Made by a program: the position numbers and the translations under genes. A DNA stretch of 59,345 bases, the filler included, from Sphacelaria rigidula (taxonomy: Eukaryota): the NCBI GenBank assembly GCA_964200075.2. It is 9 parts of 9 records of this genome, joined end to end, with 100 filler letters (N's around TTAATTAATTAA, not from the genome) between each part and the next. Parts side by side here need not be neighbours in the genome. Positions count along the whole stretch, not along the records: positions 26,423 to 32,927 come from CAXNAA020019681.1; 8 more parts are not named here. One strand, 5' to 3'. Under the pieces are notes generated by a model. That model was given only the letters and a program-made list of their open reading frames with translations, did no database searches and was not told where the DNA came from. Shown here piece after piece: positions 1-59,345 of the stretch. Numbering within the stretch: the stretch's first letter is position 1; each line of letters starts with the position of its first letter.

Positions 1-754
1 GGGGGGGGGGTTGGGCCGCAATCCTATACTGAAACGTAGTAATTTACACCAACACAGGGTGGAGCGGAAAAAACGGGAAGAAATGTACATGTTACAATGT
101 GGTCATTTTCACGAGGCACTAAACCCAGGTGGGCCGTGGAAAGACAGAAGGAGCTACCGTCATGAATTCTGCTTATCCCTCTGCCGATGACTTGCAATGA
201 GCAGTTAACATGTATGTAGTGGGCGGGCATGAAGAAGCGGTACATAGGTAGCTGATCGAGGTGGCTGAGAATTGCCCAGAACGTGCGAGGGAGTATGCAG
301 TCGCAGCTGCTGCTGCAGTCGGAGAGGCGTACTACACTTTACTGTACTATATCGTGTGCATGCGCGCCGCAACGCTGATACCCTTGGAAGAGAATTTGCC
401 GCATGCAACAAAGAGGGAACTGGCGGCCCACCCCGACCACAAAGGGCTATGTGGCGATGTGATAGGGACAATAACATCATCCAAAGCCAAGAGTGGCGGG
501 CGGCCTGCCGGTCACCGCATCCTGTTGGAGCCTCTCCACCGTGACCCCTCCTGCTTGCTACATCACATGTACACTACCTAATGCGCACCCTGCACCTGAA
601 AATAGATGGGATGAAACTTTCGGTCTTCGTCATAACCCTGCGGTTACATACGCGTATTTTCGGCAACACGCCACTGTTTCGTGCAGACGCCACACACGTC
701 ATTCCTAACCAGCCTCATTGGTGGTTCTGGAGGCCCGGTCCCAATAGGATTCAG

Positions 755-1105
755 ATGAGTTTCAACTCCAGAACAGTGTTTTTCCTGACCTAAAGTCACG
801 ACAAATGACCGTTATATGAACGGCCTCAGGCCCCCGACTCCCCTGAAACGGTTTTGGAAGGTTTCTCTCCTTTGTTCCCCCAGAGGGCATAGGCTCAAGC
901 CCCATTTTCGGGCTGAAAAGCGTCCCCTTGTTCACCCCAAAATCGAGACAAAATGGTGCTCTTCCAGATACCCTTCAGGGAAACGGAAGACGGAAAAACC
1001 CCCCAAAATAATTTCAGGGAGGTCGGGGGTCATGAGATCGTCCATTGAAGGTCATTTGTCGTGACTTTAGGTCAGGGAAAGCACTGTTTCGGAGTTGAAA
1101 CTCAT
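755..1105. repeat. Inverted-repeat (MITE/foldback-like) element with ~94-bp arms
   Basis: 755-848 (ATGAGTTTCAACTCC...CTGACCTAAAGTCACGACAAATGACC...CCCTGAAA) is the imperfect reverse complement of 1012-1105. The same arm recurs at 41252-41330/41750-41824, ~57775-57875 and partly at 39633-39702 and 13307-13368. Confidence 0.8.
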
Positions 1106-1464
1106 TTAAATGCTCAACCTTACTTTCGAAGATAATCTCTTGGGCGTTAATTCGCCAGCCGGCTCAGGATTCTCCTTGGGCAAGTGCCGTGATGAGCCGC
1201 AGGTCATTTCTCCGGCCCCAACAAAGTACAGCCATCCGTTTACACGGCTTGATTTGCATTCACGGAGAGTATACCAACCTCCTGCGTATCATACATGAGA
1301 GAGATGCCCGATTTCCCTCGCCGCGGCAAACGGTTTTCAAACTTCCCGGGAGTGCTAATGCGGATCCATCCGGCGATAGACAACATTTTCGCCAATTCGA
1401 GTGTCTAGCATTTGATTGAATGTGAGTTTTAGGACTCGCTCTTGATTGACCACCTTTTCGTCTT

Positions 1465-1476
1465 GTGCGTGCGTGC

Positions 1477-1534
<58 letters not shown>
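1465..1534 (+). repeat. (GTGC)n(GT)n microsatellite
   Basis: Direct observation. Confidence 0.97.
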
Positions 1535-1535
<1 letters not shown>

Positions 1536-1664
1536 GGGCCTGTAACGTCGATATCCTATTCAGGGGCAGCAGAGGCTCCAGTGGCGAGCTACTACAGAAA
1601 GCATGTAAGGCCTCGTATAAGGCCTGGAGGGACGTTTCGGAACTGAAACTGTTTCACGCATTAA

Positions 1665-2106
1665 CCCTTGGACCGCGAGGAGGGTAGTCCGCATGATCAT
1701 GCACACTTTTTTCGAGTGAAAACTTATGCCGATTCAACAGACGACCTACTCTGAGGTTAGTTCACCACTTGGTACAGGTAAGAACTTTCTCGGAAATTCT
1801 TGACTTCGAATAACTCTAACCCTAACCCCCACTCTCACCCTAACGAAGGCATACCGAGAACCCTGGGGCAAGGGGGGGTACAAATAGTTCCCTAGGCGAG
1901 GTTTCCTGGGCGAGGTGTGCGTTGTCAGACGGCGTCGACTTGGACAAAAACACGTTCTGGGTACTTCAGGAGCACTCAGCCCCTCTCAAGATCAAGGTCC
2001 GATTATCGGTGTTCCCTCCAATATCAAGCATTCATCATGTCAACCGTAGATTTTCAACCAAATCTTGACCTCTGTGAAAAGTGTGCCTACTGTCGCTGTC
2101 TAAGGG
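1665..2106. mobile_element. piggyBac-type non-autonomous element, long form (442 bp)
   Basis: TTAA at 1661-1664 and 2107-2110; termini CCCTTGGACCGCGA ... TCGCTGTCTAAGGG (12/14 inverted match). Confidence 0.8.
1768..2050 (+). repeat. Dispersed repeat carrying telomere-like TAACCC units, copy 1
   Basis: CTTGGTA...AAGAACT.TCTCGGAAA...TAACCCTAACCC...CATACCGAGAACCCT...TTCCCTAGGC...AGGAGCAC shared with 5711-5940 and 21278-21495. Confidence 0.7.
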
Positions 2107-3119
2107 TTAACCGGCCATTTCTGGAAATCTGGAGTTCTAGATTTCTGCTGATTGATGATGCCGACGCAAATGAAAATATAAACATTGGATGTATTCCACG
2201 GCCAAGAGGTTTTATTCCAGCCGCTCCTCGACTGGCCCGGCGAAGAGCGTCCTAAGAAATACCAGTCGATAAATGGTCTAGGAGGGTTTCCGTTTCTTTG
2301 GGTTCGGGCTCTCAATCGAACGCTAGACACTCAATCTAGCGAAAAGGTTGGTTGTTAATACCAAAGTGCCAGGCAGCCGTCGGGGCAGAGACGAGTCGAT
2401 CGGCTGATACAGCATGAATTTGTCCCGAAAAAAGGAAAGGGGCTGAACTCATCATGTCAAGAAAGAAAGAAGAAAAAAAATGACAGAGGAAGAAAGATAG
2501 GGATCTTTAGTCGGTATTTGTTTTGTCGCATATCCTTTTTCAACGGACGAGGTGGGGTCTCTCCTCCCTCTCCGGCAGTAATACTGTTGTCACTGCGTGG
2601 AACATCTTACAAGGGAGTGGTTCATACATTACTGCTATCTTATTGTCATTCTCTGCTGCTGCTACTGCTCCCTTCCTCTTGGGTGAAGTGTCTTGGCTGT
2701 AGGCGAGGGGTGCAACAGGACCTACCCCTGGATGGGTAGAGTGACTCGTGTACGGGGTCGAGCTGGGGGACATTGTAGAAGGTTTGCTCGGTGAGGAAGA
2801 CCCTACCTAGTTGAGGAAGAGGGATACGTTCAAGTCCGAGGCTACCTGGGTAGGGGAGCACCCCCACCTTGATGCCTACCCGTACATCCGATCGGACTAC
2901 GCGTAGCCTAAGGGCCGGGTACGCACGGTGGGTGGAGTGCACTCGAATGCACTGCACGATACTAGAAATAGCGAAGTGTACGGTGAAAGGTTCCTTCCTG
3001 TCTCCTGGGGACGAGAAAAAAAGAGAGAAAAAAAAAAAAAAAAAAGGTCAGGGCTCGCGCTTACTACACGAGCCCTCCCGCACTCTTTCTTCTCTAGACC
3101 TCGCATCTTGATCTTCGCG

Positions 3120-3495
3120 AACATTTTCCCATCATTCCTGAGAATGTTCCTCAAAATATTCCTGAAAACATTCCTGAAAATATTCTCTCGGTCAGTACCC
3201 TTTATTCCGAACATCCTTCGAGGGCATGCCAGAAGATATTTACAAGCTGAAACCCCTCGAAAGTACGCGAGTTTCTTCTCCAGACCCAACATCTAAAAGA
3301 CCTCGACAATATTCCAAACCTTGGACAGTATATGGTCAATAGTTGCAATAGGCTTACACTTTACGCAGTACATTTTTTTGTCTATTGCAACTATTGACTT
3401 TGTACTGTTGTACAAGGTGCGCAATATTCCCACAGCATTTCTGAGATTGTTCCTGAGGATATTCCTCAGAATGTTCCCGGGAATGTTCTTGAATG
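3120..3495 (+). repeat. Two clusters of degenerate 12-bp tandem repeats (AATATTCCTGAG-like)
   Basis: 3120-3190 and 3425-3495, e.g. ATTCCTGAGAATGTTCCTCAAAATATTCCTGAAAACATTCCTGAAAAT. Confidence 0.65.
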
Positions 3496-3638
3496 TGTCA
3501 GACAGGTCTCTATTTTGCACCTAAGAACATCTCGCCGCTCAAGGCCTTGTCTCACCGAGAGAGAGGAAAAAAAAAGCACACAAAAAACAGCGAGTAACAA
3601 TAAAGCTTGCTGCCCACAACAACAAGCTCGGGTCTTAA

Positions 3639-3736
3639 CCCTTAGACCGCGAACGTAGTCCATCTCGACCAGGTATACTTTTTTCAAGTAAAATTGATGC
3701 CGATTCAACAGATGGTGTGCTCTCGCTGTCTAAGGT
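3639..3736. mobile_element. piggyBac-type MITE, 98 bp
   Basis: TTAA-CCCTTAGACCGCGA ... CTCGCTGTCTAAGGT-TCAA; shared core TTTTCAAGTAAAATTGATGCCGATTCAACAG. Confidence 0.75.
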
Positions 3737-4044
3737 TCAACGACGGAACACAAAACGTAATCTTTTGGAAGAGCCGCGTTTCTGTCGGGTCTCGACGTAT
3801 TCGGTCTGTAAATCTCCGCGGGTGCGACTGGAACACGTGACTGACTCACGTTGCACCTGCACAACCGAACCCGAACAATCACACCCAGCGCCGGATCTTT
3901 GCTCGTCTACACGCAACTGCTCTTTGGTCCACGGCAATAATCAGTTCCGCGTTGGAAGAGGGCCGGCCGTGTGTGTACCACAGCAATTGCTCACGGTGGA
4001 GTCGTTCACCGTTCGTGGGTGTTGGAGCGGATCTGAGCACGTTA

Positions 4045-4183
4045 TTTTCCGATCGAAAATGTGGGGTGGGAAAGGAAAATTCAGATCCGATAAGTCGTGA
4101 TTTCAACCATCGTCATGTATGTTGAAATCACGGCCCATCAGATCTGAATTTTTGTTTTTCCACCGCACTTTTTCGATCGAAAT
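4045..4183. repeat. Imperfect hairpin, ~63-bp arms with 13-nt loop
   Basis: 4045-4107 vs 4121-4183; additional TTTTCCGATCGAAAA copies at ~4217 and ~4357. Confidence 0.8.
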
Positions 4184-5368
4184 ACTATACACTAAGGGCA
4201 TGTCTTGGCACAGTTTTTTTCCGATCGAAAAAGTGCGGCGGAAAATATTTTTTTCGATCTGATAGATCCGCCGCATTTTTGTTCCTAGCTGGCTTCACCT
4301 ATTTTGTATGATTAGTAGCGCGCGGACAGGAAAAAAAATAACCCCCCAAGATAAGCTTTTCCGATCGAAAACGGCATGAAGGGGCACTTGACTCCCACCT
4401 TGCAGACCACCACGCCAGATAACACCCGTTCACAGAAGCATGCAAATCCCAAACAGTTCATTCTCGGCCATCACCCCAACCCTGCAGCGTAGAGCACGAG
4501 TTGAGTACAGGGATAGACAGACAAATTGCAGTGGTTGGGATATGGCTAGTTTATATTTTTGTAAACGAAAACTTGAGCATCTTCGTTCACGGATCGGCCA
4601 CGAAACCACGTGGTAGGGTTGGCGACCGACTCGCGTTCACGCTCATGGACAGTGCAGGCTCTACAATGCTGCACATTGGTCGAATCCTCTTCACGCCGCG
4701 TTGTCAGCAGAGAGTATGCAGATAGTACTGCACGTTGCCTGTTTTTTTTTCGCAGCCTTGTGTACGAAACGCGCACGCACACACATACACACTCTCAGCT
4801 AGACTCTATGCAAACAACTGTGTACTTTGCACACGCGAAGAAGTATCGCTTCACGAATTTCACCGCCTTTTATTGAACGCAAGCACAACGCAACACCGTG
4901 CTCAGTTGACCAAGAGCTACGGCTCGAGCTATTCACTTGCATACCGTGGGCCCTTGAGATCAGAAGTTGGCGTGTGCTTGTTCCTCAGGTTCGGACTGCG
5001 ACACAAGCGTGTCCCACAGCAAGATTCACTGCGCCGCTGGTTTACAACATGCCCTCCTCGATGGCGAACAGCCCCAAAACGTCTTGACTAAATACGTAGG
5101 TGACCAGAAAAATTCCTGAAAAAAAAAAAAAAGTGCCTCTTCCAGAAAAGGGGGGGGGGGGGCGAACAAAAAAACCCCGCCGCCTGTCTCTTTTCCTTCT
5201 CCCTTTTTTTTTNNNNNNNNNNAGCACAACCGCCCCCACCACCACAAACCCCAAGCTTTTTTTACACAGGGGGGGGGGGGGGGGGGAATCACAACAACCA
5301 ACGTGCTCATTGATTCTTTCTCGATACCTTTTTTGGTCTCGATACGACAGGATCTAACCCTCCCCCCA

Positions 5369-5521
5369 GATGGCGAAACAGGACAGGAATAAGGTACGGA
5401 AGAAATACGATGAGCGCCGAAATGTCAGAGGTGTCTCTACTAGGAGCAGGAACGGTGCTCCGTCTTGAAAGGGATGCGCGGTCAATGGTCAAACGATCAA
5501 GGCAAGCAACAAATGAGAACG
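5369..5521 (+). mobile_element. LINE 3' end fragment (same family as 49884-51247)
   Basis: GGAACGGTGCTCC...GGTCAAACGA...GCAAGCAACAAATGAGAACG followed by T and C10; C-rich run also immediately upstream. Confidence 0.85.
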
Positions 5522-5710
5522 TCCCCCCCCCCACGGCCAACAAAACACAGGGAGTTTCCATTCATGTGCGACGGTCAAAAGACGGTATTCCTTTCCCGCT
5601 GTTGCTCCATACCACTGCACCGTCGCGTGCAGCTGCTGTTCCACAATAGACGCTAGTTAACCGGCGTTGGGTTATAAATGTCCATGGTTGACACATTTCA
5701 CAAGTATCGT

Positions 5711-5940
5711 TAACCCTAACCCTAACCCTACCCCCAACCCATACCGAGAACCCTCGGGCAAGGGCGATACAGAGCATTCCCTAGGCAAAGTGCGGCCTTG
5801 GTAGACCCCAAATCGAAGCCTGTGGCGCCGACTTTAACAAAAACGCGTTCTGCGTACGCGAGGAGCACACGGGACTGTCAGCTCTACTAAATATCCGATT
5901 CTCATTGTACACACTCAAATCAAGTAATGTGTCAACCATG
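5711..5940 (+). repeat. Dispersed repeat carrying (TAACCC)3, copy 2
   Basis: TAACCCTAACCCTAACCCTACCCCCAACCCATACCGAGAACCCTCGGGCAAGGG...TTCCCTAGGCAAAG. Confidence 0.7.
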
Positions 5941-6506
5941 AACATTCGTAGCCCGACGCCGGTTAACTCTACTGCCAAAATACGATACCTTTTGCGTGGA
6001 TCATGACACACGACTGACTTATCACGACCTTTTGCTACCGTACGAGCTGCACCTGCATTTGTGGATAATGACCAGAGCGAAGTGAAAAAACGCAAAATAA
6101 TGACCGCGGAGTCAGAGGAACCAAAGCGCAACCCTCGCACCGCTCAAGGTACTCGGCGTCCAGCGCTGTAGCAGGGAGAAAATATGGGAATAGAGGCCAA
6201 ATGAGCTACAATAGCCCATGACCCGAATCAGCACACTGGTAAAAAGGGATATCCAGGTAGCCCATGAGCTGTCCGGCGTGTTCAGAGTTCGAAGCTCACC
6301 TGGTCTCCAGCCGTCAGCTCTGCAAGGTATTTGGTGCTTCCGTCTGCCAGCAATGCGTACGAGTGGACTGGTCCTGCGTTCACCCGAAATGGCCTATATA
6401 TATATATATATATGTATAAGTGTGCATTAATACAAAGGCGGTGAAGGGGAGGGGGGGGGGTGGATAAAAAAGCAACAAAGACGATATTATACCGAAAAAA
6501 AAATGT

Positions 6507-6606
6507 NNNNNNNNNNNNNNNNNNNNNNNNNNNNNNNNNNNNNNNNNNNNTTAATTAATTAANNNNNNNNNNNNNNNNNNNNNNNNNNNNNNNNNNNNNN
6601 NNNNNN
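6507..6606. other. Artificial contig linker (N44-TTAATTAATTAA-N44)
   Basis: 100-bp spacer with stops in all six frames; identical copies recur every 6604-6606 bp. Confidence 0.98.
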
Positions 6607-6660
6607 CAATGGTCTGATGACTATGGCATGCATGATGATGAGTACACCCCCCCCCCATTT

Positions 6661-6894
6661 TGTCGTAAAAACTATCGCTATATTAGGAGATGGACGGTGG
6701 TCACAGACGGTGGATCAGGAAGAGGACAAGATATGTGAAAATAAAAAGGCTTTTGTGTGCGATAGTGCAAAGAAGAAATGGAATGGAGCGGTCAAATGTT
6801 GGGGGTGTCTCTATTAGGAGTAGGAACGGTGCTCCGTCTAGAAAAGGATGCGTAGTCAACGGTCAAACGACTAACGCAAGCAACAAATGAATAT
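6661..6894 (+). mobile_element. LINE 3' end fragment
   Basis: Colinear with ~51030-51247; ends GCAAGCAACAAATGAATAT followed by a C-run; preceded by a variant 3' end (6607-6646) and C10. Confidence 0.85.
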
Positions 6895-7088
6895 CCCCCC
6901 CCTCCCCCCGCCTCCCCGCGCGCCTTTTGCTGTGCTTGACCAACCCTAATGCGTGCGTAAATACACATGAGTCGATCTTCTTATTTTACTCTGGATAATG
7001 ACAAAAATGTCCTGATTTCCCTCTCGCTCCGTCTTTTGCTCTCCCTATATATGTATGTGTCTGTTGTCTCATGTTGATGAACGAACAG

Positions 7089-7205
7089 CTTGTACAGAGG
7101 ATGGCTGAGCTCCAGGCGACGTTGGATCCCGGGCGTCTCAGCAAGCGCAATAAGTCTTCCACCCACCTACTGGACGCGGAAAAGAACAGAAACGCCTGCC
7201 AAGCG
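7089..7205 (+). CDS. Exon of probable MAP65/Ase1/PRC1-family microtubule-bundling protein (5' part of gene not on this contig)
   Basis: AACAG| ... |GTATGT, 117 nt, phase 0/0; LVQRMAELQATLDPGRLSKRNKSSTHLLDAEKNRNACQA resembles the PRC1/Ase1 DPxRxxxR...LLxxEKxR motif. Confidence 0.6.
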
Positions 7206-7877
7206 GTATGTCTCCCCACCCTACAGACCATAGAAGAAGTCGTAGCATTAGCTTTTGGGTAATCTAATACAGTCGTGAACGGCGGGCAATTGCCCTCGAA
7301 GAACTTCGACCCCCAAATTAGGTTGTTGGTGGGACGCTCCCCTCAAAATTTTTGTCTTGTAGACGGTGGCTATCAGCGCTGCGACAATTGTCGAGGCTCT
7401 TTTGATGCGTTCGCTACCGATCGACACGCTTATGTCTTCACGGTCGCCTTTATTGCAGTAGATATCGTCAGTGGTGTTCATGCGTGTTTGGCGTCCTCGC
7501 ATGTCCCAATGTCCCAAATTTGGCTTTGCTGAGTTTACCCGGGAGAGAAAAAAAGCCTCTGGTGAAATACTTATTTTTTTCTGCGTGCGTGCGTCTTTAG
7601 TCGCATCGTCATCATCCCCCGTGGAGTCCAAGACAGGTAAGGTGGCATGACCGTTAGGTGCCTCAAGGAAGTACTACTCCCAATATTAGAGGTTACGACT
7701 GCCGCGCTTTACTCGATTATTTCAGGTGCAAGTAGCTCACTTCCCCTCACTCACTCACCCGGACCCGGCTTACTGGCTGGTTGTGCCGGGAGATGTGTCG
7801 TTCTTTCTCGTTTTTTTTTTCACGGTGGTCCAGGTGTTCTGCCACACTCACCGCTCCTACCCACTTGCCCCCGCCAG

Positions 7878-7982
7878 GCCTATATGCGAGCTCTGAAGAG
7901 ACTGAAGGAGCAGCTGAAGACGTGGAGAGAGGCTTGCGGCTGCGGGTTCGACCCGTCTCTGCTCAGCGACGTTGCCCGAGAG
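7878..7982 (+). CDS. Next exon of the MAP65-like gene
   Basis: GCCAG| ... |GTAATC, 105 nt, phase 0/0; AYMRALKRLKEQLKTWREACGCGFDP matches the L...W......F helix that follows the motif in MAP65/PRC1. Confidence 0.6.
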
Positions 7983-8475
7983 GTAATCATAGGCCATGGT
8001 TTAACCATCTTGGTACCGCGCGGCCTGATTTTTTATGGGGGCCTCGGCCCTTGCCGTTCCCAATCGTAGTCATCCAAAGGCATGCGTTGTGCCTCCTACA
8101 GTAGACAATAGTTGAATTTCATCGTACTTGAGCTACTTTGGTACCTGTGGGTGTATTGCTTTACCGTAGAATTTTGGGGGAATCACGCCGGCGTCTTTTG
8201 TTTCTCTTGCCGTAGCTTTGCTCCCGCTTTGCTTTGTTGTCCTGCGATGTTACATCTGCCGCGCTCTATTGCAGTGCACTCGTCGACGTTTATCGTTTTC
8301 GCCTTCAGTTTCGTCCTGTTGCTGGAGAGAATGATGATCGACTCACCGGACTCTTCCCTTGACGGGAGTCTTGAACCGCCCGCCCCGCCCCCCTCCCCCG
8401 GGCGAGCCCAACTCTCATCCACCCTTTTTTCTTCATGTCTATGTTTTGTCGATATCCGATAATGTTTCTCGCCAG

Positions 8476-9228
8476 GCTCTCCTGGATCTCCAGCGAGCAG
8501 GACGCGCGGGCGCTAAGATCGAGCACATCCTACCGCATCTTGATAGCTCGGGCTCCAACGTTTCATCCTCCTCCAACAGCGCCACCGCGGCAGCAAACGC
8601 CGCAAGTAGCGGGGGCGCAAGCGGCGTGCGCTCGGTCAGCCCCGACCCACCCTCGTCAAAGCAGCCTCGCCTCCAAGATGCAACGGGGATATCCGGCACC
8701 GCCATACCATCGTCGGGCGGCGGCAACAACAAGGAGTCTGGAGCCACCTCCGGCCCTCGAGGCGGTTCCGCGATGGGAAGCAGCTCCCCTACGCTTCTTG
8801 CCGCCACGCCTCTCAGGTCTCAAACCCAGCGAATTGGTGGTCCTATGTCATTATCAAATCTCGGAGGCAGCGGGGGAGGGGGGTCGGCTGGTACGCCACC
8901 GGGTTTGTCGTCCGGAAGTGGCGCGGGTACATTCGGCGGGGAGTTCAGTTTGGGCAGTAACACCGGTGGTGGCGCGCTGACGTCCATTGCTAATCCTGAG
9001 CTCGTATCGTCTGCTACCAAGGGTCTCCGGTCCGTTCAGTCGTTCCGTGGGCGAGGTGGAGCTTTTGGCATGCTGCTGCACAAAGTGCAGGCAGGGCAGA
9101 CGCCCGTACGCCCTCCGGGCGCAGGGATATTTGACGGCGTTGATAGTGTTGGGGGAGGTGGAAAGGGGGGTACGAGTGGCGGGGCTAGCGGGCGCAGTGC
9201 GGGTTCTGGAGACGGGGCGTCGCCCTAA
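8476..9228 (+). CDS. Terminal exon of the MAP65-like gene; Ser/Gly-rich disordered tail
   Basis: CGCCAG acceptor at phase 0, in frame with ORF 8359-9228; open for 250 codons to TAA. Confidence 0.7.
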   Translation, partial: ALLDLQRAGRAGAKIEHILPHLDSSGSNVSSSSNSATAAANAASSGGASGVRSVSPDPPSSKQPRLQDATGISGTAIPSSGGGNNKESGATSGPRGGSAMGSSSPTLLAATPLRSQTQRIGGPMSLSNLGGSGGGGSAGTPPGLSSGSGAGTFGGEFSLGSNTGGGALTSIANPELVSSATKGLRSVQSFRGRGGAFGMLLHKVQAGQTPVRPPGAGIFDGVDSVGGGGKGGTSGGASGRSAGSGDGASP

Positions 9229-9916
9229 TCTGACTACTGCTCTCACGTGAAGAAAGATAATTCCCATGGTACGCAACGAAAGGAAAATGAAGGGAAAAGC
9301 AGTGTTGGAAAAACAATTGCGTTTCGTTGTTTAAAGCCGTCGGTGCAATGTACAACGTTTTGTTGCTGTAAAGGATGTGGAGGGGGTTTCGACGAAAAAT
9401 CTCGGCTTGGCAGGGTAACGTGTCGAGGGTACCGTGCTAGTGGATTGGCCGCGGTAGTGGGTAGCTGCGGTGGTTCGGTTTTGTGGCGGTGGTGGATTGA
9501 CGACACGTCGAGTATATGTGCACGTCAGTTGGGGCTCGAATCATTGCTTACGCCTCCCCCCATCCCTACCCCCCACCCGCCACACGCAACACTTTTTTGA
9601 TGGCACGTATAAGACTTTCGCAGAGTACTTTTTCAGTTTGTTTGCCTCGAAACTCGAAATGGCACACCTCAGAACTCGTCTACGCAGGGTCTATATAGCA
9701 AATATCGAACACCGAGAGCTTGGTACAGCAATGAGTATCGCCCTTCCTGCGAAATGCAGTGCCGCCAGTACGTATCATAGCATTGGTGCTACCACCCGAA
9801 TCCCATAGCGGCATTTTTGTTTTTTTGTGGATAATAACGAAGTGTACCCGTGGTTTAGGGTATAATGATCACGTAGGATGCGTAGCATTGCTTACCCCCC
9901 CCCCCCACTCCCGGGT

Positions 9917-9951
9917 GGTCAAACGCCTAAGGTAAGCAACACATGAGAACG
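9917..9951 (+). mobile_element. 35-bp extreme 3' end of the LINE family with a perfect 16-bp TSD
   Basis: GGTCAAACGCCTAAGGTAAGCAACACATGAGAACG flanked by CCCCCCACTCCCGGGT at 9901-9916 and 9952-9967. Confidence 0.85.
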
Positions 9952-12900
9952 CCCCCCACTCCCGGGTTGAAGTTGGCCCTCGTGCCTTCTGTATGATATA
10001 AGAGCCGTCCTGGTACGTGAGTGGGCTATAGCTGCGACTACAGTAGTAGATATTTTAGTAACCTGTCACTGGGAAGCTTAGAGTCTCAAGTTAGAACTCT
10101 GTACACAACGCAAACGTTGGACTAGCGGCGTTGTTTTGCTTAGGATATTTTCAGAAATCAACCAACCGCGAGCTATGTTGCAGGACCACATGTGGCTTTT
10201 GCACCCTTGCCCGATGTCGTCGGTACCGCAAACCCTTGTCGTCGAGATGCTAGTTGGTTGAGAAAAAAAAAATCTCTAGTTGTCAGTCGCGGATCGGTCG
10301 CACTTGCCGCCAATTACTCTCTGAATCTAGTGGCTCGTGCGTGCATCATCGTCTTGATATCGTAACCCAGAGGGTTGTGTAGAGTGTGGACGGGAAAGAG
10401 GTCGGTAACATGAGCGACGGCGAGACAGCGGTTCTTTGTTGAACGTTCTGTCGTGTTTTGTTTTGTTGACGGTTTTAACCAGCAGCCGCTTGCCGGCCGA
10501 TTTTTCCTGTTTCGGGGATCGACCTGGTTAGTCGGGGGAGGGGGGTGATGAAGCGCGCACCCGCGGGGGAAAGGTCGTCGCGCGTTTCAGGCCGCCGTAT
10601 GTTGGATATGAGCGTGGTGGTGATCTAATGAATCCTGAGTTGGTGTCATGCGAGAGGGGAGGGTTGGGGTCGGAGGGGAGATGCGATTCTGCCAATTGTT
10701 TTGAATGCTCTCGTGGCAGGATGCTGCTGCTGAATGGGGTTATGCTGTGTTTCTCGACTGTGTTCCTCTCTTGCATTTTTGCATCTCAGCGGACAGGCAT
10801 TGTTGACAGGCATGAATGAAGGCCCAGCGCCATCATCACTGTTGAAGTTTGGAGAGAAAAGGGCACGTGTATTGCGTTCGAGGTTCCGTTCTTGGAGAGC
10901 GGACTTTGGCATGCTCTTGTTACTTGTACGGCGAGGTCCAGTTTGTTGCTGATTCGTATTATTCCTAGCGATGGTCACCGACCGAGTCGTCGTGCGTGCG
11001 TGCGTATTTACGTGTGAACGTTTTGGCACATGTTCTCTTCAGCCCCTCTCGGGTGTCCCGTAATCAGTGGCGGTATACTGTCCCGATGTTCAAGCTATGT
11101 AGTCCTTCGTATCTCCTTTCGATTCTCGTATACCACTTCAGCTCGTGAGTCTGCTCTTTCGTACGTAAATAGGAGGAGGCTTCTGGGGCGTGAGACCCTT
11201 TTGTCACAGACCACCGCTGAGGCTGTCTGATGTTTACTCCAGTGTGTAAGTCCTCTTTTTCTCCCGTCTTCTAGTTAAATGTAAGGGGTGCAGACAAGGT
11301 GCAATAGGCCCTACTTCATTCTGGGGGCAAGTTTTTTTTCTATGGCGTTGCTGTGCTACTGTAGTAGTTACTTTTCCTGCCCTTGTTTTTTTGTCCTGTC
11401 GGTGCCGCAGTACTGTTGCTGCTCTCACGTGGTTTTGCACCCTTCGATAAAGAGTTTTTTTTCACTATTTTTCTTGCAGCAGCAGGGGTATCCCAACATT
11501 TTAATCCAGACACAAGGCGTGGCTTCCTCTGACGCACATACGTAGACTCATCCACCGAAGAATATCCGCAACTCTGCGGTTAAGGGATTGGGTAGAGTTC
11601 TGATGAATACTGTTCACCATATACCACCAACACTTTCATCCAGCGACTTTTTTGTGAGTGTGTGTGTTTGTTTTGTTCAGCCGGGAAAACGTGACATGTT
11701 CTGCTGCTCATGTATGGGTGATTCAAAACAAATTCTATCGCTGGAAACAGGCTTTTTATAGCATGATGCTGCGTCCACCGCATGTGTTGGTGCTCATTAA
11801 TTTTCCCAGGGTTCTAAGGAAAGAGACCTGTATGTACACTGAGGTTGACCAATGTTGTGCGTGTCGCGGGACAACCATCATCACGATTCGTCGGTAGTTG
11901 GCGAATGCCTCATATTAGGCCGGGTGTTGTGACAAACAGATTTTGGCCCACGGATTGTTTACTTTTCGGACGTTTGACCCACCTTTTGACCCCCAGACCA
12001 AGAAAACCGCCAACACACGTCTCGGACGCTTTGTATCACCCTACAGAGAGGAGCTTAGTCTGTTTTTCAGATTCCCTTGGCTCCGAGGTTTAGAGATTGG
12101 CTGCTGAACAAAAATCGTTCGCAAAAATCTGTGCTTGCCGACCCCCGCCAGTTTGGGCAAGCGTCGGGTTCGCGTAAACACGCAAAGATACCGTCGAACA
12201 GCAATACCAAACCTTTCTGGGATTGGCATCAGCCAGTCCGTGGAGAACGGAACATAAATCGACAAGTTACCGTTCGTATTAGGAAACAATGCGCATGAAA
12301 CGCTCTGCAGTTTGGAAAACACGCATTTTCATGGAGAGGAAACTTGCCGTACCCCCATTGGTGTTCTATGCGGTTGTAAAAACTCTACTGGCCTTCATGT
12401 ATACCTGGCGGGGGGACAGGGAAGCCATCCTCTCTCAGGTCTAGAGAGTCGTTTGAATTGTGTGGATGAAGTTGGGACCAATCAACTGTTAGGCTTTCAT
12501 ACCCGTTGCGAACTCCGGTCGGGAGTGAGTACGGCAGCAACGAAAGCTAGCTATGATCGGGTTTGCCTGCCGTACTACCGACAGCGTTGCGTGAAAGCCA
12601 CAAGACCTTTGCTGTCGGCGGTTGATGGCGTGGGTCTCAAATGCAACGACAATAGTGTTTGATCGTAGAGCAAGCTCGTCTCAGCTTGTAATGCATGACC
12701 TTCTCACATCGGAATAGTTCTGTAAAGCTACTCGTAGTGTACCGAGGTGTTTACGCGACCAGCGTGTGCTCCAGGTTGCAGCATGGACGGACTCCTATTC
12801 GCCACACTATCAACAGTTAGGTCACCACCATAGATTTTTTTTTTCACTCCGCATGTCAAAAAGGTCGCTACAAGTGTTTGATCTCTCATGCACCCCCCTT

Positions 12901-13112
12901 AACTGGCGTGTGGTACGCTCTTCTCGTCGGGCACCCAGAGAGTCAGATGTGGGTAAACTCAATGATGAATAACACCCCCCAAGTTCAGATTGAATACATT
13001 TGTTATGGCCGCACCACTGCCCTTGCTGGCATGTGTGTCGCAGAGAACAGTAGTAGCGATGACGGGAACATTGCCCTGTCTTTAAACGACATGCTTTTCG
13101 GCGCACAGAGGC

Positions 13113-13212
13113 NNNNNNNNNNNNNNNNNNNNNNNNNNNNNNNNNNNNNNNNNNNNTTAATTAATTAANNNNNNNNNNNNNNNNNNNNNNNNNNNNNNNN
13201 NNNNNNNNNNNN
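13113..13212. other. Artificial contig linker
   Basis: N44-TTAATTAATTAA-N44. Confidence 0.98.
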
Positions 13213-16100
13213 TCACAGAGTCGGTGAATTGCGCTGAAGACGTATCCACGCGATCTAGGGGCAATAGGCCGACAAAAACGTCATTGAGCACCATCGCTGA
13301 AAGTGTGAGGAAAGCACTGTTCCTGGCATCATTTCGGAGTTAAACCTCAATCCGCACAATTTGTTGTTATAGCCTTCCTTGTCCACCGTAGCTGTAGCCC
13401 ACCGAACCTGCACTCGACGAAAAGTTCCGCTAAGGCACCCCATCGACTCATGGCTCATGTCTTCCACCGCCAATGTACCATCCAGCTCATCCTCCGGCAC
13501 CTGCGTAAGAAAACTTCCCCTAGTGTAGATCCGATGCATCTGGAAACAGGAGCACCTCATACCCCCTGCTTGTGATATGACAAAGCGATAGCATGTGCCA
13601 CCAAATCTTGCGCCTCGTGCCACGCCTGAGCACGCCTGGACCTCCATGCCGACTCCTCGATTGTGCGATGTGACGCCACTCGCTTGGTACGGCGCATGTT
13701 TCCCTGTATGTGTTCCTCCCGTACTACCCGCAGCGGCTCCACTACCTCCACCAGACGCAGCAGGGACATTCTCAGCCAGTTTACCGCCTGCAGAAACTGC
13801 ATAAGCTCGCCTGCTGTGCGCGGGCGCCTAAGATTGGCCTCTCGCGGTCATGAGCCACTTGACCACCTGGGAAGACCTTTCCGCACCACGTGATCTGTGT
13901 GTCGTAGAACATCATGCACTTGTGCGCAGCCGCAAAAATGATTGGCATCCTCCAAATAGCCCAAAATCTCGTCCAATATACACAACAGATCATCCTCATC
14001 TTAATCCCTCCACAAGATATCATCCAGCCATACTTTACACTGAAGTCCGGCCAATGACCCTGTCATGATGCCTTGAAAATACCCTGTCGCATTCAACACC
14101 CCTTGTGCCCGTGTGCGGGTATACAGACCTTCGGGAGTCGCGATTGTAAACATTTCTTGTGCATCAGCCGCCAACGGCATCTGCCAGTACCCCTGCAGCA
14201 TATCAAACTTGCCAAAACACGCAGCTCCTAGCAGATCGATCATTTCCGCCTCGTGGTTAGGCATGACATTTGGAACCTTCTCAATCTGCTTGTTCACCGC
14301 GCGAAAATCACTCCCCAATCGATAACCGCCCTTCTTCGGCGTCGCCATGGCCGCACTCGCCCACACTGCCTGTAAGCTGGGAAATACGAGCCCAAGCGCT
14401 ACCAGCGTCGCCATGCACTCTGTTAACCACGTCGCCTTTACAGGGAAATACATCCGCGGGCTCGCCTATCTAGCCCCAGGTTTGAATCTCACCTTCAAAA
14501 AGCCTTGACACGGCGCCCAACAACCTCCCGGAGCTTATCAACGCTGCTCGCTGACATCCCCTTCTCCACGGCCGCCTGTACCGCATGATCCAATGCAACA
14601 CGACGCTCTGCCAGCTCCTCCTCTGGACTCCCCTGGAGTCATGTTCATCTCGGGATCACGCGACATCAATCGCTCAACGGAGGGATCCACAGGCTCCTCT
14701 CGTCCACCTAGATCCTGTAACGCCTCAATTGCAATGCTCACTCGCTCACATTCTCGGAATTCAGGCGTATCTGCACCTCTCACCGTTGACCCCAGGGAGA
14801 GAAAACCTCTGTAAAAAATTGGCCCAAAGAAAAAGGGTGGGGTATAGCGTGGTGGCTATGATAGGAGTAGACTGCTAGGGAACCCGGTGCACACACTCTG
14901 GAAATGAGTGAGGGGAACACGAGGAAATCAAGGTGACGGTGACAGTGACAACATTAGAATGTTCCTGATTGCAGTCGATAGAGCGCTGGCAAATGGAGTC
15001 GCCCTCCTCGGAGTGAAAGTGCCGGGGATCCAACCCCCACGACTAACTTTTGTGACGGTTCAAGAGACGACCAACTAGACTACTGATCAGGCAGAACGCG
15101 TGTCTTGAGCGTGCGCATGCGTCCAGCCCACTGTACACGTCAATGCCCATGACCTCCAGCATACCACTCCCGATGATCGCCCCATCATCTGCACCTGGCA
15201 TAACCGAATAATGACACGGATTCAGCACCACCGGCCCCAAGCTAGTGTGCAGAGCGGTGCGCACTAGGCACGTCTTCAACTGTATGCTCCATACATTACC
15301 ATCGGCTAGTTTCACCGGATGTGCACGAGCCATGCTCGTGACAACTTCCACATAAGGAAACACTGCTTGCAACCGGGCCGCCTTTTTTTTTGTACATGAT
15401 AGTGATGCCAGCCCCCGAATGCAAAACAGCAGTAACAGCGCGAATGTTCTTGGCTGCGGGACCAGGAACAGGTAAGTCTGCCCGGCAGCATCGCTGCTTG
15501 CGGTCAACTACCGCACCCTCAACCTGTGGATCTGCGACCTCGGCGGTGTGCAGGCCCCGCCATATCGGCACTGTCCAAGACGTCCACTCATGAGCCGGTC
15601 CCGATGGCAGTTGGGGTTGAGCTGCAGGAATTGGAGCCGAAGGCTGGGGCGGAAACATGCTATCCGCACTACTAGCACCCCCTTGCATCCCATCCCCTGG
15701 AAAAGCAGCACGTGTGGGAGCAGAACCTTCACTGCCCCCCCGCTGACCATGGACCCGTTGCTGCTGCTGCTGCAGCTTCGGCGGAAGCAACTTTGCTTGC
15801 CCACCTGACGCACTCCCCGTGGCCGCAGGTGTGCTTTGTTTGTTACATTCCTTCTTGTAGTGACCCTTATTGCCACAGTCAAAGCAGCCTGCGTAGCTGA
15901 GACCAGGTTCGTGAGACTTTTTCGAACGTTGTGAACCGCTTTTTTGCCTAAGTTGCGGTTGCTGGCGTCAGTCTTTGTCAACCGCTTTCCCAGTCCTTCA
16001 TTTTCCCGCTGATTCATGAGCGAGCATAGATAGCTCTGGTAATGATGTGTGCTGAACCAGCATTGAATGTACGGTTAGGTTCACGGAAAATGCACCCCGC
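13213..16100 (-). mobile_element. Degenerate Ty3/Gypsy LTR retrotransposon internal region (gag knuckle, protease, RT, RNase H)
   Basis: CCHC knuckle CFDCGNKGHYKKEC (15845-15886); protease AVLHSGAG...AIIG (~15110-15460); RT YRLGSDFRAVN, KFDMLQGYWQ, KVWLDDIL (14001-14453); RNase H remnants FLTQ...LSGTF...VDKEGY; many frameshifts; upstream boundary approximate. Confidence 0.92.
14001..14453 (-). pseudogene. pol: Gypsy reverse transcriptase fragment
   Basis: Conserved RT motifs including WLDD; interrupted by a stop and frameshifts. Confidence 0.9.
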
Positions 16101-16889
16101 ACCCTCATTGTAATATACTCCATTGCCCTTTCACTCCGCCAATTGCAGTTGACTCAGACCGTGCGGCAAGCGCCTTTTTCACGCCTGCTGCAGCTTCGGA
16201 AGGATCGATTTCCATATCTGACCAGCATTTCGCGTGGCATGCAGTCCCTTGCTGAAGTTCATCTTCTTCGAGTGTGTAGAGCAGTCCACCTCCAGTACAC
16301 GTACGTGCAGGTTCATGAGATATCCAAATAGGACAATCTGCTGTAGGCGTTTTTTATTGGTTGACGGACTTGCGGGTCTGGTCGGCAGACCATGTGGTTA
16401 CTTCCGATAACGAAGGCTGTGTGTTTATGAATAACAACTGTATTGAAGTCTCCAGGCCTTGGTGAGGGAGGAAACCCTCGGAGCAATCTTGTGACCTTGT
16501 TCTGAGTCCAGGAGGGCTCTATAATGAACGTTCATGAAGAGGAACCCGCTGGTTTCTGGAAGAGGTTTTTCACCTGTGGCCAGCTGCGGAGAAATTATAT
16601 CAGACTTTGTACACAGTACTGTGCACTCTGTAACGTGAGGGAGCTCGCTGACAACAGAGAGACGGCTAGAATGGCTGGAACTGTTGCGTGCAGCTATGGA
16701 AACGCGCAAGAAAGTGGATGATGGCGATGCAGGCGAAGAGGTGAAGTGTAAGTTTACTGAGCTTATATTATGCCTGCAGGATCGCTGAAAGCCCCAGGTT
16801 CGACATCTGCGGCGGTGCCAGCATGGAGATCGCTCAAAGCGGGGTAGGTGTCAGGTTTTCAATCTGAGGGTCTGCAAGTAGATCCCAAG

Positions 16890-17235
16890 GAAAGGTGGTG
16901 TCTTGCCGACTTGTCTCTCTCGAGTGCAGGGGCAAAGGGTGTTTGTCCGGTCAAGGCCATTTTAGACTCGGCATCTGGAATTAAGACCATGTCAGTGGGT
17001 GTAGCGGTGAAATTACAAGCCATGGTTCCAGATGACCGAATGGTCACACCGATGGTCGGTAAACAGCTGGTGACACTAGCTAACGGCAATGTTGAGCGCG
17101 TGAAGCAGAAAACTTGCCCTGTCCGAACCGCTTTACACACCAGCTGGGGACCAGATGTGCTGGACCCATGTTCATATGCGGTCATGCCGGGTACAGATGA
17201 TGTGATCATCATGGGGAGACCTACGCTGGAGGCTG
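16890..17235 (+). pseudogene. Second Gypsy aspartic protease fragment, opposite orientation
   Basis: VKAILDSASG...TLANGN...RTALHTSWGP...VMPGTDDVIIMGRPTL; clearly paralogous to ~15110-15460. Confidence 0.85.
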
Positions 17236-17670
17236 TAGACTCTAGCCACCATTGTTACCGAGGGTTGGGGACATTTTGTAGGTGGAGTTGCGGGTCTGAT
17301 TGCCGGACTCTATCATGATAATCTCCGTGACGAGTAGGCTTGGTTTTGCCACTCTGGTGGAGAGAGGCCATGGTCCTGTTCTCCTATACTATGCTGAGGG
17401 TTAATATATAAATAACTAAAGCTGCTGAAGTCCATGTGCCCGTGATGGGAGGAGTCCACATGGCAATCTGGTCTTGAGTGACAGAAGTTCACAATGAACG
17501 CTCATTAAGTCCGCTGATGGCGGTAGATCCGCTGGAAAGCAGCTGACATTTCAAGATAGAGAAGTCTGCAGGCCTGATCAGTTTGCAGCAACAAGACTAG
17601 CTCAAGGCGTGTGTGTTAACGTCGCAAGGAGTTGGAGAAGTAGAGCGATACCACAGTCCGGTGGGACGCA

Positions 17671-18100
17671 TTGCACTGTGGAAGCCGAGAAGCATGTGTC
17701 TGCCCGAGGGGACAGGCACGACACTGCACCCGCCGAACATGCAGGAGGTGCTGCGCGTTTGAAACAACGATACAGGGCAGATGCTTGCACTGTGACAGCC
17801 GAGAAACATGTGTCTGCTCGAGGGAACAGGCACGACACTGCACCCGCCGAACGTGCAGTAGGTGCTGCGCGTTTGAAACAACGACACAGGGCAGATGCTT
17901 GCACTGTGAAAGCCGAGAAGCATGTGTCTGCTCGAGGGAATTGGCGCGAAAGTGCACCCGCCGAACGTGCAGTCGGCAGGGCGCGTCTTAAACCACGATA
18001 CAGGGCAGCTGTTTTCTCTGTGCAGAGCGGCACGGAGACACAGCACGTGTCTGTCAAAGCGGGGAGGGATGAGAAAGCGCCCGCCGACAGTACCGCCAAA
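17671..18100 (+). repeat. 114-bp tandem repeat, ~4 copies (38-aa repeat if coding)
   Basis: Unit starts at 17671, 17785, 17899, 18013. Confidence 0.92.
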
Positions 18101-19624
18101 GTATTTTGGACGCTGCTGGTGTTGCTGCTGTAGAGGACGAATATACCACGCCGCTCGAGCAGACTGCAGGCCACTCAGATGCCGCTGTTGACGTTCAGCA
18201 AAAGGTGGCGGCTGTAGCGAGTATGGGTGATTCTGCTGCTGCTGTTGGCGATGTTGAGAGGGCGAGGCCTACATAGGCCAATGAACAAGTACTGGTGGGC
18301 GGAGGTCCCAGTTGCTTGTTGCCGCTGGACCAGCGCGTAGCTGGAGATACTCCTTGCATGCTCGATGCTGCAGGGGGGTGTTATTCGCGTATTGCGAGCG
18401 AGCAGGGTGAACTAGGAGCTTGCCATGCTCATGGTAAATCTATCTGCGCCAGTGACAGGGCGAGAGATCGTTCAGATGATTCGCAGGGGTGTCTGCTTGA
18501 AGGACAGGTGGATACCGGGTTGGCAGAATTGCCGCCGGACCAGCGCGTAGCTGTGGACACGCCTTGTATGATCGAAACAATAGTGGCGTGTGACCCGCGT
18601 GAAGCGGGTATGCAGAGCGAGCTGTAAGTTTGTGGTGCTCTTAGCGATCACTATTCTAACGGCGACGACGAGCGTCGCGTGGTGTCGGGGTGGTCGCGTG
18701 CACTGCTGTATGCATGGACAGGTTTGGCGTATTTGGCGGCGTTAACTGCGGTGTTTTTGCCGCTGTACGGTCACGTGCTGGACTGTATGGATGTTCCCGT
18801 TTTGCCTCTTGTTTCCTCTAAAAAAGCGACTAAAGAACGAGCGTTCGTGAATGCGCAAGTATCTGTGGAGGCAAATGATCTGTCGCATTGGTTTGGCGGG
18901 GCGAATATACCTTTTAGAGGCGTGTTGAGCTACATGGGGGTGCCAAGTGTAGCTAGACTGAAGGTGCAAGGAGGGAGTGTCCGAGAGGAAAGGCTGCTCC
19001 ACGCTGTGCACTGGGTTGTGGTTCGAGTGCTGCTATTTCTCAGGAGCGGGCGGCAGGAGTACTAAGAAGGCATTACCTGAGGTCTTTGCTGTTGTGGTGA
19101 GCGTCGAGTTGGGTGCTGATGTTGAGGAGCAAGTGCTGTGGTGATTCAGTGCTTGTTGAGAATGAGGAAAAACATCATGACTGGTATTCGCGAATCGTTT
19201 TGAGTATGATTTCAGCTTGTTATTGTGTGGTTTGTGGTCATGTTTGCGCATGAAACATGGTTGTTGAGTGAGCATGATCGTATCGCGTGTTCAGGGTAAA
19301 ATTCTTGCGTACACTTGGATATTTAAGATGTGTGTCTTATGCTGATCTGGTCGGCACGGATGATGCACGATGTTTGCTGCAAAGAAGGTGGCATTGTATG
19401 TGCTGAGTGAAATGCTGGCATGCATGTGCGGGTTTTCATATGCGAAGTAGAATTTTGGCAGGCATGTACGAATTTTTCCTCGGATGGTACTGATATGAAT
19501 GGTATCTGGTGACGATCTAGGGTGGTTCAGTTTTCAATATACTGCTGACACTTTCTGCGATAGCCCCCCCCGAAAAAGTGCATGGTTTTGGGAGGCAAAA
19601 TCTTCACGTAAATCAAAGTGGGAA

Positions 19625-19717
19625 GAGCCGAGCACAACGAGAAGCTGGGAATTCCCAGGCTTGGGTTCGTTCTAGCCAATGTCGCCAATATGAGGCGCTT
19701 TGTGCAGCCTGAACCCG
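19625..19717. repeat. Dispersed repeat fragment
   Basis: Reverse-complement match to ~39915-40010 and direct match to ~41535-41615. Confidence 0.7.
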
Positions 19718-19817
19718 NNNNNNNNNNNNNNNNNNNNNNNNNNNNNNNNNNNNNNNNNNNNTTAATTAATTAANNNNNNNNNNNNNNNNNNNNNNNNNNN
19801 NNNNNNNNNNNNNNNNN
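19718..19817. other. Artificial contig linker
   Basis: N44-TTAATTAATTAA-N44. Confidence 0.98.
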
Positions 19818-19879
19818 CCCCACCCTCTTCCGATCAATGGCAAGCATGATCATGAGTACACCCCCCCCCCCTCCCCCCG

Positions 19880-20037
19880 CACACGGAAGGAAGGTGGAGG
19901 ACAAGAACAAATATATGAAGAAAAAACTCCGGTGTTGGCCTTCCTCCTGTGTGACCCCGGCTGGTGCGCTCACTTCTACGGAAAGGTGTTGACCGGCGTC
20001 CAGAATAGATGGGATGACAACATACGATACACACACA
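19880..20037 (+). mobile_element. 3' half of the tRNA-derived SINE
   Basis: Reverse complement of ~21690-21838 (CCTTCCTCCTGTGTGACCCCG...CCAGAATA.ATGGGA); CA-rich tail. Confidence 0.75.
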
Positions 20038-20849
20038 AATGCTGGGTGTGAATTAGTGTTCTCTCATTGCCTTGGTTCGTGAGGGCATGAAAAAGGAACA
20101 GCTGGCCACCGACAGGATTACCCTCGCCTTGGATGTGACCCGTAGAGCCTCGTGCTCCACTCCTTCCCTAACCTCGCTCAGGTGGTCCTTAGGTGTAGCC
20201 CTCGGGATACGCGAGAAACGAGTGGCTTATGCGAACAATGAAAATAATTTCAGGTATTGAGGACCGACCGCACGCCCAATATCGCCCATGCTCAAGTTTG
20301 GCTTCGGATTTTGTCATTTTTCAAGTGCGAACAGGTAGATGCTGAGGGTATGGAAAACTTCACAGGTCGGACAAGTCACTACTCGTTTAGACGAGTGCAC
20401 TCGTGGGTGTTTTTCCAAAACACAACGAGCATGAGTCGAGTGCTCGCCCAATGATTTTTTTCCACAATGAGCAGTGACTCGGGAGCTCACCCTAGTAACT
20501 TTTCCCACAACGAGCGATGACTCGAGTGCTCGCATTATTATTTTTTACGGCCAACGAGCAGCCCAACGAGTGCGAGTGCCACGAGTTACACTCGTGCTCG
20601 TCCGACGTATGGAAAAATAGTGCATAATGATCCCAAACCGTTCCTTCTGGCCGAGCTACTTATTCGTGGATGTACGTTTTGGTGTGCTAAGTAGGCGGTA
20701 CATTCTGCGAGCGGACAGGAAGAGGTGCACGCTGGCTACCACTACTGGTGTCATGTATTCAAGCGACATACTATCCAATCCGCCTTCCGTTAGCAGTCAT
20801 TGTACTTTCAAGGCGTTGCTGGCCACACCTCTTGTGCGTTTGATGTTTA

Positions 20850-20951
20850 CCCTTGGACCGCGATGCGGGTAGTCCATCTGGATCATAATACTTATTTTTC
20901 AAGTGAAATTAATGCCAATTCAGCAGGTGACGTACCCTGGCGGTCGAAGAG
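20850..20951. mobile_element. piggyBac-type MITE, 102 bp
   Basis: TTTA-CCCTTGGACCGCGA ... CTGGCGGTCGAAGAG-TTAA; family core present. Confidence 0.75.
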
Positions 20952-21277
20952 TTAACACCGCATGTCGCATGGTCTCAAAATTGGTTTGTGGTACCGCGGT
21001 CCTCCTATACACATTGTTGCACCTTACTGCGAATACACTCGGGCTTTTTTTCATCAGAGACGACTGACTGCAGGAAACAGTACGCTACATGAGTACAACT
21101 GTTGCGCACTGCAGTGTCCTTGGCTCTCCACTGCATGCACACAAACGGTACTATATTGACTGGTTAAAGCTCTGCTCAGTGTCACGGGACGAGAGTGCGT
21201 AACTCTTGACAGCGCAAAAGTGGGTACGCAGGTGGCAAGCGAAGCAAGTTTACGCGTGGCAGTAGCTTCGCTTACAC

Positions 21278-21495
21278 CTTGGTAGGGTGAAGAACTGTCT
21301 CGGAAACAATCCGAACCCGAACCCTAACCCTCACCCCGACGAAAGCATATACCCAGAACCCTCGGGTAACGGGTGGTACGAACTGTTCCCTAGGCAAAGC
21401 CTGAGTTGTTTCCAGATCTCGAATTAGTCAACACTGCGTTCGGCGCACGCGAGGAGCACAGCCCTCGTTATATATCCGGACTTTCGGTGTCCGCA
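21278..21495 (+). repeat. Dispersed repeat carrying telomere-like units, copy 3
   Basis: CTTGGTAGGGTGAAGAACTGTCTCGGAAA...GAACCCTAACCCTCACCC...AGAACCCTCGGG...TTCCCTAGGCAAAG. Confidence 0.7.
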
Positions 21496-21684
21496 CGAGA
21501 GAATCAGGCGGACCAACTTGACGTTGCCAAGGGGTGAACTCCACTTGTACGAGTAATACTGTTGTGGCAAAGACCTCCAGACAGCAAGATGCGTTTTTTT
21601 CAATTGCGTGTGTCCATGTTCGACAGTCGACTGTGTGGGACCGGACTCCCAGAAACATGGTGTTTGCATGCAGGGTCCTTGTTG

Positions 21685-22048
21685 TTGTGTGTGTGTTGAC
21701 GTCCCATTTATTCTGGGCGCCAGTCTGCCCCTTTCGGGATATGTGGGCGCATCAGTCGGGGTCACACAGGAGGAAGGTCAAACACCGGAGCTTTTTCTTG
21801 TTCATTTGTTTTTAGTACCCGACCTTCCTTCTGCGGTGCTTGACTTTTTGTTTTTTTATCGCGAGAGGGGTCCAGCAGTCCCTTTCCCTCGTCGACCGTT
21901 ATGGCGACTTTTGTGTACCCACGACATAGTCGCTCTCCAGGGTTGGGCATGATGTAAGAAAAAAACTCAGACCGCTCCGAGAACCGAACCCCGCAACTCA
22001 ACCGGCAGACAGATACGAGGTTACCAACTGAGCCACCGAGGCGACCGG
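21685..22048 (-). mobile_element. Full-length tRNA-derived SINE
   Basis: Minus strand begins CCGGTCGCCTCGGTGGCTCAGTTGGTAA (Pol III A box) with B-box-like GGTTCGGTTCT; CA-rich tail; partial copies at 19880-20037, ~40167-40290 and ~40501-40570. Confidence 0.8.
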
Positions 22049-25000
22049 TGTTTGTTGCGAAATGATCTTATTCCCAGTCCTTTTCAAGTGAAAATAATGC
22101 CGGTTCACAACAAGGCCCCTGCGCGCAAACACCATGTTTCTCGGAGCTCTGTCTCCAACGGGTCAACTGGCAGGATATGTCTTCACCCTTCAACGTAGGC
22201 AATGCTGAGCAATGGTCAACAGAAGCATTCGCTGATGTTCGCGGGACCTGCATGCCTACCTCTCGAGAAACATTGAAAACCCAAGTTTATCACCCGGTGA
22301 TCCTCTTCCGAAACGATTCTGAAGGTGAAAGGGTTGATTCTTTTCGTCCCGGACCCTCCAGGTGGATAATGGGATGGCCACCGCGCATAACACGTCCGAA
22401 TAAACCCCGCCACAACGCCTACTCTGAGGCGTCGGAGAAACTTGTGCGTAGACCGGGGTATTGGAACGTTCCCCCGCTGTTTCAGCTGCGGCCGGTGTGT
22501 TAGTTTGTTTTTTGCGAATGGCATCATTTCGACTTGAAAATGACGGAAAATGATGCCGATTCACAAACACAACAGTTATCAACGAGTTCCGAAAGGGTTG
22601 AGGTCAAGGGTTTGTAACGCTGCTGCATACAGCCGAGTTGCACCCACTAGCAGTGGTTGTCTTACTCTACTACTGTCTGTGCTGCGACCACGCATCCCTC
22701 GCTTGGGTTATCTCAATCGAGGCAGTATCAAACCCGAAGTCCCCGGTATATTCAACTGTAAATTGCTGTAAAATGTACCGGGATCCTCGAGTTTGAGATA
22801 AATCTGATGCTGTTGCAAGGCCGCAACAACATTATTTGTCGGCCCATCAGTCGCGAGCGAGCTGGGCCAGCCCAGGAGTGGATCTTTATTTAGGTTGCAA
22901 GCCTACTACTCTCGCCACAATTTTAAAGGTTGGACTCAGTCCTTAGACCGCGGGAGGAGCATTGTTAATAAGGATGCGAATTGGGGGGATCGACGAAATT
23001 TTATCGACCATAGACAACTTACCCTCGTGTCGTTTTTTCGATGTGGATACACGTGATCAAACAATACATCATTAGAAGGAGAAAATCGTGCGTTCAAGCT
23101 TTTCAGGCGCCACATACACGTCCATACCCCTGACACGCACTGCAAGGTGACGTTCTTTCTTCTCGACTCTTATAATAGCGTCCACTGAAACCCTGCAAAA
23201 GAATAGTTTTTGCCGTCTGGTGTGCCAAGCGTGGGACGTCCCCGCAAAGCTAGGTCATCACAACATACACCGTGATTTGTAGCACACAACGCAAAAAATA
23301 GCGTTCGAATCGCACTCGTGGTCGACGAGATGGTCTCTGATTTGGCCGGCCGATCGATGTATTCTTCCCAACAAACCACCGAACCCGACAAGAGCAAATG
23401 AAGAAGAAACACGCATTTAACGGGAGGGTGGAGGCAAGAAGGGAGGAGAGTTCTGAGCCGGTAACCTTTTTTTGTTTGTGAAAGAAAGTAAGTCCGTGTG
23501 TAGTGCACTCCAAGAAGTTAGTAACAGAGAAGAAGCGTTGCTGCTTGTACACCCAGCCGCTATGGGGACCCAGGTTGGAGAGCGTGGTGTGTACTGAAGC
23601 AGACAACACGATGATGACTGTCTTGTGCGTTTTGTCTTTCGGTTATGCAGGGTCTACCTTTATCGCCATATGCGGCCTGCCGTCTGGACACCCCCTCTGC
23701 GCTGGCATGAAGTTTTGAAGTTTTGGTGTTGTGTTCGCATATACTGAATTCTGAATTGGCATGATTTGATTCGAAATATGAACTGGACCCAGATTGCCTA
23801 CCGTGGAGGCCCAAGCGTTCACTTCCATAGCTGGGGGCAGGACCAGTTGACACTCTTCAAAAGTTTCCTGTAATCTGGTCTATATGGTGATCCCCAAAGA
23901 TAATGGGAGCGATGGGAACGAACGCACGGAGGGAGAGAGAGGAGACAAGACTACAGAACTGGACTACATTCTACTATATTGTCCTACACGGTATTGCACT
24001 GTCTGTTGTGCCTTGTTGTCCGGCTTTGCCCATCTATATACAACCACCTTCAGAGCGAGTCATCTGTTGTGCGTTGTCATAATTTTGATTTGAAAAATGA
24101 ATGCAAGACCCAGGTGACCCACCGAAGAGGCTCACAAGTTCAACGCTTTTCAAAGGTTTCGTGTGATCGTGTGATCTGATCATTCATAGTGCTGATTGAA
24201 GAAGGGAAGGAAAGCAGCGCGGGGAGAGATGAGACAACACTGCACTGTACCTACTGTTATGGGCAGGAATGGAGGCCGATTGTGGGTACTATATTCATGG
24301 AAAGCGCAAGCTGAACGCTACATGCGTCAGAAGTGGTCCGTAATCCAACGAATCATATCAATGGAAAATACACGCGTCACCTACAAGTGACGATTTGGCT
24401 CATAAAAAATGAACTATATTTCTAGTACACTTATACAAGCCAGGAAGTGGTCGGTGTTGAGGTCATTTTGTTCCTCCGGAAAGCTCGCCCCACATCAGTA
24501 GATGAACAATCTTGTTACACTAGCTAATAGTGTCCTGTTCTGTCTGTACCGGTCGGGAAGCACACGCCCGCGAGCTGCCTCCCCACATTTATACTGTCAC
24601 TGCGAGATAACAAACAAAAGAGCACGAATAGCAGCTGTTGTGGCTGCTACACACCAACGTAACTGCAGTGAAACGCGTGCCTGATATGGTGCTAGAACGA
24701 GAAAGTACGGAAATTTGGAGATCATGAGCAGCAGCGTTGCGCATCCCGAAACTACTGAGAACGATGCTGATGATGTTGGCAATCAGGAGGTTCATGCTGT
24801 GCGGATTGGCTACGTGCTACATGTCCTACACACAGCTATGACTGCGGGATTGGAGAGTGAATTTGTCATGGGCCCCATAGGGTCAGGGCCATGGCATGAG
24901 TGGAAGGAATCCTATTTTGTCAGTCGCTTGGGCACGGTCTGATTCTCTCTCTCCAGATCAACATCTTCAACGTAATTTTTTCGCTATTTTCGATATGTAC

Positions 25001-26322
25001 GAATATGTGTACAGGCAGTCACTTGAAACATCATGGCTCTGCCGACCCAGGCATACACGGTGCGCAGTCTGAAATCAAGATCACTCTTCGCGCCTTGGCT
25101 TCTCCGCTGAAACCCTCAGACACAACAGCCGAAGTTCATGTGAAACCTCGCTCTCTGCAACTCAATACATGAAAGGTACTTACTGTTGAAAGGCGAAGTT
25201 GCCCTTCGTGCGCACCCGTACAGAACAAAGCAGCGGCACCTGGTGGCATGCCACAAAGTGAAATGCCATCCATGACACACTGCTCGCCACAAGAAAAAAA
25301 CACGCAGCCCCAAACGAAGTTTTTCAAACATCGGATAGTTTGCATCTCATTCTGATACTGTTAATATAATAGTACATACAAACAGTTACTAAATACACGA
25401 CCGCGGTCACCAGCAGATGTAACACACATACTCGTACTAAAATCGCTCTCGACGCCTTGGCTTCTGCACTGGAGCCCTGACATGAAGCAGCCGCCAGCTT
25501 TGTCCTTCTTCTGTCAACTCTCCCTCTGTAATTCGACACTTCAAAGGATACTCGCTGTTGAAAGGCGAATTTGCCCTTTGTGCACAGCCGCACAGAGCAA
25601 AGCAGCGCCTGGGGGCACGCAACCCAAGTGCATGTTGTCACAACTTGCGTACAGGAGGAAAAGTAGTATGCTGTGACGGTTTCTTAAACCGTCACAATGC
25701 GCATCATTCTTTTTTCGAATTTGCCATCTTCGAACTCGAAAGACGCTACTGATCCTCAACCCGAAAGTGCCGATCGCGGACCGCTTACAACTCGGCAACG
25801 AAGCGAGGGATTGGACTGCGGTTTCTTGCGTGCGCTTCTCACACACCCGAGCTATGTCGCAACGTTTAGTTGTGGCGTTTACGCGTGATGCTGACTCGTC
25901 AATGACCTAAATATACTAAAATAAGGTGTTTTCTGCTCTGAGAGGGATTTTTTCGCGACGCCAGCAAAATACTAATTGTTAATCCCCAGATCTTGTGTGT
26001 GTGCGGGGGGCTGTCATGTGCCGTGGGCCGGCTTGCTTCCTGTGTCGAGAACCGCGCGATCTCCAGTGCTACAGCCTTCCCATACTAAACCAACTGAAAA
26101 AGTGATGGAGTGTAAGTTCTGTTCGTGAGGGCCTCGGGACAGGTCCGACCACCTACTGACGTGTTCATTACAGTAGGGGGGCCTATATAGTGCGGGTTTT
26201 ATTGTGCGCCTAGGCCGGTATAGTACGGGTGAAATCGCTTGGCTCAATTTCGACCCCGATATAGTGCGCATGCCGCACAATAGAGGATAAGGTCTATATA
26301 GTGCGGATTTGGACCACCTCAC

Positions 26323-26422
26323 NNNNNNNNNNNNNNNNNNNNNNNNNNNNNNNNNNNNNNNNNNNNTTAATTAATTAANNNNNNNNNNNNNNNNNNNNNN
26401 NNNNNNNNNNNNNNNNNNNNNN
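26323..26422. other. Artificial contig linker
   Basis: N44-TTAATTAATTAA-N44. Confidence 0.98.
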
Positions 26423-26461
26423 CGCCGCGCGCCCCCCCCCCCGGGGGGGGCGGCGGGGAGG

Positions 26462-26504
<43 letters not shown>

Positions 26505-26759
26505 CTACGGTGTGGAAATGCGCAATACAACACGTTCGATTTCGTTGTGGAGGCTATACCGATTGTACAACGAACGGAGAATATGCTGACACATCGGAGG
26601 CAAACACTGCACATCCCCCAACACGAGTGCGGCCTTTACAGAATCGACACTGAGACAACCTCCATTGAACGGATGCATACCGCGACGCTGAACGCAGTAG
26701 CCCCCCTCCCGGCTCTTTCGTTCCCCCCCCAAACCCCACCCCTTCACTTCGATTTCCAG

Positions 26760-29700
26760 TCAGCACCGTCCAGGGAGAAATAGGAACAGCTTGGAAGCAT
26801 ACCTTGTTCCAACCTGCGTTCCTCACCGCAAAACCGTATCCTGTGGTCCACATAGCCATGACGATCTTCAGGGGCTCAAGTGAGGACGTGGAGTTCAACA
26901 GCGTACAACAATTTCACGAGTTGTACGGGAAAACGTTGCCCGAGCAGAATCATTTCGTGCCTGTTACGGCGGACGGGGCAGACTCAGCCCACGAACACGC
27001 CGAGAGGCGTTTTCACGATGCCATGAGCATGGCGTTTGACAAGTTAGAGTCGGCAACAACAGGTTTAAAGAAGGCAGCTGAGGACTGCAAGAAGGCGGAA
27101 ACGAAGAGGAAAAAGAGTCTGGCCGAGAGGGCGTTGGAGTCACGCGCGCGAGAAACGTATCAGGTTGTATGCAGCTTGCCAAACGCTTCACTCTTCGAAA
27201 CGCACATTGCGTCTGCATCGATGCCGCGCAATTCTGCCGCACGGTGTCTCGGGCGACTACATCTGTTGCATACCGCGTTCGTCTCACGCCGCCCTCGTGT
27301 GCACGGATTCCTGCTTGTGGCCTGCAGGCGAAACTTGATCTTGATAAGCGCGAGGCTGACGTGATCCGTTTGAAGGGCTTATATTTGGTGAGTAAGGGGC
27401 GAGCGCACCCGCTTTTATGTACGTAGTGCAACCTGATCCACTTGTGTAGACGGGGGCACGATGGCTGCAGGCAAATGCTATATAAGACGGCAGGGCTCCG
27501 ACCTTGAACAGCGGGGGGTGGAGAGAGCACAGGAAACAAATATTTCGAGGAGGATTGAAATAAGGCCTTGTCCACGATTGGATGGCAACATTTCGCTAAT
27601 ATTTTGCATCAAAACGCTCAGATATCTCAAAACAAATGTTGTACGGTGCGTTCGAGGGCGCTCGCTAACCCGAAATGAGTCCCTTGTTCTGCAACACCCG
27701 TTCCAAGGCGCGCCGTCTGGAATGTGATTTGACTTTGCGTCATCCACGTAAGTCTGGTGCGCCGTCGCTGTACTGTTCGAAATACTGCTGTGTCGTCGCT
27801 CATGTACTCACAGGAACCACGGAAGTCTGAAGAAGAGGCCATCGCCGCGGAGGAGAGGTTCACTGCCGCGCAGAAGGTAACATTCGCTGATCTGAAAAAT
27901 AGTAAACTGTTCTCGATCGTCGAGGCGTGCAACATGAACGCGCAAAGCGAACACAGCAGTGGCCTACGCCGTATTGATGTTTTTATGCCGTTTGATACTC
28001 ACGCCTCCCGTGCATGAATTGCCGCGTGCAGGAGGAACGTGTGGCAGACGTCGGGCGGAAGGCCGCAGCTGCGGAAGCACAGGAGATAGCCCGGGCGAGC
28101 CGACGGGTCGAAAATGCCGGGACGGAAGATGCCCAGCGATAGGCAGAAGAAAATGAAAAAGGGAAGGGTGGGAACCAGAACGGTGGTGGGGCCAACGGCG
28201 CAAAAGAGCAGGCAGGTCGGGGGGGAGGGGGAATGGGGGAACGCGCCGGCGAGCAGGGACTTCTTCCGGCGGGCGATGTCCAGGGCGCAGCCAGGGCAGA
28301 GGTGGACAAACGTGCGAAAGAACAACGGTTGCGTAGACTCTCTCTAGAAGCGGAGGCTAAGATCGACAGGGATTTCAATGCTGACCGCGAACGGCGTGCC
28401 CGTCGCAAGCTCAAGAGGAGGGCGAAGAAGTGTAAAGTACGAGCGCGCCGGAATGCAGAGAAGGTGGGCACCACTGGCTTGCCTGTGTGCCTGCGGGGAA
28501 ATGCTTGTGACAGCGCGTCGAGACTTGTAAATACCATCGAAATCTGCCTGTGAATACGAGCCACGCTACGATAGGGGGGGGGGGATTTTGGGCCGTTTTG
28601 ATCCACGAAATTCCACCTGAAACTGTCGTCGAAAGTGGCAACGGTTGTTCAAATCCGCTTAGTTTCGACAAATAGCACACGTTCATACTACTTGGCACCG
28701 CTCTCAACCAAGTAGAAGCGCACCGCGAGTGTGTTCAGCCGTCTGACGTACCCATCAGCCCATTTGTTCGTGGAAGCAAACACCCCCCCCCCCTCTCTCG
28801 TGGCATGTCTCATACAGTGTATGTTCCTGTCGAAATATTCGCCGGGCTGTCGCGAGAATTGGGCAGATTATTGGCACCAGGTTGTTGGTGGGGCACGTGC
28901 GGTCGATATTGTGCTGATTCGGCGGACATATATATGTTTTCACCCGACTTGACCGTACATGCTCTCATGTACTGCGGTGCCCGCTGTGTTAGGGGTCCCA
29001 GGATATACAAGTCGGCACCCGTCTTCACGACGGGTGGTGCAATAAAGAAAACCCTGGCTATGGGATGGTGATGGGCGTTAACTGGGATTCTTCAGGCCAG
29101 GTGGTGGCGAGTTACGAAGTCTTCTCGCGCGCGAGTGGGAAATTGCAGACGATGTTCCCGACGGCCGTGAGAAAGGATGCCGCGTACGCACAGCGTGTGG
29201 CGGCGTGGGGGGGGAGTACGGATGAGGACAGTGGCTGTGACGAACATAACACCGAAAGCGCGGAGAGAGGACGTTCTCGGCGGCTGCGAGGTGGCGATCG
29301 TGCCGACAGTGATTGGGAGGATGGAAGTTCGGATGAGGACGGCGACTCTCATGACGACAGTACGGAGATGATTGATGACGATCGTCCTCGGCAACTTCGA
29401 GAGAGCGGATGTTCCGACAGTGATGGGGAGGGCGGACGTTTCGATGACGACGGCGCCTCTCATGACGACAGCACGGACATCGGCGATGACGATCGTCCTC
29501 GACGACGGCGAGATAGGGAGCTTTCCGAGATTGTCGGGGAGGGCGGAGGTTTCGATGACGGCAGCAGTTCGCAGGACGACAGCATGGAAATCATTGAAGG
29601 AGACTGTTCGCCGTGGCGGCGAGATAGCGAGCGTGTCGACAGTGATATAGAGAGTGGGAGTTCCGCAGAGGATAGTGGCTCTCATGAGGCAACACGGGCG

Positions 29701-31039
29701 TCACGGAGCAAGACCGTTCTCGGCGGCGGCGAGGTGATGAGCATTCCGCCGGTGATAGAGACGCTGGAAGGTCGGAGCAGGATTGTACATACCGTGACCA
29801 CTGCACCCACCTCCCACAAGAAGTCCGTTCTCGGCGGCGGCGGGAATGCGAGCCTTCCGCCGATGATGGGGCTAACGGAAGTTCGGAGCTGCACGGCGGC
29901 TCCCACCACCACAGCAGCGATTGTGGACAAAACGATCGTGGTGGCTCCGAGGAATTCAGCGAGGCGGATGATCGATGTTCCAGAACGACGAGCCAATATC
30001 TGCATGGCTGCAGGGACGGGCAAAAGGTGCGGACAAAAGAGCGTACTGGTCCATTGATTGATAGAACTATGCCGACAGTGCGCGCGCGTCCTGGGAGTGT
30101 CAATGGTACTCTCACTCGTTTCTGCGTGTTCTCCCGCCGGACAGGGAGCTTTCCCAGGGTATACTGCAGACACAGGGGGCCAAGAAAACAACGGGAGCAA
30201 CGCAGGCGCGGCGCCGGTTGCGAGGATTGGTCGTGCATTCACCGTCACAGGTTCCCCCGAAGACACTTGGGGCTCTGTCTTCGACGAGCTCGTGCGCGAT
30301 TTCCGCCAGGCGGGTCATGAGACGCTGCGGGTGCGACGGGTGGTAAAGGTGGGTGCTATGCAGCAACGAGCAGGTGACATGACAACCACATGAACACACG
30401 GGGCACACTGTCAGGAGCGATCGGCGCTGGGCACATCGCCTCTTCGCGCGGAATAAAAGAAGAGGAGACCTCATGCAATGAAGACATGACAACATCAGCG
30501 AATCCCGCCCGATCGCAAACACGGGTATCCATCATCTTGCAGACGGCGGACGGGTTGAGGTACACTTACTGCAAGATCGAGTGCGAGCATTCGGGGCAAC
30601 CTCGGATAAAGGATCAGATGAAGCCAGGTGGCTACCGTCGAGCCGTCAATCCATCAAAAAAGGTCAGTGAACACTGCGTCGGCAACCTGGCGTATGTCGG
30701 TAGAACATACGACAGACTCACCACGCGATGTTGGAGGCCGATGTTCCCACTTTTTCTGCGCAACGTTCTTTTGTCGTGCCCCCATAGCACACGTGTGTTG
30801 GTGCTCACCATCCCACACCGTGAGCACGACAGGATGCCTGTCGGCAACTTTGTGCTCAAAGGACGCCTCAAATCGTGACCTCCTGGACAGGTGGGATGTC
30901 CATTTCTTGTCAGCATCACCTGGGCTCTTCGGGATGATGCGCCACACGTCACCGTGGTGAGTGCTGTGGTACGAACCCAGTCGCCAAAAACTAGATATTT
31001 CTTCTGCGTTTCGGGCGCGGCAAGTTTTTTTGCACTAAG
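26760..31039 (+). pseudogene. Multi-exon disrupted gene: C-terminal half of a vertnin-like OTU domain, coiled coil, acidic repeats, FAR1/ZSWIM3-like (Mutator-type) zinc finger
   Basis: Inferred exons 26760-27387, 27814-30026, 30145-30662, ~30829-31039 with GT/AG ends (last acceptor apparently mutated). Motifs VHIAMT...NHFVPV and YCKIECEHSGQPR...SKK|TGC...WDVHF. Several frameshifts and stops. Confidence 0.6.
29270..29930 (+). repeat. 111-bp degenerate tandem repeat (37-aa acidic/Arg-rich unit), ~6 copies
   Basis: Register positions 29305, 29416, 29527, 29638, then 29710 and 29821. Confidence 0.8.
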
Positions 31040-31284
31040 GTAAGTGGGACCAGCGCTGTGAGAGAGGGAACGCACGTTTGGGATTGAATGAGGTTGCGTG
31101 TTTGAGTCAATTCTTTAACGCTTGCAAACCATACCGTAATGACATCATGACATCATGTACTGTTGTTGTCCGTCTCCTCGGAGCTGGTATCCGAAAGGCG
31201 ATCCCCATCGTCACAAAAATAATCGCTGAAATCGCACCAACTGTGTTCGCACCCGCTTTTCACCAAAGTGCAACACCAACTTAC

Positions 31285-31943
31285 TTGGATTGAACACCCT
31301 CAGCGGACCTCCTACGACAGTGGCCATGATGGGGAATGCGAACTGCTGCGTGAAAACCCCCGGCGCAGACATATGCCACAGCTGCCGGACGAACATTAAC
31401 CGTGCGGTGTCCCTCGAGTCGAGAGATAACCCGTCGTCCAGTCCGGGAGACACGGTCCCCCCGGAGGTTGCCAGATCTTCCCTCACTTCCGTGGTGTAGC
31501 AGGGCCAGGCTCCATAAAAATCATATTGATCACCGAGGAACAACTCCATGTACTTGATCCCCGTGATCACGGTGGCCAGTCTCAGCTTTCTGGCCAGCCA
31601 CAATATGGCCTTCCGACGGTCGCCCCTCCTACTTTTCGCGATGATCAGCGTCGCGTTGGCTTTCATGAAACAGTCCCCGTTCCCAATGCACTGGAAAGCG
31701 ATGCCAACCCCACCACCATCTTCGGGGTTCGCTCCTTTCAAAAGGGCCTCCGTTACTCTGTCGACGTCGACTCCCTTCTTCAGGAGGTCCTCCTTGACCT
31801 TAGCGGCATGCATCCGAGGAGGCACACGACGGAGGGCCGAAGGGTGAGATTGTGTCTCTCTCTGAAAACAGATCTTCAACGCGTCACACCTCTTGATGGC
31901 GTCTCGGGTGGATCTCGATATCGATGACCCTGTTCCCCATCCG
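31285..31943 (-). pseudogene. Exon encoding the N-terminal half of a vertnin-like OTU cysteine protease domain
   Basis: AFQCIGNGDCFMKA...LARKLRLATV...MSAPGVF...IMATVVGGPLRVFNP; TTGAAG acceptor and GTAAGT donor; lies in the frame of ORF 31211-31879. Confidence 0.65.
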
Positions 31944-32927
31944 CTTCAAACAAAGTACAGTTCCAACACTATGCCATAGTCGATTTGATGTCCCAGTAGA
32001 TATCAACGTCTATTGCCAGTTTCACATGCGGCTAGTTGACTATCCTCCAAATCCCTCGATACGGCATTCACCGTTCCAAAGGGGAGAGAAGCTCGTTTCA
32101 TCCCTGTGGAGGGTGGGTAGTATCCTCCTGCCCAGGGGTTGAACACCGGTAGAGAAACAGCCCACAGCTGGTCGCTCTAGAGGGAGGGAGACGGACACAG
32201 CACAACATGAAATCCTCTCAGAGGTCACTCGTCCTCTAGTAGCGGTGTTTTATTTCTCTGAAGAGGTATGAACTTTCGTGCGGAGGGATTTCCGGGGGTA
32301 GTCAAATGGCGGCGTGCGTTTACCGAGGAAGCCGCTTGCGTGGGGGCCTGGTTGAATCACGGTGATTGTGGAGGCGGTATGTTCTTACTCTGAGGTGCAG
32401 TGCATTCTTGCAGGTTCTCAACTGCCAATAGGCCTGCGCTCCTTCTTCGATCGCAGAACAAGCAGAAAAAGGAGAATACCGTTTCTTTGCGCAGAAAAAC
32501 CGCCGTGCAAAAGAGGAGCAAGAGGACAACAATAAGTAGCACTTTTTTTTTAATTGAGCAGATGCCATCGCAGAAAAAAAAGCATCATGTTTTCTTTGCG
32601 CCGAAAAAGGGCCGTGATAAGAAATTGCATGAAAAACAAATTATCTCGCTGATTTGTGGAGATACAGCAGACGTTTCACGTCAACAGTTAAGCCAGACTG
32701 GTACCTTGGGGATCCCCGATCAAAAGTCAAGTAAAAACAGGGCTCCCCACGTGGTCCCCCACCGTTTTACTAGCCTAGCTGAACTTTTCCTCCTTTTTGG
32801 TATTGTCTCAACCATTGGCGGGTCATTTTTTGTGCAAACGCAGGGGCGGAAAAGGGGGGAGGGGGGTGCAGAAAACAGAGAATAGTGCACGAAAAGCGCA
32901 GAAGAGCCAGAAAACAGGAAAAAAATT

Positions 32928-33027
32928 NNNNNNNNNNNNNNNNNNNNNNNNNNNNNNNNNNNNNNNNNNNNTTAATTAATTAANNNNNNNNNNNNNNNNN
33001 NNNNNNNNNNNNNNNNNNNNNNNNNNN
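32928..33027. other. Artificial contig linker
   Basis: N44-TTAATTAATTAA-N44. Confidence 0.98.
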
Positions 33028-34710
33028 TTTTCCAAGAGGTAATGAAAACAACCCGTCGGTCTTCCCCCACCACTACCGATACAACGGACGCGTGTCTTGG
33101 GACGGGTTGGTGCACTGAAAGACATGGCTGGGGCTCCGGTGCCATGTGGCTTCAGCAAACGTGGGCTGACGACTTTATGCTTTCTTCTGTGTCGCCTTGA
33201 CGCAGTATAGTTGACCATTGGGGAGCATAAGTTGATCTATCTTGTTATTGTGAACGCCGAAATCCGGATCTTTTCATGGGAGCTGTGCTTCTGGCATGCT
33301 CCGTGGCTTTCTTTTCTCCTTCAGTTCAGAGTTTGTCCAAACTTGCCGCCAGGTGAGATGAGATACAAAGCTACGCTATCGATGGTGGCGTGGTGATGGC
33401 ACCGGGTGCAGGAGAACGAGCGCTACTATTTCCACTATCACAAGCAATGCACAGATGGGGGGATATATCCGCACACACGGAAGCCTCTAGGGGTTTGGTC
33501 GAAGGTTCAAATTCTACACCTGCCGAACATTCCACACATGCGATGTATCAACCATTTGCAGTATCAAGAGTCATCCATGGGTGTAATCTATTCTGAGGCC
33601 GCTGGACAGGGGTGACGGTTTCGCATGTCGTGAAAACCGGCGAGGGTTGGAGGTGCTGGTCTGCGCCCGTAGCCCAAACGGTTGCCCTCGTCAAGGCCAT
33701 CGATTGGGGTGCGATTTTTTGCATCATCTGTGCCAAGACAGCAACTAAAAACTCGGTAATCGATTTTTCTTTATCTCATCGGGATTCGACTTTAATAACA
33801 AATAAAGTGGGAAAAACATGTTTTTTTGCGATTTTCTCGATCACCATTACTCCTTTGGTTCCACAATCTTCCCAGATTGTAACTTGGACAAATACACGCC
33901 GGTGAGTAGCCTAGGTACGCCGTGGTTCGTAGCCCGGGACACCGAAAATGGGAAATCGTCGAGTGGAAACCCCACTCAAATCACACGTACTTGGGGGGAT
34001 TTTACGGCGTGCATAATCAGGGGATGAACGAGATCTCCGGTCTGTTCGTGCTTTTGGTCGGTGACACTTTTTTGGCTCATTTTGGGGGGTCAGGCACGCC
34101 CATAACTGTTGCAAATCTCCGCTCACATGCGCATGTATTTGCATGTGCATCAGATTTCCGTGAGCCACAGAAGAATTAAGCAAACAAGAACAATTGTGCG
34201 GTAACATCAAACCGCAAAATATTTCATCATGTGACGATGTAGCAATCATCGATAACTTACAGATGCCAAATATGTTTCCCGACTCTTTCCCCCCCCTCCC
34301 CCAAAGAAAAAAACATCATTTCCAAAAAAAAAGGGGGGGACAAGGTAGGCAAGGACGGAAAGAACATCGCAAACCTAGAGGTCGTTTGCACGCATTGTTC
34401 CTACAGCGTGTTTTCTGGACCTTGTATAATAAATGCAGGGATCTGCACACTGTGGTTTTAGCATGCTCCTCTAAACCTTGACACTGCACGGAGGTCGTCG
34501 AGGTCGTCGTGGTTTTACGACACGTCCCTCTAGACCTTGAAAAAATGCACTCGAATAAAACAATCAAAACAAATTCACCTAACGCACGTAATTTTGCTGC
34601 GCGCTCTATATAATGTACGAGTATACAGGAATCTCACACCTACTTGGGTTCTTTTACTCAATCACATTTTTTGACAGAAAAAAACAAAATCAAGTCCTTC
34701 AAACTCCAGT

Positions 34711-34899
34711 GACGATGATGATCGAAATTTAGCGTTGACGATGATCGAAGTTTAGCGTTAACGATGATGATCGAAGTTGAGCGTTGACGATGTTGATCGA
34801 AGTTGAGCGTTGACGATGATGATCGAGGTTGAGCGTTGACGATGATGATTGAGGTTGAGCGTTGACGAAGATGATCGAAGTTGAGCGTTGACGATGATG
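34711..34899 (+). repeat. 26-bp minisatellite, ~7 copies (GACGATGATGATCGAAGTTGAGCGTT)
   Basis: Head-to-tail units without spacers, immediately downstream of the Copia pol stop. Confidence 0.93.
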
Positions 34900-34932
34900 C
34901 TGAAGATATTTATCCTGCCAGATTAATATCCG

Positions 34933-36900
34933 TTATCTCCCATATTCGGTTACAGCCTTCAGCAGTCTCTGATGTACGATTCTATCACAGCTTATGGTGA
35001 GAAGATCCGCTAATTGTTCCGAAGTTCGTACATAGTTTATCCTTAGTTGTCCGGCTCGAATCATATCTTTTAAATTAAAGAATCGTATCGCTAGGTATTT
35101 CAAGCTAGTGCTGAAGTTGGCGTTCGAAGACAGATGAAGTGCGCCTTGTGAATCCGAGTAGATAGTCGCGGGCTCAATAGATGACCATCCAAGCTCTCGT
35201 ATCAGATTGAAGAGATACGTTCCGAATTTGCCGGATTTCGAAAGGCCAATTAACTCGGCTTCTGTCGTTGAAGTGGCTGTTATACGTTGTAAGCTCGAAG
35301 TGAAGTGAACGAGCCCGTTCCACAGAAAAAATAACGTCCCCGTTGTTGATCGCATTTTCCCCTGAAGTCCGGCATTACCATAGCTAGCATCACAAAATCC
35401 CTTCAAAACCAGATTCTTATTGGAGGTTGAGTACGTTAGCGGAAGATCGGGTTTTCCCTTCAGATACCGAAACATCCGTTTAACTGCTACTAAGTTTTCC
35501 CTTCAGATACCAACCTTGAACCGCCAACCGGGCTTTAAAACGTCCGTCGGCTTTGACCTTAAAGACCCGCCTTGTACCGATGATGTCGTGGTTGCTGGCC
35601 GGGATGATATCGACTACATCATGATTCTTGATACTTTGAAGTTCGTCCAGCATGGCTGCTTGCCGTTTCGTTGAGTATGGTGAGCTCGAGGCCTGTAGAT
35701 AGTTGGTAGGTACTGTAATTGACGCGGGTGGTGAAACCTGTTCATTTCCGACAGTGAATATGTACTGACATACCATTTCCAGTGTTGCTGCAGCATGTTG
35801 ACCCCCAGAAGACATGAAGGCTAGTCGCTTTAGCTCACTAGCTTGCCGTTTGTTAATAGGTCCAGGAGGATGTTGATTGGGACCGCCAGCTGAACGCAAC
35901 CTCCTTTGGGCGATAGGCGGCCCTGTAGTCGGTGAATTGTCCTCCGTGGTGCTGTTCTCTAGCTGAGCTATAACATCGTAAATATTTATGTTGAAGTTGA
36001 TTGTGTCGTCACGATGTTCCTTATCAACAGCAGATACGTCGGGCTCCTGGATATCCAATGTCAAAAAATCTTCATCACTGCAAGGAGCTCCTGTTACTTG
36101 TTCGATGAAAGTGACGTTTCTGGAGCTGGACATTTTTCCCGAGTAGCGGTTGTAAATGCGGTACGATGGACTATCGGAATCATACCCTACCAGCACTCCT
36201 TCCCAAGCCTTTTCTTCTATCTTACTGGGATGATGCTCCCTGTGCACAAACGTCCTCGAGCCGATTGTTCGCAAGGATGATAATTACGGTTGCTTGAGAA
36301 ACATCCGAAAAAATGGTGTATCGCCGCCGATGCTTGTGTGTGGTAGACGATTGATTAAAAAGACCGCAGTTGCAGCAATTTCTCCCCAAATAAATTTCGG
36401 AAAATTTGATTCGTTCAGGAGACGACGTGTAACGTTCAAGATACTCCGCCTGTCTCTTTCACTGATGCCATTCTGTTGAGGAGTATATGGACTGGTGAAC
36501 TCTTGACGGATACCCGTAGTCTTGCAGCACCTCTTAAAATAGTCCGCGATGTATTCACCCCCACGGTCTGACCACAGACGGTGTACATGGAGCCCTGAAG
36601 GAATAGCTCAATTTTGGATCAACCTGCAGAGCGTAGTTCGGGTTTCATCCTTCGTTTTGATGAAGTAAACTACCTTGAAACGCGAGAAGTAATCCGTAAA
36701 TTTTGCCGTGTAGCGGTAGCCGCCCTGCGCCATGGGCGTAATCGGCCCTGTTAGGTCAGTGCTGACCAATTGCAGTCGTTCCAAAATATTCGTGGAGTCT
36801 ACGGCTTTGGGTGGTCCTGCTGTACACTTTTATTAAGCTTGCACGTAACACAAGGTGACAGTGACCCCTCAAAGTTCACACCTGGTTCAGGAATATTCAG
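34933..36900 (-). pseudogene. pol: Copia integrase, truncated RT and RNase H
   Basis: DDE integrase motifs; SH3-like GVLVGYD; RT jumps from ARLAVQG directly to KRMFRYLKG; RNase H ORF 34933-35475. Confidence 0.92.
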
Positions 36901-36915
36901 TAGACGGCGCATGAC

Positions 36916-38964
36916 CTACTCCGTGGGATGTCCAAGTCGCCTATGCCAAATGTCTGCTCCTGTCGTGATAGACAAAGCTGTCGGTTCTGCTCCCGCTGTG
37001 GCAGACATGACTGCTGAAATTCCCGGCACGTCGTGGTGCATGGCTTCTGCAACAACGGCTGACCCGATGCCCATAGGTTCTCCCGACATAATTGTAGCTG
37101 CAAATGCTGAGCTGTTATTAATATAACCCGGTTTCCGAGAAACTCTCACGCTGATGTACTGTAACGCTCCGTTGCTGTCACTGTTGATTGGCACTTTAAA
37201 CTTTCCGAGGTCTATATGGGACTCGTGAGAAAGTATAGTCGAAGCGCCCTTTGCAAGAGCTTGCACAGGGGAGAACAGATGCTTCCCCAAACCTGGGACA
37301 ATTACGGCTGGGAGCCGAACAGAACGTTGGTACCCCTCAGAGTCAATGACCACGGTGTTCAGAACTCTTTTTGCTGTACCATAGAGTAGATGGCGCTCCG
37401 CTGTTAAAATCGTCATCGGGGTATCGAGTTTGACCAGCTCGACCATTTCACATTCGATGTCGGGTAGCAACTGATCATCCAGAAAGTGTCCAGTGCTGCC
37501 GCTATCCACTGTCAACTGAAGAGAAGTTTGATCGGATGTATCAGTGACATATGAACCAGAGAGAAGAGAAAATCCCATGCCGTTTGGTGGTGATGATGTA
37601 TATATCACTGTCGCAGTTGTTGTTGATAAAGAAGTTTGTATACCGTTGTTATTCGATGGTGCGGTTGTAGAAGCTGGATCGGCGACGACTGTGTTGGCTT
37701 GGCGTTGATGTCCGTTGGAGTTGTTGCTGTTGTGGTTGCTCCTACTGTTGTTGTTGCTGCTGTTGTCACGGTTGTTATTTCGATGGCGGGGTTTTCTGCG
37801 ACGATGATGGTTATTATTTTTGTTGTTTCCAGCGTTGTAGGCTGCATTCCCGCGGTTCTGTTGAGATCTACAATCAGAATCGTCATGCTTGTTAGTATGA
37901 GGGAAACTGCACCATTTTATAGGCCTGTTCCCGTCATTTGACTGCATTTGGGAGCGATAGTCTCTGGCCTGATGTCCTGGTTTCCCGCAGGTGTCGCAAT
38001 TTCCACGAAGGTTTTGGGGTTGATTCAAAGATCTCGACAGTGATGTCACCAGCAGTGATGAATCGCGGCCATGCGATTTCCCGGAGGTATATCTCCGCGC
38101 CATGCGATTAGCAAACATATTTTGCATTGTTCTTTCGATGCTCTGAATACTGAGATCTTGATCACGCTCCGCATTGTACTTGATGAGGTCATACTCACTT
38201 GTTAAACCTTCGATCACTATGTCAGTCAGCCTTTCTTCGTAAATGGCCTCGCCAAGGTTGTCCTGTTCGTCCCGAAGCTGATACACATTGCTCGAGAAAG
38301 TATCAGGGTCTTGCCCTGGTGACATGGAGACGTTGTTGAGTTCTCTCATCAAGATCCTGATTATCTGCTTCGAAAACTTTTGATACCTGGAAATCAAAGC
38401 CTCCCATGCACGTTTGCCGTTTGGTCTCTCTGAACCCCTCGGCTGGAAACGCAACAAATAACTCGCTGCAGGACCAGTTGTAGACAGGTACAAAACGTGG
38501 AACGATTATTGATTGCACCGGTCCCAACTTTCTATCTCACGCGTGTTAGAAACCCGCCTCAGATGTGACACCACGCTTGGAGAACGAGGTTCTCGTGTAG
38601 AATGATGGTTTTCTTCGGTAGGTCCAGTCACATCCACCGCCGCGATCGTCTCGTCCCCAGCGGTTGCCTCCACCGATGAGAAATGCGGTCGAACGGACGA
38701 CCGCTGGCGGGTGGTTTGAGAACGAGTTCTAGCAGGGGTAGGTCTTGTGGCAGCTGGTTGTGGACGATCTACCTCAGAAAAATCTTCTTCTAGTTCCGCG
38801 GGGCGTTTGACCCCGTTGAGGATATCTGCAATCCCCGGATGAGTCAAAGAAATGATTGCGCGCGTAGAGCGCATCCACTCTCCGAACTTTGTACCGTCGA
38901 ACTTGTTGATGCTCTTGATGAGCTGAGTTACAGATGGCTCTCCCGACATATTCATCTGCCTCAC
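36916..38964 (-). pseudogene. gag: Copia gag-protease-pre-integrase region (ORFs 38506-38964 and 36916-38493)
   Basis: AWEALISRY gag motif; damaged knuckle CDTCGKPGHQARDY; second Cys/His motif WCSFPHTNKHDDSDC; DSG protease. Confidence 0.9.
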
Positions 38965-39163
38965 GTTACTAATAAAACTATTCTCTTCACACCTGCAGAT
39001 CTTTCGGCAAGATCAGAGACTTTCGATTGTCGCTGCTGTGGCGACCTTGATGTGACACCTCCTCGCTCGTGCTGACCGATGTAGTCTTGACCCGAAGACT
39101 GATGACCTGAAGACCTAGGTGGTCGCGAATCAAAGGCACCTGTTGGCCTATGTGGTTACGAAC

Positions 39164-39177
39164 CGAGGCTCATAATC
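39164..39177 (-). promoter_or_regulatory. Primer-binding site, tRNA-iMet internal (half-tRNA) type
   Basis: GATTATGAGCCTCG directly after the LTR end AACA; resembles the GGTTATGGGCCC-type PBS of Drosophila copia. Confidence 0.7.
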
Positions 39178-39382
39178 TGTTGGACATTGTTTGCTGGCAC
39201 GGCACTGTCTCACTGGACAGTTAAGCAGAGGCTTGCACTGTAGTAGTAAAACCAACATGGTGTAGTTCGGCGCTTCTGGCCTAAAATATCAAACAGCCTT
39301 TTTTGCAAGAGAGAGCTGTGGAAGCAAAACTGGGTGGCTGGGGAGAGTGAGAAGCGATGGCGAGTGAGAGCGAGCCTCAACA
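39178..39382 (-). repeat. 5' LTR of the Copia element (205 bp)
   Basis: TGTTG...CAACA inverted termini next to the PBS; outer boundary unconfirmed because no second LTR is present. Confidence 0.65.
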
Positions 39383-39532
39383 CTTTCCACTCCCTGGACA
39401 AAAACCAATGCTGTACGTAAACCGAAAGATCTTAAAACGTATCCTATATTACCATGAAAAAGGTACAGTGAAACGACACATACGTGGTTTACAGTTTCAC
39501 CTGAACCGTAACAAATAACTTTCAAGTCGTGT

Positions 39533-39632
39533 NNNNNNNNNNNNNNNNNNNNNNNNNNNNNNNNNNNNNNNNNNNNTTAATTAATTAANNNNNNNNNNNN
39601 NNNNNNNNNNNNNNNNNNNNNNNNNNNNNNNN
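39533..39632. other. Artificial contig linker
   Basis: N44-TTAATTAATTAA-N44. Confidence 0.98.
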
Positions 39633-40585
39633 GGGGAAAGCACTGTTTTAGGCTTGAACCTCATCTCAAAGTTAAACCTCAATTCGCACAATTTGTTGTT
39701 AAATGATGTACGACTAGTATGATCTATTCATTAAAATGATGGCTCTGAGCTGACTCACGTTGATTTGTCCTAACCGTGGACACTTTCTACGATCAAAGGG
39801 TGTGGCATGCTGGAATGTCATATCGTACGTACGCTTTGTCTACGGGAGCCCCCCCCTCCCTCAAAACCAGTCCAAAAGTGTCACGAAAATAATGGTCATA
39901 CGGCGCCTGGTGTTAGGTTTCAGGCTGCATAAAGCCCCTCATATGGGTGACATTGGCGGAAACGAAGCCAAGCGTGGGAGAGTTCCCGGCTGCTCGTTGT
40001 GCTCGGCCTTTTCCGCTCCAATTTAGGTGAAGGCTTTGCCCCCCCAAACCAGCCACTATTCTGGGGAGGGGGGCTGTCGTAGAAACTGTCCTTCATAATC
40101 AGAAATCCCTCCCCGCGAAACTCTTTAGTACCCAATATTCCTTCCAAGGTGGCTATATTGCCTTAATTTTATCGCGAGAAGGGTTGAATAGTGCCTGTCC
40201 CTTGTCGACCGTGAGGTCCAATTTTGTGTACCCACGACATTGTCGCTCTCCTGTAGGGGATGGTTTGAGAAATGTGACATTACCGAGATTCGGGACCATT
40301 TCCCAAACATTAGGGAGTGTCAGAAAATGTATTTTCGAGCAAGAGTGAGAGCGGAAGAAGATGAGGGTGGAAACTTTCGAAATTTCAGAGTGTGAGTTGT
40401 AATTCCATCGGTGTCCTGGACGCCAGTCTGAGATTAGAATCGAAACTTTCGAAACTTTAGAGTGTGAGAGTTGTAATTCCATCGACGTCAGTCTACACAT
40501 AGTGTAGACTGGGGTCCAGAATAGATCGGTGTAGACTGGCGTCCAGGATAGATGGGCTGATGACGCACACCACTTCGAAATTCCA

Positions 40586-40686
40586 CCTGTTGCCCGCGAG
40601 GACAGGTCACCTGATAAATTGGCATCAATTTCACTTCAGTAAAGTTCGCGTGATCCACATGTACTACCCGTATCGGGGTCTAGGAG
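40586..40686. mobile_element. Diverged piggyBac-type MITE, ~101 bp
   Basis: Reverse-orientation match to 20850-20951; right end TCGGGGTCTAGGAG-TGAA. Confidence 0.6.
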
Positions 40687-40952
40687 TGAAAAACCTGACC
40701 CTCTAAAGCTGTTCCACTCTGAGAGAAACCATTTTCCGAAACTTACTGTTACAGTTCTCTATTGCACACACACAGGTTGCACAGAACATACAGTATAGGA
40801 GGGGTGCACAATTTTTCTTGAAGCGGCTGTACTTCAGGAGCCTCGCAATGAGGGACATCTGGGCCCCATTGCGCAGCGCCTCAGAACACTTCATGAAGAC
40901 ACGAAAGTGCACCCCACCGGAGAATGAACCACAAACAGCACACTGCAATGAA

Positions 40953-41088
40953 CAGTGTTTTCGTGAGATTGAGAGTAGATGATACGATTGACAGTGGCTT
41001 TGATCATTCGCTGCAAGTGAGTCATTTTTTTATTCCACGTGTGGTTTTGTTCACCTCCATCACTATTCTCAATCTCACGAAAACACTG
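40953..41088. mobile_element. 136-bp MITE with ~26-bp TIRs (CAGTGTTTTCGTGAGATTGAGAGTAG)
   Basis: 40953-40978 is the near-perfect reverse complement of 41063-41088; flanks TGAA and TTAA; a related end occurs at ~57905-57957. Confidence 0.75.
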
Positions 41089-41092
41089 TTAA

Positions 41093-41189
41093 CCCTTAGA
41101 CCGCGAGGTTAGTCTTCTATTGAATCGGCATCAATTTCAAGTGAAAAAAGTATGCATGATCCAGAAAGATTCATCTCGCGGTCCAAGGG
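41093..41189. mobile_element. piggyBac-type MITE, 97 bp, best-preserved copy
   Basis: TTAA-CCCTTAGACCGCGAG ... CTCGCGGTCCAAGGG-TTAA (14/15 TIR match, perfect TTAA on both sides). Confidence 0.9.
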
Positions 41190-41251
41190 TTAATGGTGGT
41201 ATTGGCCCGACGGAGAGTATTTTCGAAAATGAGGGTGGATACGAATACAAA

Positions 41252-41824
41252 TGTTTTCCGTAACCTGAAAGTCATCACATATGACTCTGACATGAGCAGC
41301 CTCATGCCCCCCAACCTCCCTGGAACTTTTTTGGGGAGATTCTCGTCTTCCGCTCCCCCAAAGGACACGTGCGATGCCATTTTCGGGCAAAAAAAGTCCC
41401 TATCTTCACCCCGAAATCGACGCAAAAAGAAGGTGATTTTGGTTGATTCCGCGCTAGACCCCTCCAGAAAAATGGCTGTTTCGAGGAGTCAAAATCTACT
41501 GTGAAGCGAACTCATGAAAGACGAGTACATGGAACAGCTGGGAACTCTCATGTTTGGGATCGTTTTCGCCAACATTTTCGCCCATGTGAGGGGCTTTACG
41601 AAGTCTGAAACCATTCAATATTGCGCGGCGCATGACTATTTTCTTCGTGGCACTTTCGAGCTGATTTGGGGGGGCTACCACGGCGTCACACTTTCACACA
41701 TATCGCCTTCGGGGGAACGCGGAAGAACCCGCCAAAAAATATGATCGTAGTTTCAGGGAGGTGGGAGGGCATGACGTGTTTCGTATAAGAGTAATTTGTC
41801 ATAACTTCAGGTCAGGGAAAACAC
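41252..41824. repeat. Second inverted-repeat element of the 755-1105 family
   Basis: Arms ~41252-41330 and ~41750-41824. Confidence 0.65.
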
Positions 41825-41849
41825 TGTTTGGAGGTGAACCTCATCCTTC

Positions 41850-41957
41850 ACGAGTGGCCACTGAGGTGCCTGCGACCTCAATTTTGGACGTTACAGACGT
41901 TGTACAAGGTCTGTAACGTCCAAATTTGAGGTCACAGGCACCCCAGTGGCCACCCGT
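41850..41957. repeat. 108-bp spacerless palindrome
   Basis: 54-bp arms with 5 mismatches, centred on TGT|ACA at 41903/41904. Confidence 0.92.
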
Positions 41958-44776
41958 TTTGTTTCAAAAATCATCTGTTCCAACGTGGCGGAACACAGAA
42001 GTGTGGGGCCGATACACTGGTTGGCAAAAGCAAACGTCACGCACGAGAATGAAGAGGGAGCAGCAGCTATTAGCCGCCGTTTGATGGTCTACGTGGTACG
42101 TGCAGTAGCACGCAGCCGTTTCAAGTAGTGAGTTTGGAAATACCTGCCTTTTTTTGTTCACCCGGCGCAACATATAGCCCCGTTGTACTGATGTACTGTT
42201 GATACTACTACCCCGTGCTTCAACCCCGCCGAACCTCCCGCAGCATGCAGCATAATGTTGATGCAGTTTATGTAGCCTAAGAGAAGAAAATAATGAATTC
42301 ACGGGGACACCTCGCCGTGCGCATCGGTCAAATGTCAAACTTTGAAAACAGGGGTGTGTGTTATAGTGTACTGTATGTCCCCCGCAAGCTAACTGTTGTT
42401 GGGGCTTCGCAGTAACAAAGGTTCTACAATATACTCCCGCATGTATCACCTAGCATCTGCGAATAATTCGCCAAACGCAGCAGCGAATCTTCATGCTTCC
42501 TATAATAGGTGATCCTCAATACTATGTACGATGGTATGCGACAGAACAACAACGGCGACCAAGGCACTTTTCCCTCCGAGTTCTTGGAACGTGAGCACGC
42601 GAACACGCACAACAACATATAGGGTGATGACGATTGGAATTTGTATTGTTCATACAATCATGCACCGTGCTTTCATTTCCAGAACGTGTGTACTCCGGAG
42701 TATATAATTTATTTTGTATATTATTATCATGACTGAAATAGCTGCTGTTGAATGTTGTCCTGTTTGGAGTGTCGTGTTTCCCCTCTTGTCAAGTCTCCCT
42801 CGTCTGCATACAAGTTATTTTCAAGTGACAGGAGGAAGAATGGCACAATGCACACTCAATGATAATCGTGTTGGTGAAGGCTATCTAGCTATACCACACT
42901 CGAAAAATTATTTCCGCCGTCTGTACTGACAATGCTGCTGTAGCACCGATTGGTTGGGGGGAGGGAAGAAATGGATGCGGGGGCTCGCAGGAAAGCAGGA
43001 GAGTGGGTACGCCGTAGACGAGGACCACTTGACAAGATTGGTGTTGGTCATCATCTTTACTTGATTCTGGATCCCAGTGACTTGAATGAGGAGGGAGGTT
43101 GGAGTGTAGAGATACGGCGCATCACCGCGCTCTGTTTTCAAATCAGCGGGTAATGTGTGTTGAATGCGCGAGCGGCGACAGCTGCGGCTGCGGCTACTGC
43201 CGCTGCTGTACAAGTCCAAATATCAACTAGGCTTTTCATGGTCGTGAGTACGGTATCATACGGCGTCATTGTAGCATATCATTTTATAGATGAATGGATT
43301 CTGACCGGTGGCGATGGTCTGTGTCGGTGGTCAAGACAAGGTACAAAGAACAGTACAACTGTGAAATAGATATCAGTGATTCGGCTCTGGGTATGCGGTG
43401 AGACTACGAGTGCACAAGTCTCGGTCCTCTGCGCACTGCGCATTTTTCATCATTCTGAGCAAAAAAGCGAAACACGTGATGAATAGGATGCTACACTTCG
43501 TGGGTACTGGAGCTCGGCTTACAGCTTACTGGTATCATTGCGTGAATCTGCAACACTGGCGATAGAGAGAAATGGACAGCGGCAACATCACGGCACCCGA
43601 AAATTGCGACTATACAGTACAGTCCAACCACCAGCAAGAAGCATTCGTCAAACATACCAACAGCTGGCCATGCTCCGCGATACTGCACTCATATTGTAAT
43701 AATGCAGGTTACGCGGGCAGAAGAAGGCGACTTGAGCTACTTGACACAACTGACGCTCTTTTCTAACACTTCGCCATACATACCGTCCTGTAGTGATACT
43801 ACTGTCTGTGCCGTTGCAATCTGTTCCGTCAAATCAACTACATCGCAGGCCACTAGCTACAGTCAGGCATACGTACTCACAGAACGCAGGTGGAGGAAGA
43901 ATTAGTCGTCGACGGTGATGTTGTGGATTGCCGAGGCGGGCAGGCGAACACCCTCTCAGTCGAATGTCGTTTGTATTATATGACGCGGCATATTATGCGT
44001 ACAGTATCTGTATCTTTCTGACGGTACCAACCCGTACCAACAAAGCGACGGTTACATCACGTGGGTCCCATAGCACCAGCCAAGGGGTATGATGATAAAG
44101 CCGGGTTGTCATACCGATTTCGGGCAATAACCAAAATAATAATTCCGATCCGTGGTGATCGCATGGCAACTTTATATTGGTTCTTGTCTGATGTACTGGC
44201 TGCATGTATGCCGACCATATATGTGTAATCTTCGGCGTGATGATGCCGGTCGGACCTCGAAGATCTCTCTTCTTATTGAAGAAGTGAAATCAGGCACCCA
44301 CGCAGCATGTACACGAAAATCATCAATCAGCAGTGAACAGGCGCGTTAGAAGCGCTCGGTGGCGAACATTTGAATGTCGCAAAGTAAAGCAACGTACTGC
44401 GATACTGCGATGAGATGTGCCAGGCTGCGCGTTCTTGAACCCGGCGAGCGGTATGTTGATTGCCGAACCCTTAATGTAATAGTACACTGTACTTGAATGT
44501 AAATTATGCTGACTGTCGTCAAGTACACCGGGAACTCCGAGTTGGAGATACTTCTACTTCCATTAGGCGGCGCTTCGTCATCGATCTCATGTCCTTTTCG
44601 GTACCCATCCCAGAACGCACCCGTCCTGAATACAAGTACTACAGTCTGTGAGTTTTGAATCTGGGTCTTTTTTGTTTTCTTGTTTTTTTTGCTAGCCTGT
44701 GACCACGGAAGGCGTCCGCATCAGATGCCCAGTACGAATGTACGGCGCAGATATCGGAACGGTTTTTAATGTGAAG

Positions 44777-44827
<51 letters not shown>
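44777..44827 (+). repeat. (ACA)17 microsatellite
   Basis: Direct observation. Confidence 0.97.
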
Positions 44828-46137
44828 GTTTTCTGATTTTTATTCGCGCGAGTCGCAGCGCGAGAAGGTTCTACTGGAAGGGCATGCATACTGCGTCCCT
44901 TTGTATTTCTGGCGTCCTGAGCCCGACTTCCGGTAAATGAGAATTCACGTCATTTGAGCTCTGCCAATACTCCACACTCGACCCAGGATACTGCACGTAC
45001 CTCCCTTGCTCAAGGGTTCGCAGTGTCATGCCGTGGACTGTTGGCGTTTTCGTGTCACGTTAGGGTTTTAGTTTTGGAGTTTGATGAACGACGAAGAATG
45101 CTCGCAGCCATCGACGTTTGTCACATGGTTGACGTAAACCCGCCCTGCCTGCGACCGCACCGGAGGAGAGATGGGTCATTGCTTTCCCGGGGTCGTCGGT
45201 TTGATGTGTTCGATGTGTTGTTGTGTGGTCGGAGCATGTCATTTCCTGTTGCCGTCATTTCGGTTTCGTGCAATTGACACGGGCTGCGTTCCTGCGATCA
45301 GGAGAGGGATATATTATGTCTACCGACTGGTCGGACACTATAATTGTCACTATAAATGAGGTGCCGCCAACGCAAACCCTATAATATAACCCTATTCCCG
45401 ATCAAGGCATGAACGTATTCCTCGGGCACGGGGGATGCAGAGAATGCCATCTAGCCCAAATGTGCGTTGGCAGACCGAGTATTTGACCATCGTTTCCGAT
45501 CATTTCGTAAACTGAGGGGAAGACAAAATATCAAAATTTGCAGGAAACAGCGAGCACCAGCCGCCCGCCGCTCGCCCAAGGCTCTATCAAAAATATATTT
45601 CGGGACACGTAGGCCCCAAGATCGAAAATTCGAAGTTTTGAGGGAAGAGCAATGCCACTGTATGGCTTGCATTTTTTGTTTCTGCGTCTCTTTTGTGTAG
45701 GCCAAATAAACGTCAGCCCAAATCCCCGGGGACCGCACTCCCAGAACAGTATGGTGTTCGCACGAGGGGGTATTTTCGTGAATCGGCATCATTTTCATTT
45801 TTTTTCAAGTAAAAATGATGTCGATTTTCAAAAGGATCCGTTCAACATCCCGAGCAGCCCCGAGGAACGTTTCGCTCAAAAAGTGCAACCCCTACCGTAC
45901 CATCACACGCGGCCATTTGTCTACGTCCAAAGTTTTCTCCAGGTGGGTAAACTTTTCGAGCCTCCGGAGAAATTTAACGCCTCCGGAGGGGTCCGCGGCC
46001 GTCCACAGGAGATTTTTTTGTTTCCTCCAGAGTGATTAAACGCCTCTGGAGGCATATTTTTGCCTCTAAGGCCGCTTCTTATAATAGACAAAAATAAAAA
46101 CCTGGAAGAGTGTCTTTTTCGAGCTTTTACGTTGTTT

Positions 46138-46237
46138 NNNNNNNNNNNNNNNNNNNNNNNNNNNNNNNNNNNNNNNNNNNNTTAATTAATTAANNNNNNN
46201 NNNNNNNNNNNNNNNNNNNNNNNNNNNNNNNNNNNNN
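46138..46237. other. Artificial contig linker
   Basis: N44-TTAATTAATTAA-N44. Confidence 0.98.
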
Positions 46238-46955
46238 GTCACGAGTCGACTCATTATACTAAAACCAAGTAATTTTCAGACGAATCATTATTTGTCCGAC
46301 CCTTGGAAATGATGCAACCCGGGATAGTCCAAGGAGCACATGTACAAAATTTGGCCGAGAAACTCGAGAACCTCAAACAGTATTTCTTCGAGCTGGGCCA
46401 GCCTAAAAACAGGGTCAGCAACATTTCATCGACACACATGAGTTGGGCCATATCATATTAATCGTCGAGGGGAAGGTACCCATCTGCTCAAATATCTGGG
46501 CCTATATTTCTCATTGATTAAACCCCATGTCTAGTAGTTCCTATACCTAACGAACGTAGTGTCCAAACTAAAATGTGTATGAAACCCGGAACGATACATT
46601 CAGTGGGTGACGGTTTTCCATGTGAAAATTTCCTGGAGCACGGGAAGACGATAGATACCCTCACCTTCACCCCATTCGTTATCAATCACATAAAGTACCA
46701 TAATAAAATCAATATACTATGAGCAGAGGCACTAGATGCTCTCAATCTGGATATTGCCGCTTAGTTTTTGAAAATTGAGCTATGAAATTTCGTATGGAGA
46801 ACCGCTAGTGCATAATAAAAAAAAATAAAAAAATCCTTTTCTTCGTCTTTCTAAGGGAGTTTTGGTGGACAATGAGCATATTGCCCTTTTGCCGTATCTA
46901 AAATTTTTAGCTCAATTTTTTAAATTGTGAGTTGAAACTTAGGCTATTTGTCATG

Positions 46956-48363
46956 TATAAAAAAATATAACTTGTTCGAAAGCGCATTTTTGTCTTCTGT
47001 CCGTCATTTTTACTCCGAAAAGAGGGCTAGGTTGTTTCGACACCTGGGGATGACTTGCTCTACTCGCTATGACGGTTCCAGAGCACCTTTGCGTTTCCCG
47101 CAGGTCACATCCTCCTTTTTGGCCAAACTTGCATCTTCAATACAGGCTGGGCCGCCAGAGAAGCCACCAGGAATGTCGAAACGCATTTCCTGCGCTCAAT
47201 TTCGGATTGTTTTCGACGAACTTTGACACGATGTACAGGACGTATGTACGAACACCCCATTTTCCATCCCCTGTTTTTTCTTCTTCGTGAGTTATTGGCA
47301 ACTTTGATCCAGAAAAAAGTGTTCTGAATTTTTCCGTCGCCAATAACTCACGGAGACAAGAAAAAGAAAAAAAAACAGGGGATGGAAAATGGGGTGTTTG
47401 CATATACGTCCTGTACATCGTGTCAAAATTTCATCGAAAACTATCCATAATTGAGCGCAAGAAATGCGTCATTCCGTCGGCAAGCGGTCACTATAGTATA
47501 TGGAGCCAGACCAGTCACGAATAATTCAAACGCATTTCCTGCGCTCGATTGTGGATCGTTTTCGATGAACTTTTGACACGATGCACAGGACGTATGTGCG
47601 AATACCGAACCTTTCCTACGATGTTTTTTCTTGTTTTACTGCGCGAGTTATTGGCGATTTTATTCCGAAAAAACTGTTCTGAAATGTTACATCGCCAATA
47701 ACTCACGAAGAAGGGGAAAAAAACACGGGGGGGAAGAAGGGGTGTTTGCACATACGTCCTGTACATCATGTCAGAATTCCATCGAAAACGACCGAGTATT
47801 GAGCTCGGGAATTGTGCCACAGCTTGTGCGGCACCACGCGGCACAAAACCGACTGTACGCGAAAATCCAATCTCAGCCGTTTTCTTCTGGCTGATTCCGC
47901 CGCACATAATACCCTCAACTCTCTACACTTTCGCTCTTGATTATAGTTTGGTATTTCGTTTAATGAGACCTTGTCGGATCGCAGTGCAACATGGATTTGA
48001 AGTCGCACGCTGATTTGCCGATTACCACGATGTGTCCTAGTGGGCACAACTCGCGATACATCTTGAGTCAGAACGGGCTGAAGGAAAGTGAGCTTCTTGG
48101 GCGGCCCAGCCTGTAACAAACGGTCATGTCTTAAAAAAACAGGGGGGAAACTATTTTTTTGGGAACTTGACCGTTATTGGAAATGCAAGTTTGGCCCAAA
48201 ACGAAACTGCGACCTACGGTAAAACCCAAAGGTGCTCCGTAACGGCCTCAGCGAGTAGAACATGTCATTCCGAGGTGTCAACATCCGCCTAGTCCTCTTT
48301 CCGGGGGAAAATCACGAAGAAGGGCCAAGAAGGCACTTTCCAACAAGTTTCATTTTTTGTATA
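46956..48363. mobile_element. Foldback-like element: long outer inverted repeats enclosing two tandem ~290-bp hairpins
   Basis: ~46956-47165 vs ~48090-48363 inverted; internal hairpins 47181-47469 and 47530-47816 are homologous to each other. Confidence 0.75.
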
Positions 48364-49026
48364 TATAAGAAGTAGTCTTGGCATGGAGAACCACAGGGGT
48401 ATGCTAAATAATAACAAACATGGACCTTAAAGTTTTGTTTTCTCGAGAGGTTCGGGCGTTCTCGTAAAAAAACGGTCGTTACCACACAGAAACGCCGTAA
48501 ACGAGTGAAGGAAAAAAACCTGATCCATTTTTTTGTTCATTATGCCTCAGCGATGTCCCACACCAGATACACCAACACCAAATGGGCCAGTAAGTGTCCT
48601 GCAAAATACTGTTCTGAATTCCTACCTACTTGGTTACTCAACGGCCCATTCGCCGGCCAATATTTAGAGTTGGAGCCTAACATTTGGTACGGAAAATGAA
48701 TAGGGCATAGGAATAAAAAAAATACGAGTGCACCAGAAACGTTTGTCATGCCCTAAAGGCATTTCCTTGATGCTCAGTTTTAAGGGCAATGATCAGGTAT
48801 CAGGTATCAGTAAAATGCCCTGAACATGAAAGTATGTATGTTTGGTGCACTCGTAATTTTCATGACTACGCAAACTCTAAATATTCGCCGGCGAATGGGC
48901 CGGCAAACTACATATTCGCCTCTGGGCTGGTCCAGCTCGTTGCCTTGACGTATAATTCAACAAAAAGAAGACAATTTCATACCAACAGCAAATAGTTGGG
49001 ACAAGCTCCCGCCCTGGCACAAACGC

Positions 49027-49680
49027 GCAAAATTTCACGCCGTTATTAGGAGTTAGACTCTGAAACTTTGCGCAAATGTGTCATGCGAGGTTTACGCAAC
49101 TTTCGATGGACGCTCTTTTCTTCACGCTTTGACTGTTCCACCGTTTCACGGGGGTCTGGCGAGATCCAAGTCGATCTTACGGAGTGGTCTCCATTTTGGG
49201 ACCAGGAAAACTGGCACAGCGTTTTCCTATATTATATTCGTGAACGAGCTGTCGCTGCACGCTGCACAACCCAAGAAAGGGCCCCACGAAGTTTCGTGGC
49301 CAAACTCGACGAAAGTGATGCTTGAACTTTCACGTTAACGTCAAAGAAGGCACAAAAACGCCATTTTTATACAAAAATCAAGTTGTTCGCCGTTTTACCG
49401 TGGCACGGGAAAGACCCTCGCACGAACGCGCAAACCTTCACGCTGTTTTTAGGAGTTGAATTCTGATATTTTGCACAATTATGATGAGGACTTTTACGCA
49501 AATTCGGGAGAACTAAATTTCCTCGGTTTTTTTTACCGTGTTTCGGGGGTCCGACGGGATCCAGGTTCCCCCGTAAGGCCGAGACACCCGAAGAATATTG
49601 TAAAAAGTTCATGAATAAAAAAAATCAACCTTGGAAAGAAATTTGAGGGTCCAACTACTCAAAACGGCGTTAAGTTTTGC
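49027..49680. mobile_element. ~655-bp non-autonomous TIR element, copy 1
   Basis: ~40-bp inverted ends (GCAAAATTTCACGCCGTT...GGAGTTAGACTCTGAAA); colinear with 52074-52731. Confidence 0.75.
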
Positions 49681-49883
49681 CGACGAGTATTTTTGGTTGG
49701 ATATGCGTGAAAGAACCTTTCCTTGAATACTCTTGAACGCAAAAAATGGGAGCAGCCAGCGGAAAAATCAATGCATTAGTCATACGCAACTTGAAGATAA
49801 AGGTGCTCGTTTGCAGTACAATGTGCACAGTAAAATATATTCGTGCTCGAACGCGTCATTTTCAACGCTCCCCAGCAGCCTGT

Positions 49884-51247
49884 GTGAAGATATGATATCA
49901 GGATTGATGTGTCACGGACGATTTTTTGCGGAGATCTCAGAAACACTAGAAGGATTGCAGAACAAATAAAGAAGGCGCTGAAATGCACTAGGAAATGGAT
50001 AGTGACAGCGAACATTAGCAAATGCGCAGTACTTGTATGTGACGAAGAAAATAAAAATCCGGTAGAGAGTTCATGTGGAAGTAGGGAGGAGAGGAACTGC
50101 CGATTGTATACCAGGATACATACCTCGGCGTAGAGATCTCAAAAAACAGTTCTTGGGATGCACACGTGAATAAAGTCATGGAAAAGGGTGAGGCACAGAT
50201 AGGCAGGATGGATGTGAACTACAGAGACTCGCACCTAGATACTAGGGTCAAGATACGTATCCTGATGAACGTAATCTTACCAAAGCTGGAATATGCGGGA
50301 GAAGTACGGGAGGGGAACGTGAAGTTGAAGAAGTTGAAAACAGCACAGTTGGCAGCAGCTAAAAAGGTACTTGGGTGCTCGAAAACGAAGAGTAATACAG
50401 CATTGAGAGCAGAGATGGGAATGTACCCACTTGAAACAGAGATGTGAGAGAAGTGAGATGGCAACATGGCGTGAAGAACATGCAGGGTAAGAGATTGAAA
50501 GCCATAGTTGATGGGACTGCAAGGAAGAAAGTAACGAAAAGGCGGGCTGGAATAAGGTGGGATAGAGAAGTCGAGAAAGTATGGAAGGAGATAGGAGTAA
50601 ATCAAGACGAAATACTGTCCATAAGTGAGGGTTCCGGGTACAGGACAGATAGAAATAAGGGGGAAAGAAACGCTCAGACGCAAAGTAGACGAGGGAAAAC
50701 ACCTGGAGATATACGGGTGGTTGAGAGAAGGGATGGGAATAGAAAGATATCTGCATGGCCCACTGGACGCGGCGAAAAAATCGAAACTGCGATTTCGGGT
50801 AGGGGACCTGGACCTGCCAAAAAGCAGAACGAGGTAGATACACCAGTGGTCGAGAGGAGGAGGAAGTAGACGCACAGAATTGCCCCCGTGGCAAAGCAAT
50901 AGAAAGCAGAACTCGGTAGTGGAAAAACGTGAACTATGAACTATGCAAGGAGGAACGGGACGTGCTACAGGGGTAAATGAGGAACGTGAAATACGGTGGC
51001 ATGAAATCGTTTGATGCATTAGACAGTAGGGAGAAAACGATGGCTATACTATGATATAGATGGTGGCCACACACGGGAACACAGGACGGGGATAAGATAT
51101 GTGAAAGGTTTCGTGTAATGTGTGGGAGAAACATAATGAGCACCGAAATATTGGAGGTATCTCTACTATGAGTTGGAACGGTGCTCCTTCTTCAAAGGGA
51201 TGTGTAGTCAAAGGTCAAATGACCGAGACAAGCAACAAATGAGTACG
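49884..51247 (+). mobile_element. 5'-truncated, decayed LINE (RT C-terminus, Zn-knuckle remnant, 3' UTR), probably RTEX-like
   Basis: GLM.TDDF (degenerate YADD), KW..TANISKCAVL, YLGV, ILPKLEYAGEV, KKVLG...SNTALRAEMG, KLRFRVG, CP.G..IESRT; imperfect 16-bp TSD at 49868-49883 and 51248-51263. Confidence 0.9.
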
Positions 51248-52073
51248 CCCCCCAGCGACCTGTCGCACATACAGGCTGGTTCACGGTGATCACCCAAAAT
51301 TGTGTCATCAGCAAATGCCTTCCGCAATACGCACCCAATAGTCGCATATACGGTATCATACTGGCCGCAATGAGGAGACGAAGAGGGTGACATAGCCGGA
51401 TCTTTGTTTAAGGTCGTAGCGGTGGCGCTATGGACGAAAATGTGTGTCAGCCAATCAGCGCCATTCAAACTGTTCCGATATCTAAACTACGAATACCACG
51501 CCCAATCTTCACCCAATCTCCACATGCTTCAAATTGTCGTAACCGTCATCGACACGGGAATCTAACGAGAAAATCATATTTTTTAAACGGTTACTACGAG
51601 GGTCGAATTATACCCGAAACCGTGATGTTTCGGTGATGTCGGGTGCTGGCGCCGTCTAATTTCCACCAATGATACGCACGCAAGACCCAGGGAGCCTCGT
51701 GACGGTGTCCCGTCTATCAGTTGTGAAAAGTTTAGATCGCCCTCAAACTCGGCAGTTCCGTAGGTATTGATGCTCAAAATGGAAAATTTGCCTTCTTCAC
51801 AATATATCATGTTTTCTCCGTTCTCTACCGGCCTCCGGGGGTCACAGCATGAAGACCCCCCGGAAGGCGGTACAGAATGCCCTAAACGAAAAATAATGAA
51901 ATGATGCGTCCCGGAAGAGTCCAAGGAACAGATGTACAAAGTTTGGTGGAGAAACTCGAAAACCTCATAGAGTTTTTCTTCCCTTGACGTCAAATTCACC
52001 CCAAAAGACGTTTCTTTACTAAAACCAAGTAGTCAGGAGTTGCACGGTTCAAGACCAAGTCCTCCACATCCGC

Positions 52074-52731
52074 GCAAAGTTTCACGCTGTCATCAAGAGT
52101 TAGATTCTGAAACTTCGCATTAATGTGCTACGTATCATTGCGCAGCTTTCTACGGACGATATTTTTTGTATTTCTTGAGTTTTTCACAGTTTGACGGGGG
52201 TCCGACAGGATCGAAGTTGTTTTTCGGAGTAGTCTCCATTCTGGGACCCCAGAAAAACGGCAATAAGATTTTTTTTATTTTTTCGCGAACCATGTGCCTC
52301 CGCATAACCCAAGGATGGGCTCCACAAATTTTCGTCGCAAAACTCGATGAACTGATGCTTGAATTTCCATGTTCACGTCAAAGAAGGCCCAAAAACGCCG
52401 TTTGGATACTAGAATCAAGTAGTTTGCGGTTTAACCGCGGTACGGCAAACTTCATCGCACGAAGGCCAAAAACCTCACGCCGTTGGAAGGAGTTAGACCC
52501 TGAAATTCTGCACAACTGTGCTTTAGGACATAACGCAATCTTGCAGGAAGGTTTTTTTTACCGTTATACGTGGGTCCGATTGGGTCGGGGTTTCCCCAAA
52601 AACCTGGGACCCCCGAAAAACGGTGAAAAAGTCAAGAAATAAAAAATGCTGCTGAAGAGTTGCGTAATGATCCATGGAACATTCGTGCAAAATTTCAGGG
52701 TCTAACTCCTTAAAACGGCGTGAAGTGTTGC
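52074..52731. mobile_element. ~655-bp non-autonomous TIR element, copy 2
   Basis: Colinear with 49027-49680; inverted ends retained. Confidence 0.75.
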
Positions 52732-52741
52732 CAATGAGTGT

Positions 52742-52841
52742 NNNNNNNNNNNNNNNNNNNNNNNNNNNNNNNNNNNNNNNNNNNNTTAATTAATTAANNN
52801 NNNNNNNNNNNNNNNNNNNNNNNNNNNNNNNNNNNNNNNNN
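52742..52841. other. Artificial contig linker
   Basis: N44-TTAATTAATTAA-N44. Confidence 0.98.
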
Positions 52842-52842
52842 G

Positions 52843-52917
<75 letters not shown>
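52842..52917 (+). repeat. Compound (GTT)n(GTC)n microsatellite at contig start
   Basis: Direct observation. Confidence 0.97.
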
Positions 52918-52918
<1 letters not shown>

Positions 52919-54800
52919 TGCTTCCTTTCTTGTTTCCTTTCTGTGGCTGTTGCTTCTGTCTTTTTTTTTTTCCTTCCTTCTTTTCTTTCTTTTTTGATCG
53001 ATTGATCGATTGAATATTTTCTTTAACTGACCACCCATGGGTCCAGCCTTGGTCGCATGAAAGACCTGCCCGAGGAAGGCAAGACTGAAGCACTTGTCCG
53101 AGAAAACGAAGGAGCAGAAAAAAGTCGAACAGGACATAGTAGACTAGGGGCGTGTCTTGGCACCTTTTCGATCGAAAAAACGGTGCTAAGATAGGCCCTA
53201 AGACGTAGAAAAGAATGAAAGAAACAAACAAACCAACGAAAGCAACGAAAGCAAAGTACATCAAGAGACGGCGGCCGACCGAAACAAAAAATGGAATAAA
53301 ATAATTAAAGGGAGGAAAAAGCCCAAGGGATGCAGGGCAGCAGAGTAGATACAGACACACACCAGCGGGCACCGCAGAGCCACTCACTCTGTTCTGTTTT
53401 TGCTTCTGACCACGGGCTGGATTGTTGCAATCAGCTACTGTGATATAATCAATCGATCAATCAATGTAAACAATAGGGGTTCTACTACCACTTTTGTCAG
53501 TGATGGCCGTTATCCATTATTCACAACCAGCTCCTGTGAGTTTCTTGCTCTTGCTTCTCCAGCCCTATTAACATTAAAAGTTGTATGTACCGATCACAAA
53601 CTGGAGCGACCGAAGTCACGCACAAGAACATTATGAACACCGGCTTTACGTTGTGCGTCGAATAGGCTAGAGGTTATCGAACGCAGTGTGGCGTTGGCAG
53701 GGTGGCCTTCGCTGTTGTATAAAGCAACCAGATATATACTCTGCGATGATAAAAAAAAACAGGACACGATGACAACCTGATTTCGGATTATGCCGGCGAA
53801 ACTCGATATGTGGGGAAGCAAACAATAGTAGGTCGCTCCCGTCATGAAGCCATGTTTTTAAGAGAATGAAGCAGAGTCCCCCAGAGCGTTTTGTAACGGA
53901 CTACATCGAAAAACACACACCCACACACAACACGGCAGACACACATGCTTCTTTGCACTCCAAACTTCGAGACTTGGTACTGTGGTCATATTTCTTTTGC
54001 GAGACATTTACCGCTGGCGCGGCAATATCGACCCAAAGTTATACAGCGCGGTGCGCGGTTGGTGGGGTGGTCTATATTCTTCTTGCGTACAACCAAAGAT
54101 TTGGGTCACAACGATGACCGAAGCATGGTCAGGTGTTTTTTATTTCGAGCGGGGAAAAAAACTGAGGCAGAAATTGTTTTTGCGATCGGAAACGCCGTAC
54201 TTACACTCGCCGGCAATTGGAGAACAGAGGACACTCAATCTGCGGCGAAGCTGATATCGTTAACAACCACAGAGGAATCACGCACACTTTTTTCGAGTTC
54301 CTTCTCCGTACGCTGCTCCCTTGAACGTGCAGCCCATATTTAGAAATAACATATAAAATACGCCATTCAGACCCGTCCACGAACGTCCACGTTAACACTC
54401 ATTTTTCGTGGGCGGGTACGTCGCGACAAGCGAAGCGAAGTGGAACCTGTGGTTCAGGAAGCGGACGTTGGATCTTTAAACCTATTAGCGCGAAAAAGGT
54501 CACTGGTTCACAGGTCGAATGTCCTCTTATAGGACAAAAGATTTGGTGTGTGATCCTCCCCGGCATGACCCATCAGTAGATGTCTGGGGCACCAACGCCC
54601 TCGCAAGCCTATTCATTCAAGATTCATCTTCTGATCATGCCGGAAATCGGGAATCGAACCCCATATCTTTTCTTCAAAAAGTGGATTTTTGAACTATAAT
54701 AGTGAGTGCTCACTGGTGCAAAGCTCAAAATGTCCGCTTCCTGGGCAATCTGCACTGCATATGCGCTATTGATAAATGGACTACATAACATCTGTCGGAG

Positions 54801-54985
54801 TTGTGTGCAAACCTGGCCTCGGGTAGTCCTCCCTCGGGATGTACATGTGCTCCATCTAAGATTCAACATCCAGCATCACAACCCACTACACTTGTCGGGC
54901 ATCTGTGTGCACATCTGACCCCCGCTAGTTCCCGCTCGGGGTGTACGTGCTCTCCATCTAAAAATCCAGCATCACAACCTACTGT
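54801..54985 (+). repeat. ~100-bp tandem duplication
   Basis: TGTGTGCA...CTCGGG.TGTAC.TG..CTCCATCTAA...ATCCAGCATCACAACC occurs twice. Confidence 0.75.
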
Positions 54986-55474
54986 AGTATGATCAAGTGA
55001 TGTAATTCCCTGCGGTATATGCAGCATGAACGTGAGAAAAATGGAGGATGATCTAATCTTGTTGTAAATACAGGACTCGTTTTGAACCACAAATAGATGT
55101 AATCCCATTGCATTGCTGATGCCACCTGTACACTAAAGTAGATCATGTCCGGTTAGAACCCTGAACTAGTGACTAAATCCAGATTTGCACCCCGCCGAGC
55201 TGACCTCAACCACGCATCTATCCGACATGCAACTTGACAGGGGCGCTTGCCGCAGAAGGAGTTTCCGCTGAAGGGCGAGAAATGGAGTAATATCATGGCC
55301 GATGTTGAGTCTCACGTTATGCCGGGCATCACGCATTGGCAGCATCCCAGGTTTGAATTTGCAAGCGTTCCCGCATGCGATGGAGGAAGGCTTGCGTAGC
55401 TGCCCCCCCACCATCCCCTCGTTTTTTTTGTTGTACACAAAAAAATTAAGCTCTCCCCTTCCTCAGGACGAGTC

Positions 55475-55560
55475 CATGGCCTCGAGAGATATTAACGTGG
55501 TCTTGAGAAATACATACGTGATCTCGAGGGATATGCACGTGGTCTCAAGGGACATTAACC
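55475..55560 (+). repeat. 21-bp degenerate tandem repeat, 4 copies
   Basis: CGTGGTCTCGAGGGATATTAA-like units. Confidence 0.7.
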
Positions 55561-57202
55561 ACGGCTCTTTCAGTAGCACGTCACAAGTTAGGCCTGGCTG
55601 ATACTTTGGTCGGTGACCACGTGGTCCCCCACCGTAGTAGTAGCGGGGCCCGAGGCTTGATTTGATTTGACTTGACTGTACGCAGGGCTCCGCGCGTAAC
55701 GAACTTTGTGATGTGTAACGTTAAGTTGTGACGTGTAACGAACTTTGTGATGTGTAGCGTAAAGAGCCCTGACATCAACCCGTCTCTTCCCCGATGCACG
55801 CCTTGCAATTTAGTATCGCCGAATGGATCATGACTACTTCCGTACTGCGTGGGCTCTCGTCGAATGAACTCTTTGTGCTCGCTGCTCACGCTTTCAACTT
55901 TTTCGACGATGGGAACCAGAAGAACAAAAAAGCACAAAGGCATATGTCGGGAATCAAACGAACCCGCCCTTTCCGAACCTCTTGGTGTTAAACCACCGGG
56001 ACGCGACGGGTTGCATGAAGTGGTGTTTATGCGTGGCCCGTGCCCCCTTGCGTGTAGATTTCACGACCGAGTGACGGCCCGGGCCGTGTTCATGAGGCTT
56101 CCCCCATGTCGTACGCTCGTTTCCAAAGGTGATTGCGATAGGGTGCCATATTCCATGGTACCTTGGGTTTCCAATGTGTTTGCTTCAATCGTAGTGCACG
56201 GTACCCGGGTCATACTAAGTGCCGAAAACACTGAGGGTCAGGGACAACGTTACAGTGGAGTCCGGCGATAACGGGTACCGTATGCAGTCAACCATGGTTT
56301 TTTACGGCGAAGTCGCGTGAATCCTGCACCTTTGTTCCTCATGTAATGGATAGCATGCGTGCTAGGGTACAATACCGCACGCGCTTGTTTTGTATTTGAA
56401 ACGAAATCATCACGTTTTACGCGTACTTGACGTTCTGAAGAAATAGGCGTTCTTATTTCATTTTTTTCTCACTCTCGTGATGTGAGGTAACTTGGTCCCA
56501 TATGTTTGCAGAATTCGGCCTATGTTTTTTTTCTTCATTATCGTTACAAAAAAAAAAGATCGGCCGCGCATGTGCACTGTACGGTATCAAACTACCACAC
56601 GCTGGACAATTATCAGTATAATATACTGTACAACAATGTGGTGCGTACCGTATCTCTCGGCTTTTGGGTCTATTGCACTAGACAATACATTGCGTACTGT
56701 ACGCACTACACAGTTTGACATTATCCTGTGTGTGCATACTGCATGTACTTCCCTTTTTTCTTCATCTCGGCTTCACAAGGTACGACACTCTTTGAAGGAG
56801 GGTGACGTGCTTCCACTCTTTGATATTTTTCGTACTTTTTTGCTTCTACTGCAGAGGTACGTCAAAAAGTGAAAAACGGTGTCTATGCCCTGGGGTGGTC
56901 GGACCGGAAAACAAACCGATGACTTGGAGTTTGACAAAAGTTGAGAAAAAATATTTGGTTTTAGTTTACGCTCAGGTAAACAGGTATGTGGAAAAAAAAT
57001 TGTGCGTCCCCTGTCTACTTGGTTTTTTTCCACCCCTTTTTTGTTGGCAAATTCCCGCGCGTTCTGGACTTTTCCGTGGATTCTTCATTTCCTGCTTCTC
57101 GGGTATACGTACAGAAGCAACGCACACGTTTCCCGTTCCTTCCCGTCATGACATAATTGTGCAGGTGATTTTTTAACAACCCCGACGTTTATGCGTGTAC
57201 TT

Positions 57203-58592
57203 CGGGGTGGTATACCAACTATAAAATCACGGTTGGTTTTGATTGAAAATTTAATTTGATTTACATCAACAATCGCATCAACGCATCGCTGATTAGTTGA
57301 TATATATCAACTAATCAACTTGAATCAATGAAGCCGAAATAACTTATCAAATCATGATCAGTTGATTTTTTCCAGGAAGAAGAGAGGCGTTTGCGTCGCG
57401 TAACGTTTTTTTTTGCCTGCGGCGCAACCATTAATGGACGGATATGTCTACTCATGAACTCTACTCCCGAAAAGGTGCTAGCAACGATAAACACATAGCA
57501 GCACACAGCAGCACACACCACACCACACGCCACGTAGCACCGCACTCTAGCAACATACTGAGGGTCACACGGCACCTGACACAGTGAGGGGCGCGGGCAA
57601 GGGCAACTCACGTGCTGTTGGCGATAAGGACACCCCGGAGAGCCCTCTCCAGCGCCAGAGCAACCCCAGTTTCGGGCTGAAGACGTCTCCTTTCTAGCCC
57701 CGATATCGAGGCACAACGGTGCTTTCGCACATACGCTTTGGGGGCACGGAAGACGGGCAATCCCCGAAAATAGTTTTAAGGAGATCGGGGGGTATGAGGT
57801 CGTCTATATGACATTTGTTGATCATGACTTTAGGTCAGGGAAAGCACTGTCTTCGAGTTGAACCTACCCAAATGTTGAACATCAAAAACGGATCCAGGCT
57901 GTTATGATCAAAGCCACTCTCGATCAGCGCTCTTCTCTCAATCTCACGAAAACATTGTTATATTCACCTGTGGTGTACTGTAGTGGGGGAGGGTGTCTTC
58001 AAGTACTACTGCTTTCAGGGAGCGGAGAGAAAGAGGAAAATTCGCGTGCATGACGTCTTTTGTAGTGATACTCGCATCGTATCATCATTTTTTCTCATAA
58101 GTCACATCCACAACGCGATATCATATGATATTCAACAAGGAGCTTTATCTACACTCGAGTGCAATGTGGGTACTACCGTACTGTACTTTCGTTTTTTTGT
58201 TTTTGTTTGCCAGACAGGGTTGAAGCGTACATGTTTCATATTTGGTGCTTCGAAGTAAAATACAGCGGTAGTGCAGAAAGACGGGGTGCTCGAGTACAGA
58301 TGCAGCAGGTTGAGCTAAAATATTGAACACAAGACTGCTGTGCTGCTGCTGCTGTGGGCTTGGGTACGCGTGCTCGTGTGCTCTACATTGTTACACGACG
58401 AAATTCAGCCGATTTTTGGCTTGTGTGCTGCTTAAATTCTACCTGAAAAAGTCAACTCATCAAGTTAGTTGATTCAATTGACGTGTTGTTGATTAGTTGA
58501 TTTAATCAACTAGTCATGATTAAATCAAGCCGATTTGGACGAAAAAATCAAGTACCAAATCAACCCCTAAATATAGTTGATACACAACCCTA
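57203..58592. mobile_element. Non-autonomous hAT-like DNA transposon (~1.39 kb)
   Basis: Right end reads TAGGGTTGTGTATCAACTATA on the minus strand vs left CGGGGTGGTATACCAACTATA; ATCAAC/GTTGAT-rich subterminal regions at both ends; 8-bp flanks GTGTACTT/GGATACCT (5/8). Confidence 0.6.
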
Positions 58593-58604
58593 GGATACCT
58601 TGTT

Positions 58605-58642
58605 ATTTGGTTATTGTTATTGTTGTTGTTGTTGTTGTTGTC
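58605..58642 (+). repeat. (TTG)n/(TTA)n microsatellite
   Basis: Direct observation. Confidence 0.85.
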
Positions 58643-59345
58643 ATCATTATTTACGAACATTAGCCCCATAGTTTTAACCCGTTGTCACAGATGTTGGCTC
58701 GCCTTTGCAGTACATTCACCGCTATTTCTCCCAAGAGGTGGAAGCGCTTATTGAGCGTCTTCTTCCGAGACTCCTGTACGTTCTGAAGTCACTTTGATTT
58801 CTTTCCCTCAGCTATGCAGGAGGCACCAACATCACTCCCCGTATTTCTCGAAAGTTTGTATCCTTTTCTCCTCTCGTTTGTTCGCCTTATTTATTCTTGT
58901 CAAATTCCGGTCCGCGCGCTCATGTGGGTCCTTTGTTCACTCGCCACAGATTTTTTGCTTGGTACCCCGCCAATTCTTCACCCCCCGCGATACTGGGCGA
59001 TATGCTGGCGACCATGTTCAATGTCATCGGTTTCTCTTGGGAGGCTAGCCCGGCTTCCACCGAGCTAGAGACCATCGTGATGGGTACGTCGTGAGTGTGT
59101 GTTTTCGAGTATTTTATACTGTACTGTTTTGCACTGCACGGCGTAGTACCTACTGCATTATGCTGCATTATAGTTCGTTGTACTGCGTTGAGCTGCGGAA
59201 TTGAGCAAGAGACAGCATCATTGGTAAGCCGCACAGCTCTCCCGTGCACGACCGTATCATTCAGCTGATTCTGGTGTTCCAGTTGCTGTTACTATGTGCT
59301 ACACGGAACTGTCACTCCCCACGTTACCCTGGTACAGCGGTAGGG

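Follow-up and report, generated by a model that had tools for sequence, protein, structure and literature searches.

In the brown alga Sphacelaria rigidula, every copy of a LINE family that could be read at its 3' end stops at a run of C residues, and this run belongs to the target that is duplicated upon insertion. We are highly confident that the copies are a LINE with a C-run target, and consider it probable that they represent an APE-type, single-ORF brown-algal non-LTR retrotransposon, most likely the Sphacelaria member of the RTE-X lineage. The C-run behaviour is already known in Ectocarpus; what is new is its extension to another order and the junction-level evidence, not a new kind of element.

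A common 3' end at a C-run

The window (the whole stretch of 59,345 nt that was analysed) is made up of blocks of ~6.5 kb with spacers of N and TTAATTAATTAA between them, and all features described here lie on its plus strand. Six 3' ends with adjoining C-runs had been reported on four contigs in the initial annotation, and all six were found again at those positions, on four separate blocks (5223-6506, 6607-13112, 19818-26322 and 46238-52741), each with at least six C within 1 nt after it. Four of them, with a mutual likeness of 72-82%, are one family: the end at 5521 reads ...ATGAGAACG and is separated by a single T from C10 (5523-5532), that at 6894 reads ...ATGAATAT and passes directly into C8TC6 (6895-6909), that at 9951 again reads ...ATGAGAACG and is directly followed by C6, and that at 51247 reads ...ATGAGTACG, also with C6 directly behind it. 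The remaining two are a variant, both ending ...ATGAGTACA: one, at 6607-6646, is incomplete, its contig piece starting within it, and is directly followed by C10 (6647-6656), and the other, a second copy at 19839-19860 with its 3' end near the start of a contig piece, is directly followed by C11TC6 (19861-19878); 6607-6646 matches 19837-19870 at 94%. The variant has only its last 40-50 nt in common with the LINE, at 77-82% identity (77-82% likewise in alignments of 50-61 nt to the LINE 3' ends). This short end may belong to a non-autonomous partner of the LINE, which is possibly what the subfamily at 6607-6646 represents.

Outside the window, all four further copies, on three marine metagenome contigs (L029, L053 and L091) and on a contig binned in a MAG (L120/L122), end ...AAATGA(G/C)TACG and continue into C8-C13, which brings the total to ten of ten 3' ends (six in the window and four elsewhere) followed by C6-C13. 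None of the ten carries an A-run, and the family thus shows neither an L1-like poly(A) tail nor an A-led TSD. The same terminus is seen in contigs from four public runs of three studies (X1, X4, X8 and X9), where the loose-end consensus behind 6890 reads GTACG and then 12 or more C (31, 24, 31 and 154 contigs, respectively). A metagenome scan with a 17-mer that lies ~70 nt before the end returned 119 loci, three with the family and 116 as chance matches; a search of viral contigs for the LINE gave 0 matches, and prokaryote genome contigs gave a single one, in the contig binned in a MAG. The 5' junction of this copy lies outside the contig, and the upstream 1.4 kb contain no repeat of the 3' flank.

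It might be argued that the runs adjoin these ends by coincidence, through frequent C/G homopolymers or through assembly errors, and C/G runs are indeed common in the window apart from the LINE ends: it holds, both strands together, 62 runs of at least six C or G, most of which do not adjoin a LINE end, and 19 runs of at least eight, a class far above expectation (90 pattern matches, shuffles giving 1.42). With 62 runs, however, only ~1 position in 1000 has such a run within 1 nt, so that six of six ends in the window and four of four elsewhere are not a matter of chance. The run also stands at the same position in all ten ends, which come from four independent sources, and the 3' consensus recurs in the contigs of all four public runs. 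We therefore regard coincidence or artefact as exceedingly improbable.

A single-ORF LINE of probable RTE-X affiliation

Contig L122 (5259 bp) contains one sense-strand ORF, which is 1333 aa long; no other ORF reaches 150 aa except an antisense one inside it. The sense ORF includes an endonuclease (Exo_endo_phos at residues 144-366, E 7.7e-11, and Exo_endo_phos_2 at 253-388) and a reverse transcriptase (RVT_1 at residues 714-963, E 6.4e-32), and no separate ORF1 accompanies it. The 521-aa ORF of L029 ends NGQMTKASNK*, with its TGA 5 nt before the C-run, and has RVT_1 (E 5.8e-14) and a FADD motif. A protein of 1360 aa (P0002) is 88% identical to the LINE ORF; precomputed domain matches give it, and P0003, the same endonuclease domains as the L122 ORF, and an Atlas look-up of P0002 returned unnamed EN-RT clusters only. 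The closest named relatives of the LINE are proteins of Ectocarpus sp. CCAP 1310/34, 53-71% identical, one of them at 55% over 963 residues. The initial annotation had called the family a LINE, and this assignment is borne out by the APE-type endonuclease and RT domains in the L122 ORF and by a common 3' end combined with varied 5' truncation and TSDs, as in non-LTR elements. Its affiliation with RTE-X, which we judge to be likely, comes by way of the published labels of Ectocarpus elements, the Ec32 elements having been compared by description only. The window copies themselves are too truncated to contain the APE endonuclease domain.

Read on the opposite strand, the C-run would become a G-led 5' end, a reading that was rejected because the direction of the ORF makes the run 3'-terminal. 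Searches of the window for Rfam families and tRNAs found nothing. RNAalifold, applied to six ends of 96 nt each, predicted 22 pairs and 0 compensatory changes, and single-fold z-scores (-0.41 and -0.65 for LINE ends, +0.78 and -0.65 for variant ends) lend no support to a structured recognition element. The 3' region folded in this analysis is also coding.

The C-run as part of the duplicated target

The window copies of 35, 154, 238 and 1362 bp differ in 5' truncation and have one common 3' end, and a C-run directly precedes all four copies whose 5' junction is readable (C12, C10, CCCTCCCCCC and C4). The shortest is an extremely 5'-truncated stub of 35 bp at 9917-9951, identified by alignment, which retains the last codons, the TGA stop and a 5-nt 3' UTR; the 42 nt of 9916-9957 align with the 3' ends of L029, L053 and L091 with 83-90% identity. 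It had been described as lying between perfect 16-nt direct repeats, and a repeat search found these again, with CCCCCCACTCCCGGGT at 9901-9916 and at 9952-9967 (16 of 16 nt identical, spaced 51 nt). The downstream copy consists of C6 then ACTCCCGGGT, and on the upstream side ACTCCCGGGT is preceded by a full run of C12 (9895-9906, within 9895-9916). No empty site at the stub was found among the public contigs: all contigs extending to the stub contain it, with a spanning contig in each of X1, X4 and X8 and two contigs in X9 that end inside it.

The longest copy, at 49886-51247 (~1.36 kb), is 5'-truncated and frameshifted, 76% identical to L029 over 1394 nt, and corresponds to residues 910-1360 of the full ORF, that is, to the RT end, the C-terminal CCHC region and the stop (tblastn with P0002-P0005). 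Upstream, its TSD is CCCCAGCAGCCTGT at 49870-49883, element homology beginning at 49886, and downstream it is C6 then AGCGACCTGT at 51248-51263. Compared over 49865-49883 and 51245-51263, the repeat matches in 16 of 19 nt (84%) and, in this one case, reaches 3 nt (ACG) into the element end. These are the two of the four duplications that begin with the C-run and extend into unique DNA; in the other two readable cases, the duplication is of C's alone. One of these is the ~154-bp copy at 5368-5521, coding up to a TGA at 5514-5516, whose C-rich 5' flank CCCTCCCCCC occupies 5358-5367; 5364 is the first position with homology to L029, L053 and L091, the last C's of the flank may be microhomology with the element, and the flanks 5362-5377 and 5525-5540 match in 12 of 16 nt. 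The other is the ~238-bp copy at 6657-6894, for which the C10 at 6647-6656 is at once its 5' flank and the 3' run of the preceding variant copy, a double role that marks either insertion into a C-run or a tandem joint at one. Since runs stand before all four 5' junctions and two TSDs begin with the run, we conclude that the C-run is part of the duplicated target, as had been proposed from the stub. Joints in many public contigs agree with this reading: at least nine different ones, from 6648-6658 to 6786-6854, and further 'goes back' joints all have a C-run directly before a differently truncated tail.

An alternative is that the run is purely an element-borne tail, either a counterpart of poly(A) and microsatellite tails or the product of untemplated G's added by the RT on the primer, and that the upstream runs are the tails of older copies. 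The copy at 6657-6894, which lies in a C-run that follows an older variant end, would fit such an origin, as would the head-to-tail joints across C-runs that are frequent in the public contigs. RTEX-N1 of Ectocarpus is likewise noted as one that 'can be present in tandem' in a curated table (PMC12477816). However, no recognisable element end lies upstream of the 5' C-runs at the stub (9895-9967) or the 1.36-kb copy (49870-51263), the duplications of both pass from the run into unique DNA, and the run is present in all four 5' flanks. An exclusively element-borne tail thus appears highly improbable to us, and duplication of a C-run already in the target is the reading that we carry forward.

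Discussion

Because the duplications start with the C-run, the bottom strand is expected to be nicked so as to leave an oligo(G) 3' end; a nick of this kind had been put forward in the initial annotation, and it follows from the duplications at the stub and the 1.36-kb copy. In the pathway that we propose, the endonuclease would nick an oligo(G) tract of the bottom strand, either internally or at its 3' side, and the G-ended primer would pair with the element RNA, whose 3' end would supply a few C's, either as a short (C)n tail or by read-through from the run that the preceding insertion had left. cDNA synthesis would then begin at ...GUACG, and a top-strand cut ~8-16 nt downstream would cause the C-run to be duplicated, each insertion creating a new C-run target. 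We lean slightly towards such pairing between a G primer and a C end, as opposed to endonuclease specificity alone.

The competing possibility, which is the tail-less form of the initial annotation, is an RNA that has no C's at all: the endonuclease alone would select the oligo(G).oligo(C) edge, the RT would start unpaired, as in R2, and the C's at the 3' side would be copies of the target. Consistent with this, the run on the 3' side shows no systematic excess over that on the 5' side across the four readable insertions, and the variant end has only its last 40-50 nt in common with the LINE, which is compatible with an RT whose recognition signal is the 3' region itself and not a tail. The difference between the 3' and the 5' run is -6 at the stub, -2 for the 6657-6894 copy, +4 for the 5368-5521 copy (0 if CCCTCCCCCC is counted as ten) and +2 for the 1.36-kb copy; these four values have no direction, and they neither show nor exclude C's in the element RNA. 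On the other hand, the 3'-side run is the longer one in two copies, the ACG overlap between 49865-49883 and 51245-51263 hints at pairing in that one case, and curators wrote '(C)n 3'' into the consensus of the Ectocarpus relatives (PMC12477816). On balance, we think that a tail-less RNA is unlikely. A bolder reading is that the brown-algal RTE-X lineage is a true homopolymer-specific LINE, whose endonuclease reads the oligo(G).oligo(C) edge and whose 3' terminus is rebuilt from the target at each jump, every insertion seeding a new target; we offer this tentatively, as a possibility that we ourselves still rather doubt.

The family had been thought possibly undescribed, a suggestion that is not supported because a curated Ectocarpus TE table of 2025 already records a 'single EN-RT ORF; (C)n 3'' with 'C-rich' TSD for RTEX-1_Ec32 and '(C)n termini/TSD', TSD 'C-rich', for RTEX-2_Ec32 (PMC12477816, Supplementary Material 3), its C-run notes covering RTEX-1/2 and RTEX-N1/N2. 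The table offers notes only, with neither a TSD analysis nor a mechanism, and the main text has no discussion of (C)n ends (PMC12477816). Beyond these notes in one supplement, our literature searches found no mechanistic analysis or genome-wide test of a C-run LINE: those on poly(C) and target-primed reverse transcription of LINEs found nothing, those on poly-C and non-LTR retrotransposons found no such LINE among the titles listed, the accessible portion of the brown-algal genomes preprint (10.1101/2024.02.19.579948) yielded no LINE family analysis, and the Saccharina paper names RTEX-1, with nothing on its ends in the accessible portion (PMC4421812). As far as the table goes, RTEX-1/2_Ec32 (with RTEX-N1/N2) and the Sphacelaria LINE have in common a brown-algal host and a single EN-RT ORF, and they are alike in their '(C)n 3'' ends, 'C-rich' TSDs, short partners with a common 3' end and tandem copies; they are alike in size too, the RTEX_Ec32 elements being given as 5.5-5.9 kb (PMC12477816) and the 4.0-kb ORF here lying within contigs of 4.9-5.6 kb. 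The hosts differ, Sphacelaria rigidula belonging to another order than Ectocarpus; a window ORF is 100% identical to P0024, a partial, unnamed protein product that carries the label Sphacelaria rigidula.

In L1, the element ends in a poly(A) tail and a T-rich primer is supplied by the TTTT/AA nick. The family described here resembles L1 in its APE endonuclease and RT (the RT of P0002 matches L1 ORF2p structures; 8uw3_A, E 6.6e-21), in its 5'-truncated copies and in a TSD led by the homopolymer that also ends the element. It differs from L1 in clade, in having a single ORF without ORF1 and a 3' UTR of 5 nt, and in that the homopolymer is C and not A, so that polyadenylation cannot be its source. 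Short 3' repeats are found in other LINEs as well, eel UnaL2 among them. Ectocarpus itself offers further examples in the table, RTE-1 and RTE-2_Ec32 with '(CAA)n 3'' and CRE-1_Ec32 with '(CA)n 3'' (PMC12477816). All of these, like the present family, have a short repeated 3' terminus able to pair with a nicked target, and RTE-type elements are also similar in their single ORF and very small 3' UTR; here, by contrast, the repeat unit is a single base and the run is visibly in the target before insertion. Simple repeated targets are likewise characteristic of the repeat-specific LINEs, namely the R1-clade elements Waldo, Mino, Kibi and Koshi, Dong, and the telomere-specific SART/TRAS. Those elements belong to other clades and have specific targets, either di- to penta-nucleotides or genes, whereas the target here is a short homopolymer scattered genome-wide, at ~1 run of at least six per kb.

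In L1, the TSD starts with the base of the tail; the family provides a natural counterpart of this rule in G/C, and with it a clean system for weighing primer-template pairing against the endonuclease in LINE target choice. For annotation, an RTE-X end in brown algae can be recognised by at least six C behind ...ATGAGTACG, even in 35-bp stubs that would escape repeat maskers; the stub in the window, which lies inside an expressed exon, is an example. Our results also suggest that a C-run LINE is a source of the many C/G homopolymers in brown-algal genomes. If the lineage is truly homopolymer-specific, the activity of the element would help to account for an excess of long C/G runs in these genomes that is roughly tenfold or greater, and the trait would have been kept since the split between Sphacelariales and Ectocarpales.

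Results

C-runs follow the 3' ends of a single-ORF LINE

Eight N/TTAATTAATTAA/N spacers connect the ~6.5-kb blocks of the window, which has ten ACGT stretches and is several loci, not a single one. Over 70% of its length, a 250-aa ORF (8476-9225) shows 100% identity to an unnamed, partial protein product that NCBI labels Sphacelaria rigidula, a brown alga (order Sphacelariales). The public sequencing runs containing this DNA, from one organism and from an 'algae metagenome', agree with that label.

The LINE ends at 5521 (...ATGAGAACG, then T + C10), 6894 (...ATGAATAT, then C8TC6), 51247 (...ATGAGTACG, then C6) and, in a 35-bp stub, 9951 (...ATGAGAACG, then C6); a variant subfamily ends at 6646 (...ATGAGTACA, then C10) and 19860 (...ATGAGTACA, then C11TC6). 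These six ends, spread over four blocks, and the 16-nt direct repeats at the stub lie exactly where the initial annotation had placed them. In a window self-BLAST, 5390-5530, 6668-6902 and 51034-51253 form one family, 72-82% alike, while the variant pair 6623-6656 and 19837-19870 is 94% alike and has only its last 40-50 nt in common with the main family (77-82% identity). As 31 runs of C and 31 of G, each at least six long, occur in the window, such a run would follow a random site within 1 nt about once in 1000 times, and six out of six is not chance.

The same arrangement is found outside the window. A 17-mer lying ~70 nt upstream of the LINE end, and hence blind to the flank, hit 119 loci when scanned against metagenome contigs; the family is present in three (L029, L053 and L091), the remaining 116 being chance matches without it. 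Scanning contigs of prokaryote genomes with a 20-mer added one copy, L120/L122, on a contig binned in a MAG, and the viral contigs scanned held none. In each of the four outside copies the end reads ...AAATGA(G/C)TACG followed by C8, C11, C10 and C13, bringing the count to 10 of 10 3' ends. When contigs of four public sequencing runs were aligned to 6607-10400, 1755 to 25153 contigs per run matched element ends, and those extending past 6890 (31, 24, 31 and 154) read GTACG and at least 12 C.

In the L029 copy a frame of 521 aa is open, containing RT motifs (FADD) and, at the C terminus, a Cys/His motif; its last residues are ...NGQMTKASNK, and its TGA lies 5 nt before the C-run. In L122 a single 1333-aa ORF is intact; it encodes Exo_endo_phos (APE-type endonuclease) at residues 144-366 and RVT_1 at 714-963, and leaves no space in L122 for another sense ORF. 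This makes the element an APE-type LINE with one ORF and a 3' UTR of 5 nt, and the '3' ends' in the window are the final codons of its ORF. The copy ending at 51247 reaches back to 49886 and covers ORF residues 910-1360, frameshifted. In the databases, the proteins most similar to the LINE's own are those of unnamed metagenome ORFs (1328-1360 aa; 75-88% identity) and three from Ectocarpus sp. CCAP 1310/34 (53-71%), one of them 55% identical across 963 residues. The closest solved structures are of human L1 ORF2p, which the LINE protein matches in the RT region only.

C-runs also precede the element

A C-run directly precedes the element in all four window copies with a readable 5' junction, and the base before it is A, T, A and A. 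The stub (9917-9951) is flanked by C12 + ACTCCCGGGT on its 5' side and C6 + ACTCCCGGGT on its 3' side; the repeat CCCCCCACTCCCGGGT is perfect over 16/16 nt (9901-9916 and 9952-9967), the full upstream run being C12. The 1.36-kb copy (49886-51247) lies between CCCC + AGCAGCCTGT and CCCCCC + AGCGACCTGT, a 16/19-nt duplication that takes in 3 nt of the element's end. For the copy at 5368-5521 (5' flank CCCTCCCCCC; 3' flank T + C10) the duplication is the C-run, and the element's first bases match the 3' flank at 12/16 positions, as microhomology at the 5' junction would give. The copy at 6657-6894, between C10 and C8TC6, likewise duplicates the C-run only, and its C10 is the run that trails the variant end at 6646.

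In the public-run contigs, at least nine joints connect the C-run at 6648-6658 directly to tails truncated at varied points (6786-6854), and several of the joints listed go back, giving head-to-tail copies with a C-run between. Nesting in older tails cannot explain the stub and the 1.36-kb copy, since no recognisable element end lies upstream of their 5' runs. Every contig that reaches the stub site carries the stub, although its run lacks one C in X8 and has an extra one in X9, and no empty allele was seen among the contigs of the four runs. The 11-mer AGGATGCGTAG at 9877-9887, which lies upstream of the C-run on the stub's 5' side at a distance of 8 nt, recurs in the LINE tail at ~6848-6858; it may be left over from an older copy or be coincidental.

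Other features of the window

At 7086-10400 (+), contigs of X1, X4 and X8 connect 7204 with 7877 and 7980 with 8474 at GT..AG ends, as a spliced plus-strand transcript would yield, the kind of these runs being only a guess; an X9 contig reads through the skipped parts. On the spliced reading, the LINE stub (9917-9967) would fall within a long exon that starts at 8474 and extends past 10400; upstream of the stub is the ORF at 8359-9228, which encodes the match to a Sphacelaria rigidula protein.

A Copia-type LTR retrotransposon fragment occupies 34936-38505 (-), with gag (Retrotran_gag_2, zf-CCHC), integrase core and SH3_retrovirus in successive minus-strand frames. The chain of open frames at 13258-16074 (-) resembles RVT_1 weakly at 14004-14465 (E 2.6e-5, short of the Pfam cut-off) and is not hit by tblastn with the proteins of the C-run LINE; the chain may represent a decayed retroelement from a different family. 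Arrays of (ACA)17 and (GTT)n at 44777-44827, 52842-52885 and 58610-58641, each reading (CAA)n on one of its two strands, may by analogy be tails of RTE-type LINEs, as in the '(CAA)n 3'' of RTE-1/2_Ec32 (PMC12477816, curated table).

At the start of a contig piece, 26432-26504 reads C11, G8, a short GC-rich stretch and then 40 G, the window's longest homopolymer. An imperfect, interstitial telomere-like array, (TAACCC) x5, lies at 5711-5740, ~180 nt downstream of the LINE end at 5521. An inverted repeat pair (80%) joins 19886-20025 with 21691-21831; the first copy begins directly after the C11TC6 run trailing 19860 and, from its position, could be the head of a tandem non-autonomous element. 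Tandem repeats occur at 17671-18022 (period 114 nt, 3.1 copies), 29299-29593 (111 nt, 2.7 copies, inside a 330-aa ORF without Pfam match) and 34710-34899 (26 nt, 7.4 copies).

Discussion

C-runs flank the element on both sides and the duplication begins with the run. The proposal that the run is part of the target is upheld by the four 5' flanks and run-led duplications, and a C-run that is purely a tail is very improbable; the 'tail-less' character of the LINE is unproven. Combined with target-primed reverse transcription, this anatomy would place the bottom-strand nick at the 3' side of, or inside, the complementary G tract, and the G-ended primer might then pair with C's on the element RNA. 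We somewhat favour such pairing, which is hinted at by the one duplication that includes the last 3 nt of the element; that the endonuclease alone chooses the target seems unlikely, and the run-length differences (3' minus 5': -6, -2, +4 or 0, and +2 in the four window copies) do not decide on pairing. The variant end may belong to a non-autonomous partner, and suggests that the enzyme recognises the terminal 40-50 nt; no RNA fold is supported in the 3' terminal region (0 compensatory pairs, z-scores near zero). With every insertion a run is duplicated. The window has 19 runs of at least eight C or G, where shuffles give 1.4 pattern matches, but no more than five of the 19 adjoin an element end that can be recognised, which leaves insertion as the cause of the runs a speculation.

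The suggestion that this behaviour may be undescribed was wrong. For Ectocarpus, a curated TE table (PMC12477816, Supplementary Material 3; Genome Biol 2025) describes RTEX-1_Ec32 (5511-5867 bp) as 'single EN-RT ORF; (C)n 3'' and RTEX-2_Ec32 as '(C)n termini/TSD', and lists the non-autonomous RTEX-N1 ('can be present in tandem'; ~600 bp, its 3' 60 bp 83% like RTEX-1/2) and RTEX-N2 (188 bp), all four with a 'C-rich' TSD. In contrast, RTE-1/2_Ec32 are noted as '(CAA)n 3'' and CRE-1_Ec32 as '(CA)n 3'' (PMC12477816, same table). According to the main text, no LINE group is more abundant than RTE-X; the C feature goes unmentioned in the portions seen (PMC12477816). C-run targeting is likewise absent from the passages found of a Saccharina paper and a brown-algal genomes preprint, and literature searches, judged from their listings, turned up no paper analysing it in LINEs. 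The Sphacelaria LINE agrees point by point with the RTEX table notes, a comparison with the Ec32 elements by description only, and the RTE-X label is probable, not proven. Its host belongs to a different brown-algal order from that of the Ectocarpus RTEX elements. What is new here is a LINE of an already annotated kind in a new host order, together with junction-level evidence.

Follow-up and report, generated by a model that had tools for sequence, protein, structure and literature searches.

Opposite-strand halves of an OTU-fold domain in Sphacelaria rigidula: most likely a dead, internally inverted copy of a Mutator-like transposon

The window analysed here is a 59,345-nucleotide stretch of the Sphacelaria rigidula genome (GCA_964200075.2), a string of contigs of ~6.5 kb joined by N spacers and taken from a fragmented assembly of 27,214 contigs. 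One of these, C19681 (CAXNAA020019681.1; window positions 26423-32927), is filled by a feature that had been flagged as a single OTU-like protease domain split between the two strands. Its parts are:

31799-32927, minus strand: part of a ~1.7 kb intron that precedes exon A; both the upstream exon and the left terminal repeat lie past the contig end
31285-31798, minus strand: exon A, the Cys half of the OTU-fold domain (514 nt, 171 codons plus one base; frame CIGNGDCF...RVFNP)
31672-31670, minus strand: predicted catalytic Cys codon, within exon A
31039-31284, minus strand: 5' part of the phase-1 A-B intron, which in intact copies lies between exons A and B
31021-31038, no strand: strand-switch junction with an 18-nt filler (at most 21 nt by alignment edge), found once in the assembly
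26423-26504, plus strand: contig start, a G/C-rich low-complexity run over the poly-G tract of the A-B intron; any second breakpoint would lie here or further out
26505-26759, plus strand: 3' portion of the A-B intron, including its pyrimidine tract and acceptor
26760-27163, plus strand: exon B, the His half of the OTU-fold domain followed by a helical region; predicted donor at 27164
26951-26953, plus strand: predicted catalytic His codon, within exon B
27328-27387, plus strand: exon B2 (60 nt, phase 0), with a predicted acceptor and a donor seen in the presumed-RNA runs
27814-27876, plus strand: exon C (63 nt)
28032-28463, plus strand: exon D (432 nt), interrupted in the window copy by a premature TAG at 28140-28142
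28557-28811, no strand: a separate high-copy repeat inside the D-E intron, lacking in copy C3660
28993-30026, plus strand: exon E, with 111-nt acidic repeats
30145-30348, plus strand: exon F, start of a FAR1-like DNA-binding region whose motifs recur in homolog P0042
30543-30662, plus strand: exon G (YCKIECEH...), FAR1-like region
30891-30956, plus strand: exon H (VGCPF...), predicted donor

The original prediction of a minus-strand Cys half and a plus-strand His half with matching splice phase was confirmed in its sequences and splice sites. The frame of exon A ends CCA A/GTAAGT at 31285, where a contig of one presumed-RNA run also ends, and the acceptor TTTCCAG/TCAGC at 26760 opens the frame STVQGEIG...NHFVPV in the phase that fits this donor. 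For exon A, the proposed end at 31285 stood and the proposed start did not: the interval 31943-31285 (659 nt) is out of coding frame, and the exon begins at 31798, the contigs of both presumed-RNA runs departing from the genome at 31800 to continue into the upstream exon, which is present in 10 of 27 other contigs searched. Four sequencing runs were compared with the window, two of them treated as RNA by guess and two (X1 and X3) of DNA type; the best of the four contained only 52% of the words. Run contigs differ from the window copy, by 17 differences in 457 nt in the presumed-RNA runs, so that these contigs come from other copies. In these runs the six introns downstream of exon B2 are spliced, and read depth dips at 27260 in both. 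We infer the A-B and B-B2 splices, and with them a single frame through to the transposase (MULE) core; no A-to-B splice was among the joints listed for the runs, which appear to lack the window copy.

Do the two halves belong together? They are consecutive exons of one OTU-fold domain, as had been proposed. In homolog P0042, half A ends at residue 88, and residue 97 corresponds to residue 8 of half B. This is the gap-free spacing that the proposed join predicts, so the pairing is not due to chance. The intron-less homolog P0018 unites both halves in a single protein and was folded in place of the window's joined peptide (pLDDT 73, pTM 0.66). The top 31 VIA-align rows for this model were all OTU-type deubiquitinases (Z 9.6-5.1), with unrelated folds appearing from Z 4.5, and the alignment to OTUD1 (4bop; Z 9.6, rmsd 3.4, 137 aligned) covered both halves; the best Foldseek match had E 3.2e-3, none being below 1e-3. 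Judged on this modelled homolog, the OTU fold appears to span both halves. For the proposed vertnin-like affinity, no vertnin profile, sequence or structure emerged from any of the searches. P0018 thereby resembles the OTU deubiquitinases (OTUD1, OTUD3 (4bou), VCPIP1, Cezanne/A20 and nairovirus OTUs) in its fold and in its Cys-loop and HFV motifs; unlike them, it lies at 8-18% identity to the ten best structure rows, and the window halves fall into no Pfam family, a scan of seven window ORFs that included both halves returning nothing under E 0.01. Among 21 homologs scanned, one (P0004, E 3.1e-5) passed the cut-off of PF02338 and two more matched below it. The first Atlas match (0.88), in a cluster that is 28% OTU, serves as a lead only. 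The predicted catalytic Cys is invariant in all six aligned rows, and the predicted catalytic His is kept in four of five, with Tyr in C12443. A PDB sequence search with a half-A profile gave one chance match only, and a word-based search with half A among longer proteins gave no homolog. An alignment search with both halves, covering proteins of 612-2000 residues, retrieved P0018 and P0042 only, which weakly suggests that no single database protein holds both the OTU domain and the MULE core.

Both halves are part of a multicopy Mutator-like DNA transposon of ~14.7 kb and not of a host gene. The genome contains 28 matches to half A, 6 to half B and 44 to the left element end. Copy C380 (C380:9825-21066) is bounded by terminal inverted repeats of ~190-205 bp at ~90%, with 28-bp sub-repeats and ends GGG...CCC. 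A 9-bp target duplication is perfect in three of seven two-ended copies and carries two mismatches in another two; its absence from the remaining two, C903 and C380, counts against the transposon identity. A MULE domain (PF10551, E 7.4e-6) was detected on one exon of C380, in one of four stretches scanned, and at 26.8 bits stays just under the 27.6 cut-off because that exon holds only part of the domain; the motifs QLDTT, DADLA and HLYCLRH occur in order. Matches to SWIM (E 0.023) and, in P0042, to FAR1 (E 0.0015) are below cut-off, with the motifs visible by eye. Intact copies would encode, on one strand and in one multi-exon frame, the upstream exon, OTU halves A and B, the helical and acidic regions, the FAR1-like exons, the MULE core and SWIM. 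The OTU domain appears to occupy the N-terminal end of the transposase frame.

The window copy is defective, being neither autonomous nor intact: besides the stop at 28140, exon E has at 29689 one base fewer than in all four runs compared, a frameshift, and the strand switches at 31020. There the copy is cut off, in the intron after exon H and ahead of the MULE core, which sits outside the contig. The position 31020 was considered as the right end of the element and rejected, as other copies extend 6.8 kb further.

In other copies the adjoining exons keep their normal order. The intact collinear paralogs whose existence was in question were found: C3660 and C2428 carry exons A and B on one strand, 551 and 552 nt apart, and all six genome matches to the A-B intron motif run on collinearly into window sequence from 26489. 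In five of seven distant paralog contigs, A is followed on its own strand by a B-like stretch, and the two that were read out have a phase-1 donor at the same place. In the DNA-type runs X1 and X3, too, contigs at 31042 (3 and 2, respectively) are collinear. Among 21 copies the window copy alone switches strand, whereas 14 of the 20 others bear same-strand internal deletions with short overlaps or fillers. Since the coding region is that of a multicopy transposon, what lies in the window is one rearranged, dead repeat copy among many deleted ones rather than a broken host gene.

The same comparison bears on trans-splicing, by which the halves would be transcribed from both strands and joined into a working protease. 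Donor, acceptor and phase are indeed intact and compatible; yet the same sites can be spliced in cis in collinear copies of the same genome, so this compatibility is inherited, and the arrangement occurs once, with a stop and a frameshift downstream of exon B and with presumed-RNA contigs that derive from other copies. Trans-splicing is not needed, the split is not the fixed arrangement of a trans-spliced gene, and we regard this explanation as wholly improbable, in agreement with its ranking as the least likely one from the outset.

The visible breakpoint lies at 31020/31039, within the A-B intron as had been predicted, albeit just outside the proposed range of 31045-31275. The contig is gap-free across it, and the 18-nt filler occurs nowhere else in the assembly. 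No source with fewer than four mismatches was found for the filler in the fetched contigs or the window, and candidate local templates were discarded, since 564, 1085 and 355 of 2000 shuffles scored as well. The sequence AAG/GTAAGT at 31040 was rejected as a donor because the filler creates it, making it a chance look-alike. In element coordinates the two window arms do not overlap and nearly abut (3313 and 3349), and their divergences from five both-arm copies run in parallel (6.4/6.3, 6.2/7.2, 7.4/7.3, 7.7/7.6 and 8.5/9.4%), as expected of one copy.

Probably, then, the contig represents 6.5 kb of one dead ~14.7 kb Mutator-like copy, in which a segment of ~4.5 kb from the A-B to the H-I intron is inverted relative to the left arm; the halves would face each other because the copy was flipped internally, and the split itself would be ordinary. 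Such an inversion probably arose by double-strand-break or abortive gap repair that left the filler behind, the uniqueness of which is unlike an assembler's join at shared repeat sequence. We infer the junction as real DNA, the second junction and the repair mechanism alike. Against the inversion stand its being the sole strand switch in 21 copies and the second junction it predicts, which was not found in this fragmented assembly: all six intron-motif matches and all eight downstream-motif matches lie in collinear context. Of the earlier proposal that a single gene was broken by inversion, the two exons, the strand switch and another break at or beyond the contig start hold up; the gene is a transposon copy, and a clean inversion is no more than probable.

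Because the second breakpoint would lie past the contig end, two other origins have to be weighed. One is a fold-back or inverted nesting. Exon B would then keep its own exon A past the poly-G contig break, the exon A seen on the minus strand would come from another left arm, joined on at 31020 in inverted orientation and derived from this copy or a sister copy, and the OTU domain would not really be split in the genome. The missing second junction fits this reading, as do four contigs that open with the middle arm, at the G tract or a little past it (C19681, C23820, C12443 and C20668), and four in which the left arm runs out before the tract, at the contig end or close to it (C12687, C22188, C23490 and C14491). 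Two of these contigs carry the left arms closest to the window's own (3.8 and 4.0%). Deletion breakpoints of other copies cluster near the poly-G tract, at element positions ~3000-3450, so that abutting arms are compatible with a fold-back, too. However, the inverted arm must then break within ~35 nt of an independent contig break, and no near-identical second left arm was found, the closest being 3.8% diverged. We consider this origin rather unlikely. Contig C23820, for its part, likewise opens in low-complexity sequence at the poly-G tract of the A-B intron.

Slightly less likely still is an assembly or library artefact, a chimeric fragment that joins two repeat copies, or parts of one, head to head. 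The many contigs of the assembly, the repeat family and the low-complexity contig start would all favour it, and the junction was seen once, with no bridge of 31020-31039 among the joints and contigs listed for the four runs, which appear to lack this copy. On the other hand, the filler recurs neither elsewhere in the assembly nor in other copies, the contig lacks a gap at the junction, and both arms are concordant in divergence. We retain the inverted transposon copy as the most likely reading.

How does the family compare with known elements? FAR1/SWIM-type MULEs, for which the available part of PMC6446971 reports stramenopile hosts, share with it 9-bp target duplications, ~200-bp terminal inverted repeats, the MULE domain and many internally deleted copies, and putatively also a SWIM-like finger and a FAR1-like N-terminal region. 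Unlike them, as far as that part goes, the algal element is ~14.7 kb long, is rich in introns and carries an OTU-fold domain ahead of its DNA-binding region; the main text of that paper contains no occurrence of 'OTU', 'protease' or 'Ectocarpus'. In Medicago, according to the accessible sections of PMC1702500, MULE transposases are fused to a papain-like domain of the OTU superfamily, apparently as one polypeptide with the OTU C-terminal; the algal OTU, in contrast, is on the N-terminal side, comes from a family of brown-algal elements and has a conserved phase-1 intron between its halves. OTU domains also occur in Ginger1 and Helitron/Helentron proteins, and Ulp1 in MULEs (excerpts of PMC2836005 and PMC6431247). 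These systems are similar in that a DNA transposon carries a ubiquitin or SUMO protease with a proposed role during transposition; by the same excerpts they differ in that Ginger1 and Helitron belong to other transposase superfamilies, Ulp1 has another protease fold and the Ginger1 protease is C-terminal. The transposase-OTU fusions found in print are C-terminal, and literature searches covering mostly the main texts of open papers turned up neither a MULE with an N-terminal OTU nor a description of this brown-algal family; excerpts of PMC6875170 and PMC5751038 contributed nothing specific.

The flagged split thus matters little, representing one rearranged, decayed repeat copy, and it teaches caution: a splice phase that matches across strands may simply be inherited from a collinear ancestor. 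Its by-product is a mapped Mutator family with an OTU-fold domain N-terminal in the transposase frame. An ORF in C8328 shares 56% identity with P0018 over 442 residues, and residues 460-870 of P0018 gave no usable Atlas match. Tentatively, and as one joint proposal, this may be an undescribed brown-algal kind of Mutator element, whose long spliced transposase begins with an active OTU deubiquitinase, which removes ubiquitin from the site of transposition or its vicinity, while the same OTU clade with the same intron heads other brown-algal frames, including P0018 with its conserved domain of ~400 residues unrecognised by Pfam and Atlas, which might represent a second mobile element of unclassified type. 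Should the enzyme be active, the family would provide a test of the proposal, made in the available text of PMC2836005, that ubiquitin proteases carried by transposons assist transposition.

Half A, which carries the Cys of the OTU domain, and half B, which carries the His, lie on opposite strands of contig C19681 (window 26423-32927), which has no gaps and begins within a poly-G run. The window is built of near-equal contigs (~6505 nt) with 100-letter N spacers between them, and those on either side of a spacer are probably not genomic neighbours. Reading the sequence bore out the original prediction of a splice phase match: the donor at 31285 (CCA A/GTAAGT) closes the minus-strand frame with one spare base, and the frame opened by the plus-strand acceptor at 26760 requires one. 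The exon of half A had been placed at 31943 to 31285; its donor end stands, but its start moves to 31798 according to contigs from both RNA-guessed runs (public runs X6 and X7, presumed RNA). At 31800 these depart from the genomic sequence and enter an upstream exon that ends in a phase-0 donor; a search of 27 other contigs located this exon in 10.

31798-31285, minus strand: exon A, with its upstream limit set by the RNA-guessed contigs diverging at 31800

Do the two halves form one domain? A Pfam scan of window halves A and B gave no family match. A profile from six half-A sequences, searched against 1.84 billion representatives, retrieved 61 relatives; four of the eight checked had a source name, every one brown algal, which suggests that the host is a brown alga too. 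The homolog P0018, which lacks the intron, unites both OTU halves in a single protein, and in a second homolog, P0042, half A ends at residue 88 and residue 97 corresponds to residue 8 of half B, a spacing identical to that of the proposed join. In a structural search with the modelled OTU domain of P0018 (pLDDT 73), the first 31 matches were OTU-type deubiquitinases, the best of them (Z 9.6, rmsd 3.4, 137 residues) extending across both halves; unrelated folds begin at Z 4.5. Foldseek ranked matches in agreement, none with E < 1e-3. The Pfam OTU cut-off was passed by one of 21 homologs, with below-cut-off matches in two more. As modelled on the homolog P0018 rather than on the window's joined peptide, the two halves are one OTU-fold domain, as had been proposed.

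All six other intron-spanning copies run from the equivalent of window 31042 through a poly-G tract to that of window 26489 onward. Collinear intact relatives, which the original prediction had called for, are found in C3660 and C2428, where exons A and B share a strand (551 and 552 nt apart, respectively) with intact splice sites; exon B is deleted in the remaining four. Among seven distant paralog contigs, five carry a B-like stretch 3′ of A without a change of strand, some with weak E-values; the two that were read out place a phase-1 donor at the identical position. The collinear form at 31042 also appears in two DNA-type public runs. The phase match goes back to an intron spliced in cis, so joining the halves by trans-splicing is superfluous and, in agreement with its earlier rating as least likely, exceedingly improbable.

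The window copy joins element position 7876 (window 31020, H-I intron; positions on a composite ruler) to position 3313 on the opposite strand (window 31039, A-B intron), across an 18-nt filler that occurs once in the assembly. This is the only strand switch among 21 family contigs mapped; 14 of the other 20 carry deletions without a change of strand, joined through short overlaps or fillers. In DNA transposons generally, such junctions are produced by break or gap repair, and the window junction may have formed likewise. Its arms do not overlap, almost adjoin in element coordinates (3313/3349) and show parallel divergence when compared with five copies containing both, which favours an inversion inside one copy, the reading we consider probable. 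Of the inversion originally proposed, the A-B intron breakpoint was located (window 31039), but the second junction was not found in the assembly. That absence speaks for a fold-back in which a second left arm was joined, as do the several contigs that break, and the deletion breakpoints that cluster, at the same G tract; we regard this origin as unlikely. An artefact at 31020-31039 would fit a junction that has no support among the joints listed for the public runs, the best of which contains 52% of the sequence words and has contigs that differ from the window copy; it appears quite unlikely. Besides its strand switch, the window copy is interrupted by a stop at 28140 and, compared with all four runs, has lost one base at 29689. 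The left breakpoints of many internal deletions concentrate near the poly-G tract, at element positions ~3000-3450 (in exon A and in the intron that follows it), which may be a site of fragility or stalling.

The two halves are parts of a multicopy Mutator-like DNA transposon. The genome contains 28 matches to half A and six to half B. The copy at C380:9825-21066 is flanked by ~200-bp inverted repeats with GGG at the start, and among seven two-ended copies a 9-bp target duplication is perfect in three, has two mismatches in two and is absent from two. On the 3′ side of the part that lies in the window, the element matches MULE (E 7.4e-6) and, weakly, SWIM; its full length is ~14.7 kb on the composite ruler. 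Short two-ended derivatives (0.46-1.44 kb) occur on C3271, C7877, C18589, C18106, C20523 and C903. The transposase region of many copies contains a hairpin of ~470 bp (C380:16879-17347; L023:2880-3348; arms of 221 nt, 80% complementary), possibly an old nested miniature element, and a short high-copy repeat, very deep in contigs of public runs and missing from C3660, occupies window 28557-28811 within the D-E intron.

Between exons B2 and H, both RNA-guessed runs reveal six introns with GT-AG ends, and in one of these runs a contig ends exactly at the exon A donor. A depth dip, and that alone, suggests a further intron at 27164-27327, with which every exon joins in frame. Splice-site phases in other copies permit the frame to extend into the MULE core, and P0042, a predicted protein, combines the OTU half with a FAR1-like region in a single polypeptide; from these we infer a single OTU-transposase protein. 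No protein with both the OTU end and the MULE end was found among database entries of 612-2000 residues. The dominant exon A contig of both RNA-guessed runs is one base short at window 31674, directly 5′ of the catalytic Cys codon, which counts against an active product. The loss is absent from the two DNA-type runs, and the contig probably represents a highly transcribed defective copy from another strain.

C8328 (L047:5835-9206) and P0018 (residues ~420-870) share, behind a paralogous OTU, a conserved domain of ~400 residues (56% identical over 442 residues) that has no match in Pfam or Atlas and may belong to another mobile element or a host gene family. Elsewhere in the window, ORF remnants at 34933-39012 (minus strand; gag, integrase, reverse transcriptase and RNase H motifs by eye) resemble a copia-type retrotransposon, and fragments at 14001-14465 (minus) and 50085-50869 (plus), also judged by eye, look like reverse transcriptases of the gypsy and LINE types.

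There are reports of Ginger1, Helitron and Mutator elements that carry OTU or Ulp1 domains (PMC2836005, PMC6431247); the main text of a MULE survey that includes stramenopiles does not mention OTU (PMC6446971). In the Medicago MULE transposases the OTU is reported to be C-terminal (PMC1702500), whereas in the present family it seems to be N-terminal. A literature search, with Repbase, most subscription papers and supplements outside its scope, found nothing on an N-terminal OTU in a MULE or on this family. The family is a modest variation on known MULEs, and the OTU split is an ordinary case of a rearranged, dead copy of a transposon.
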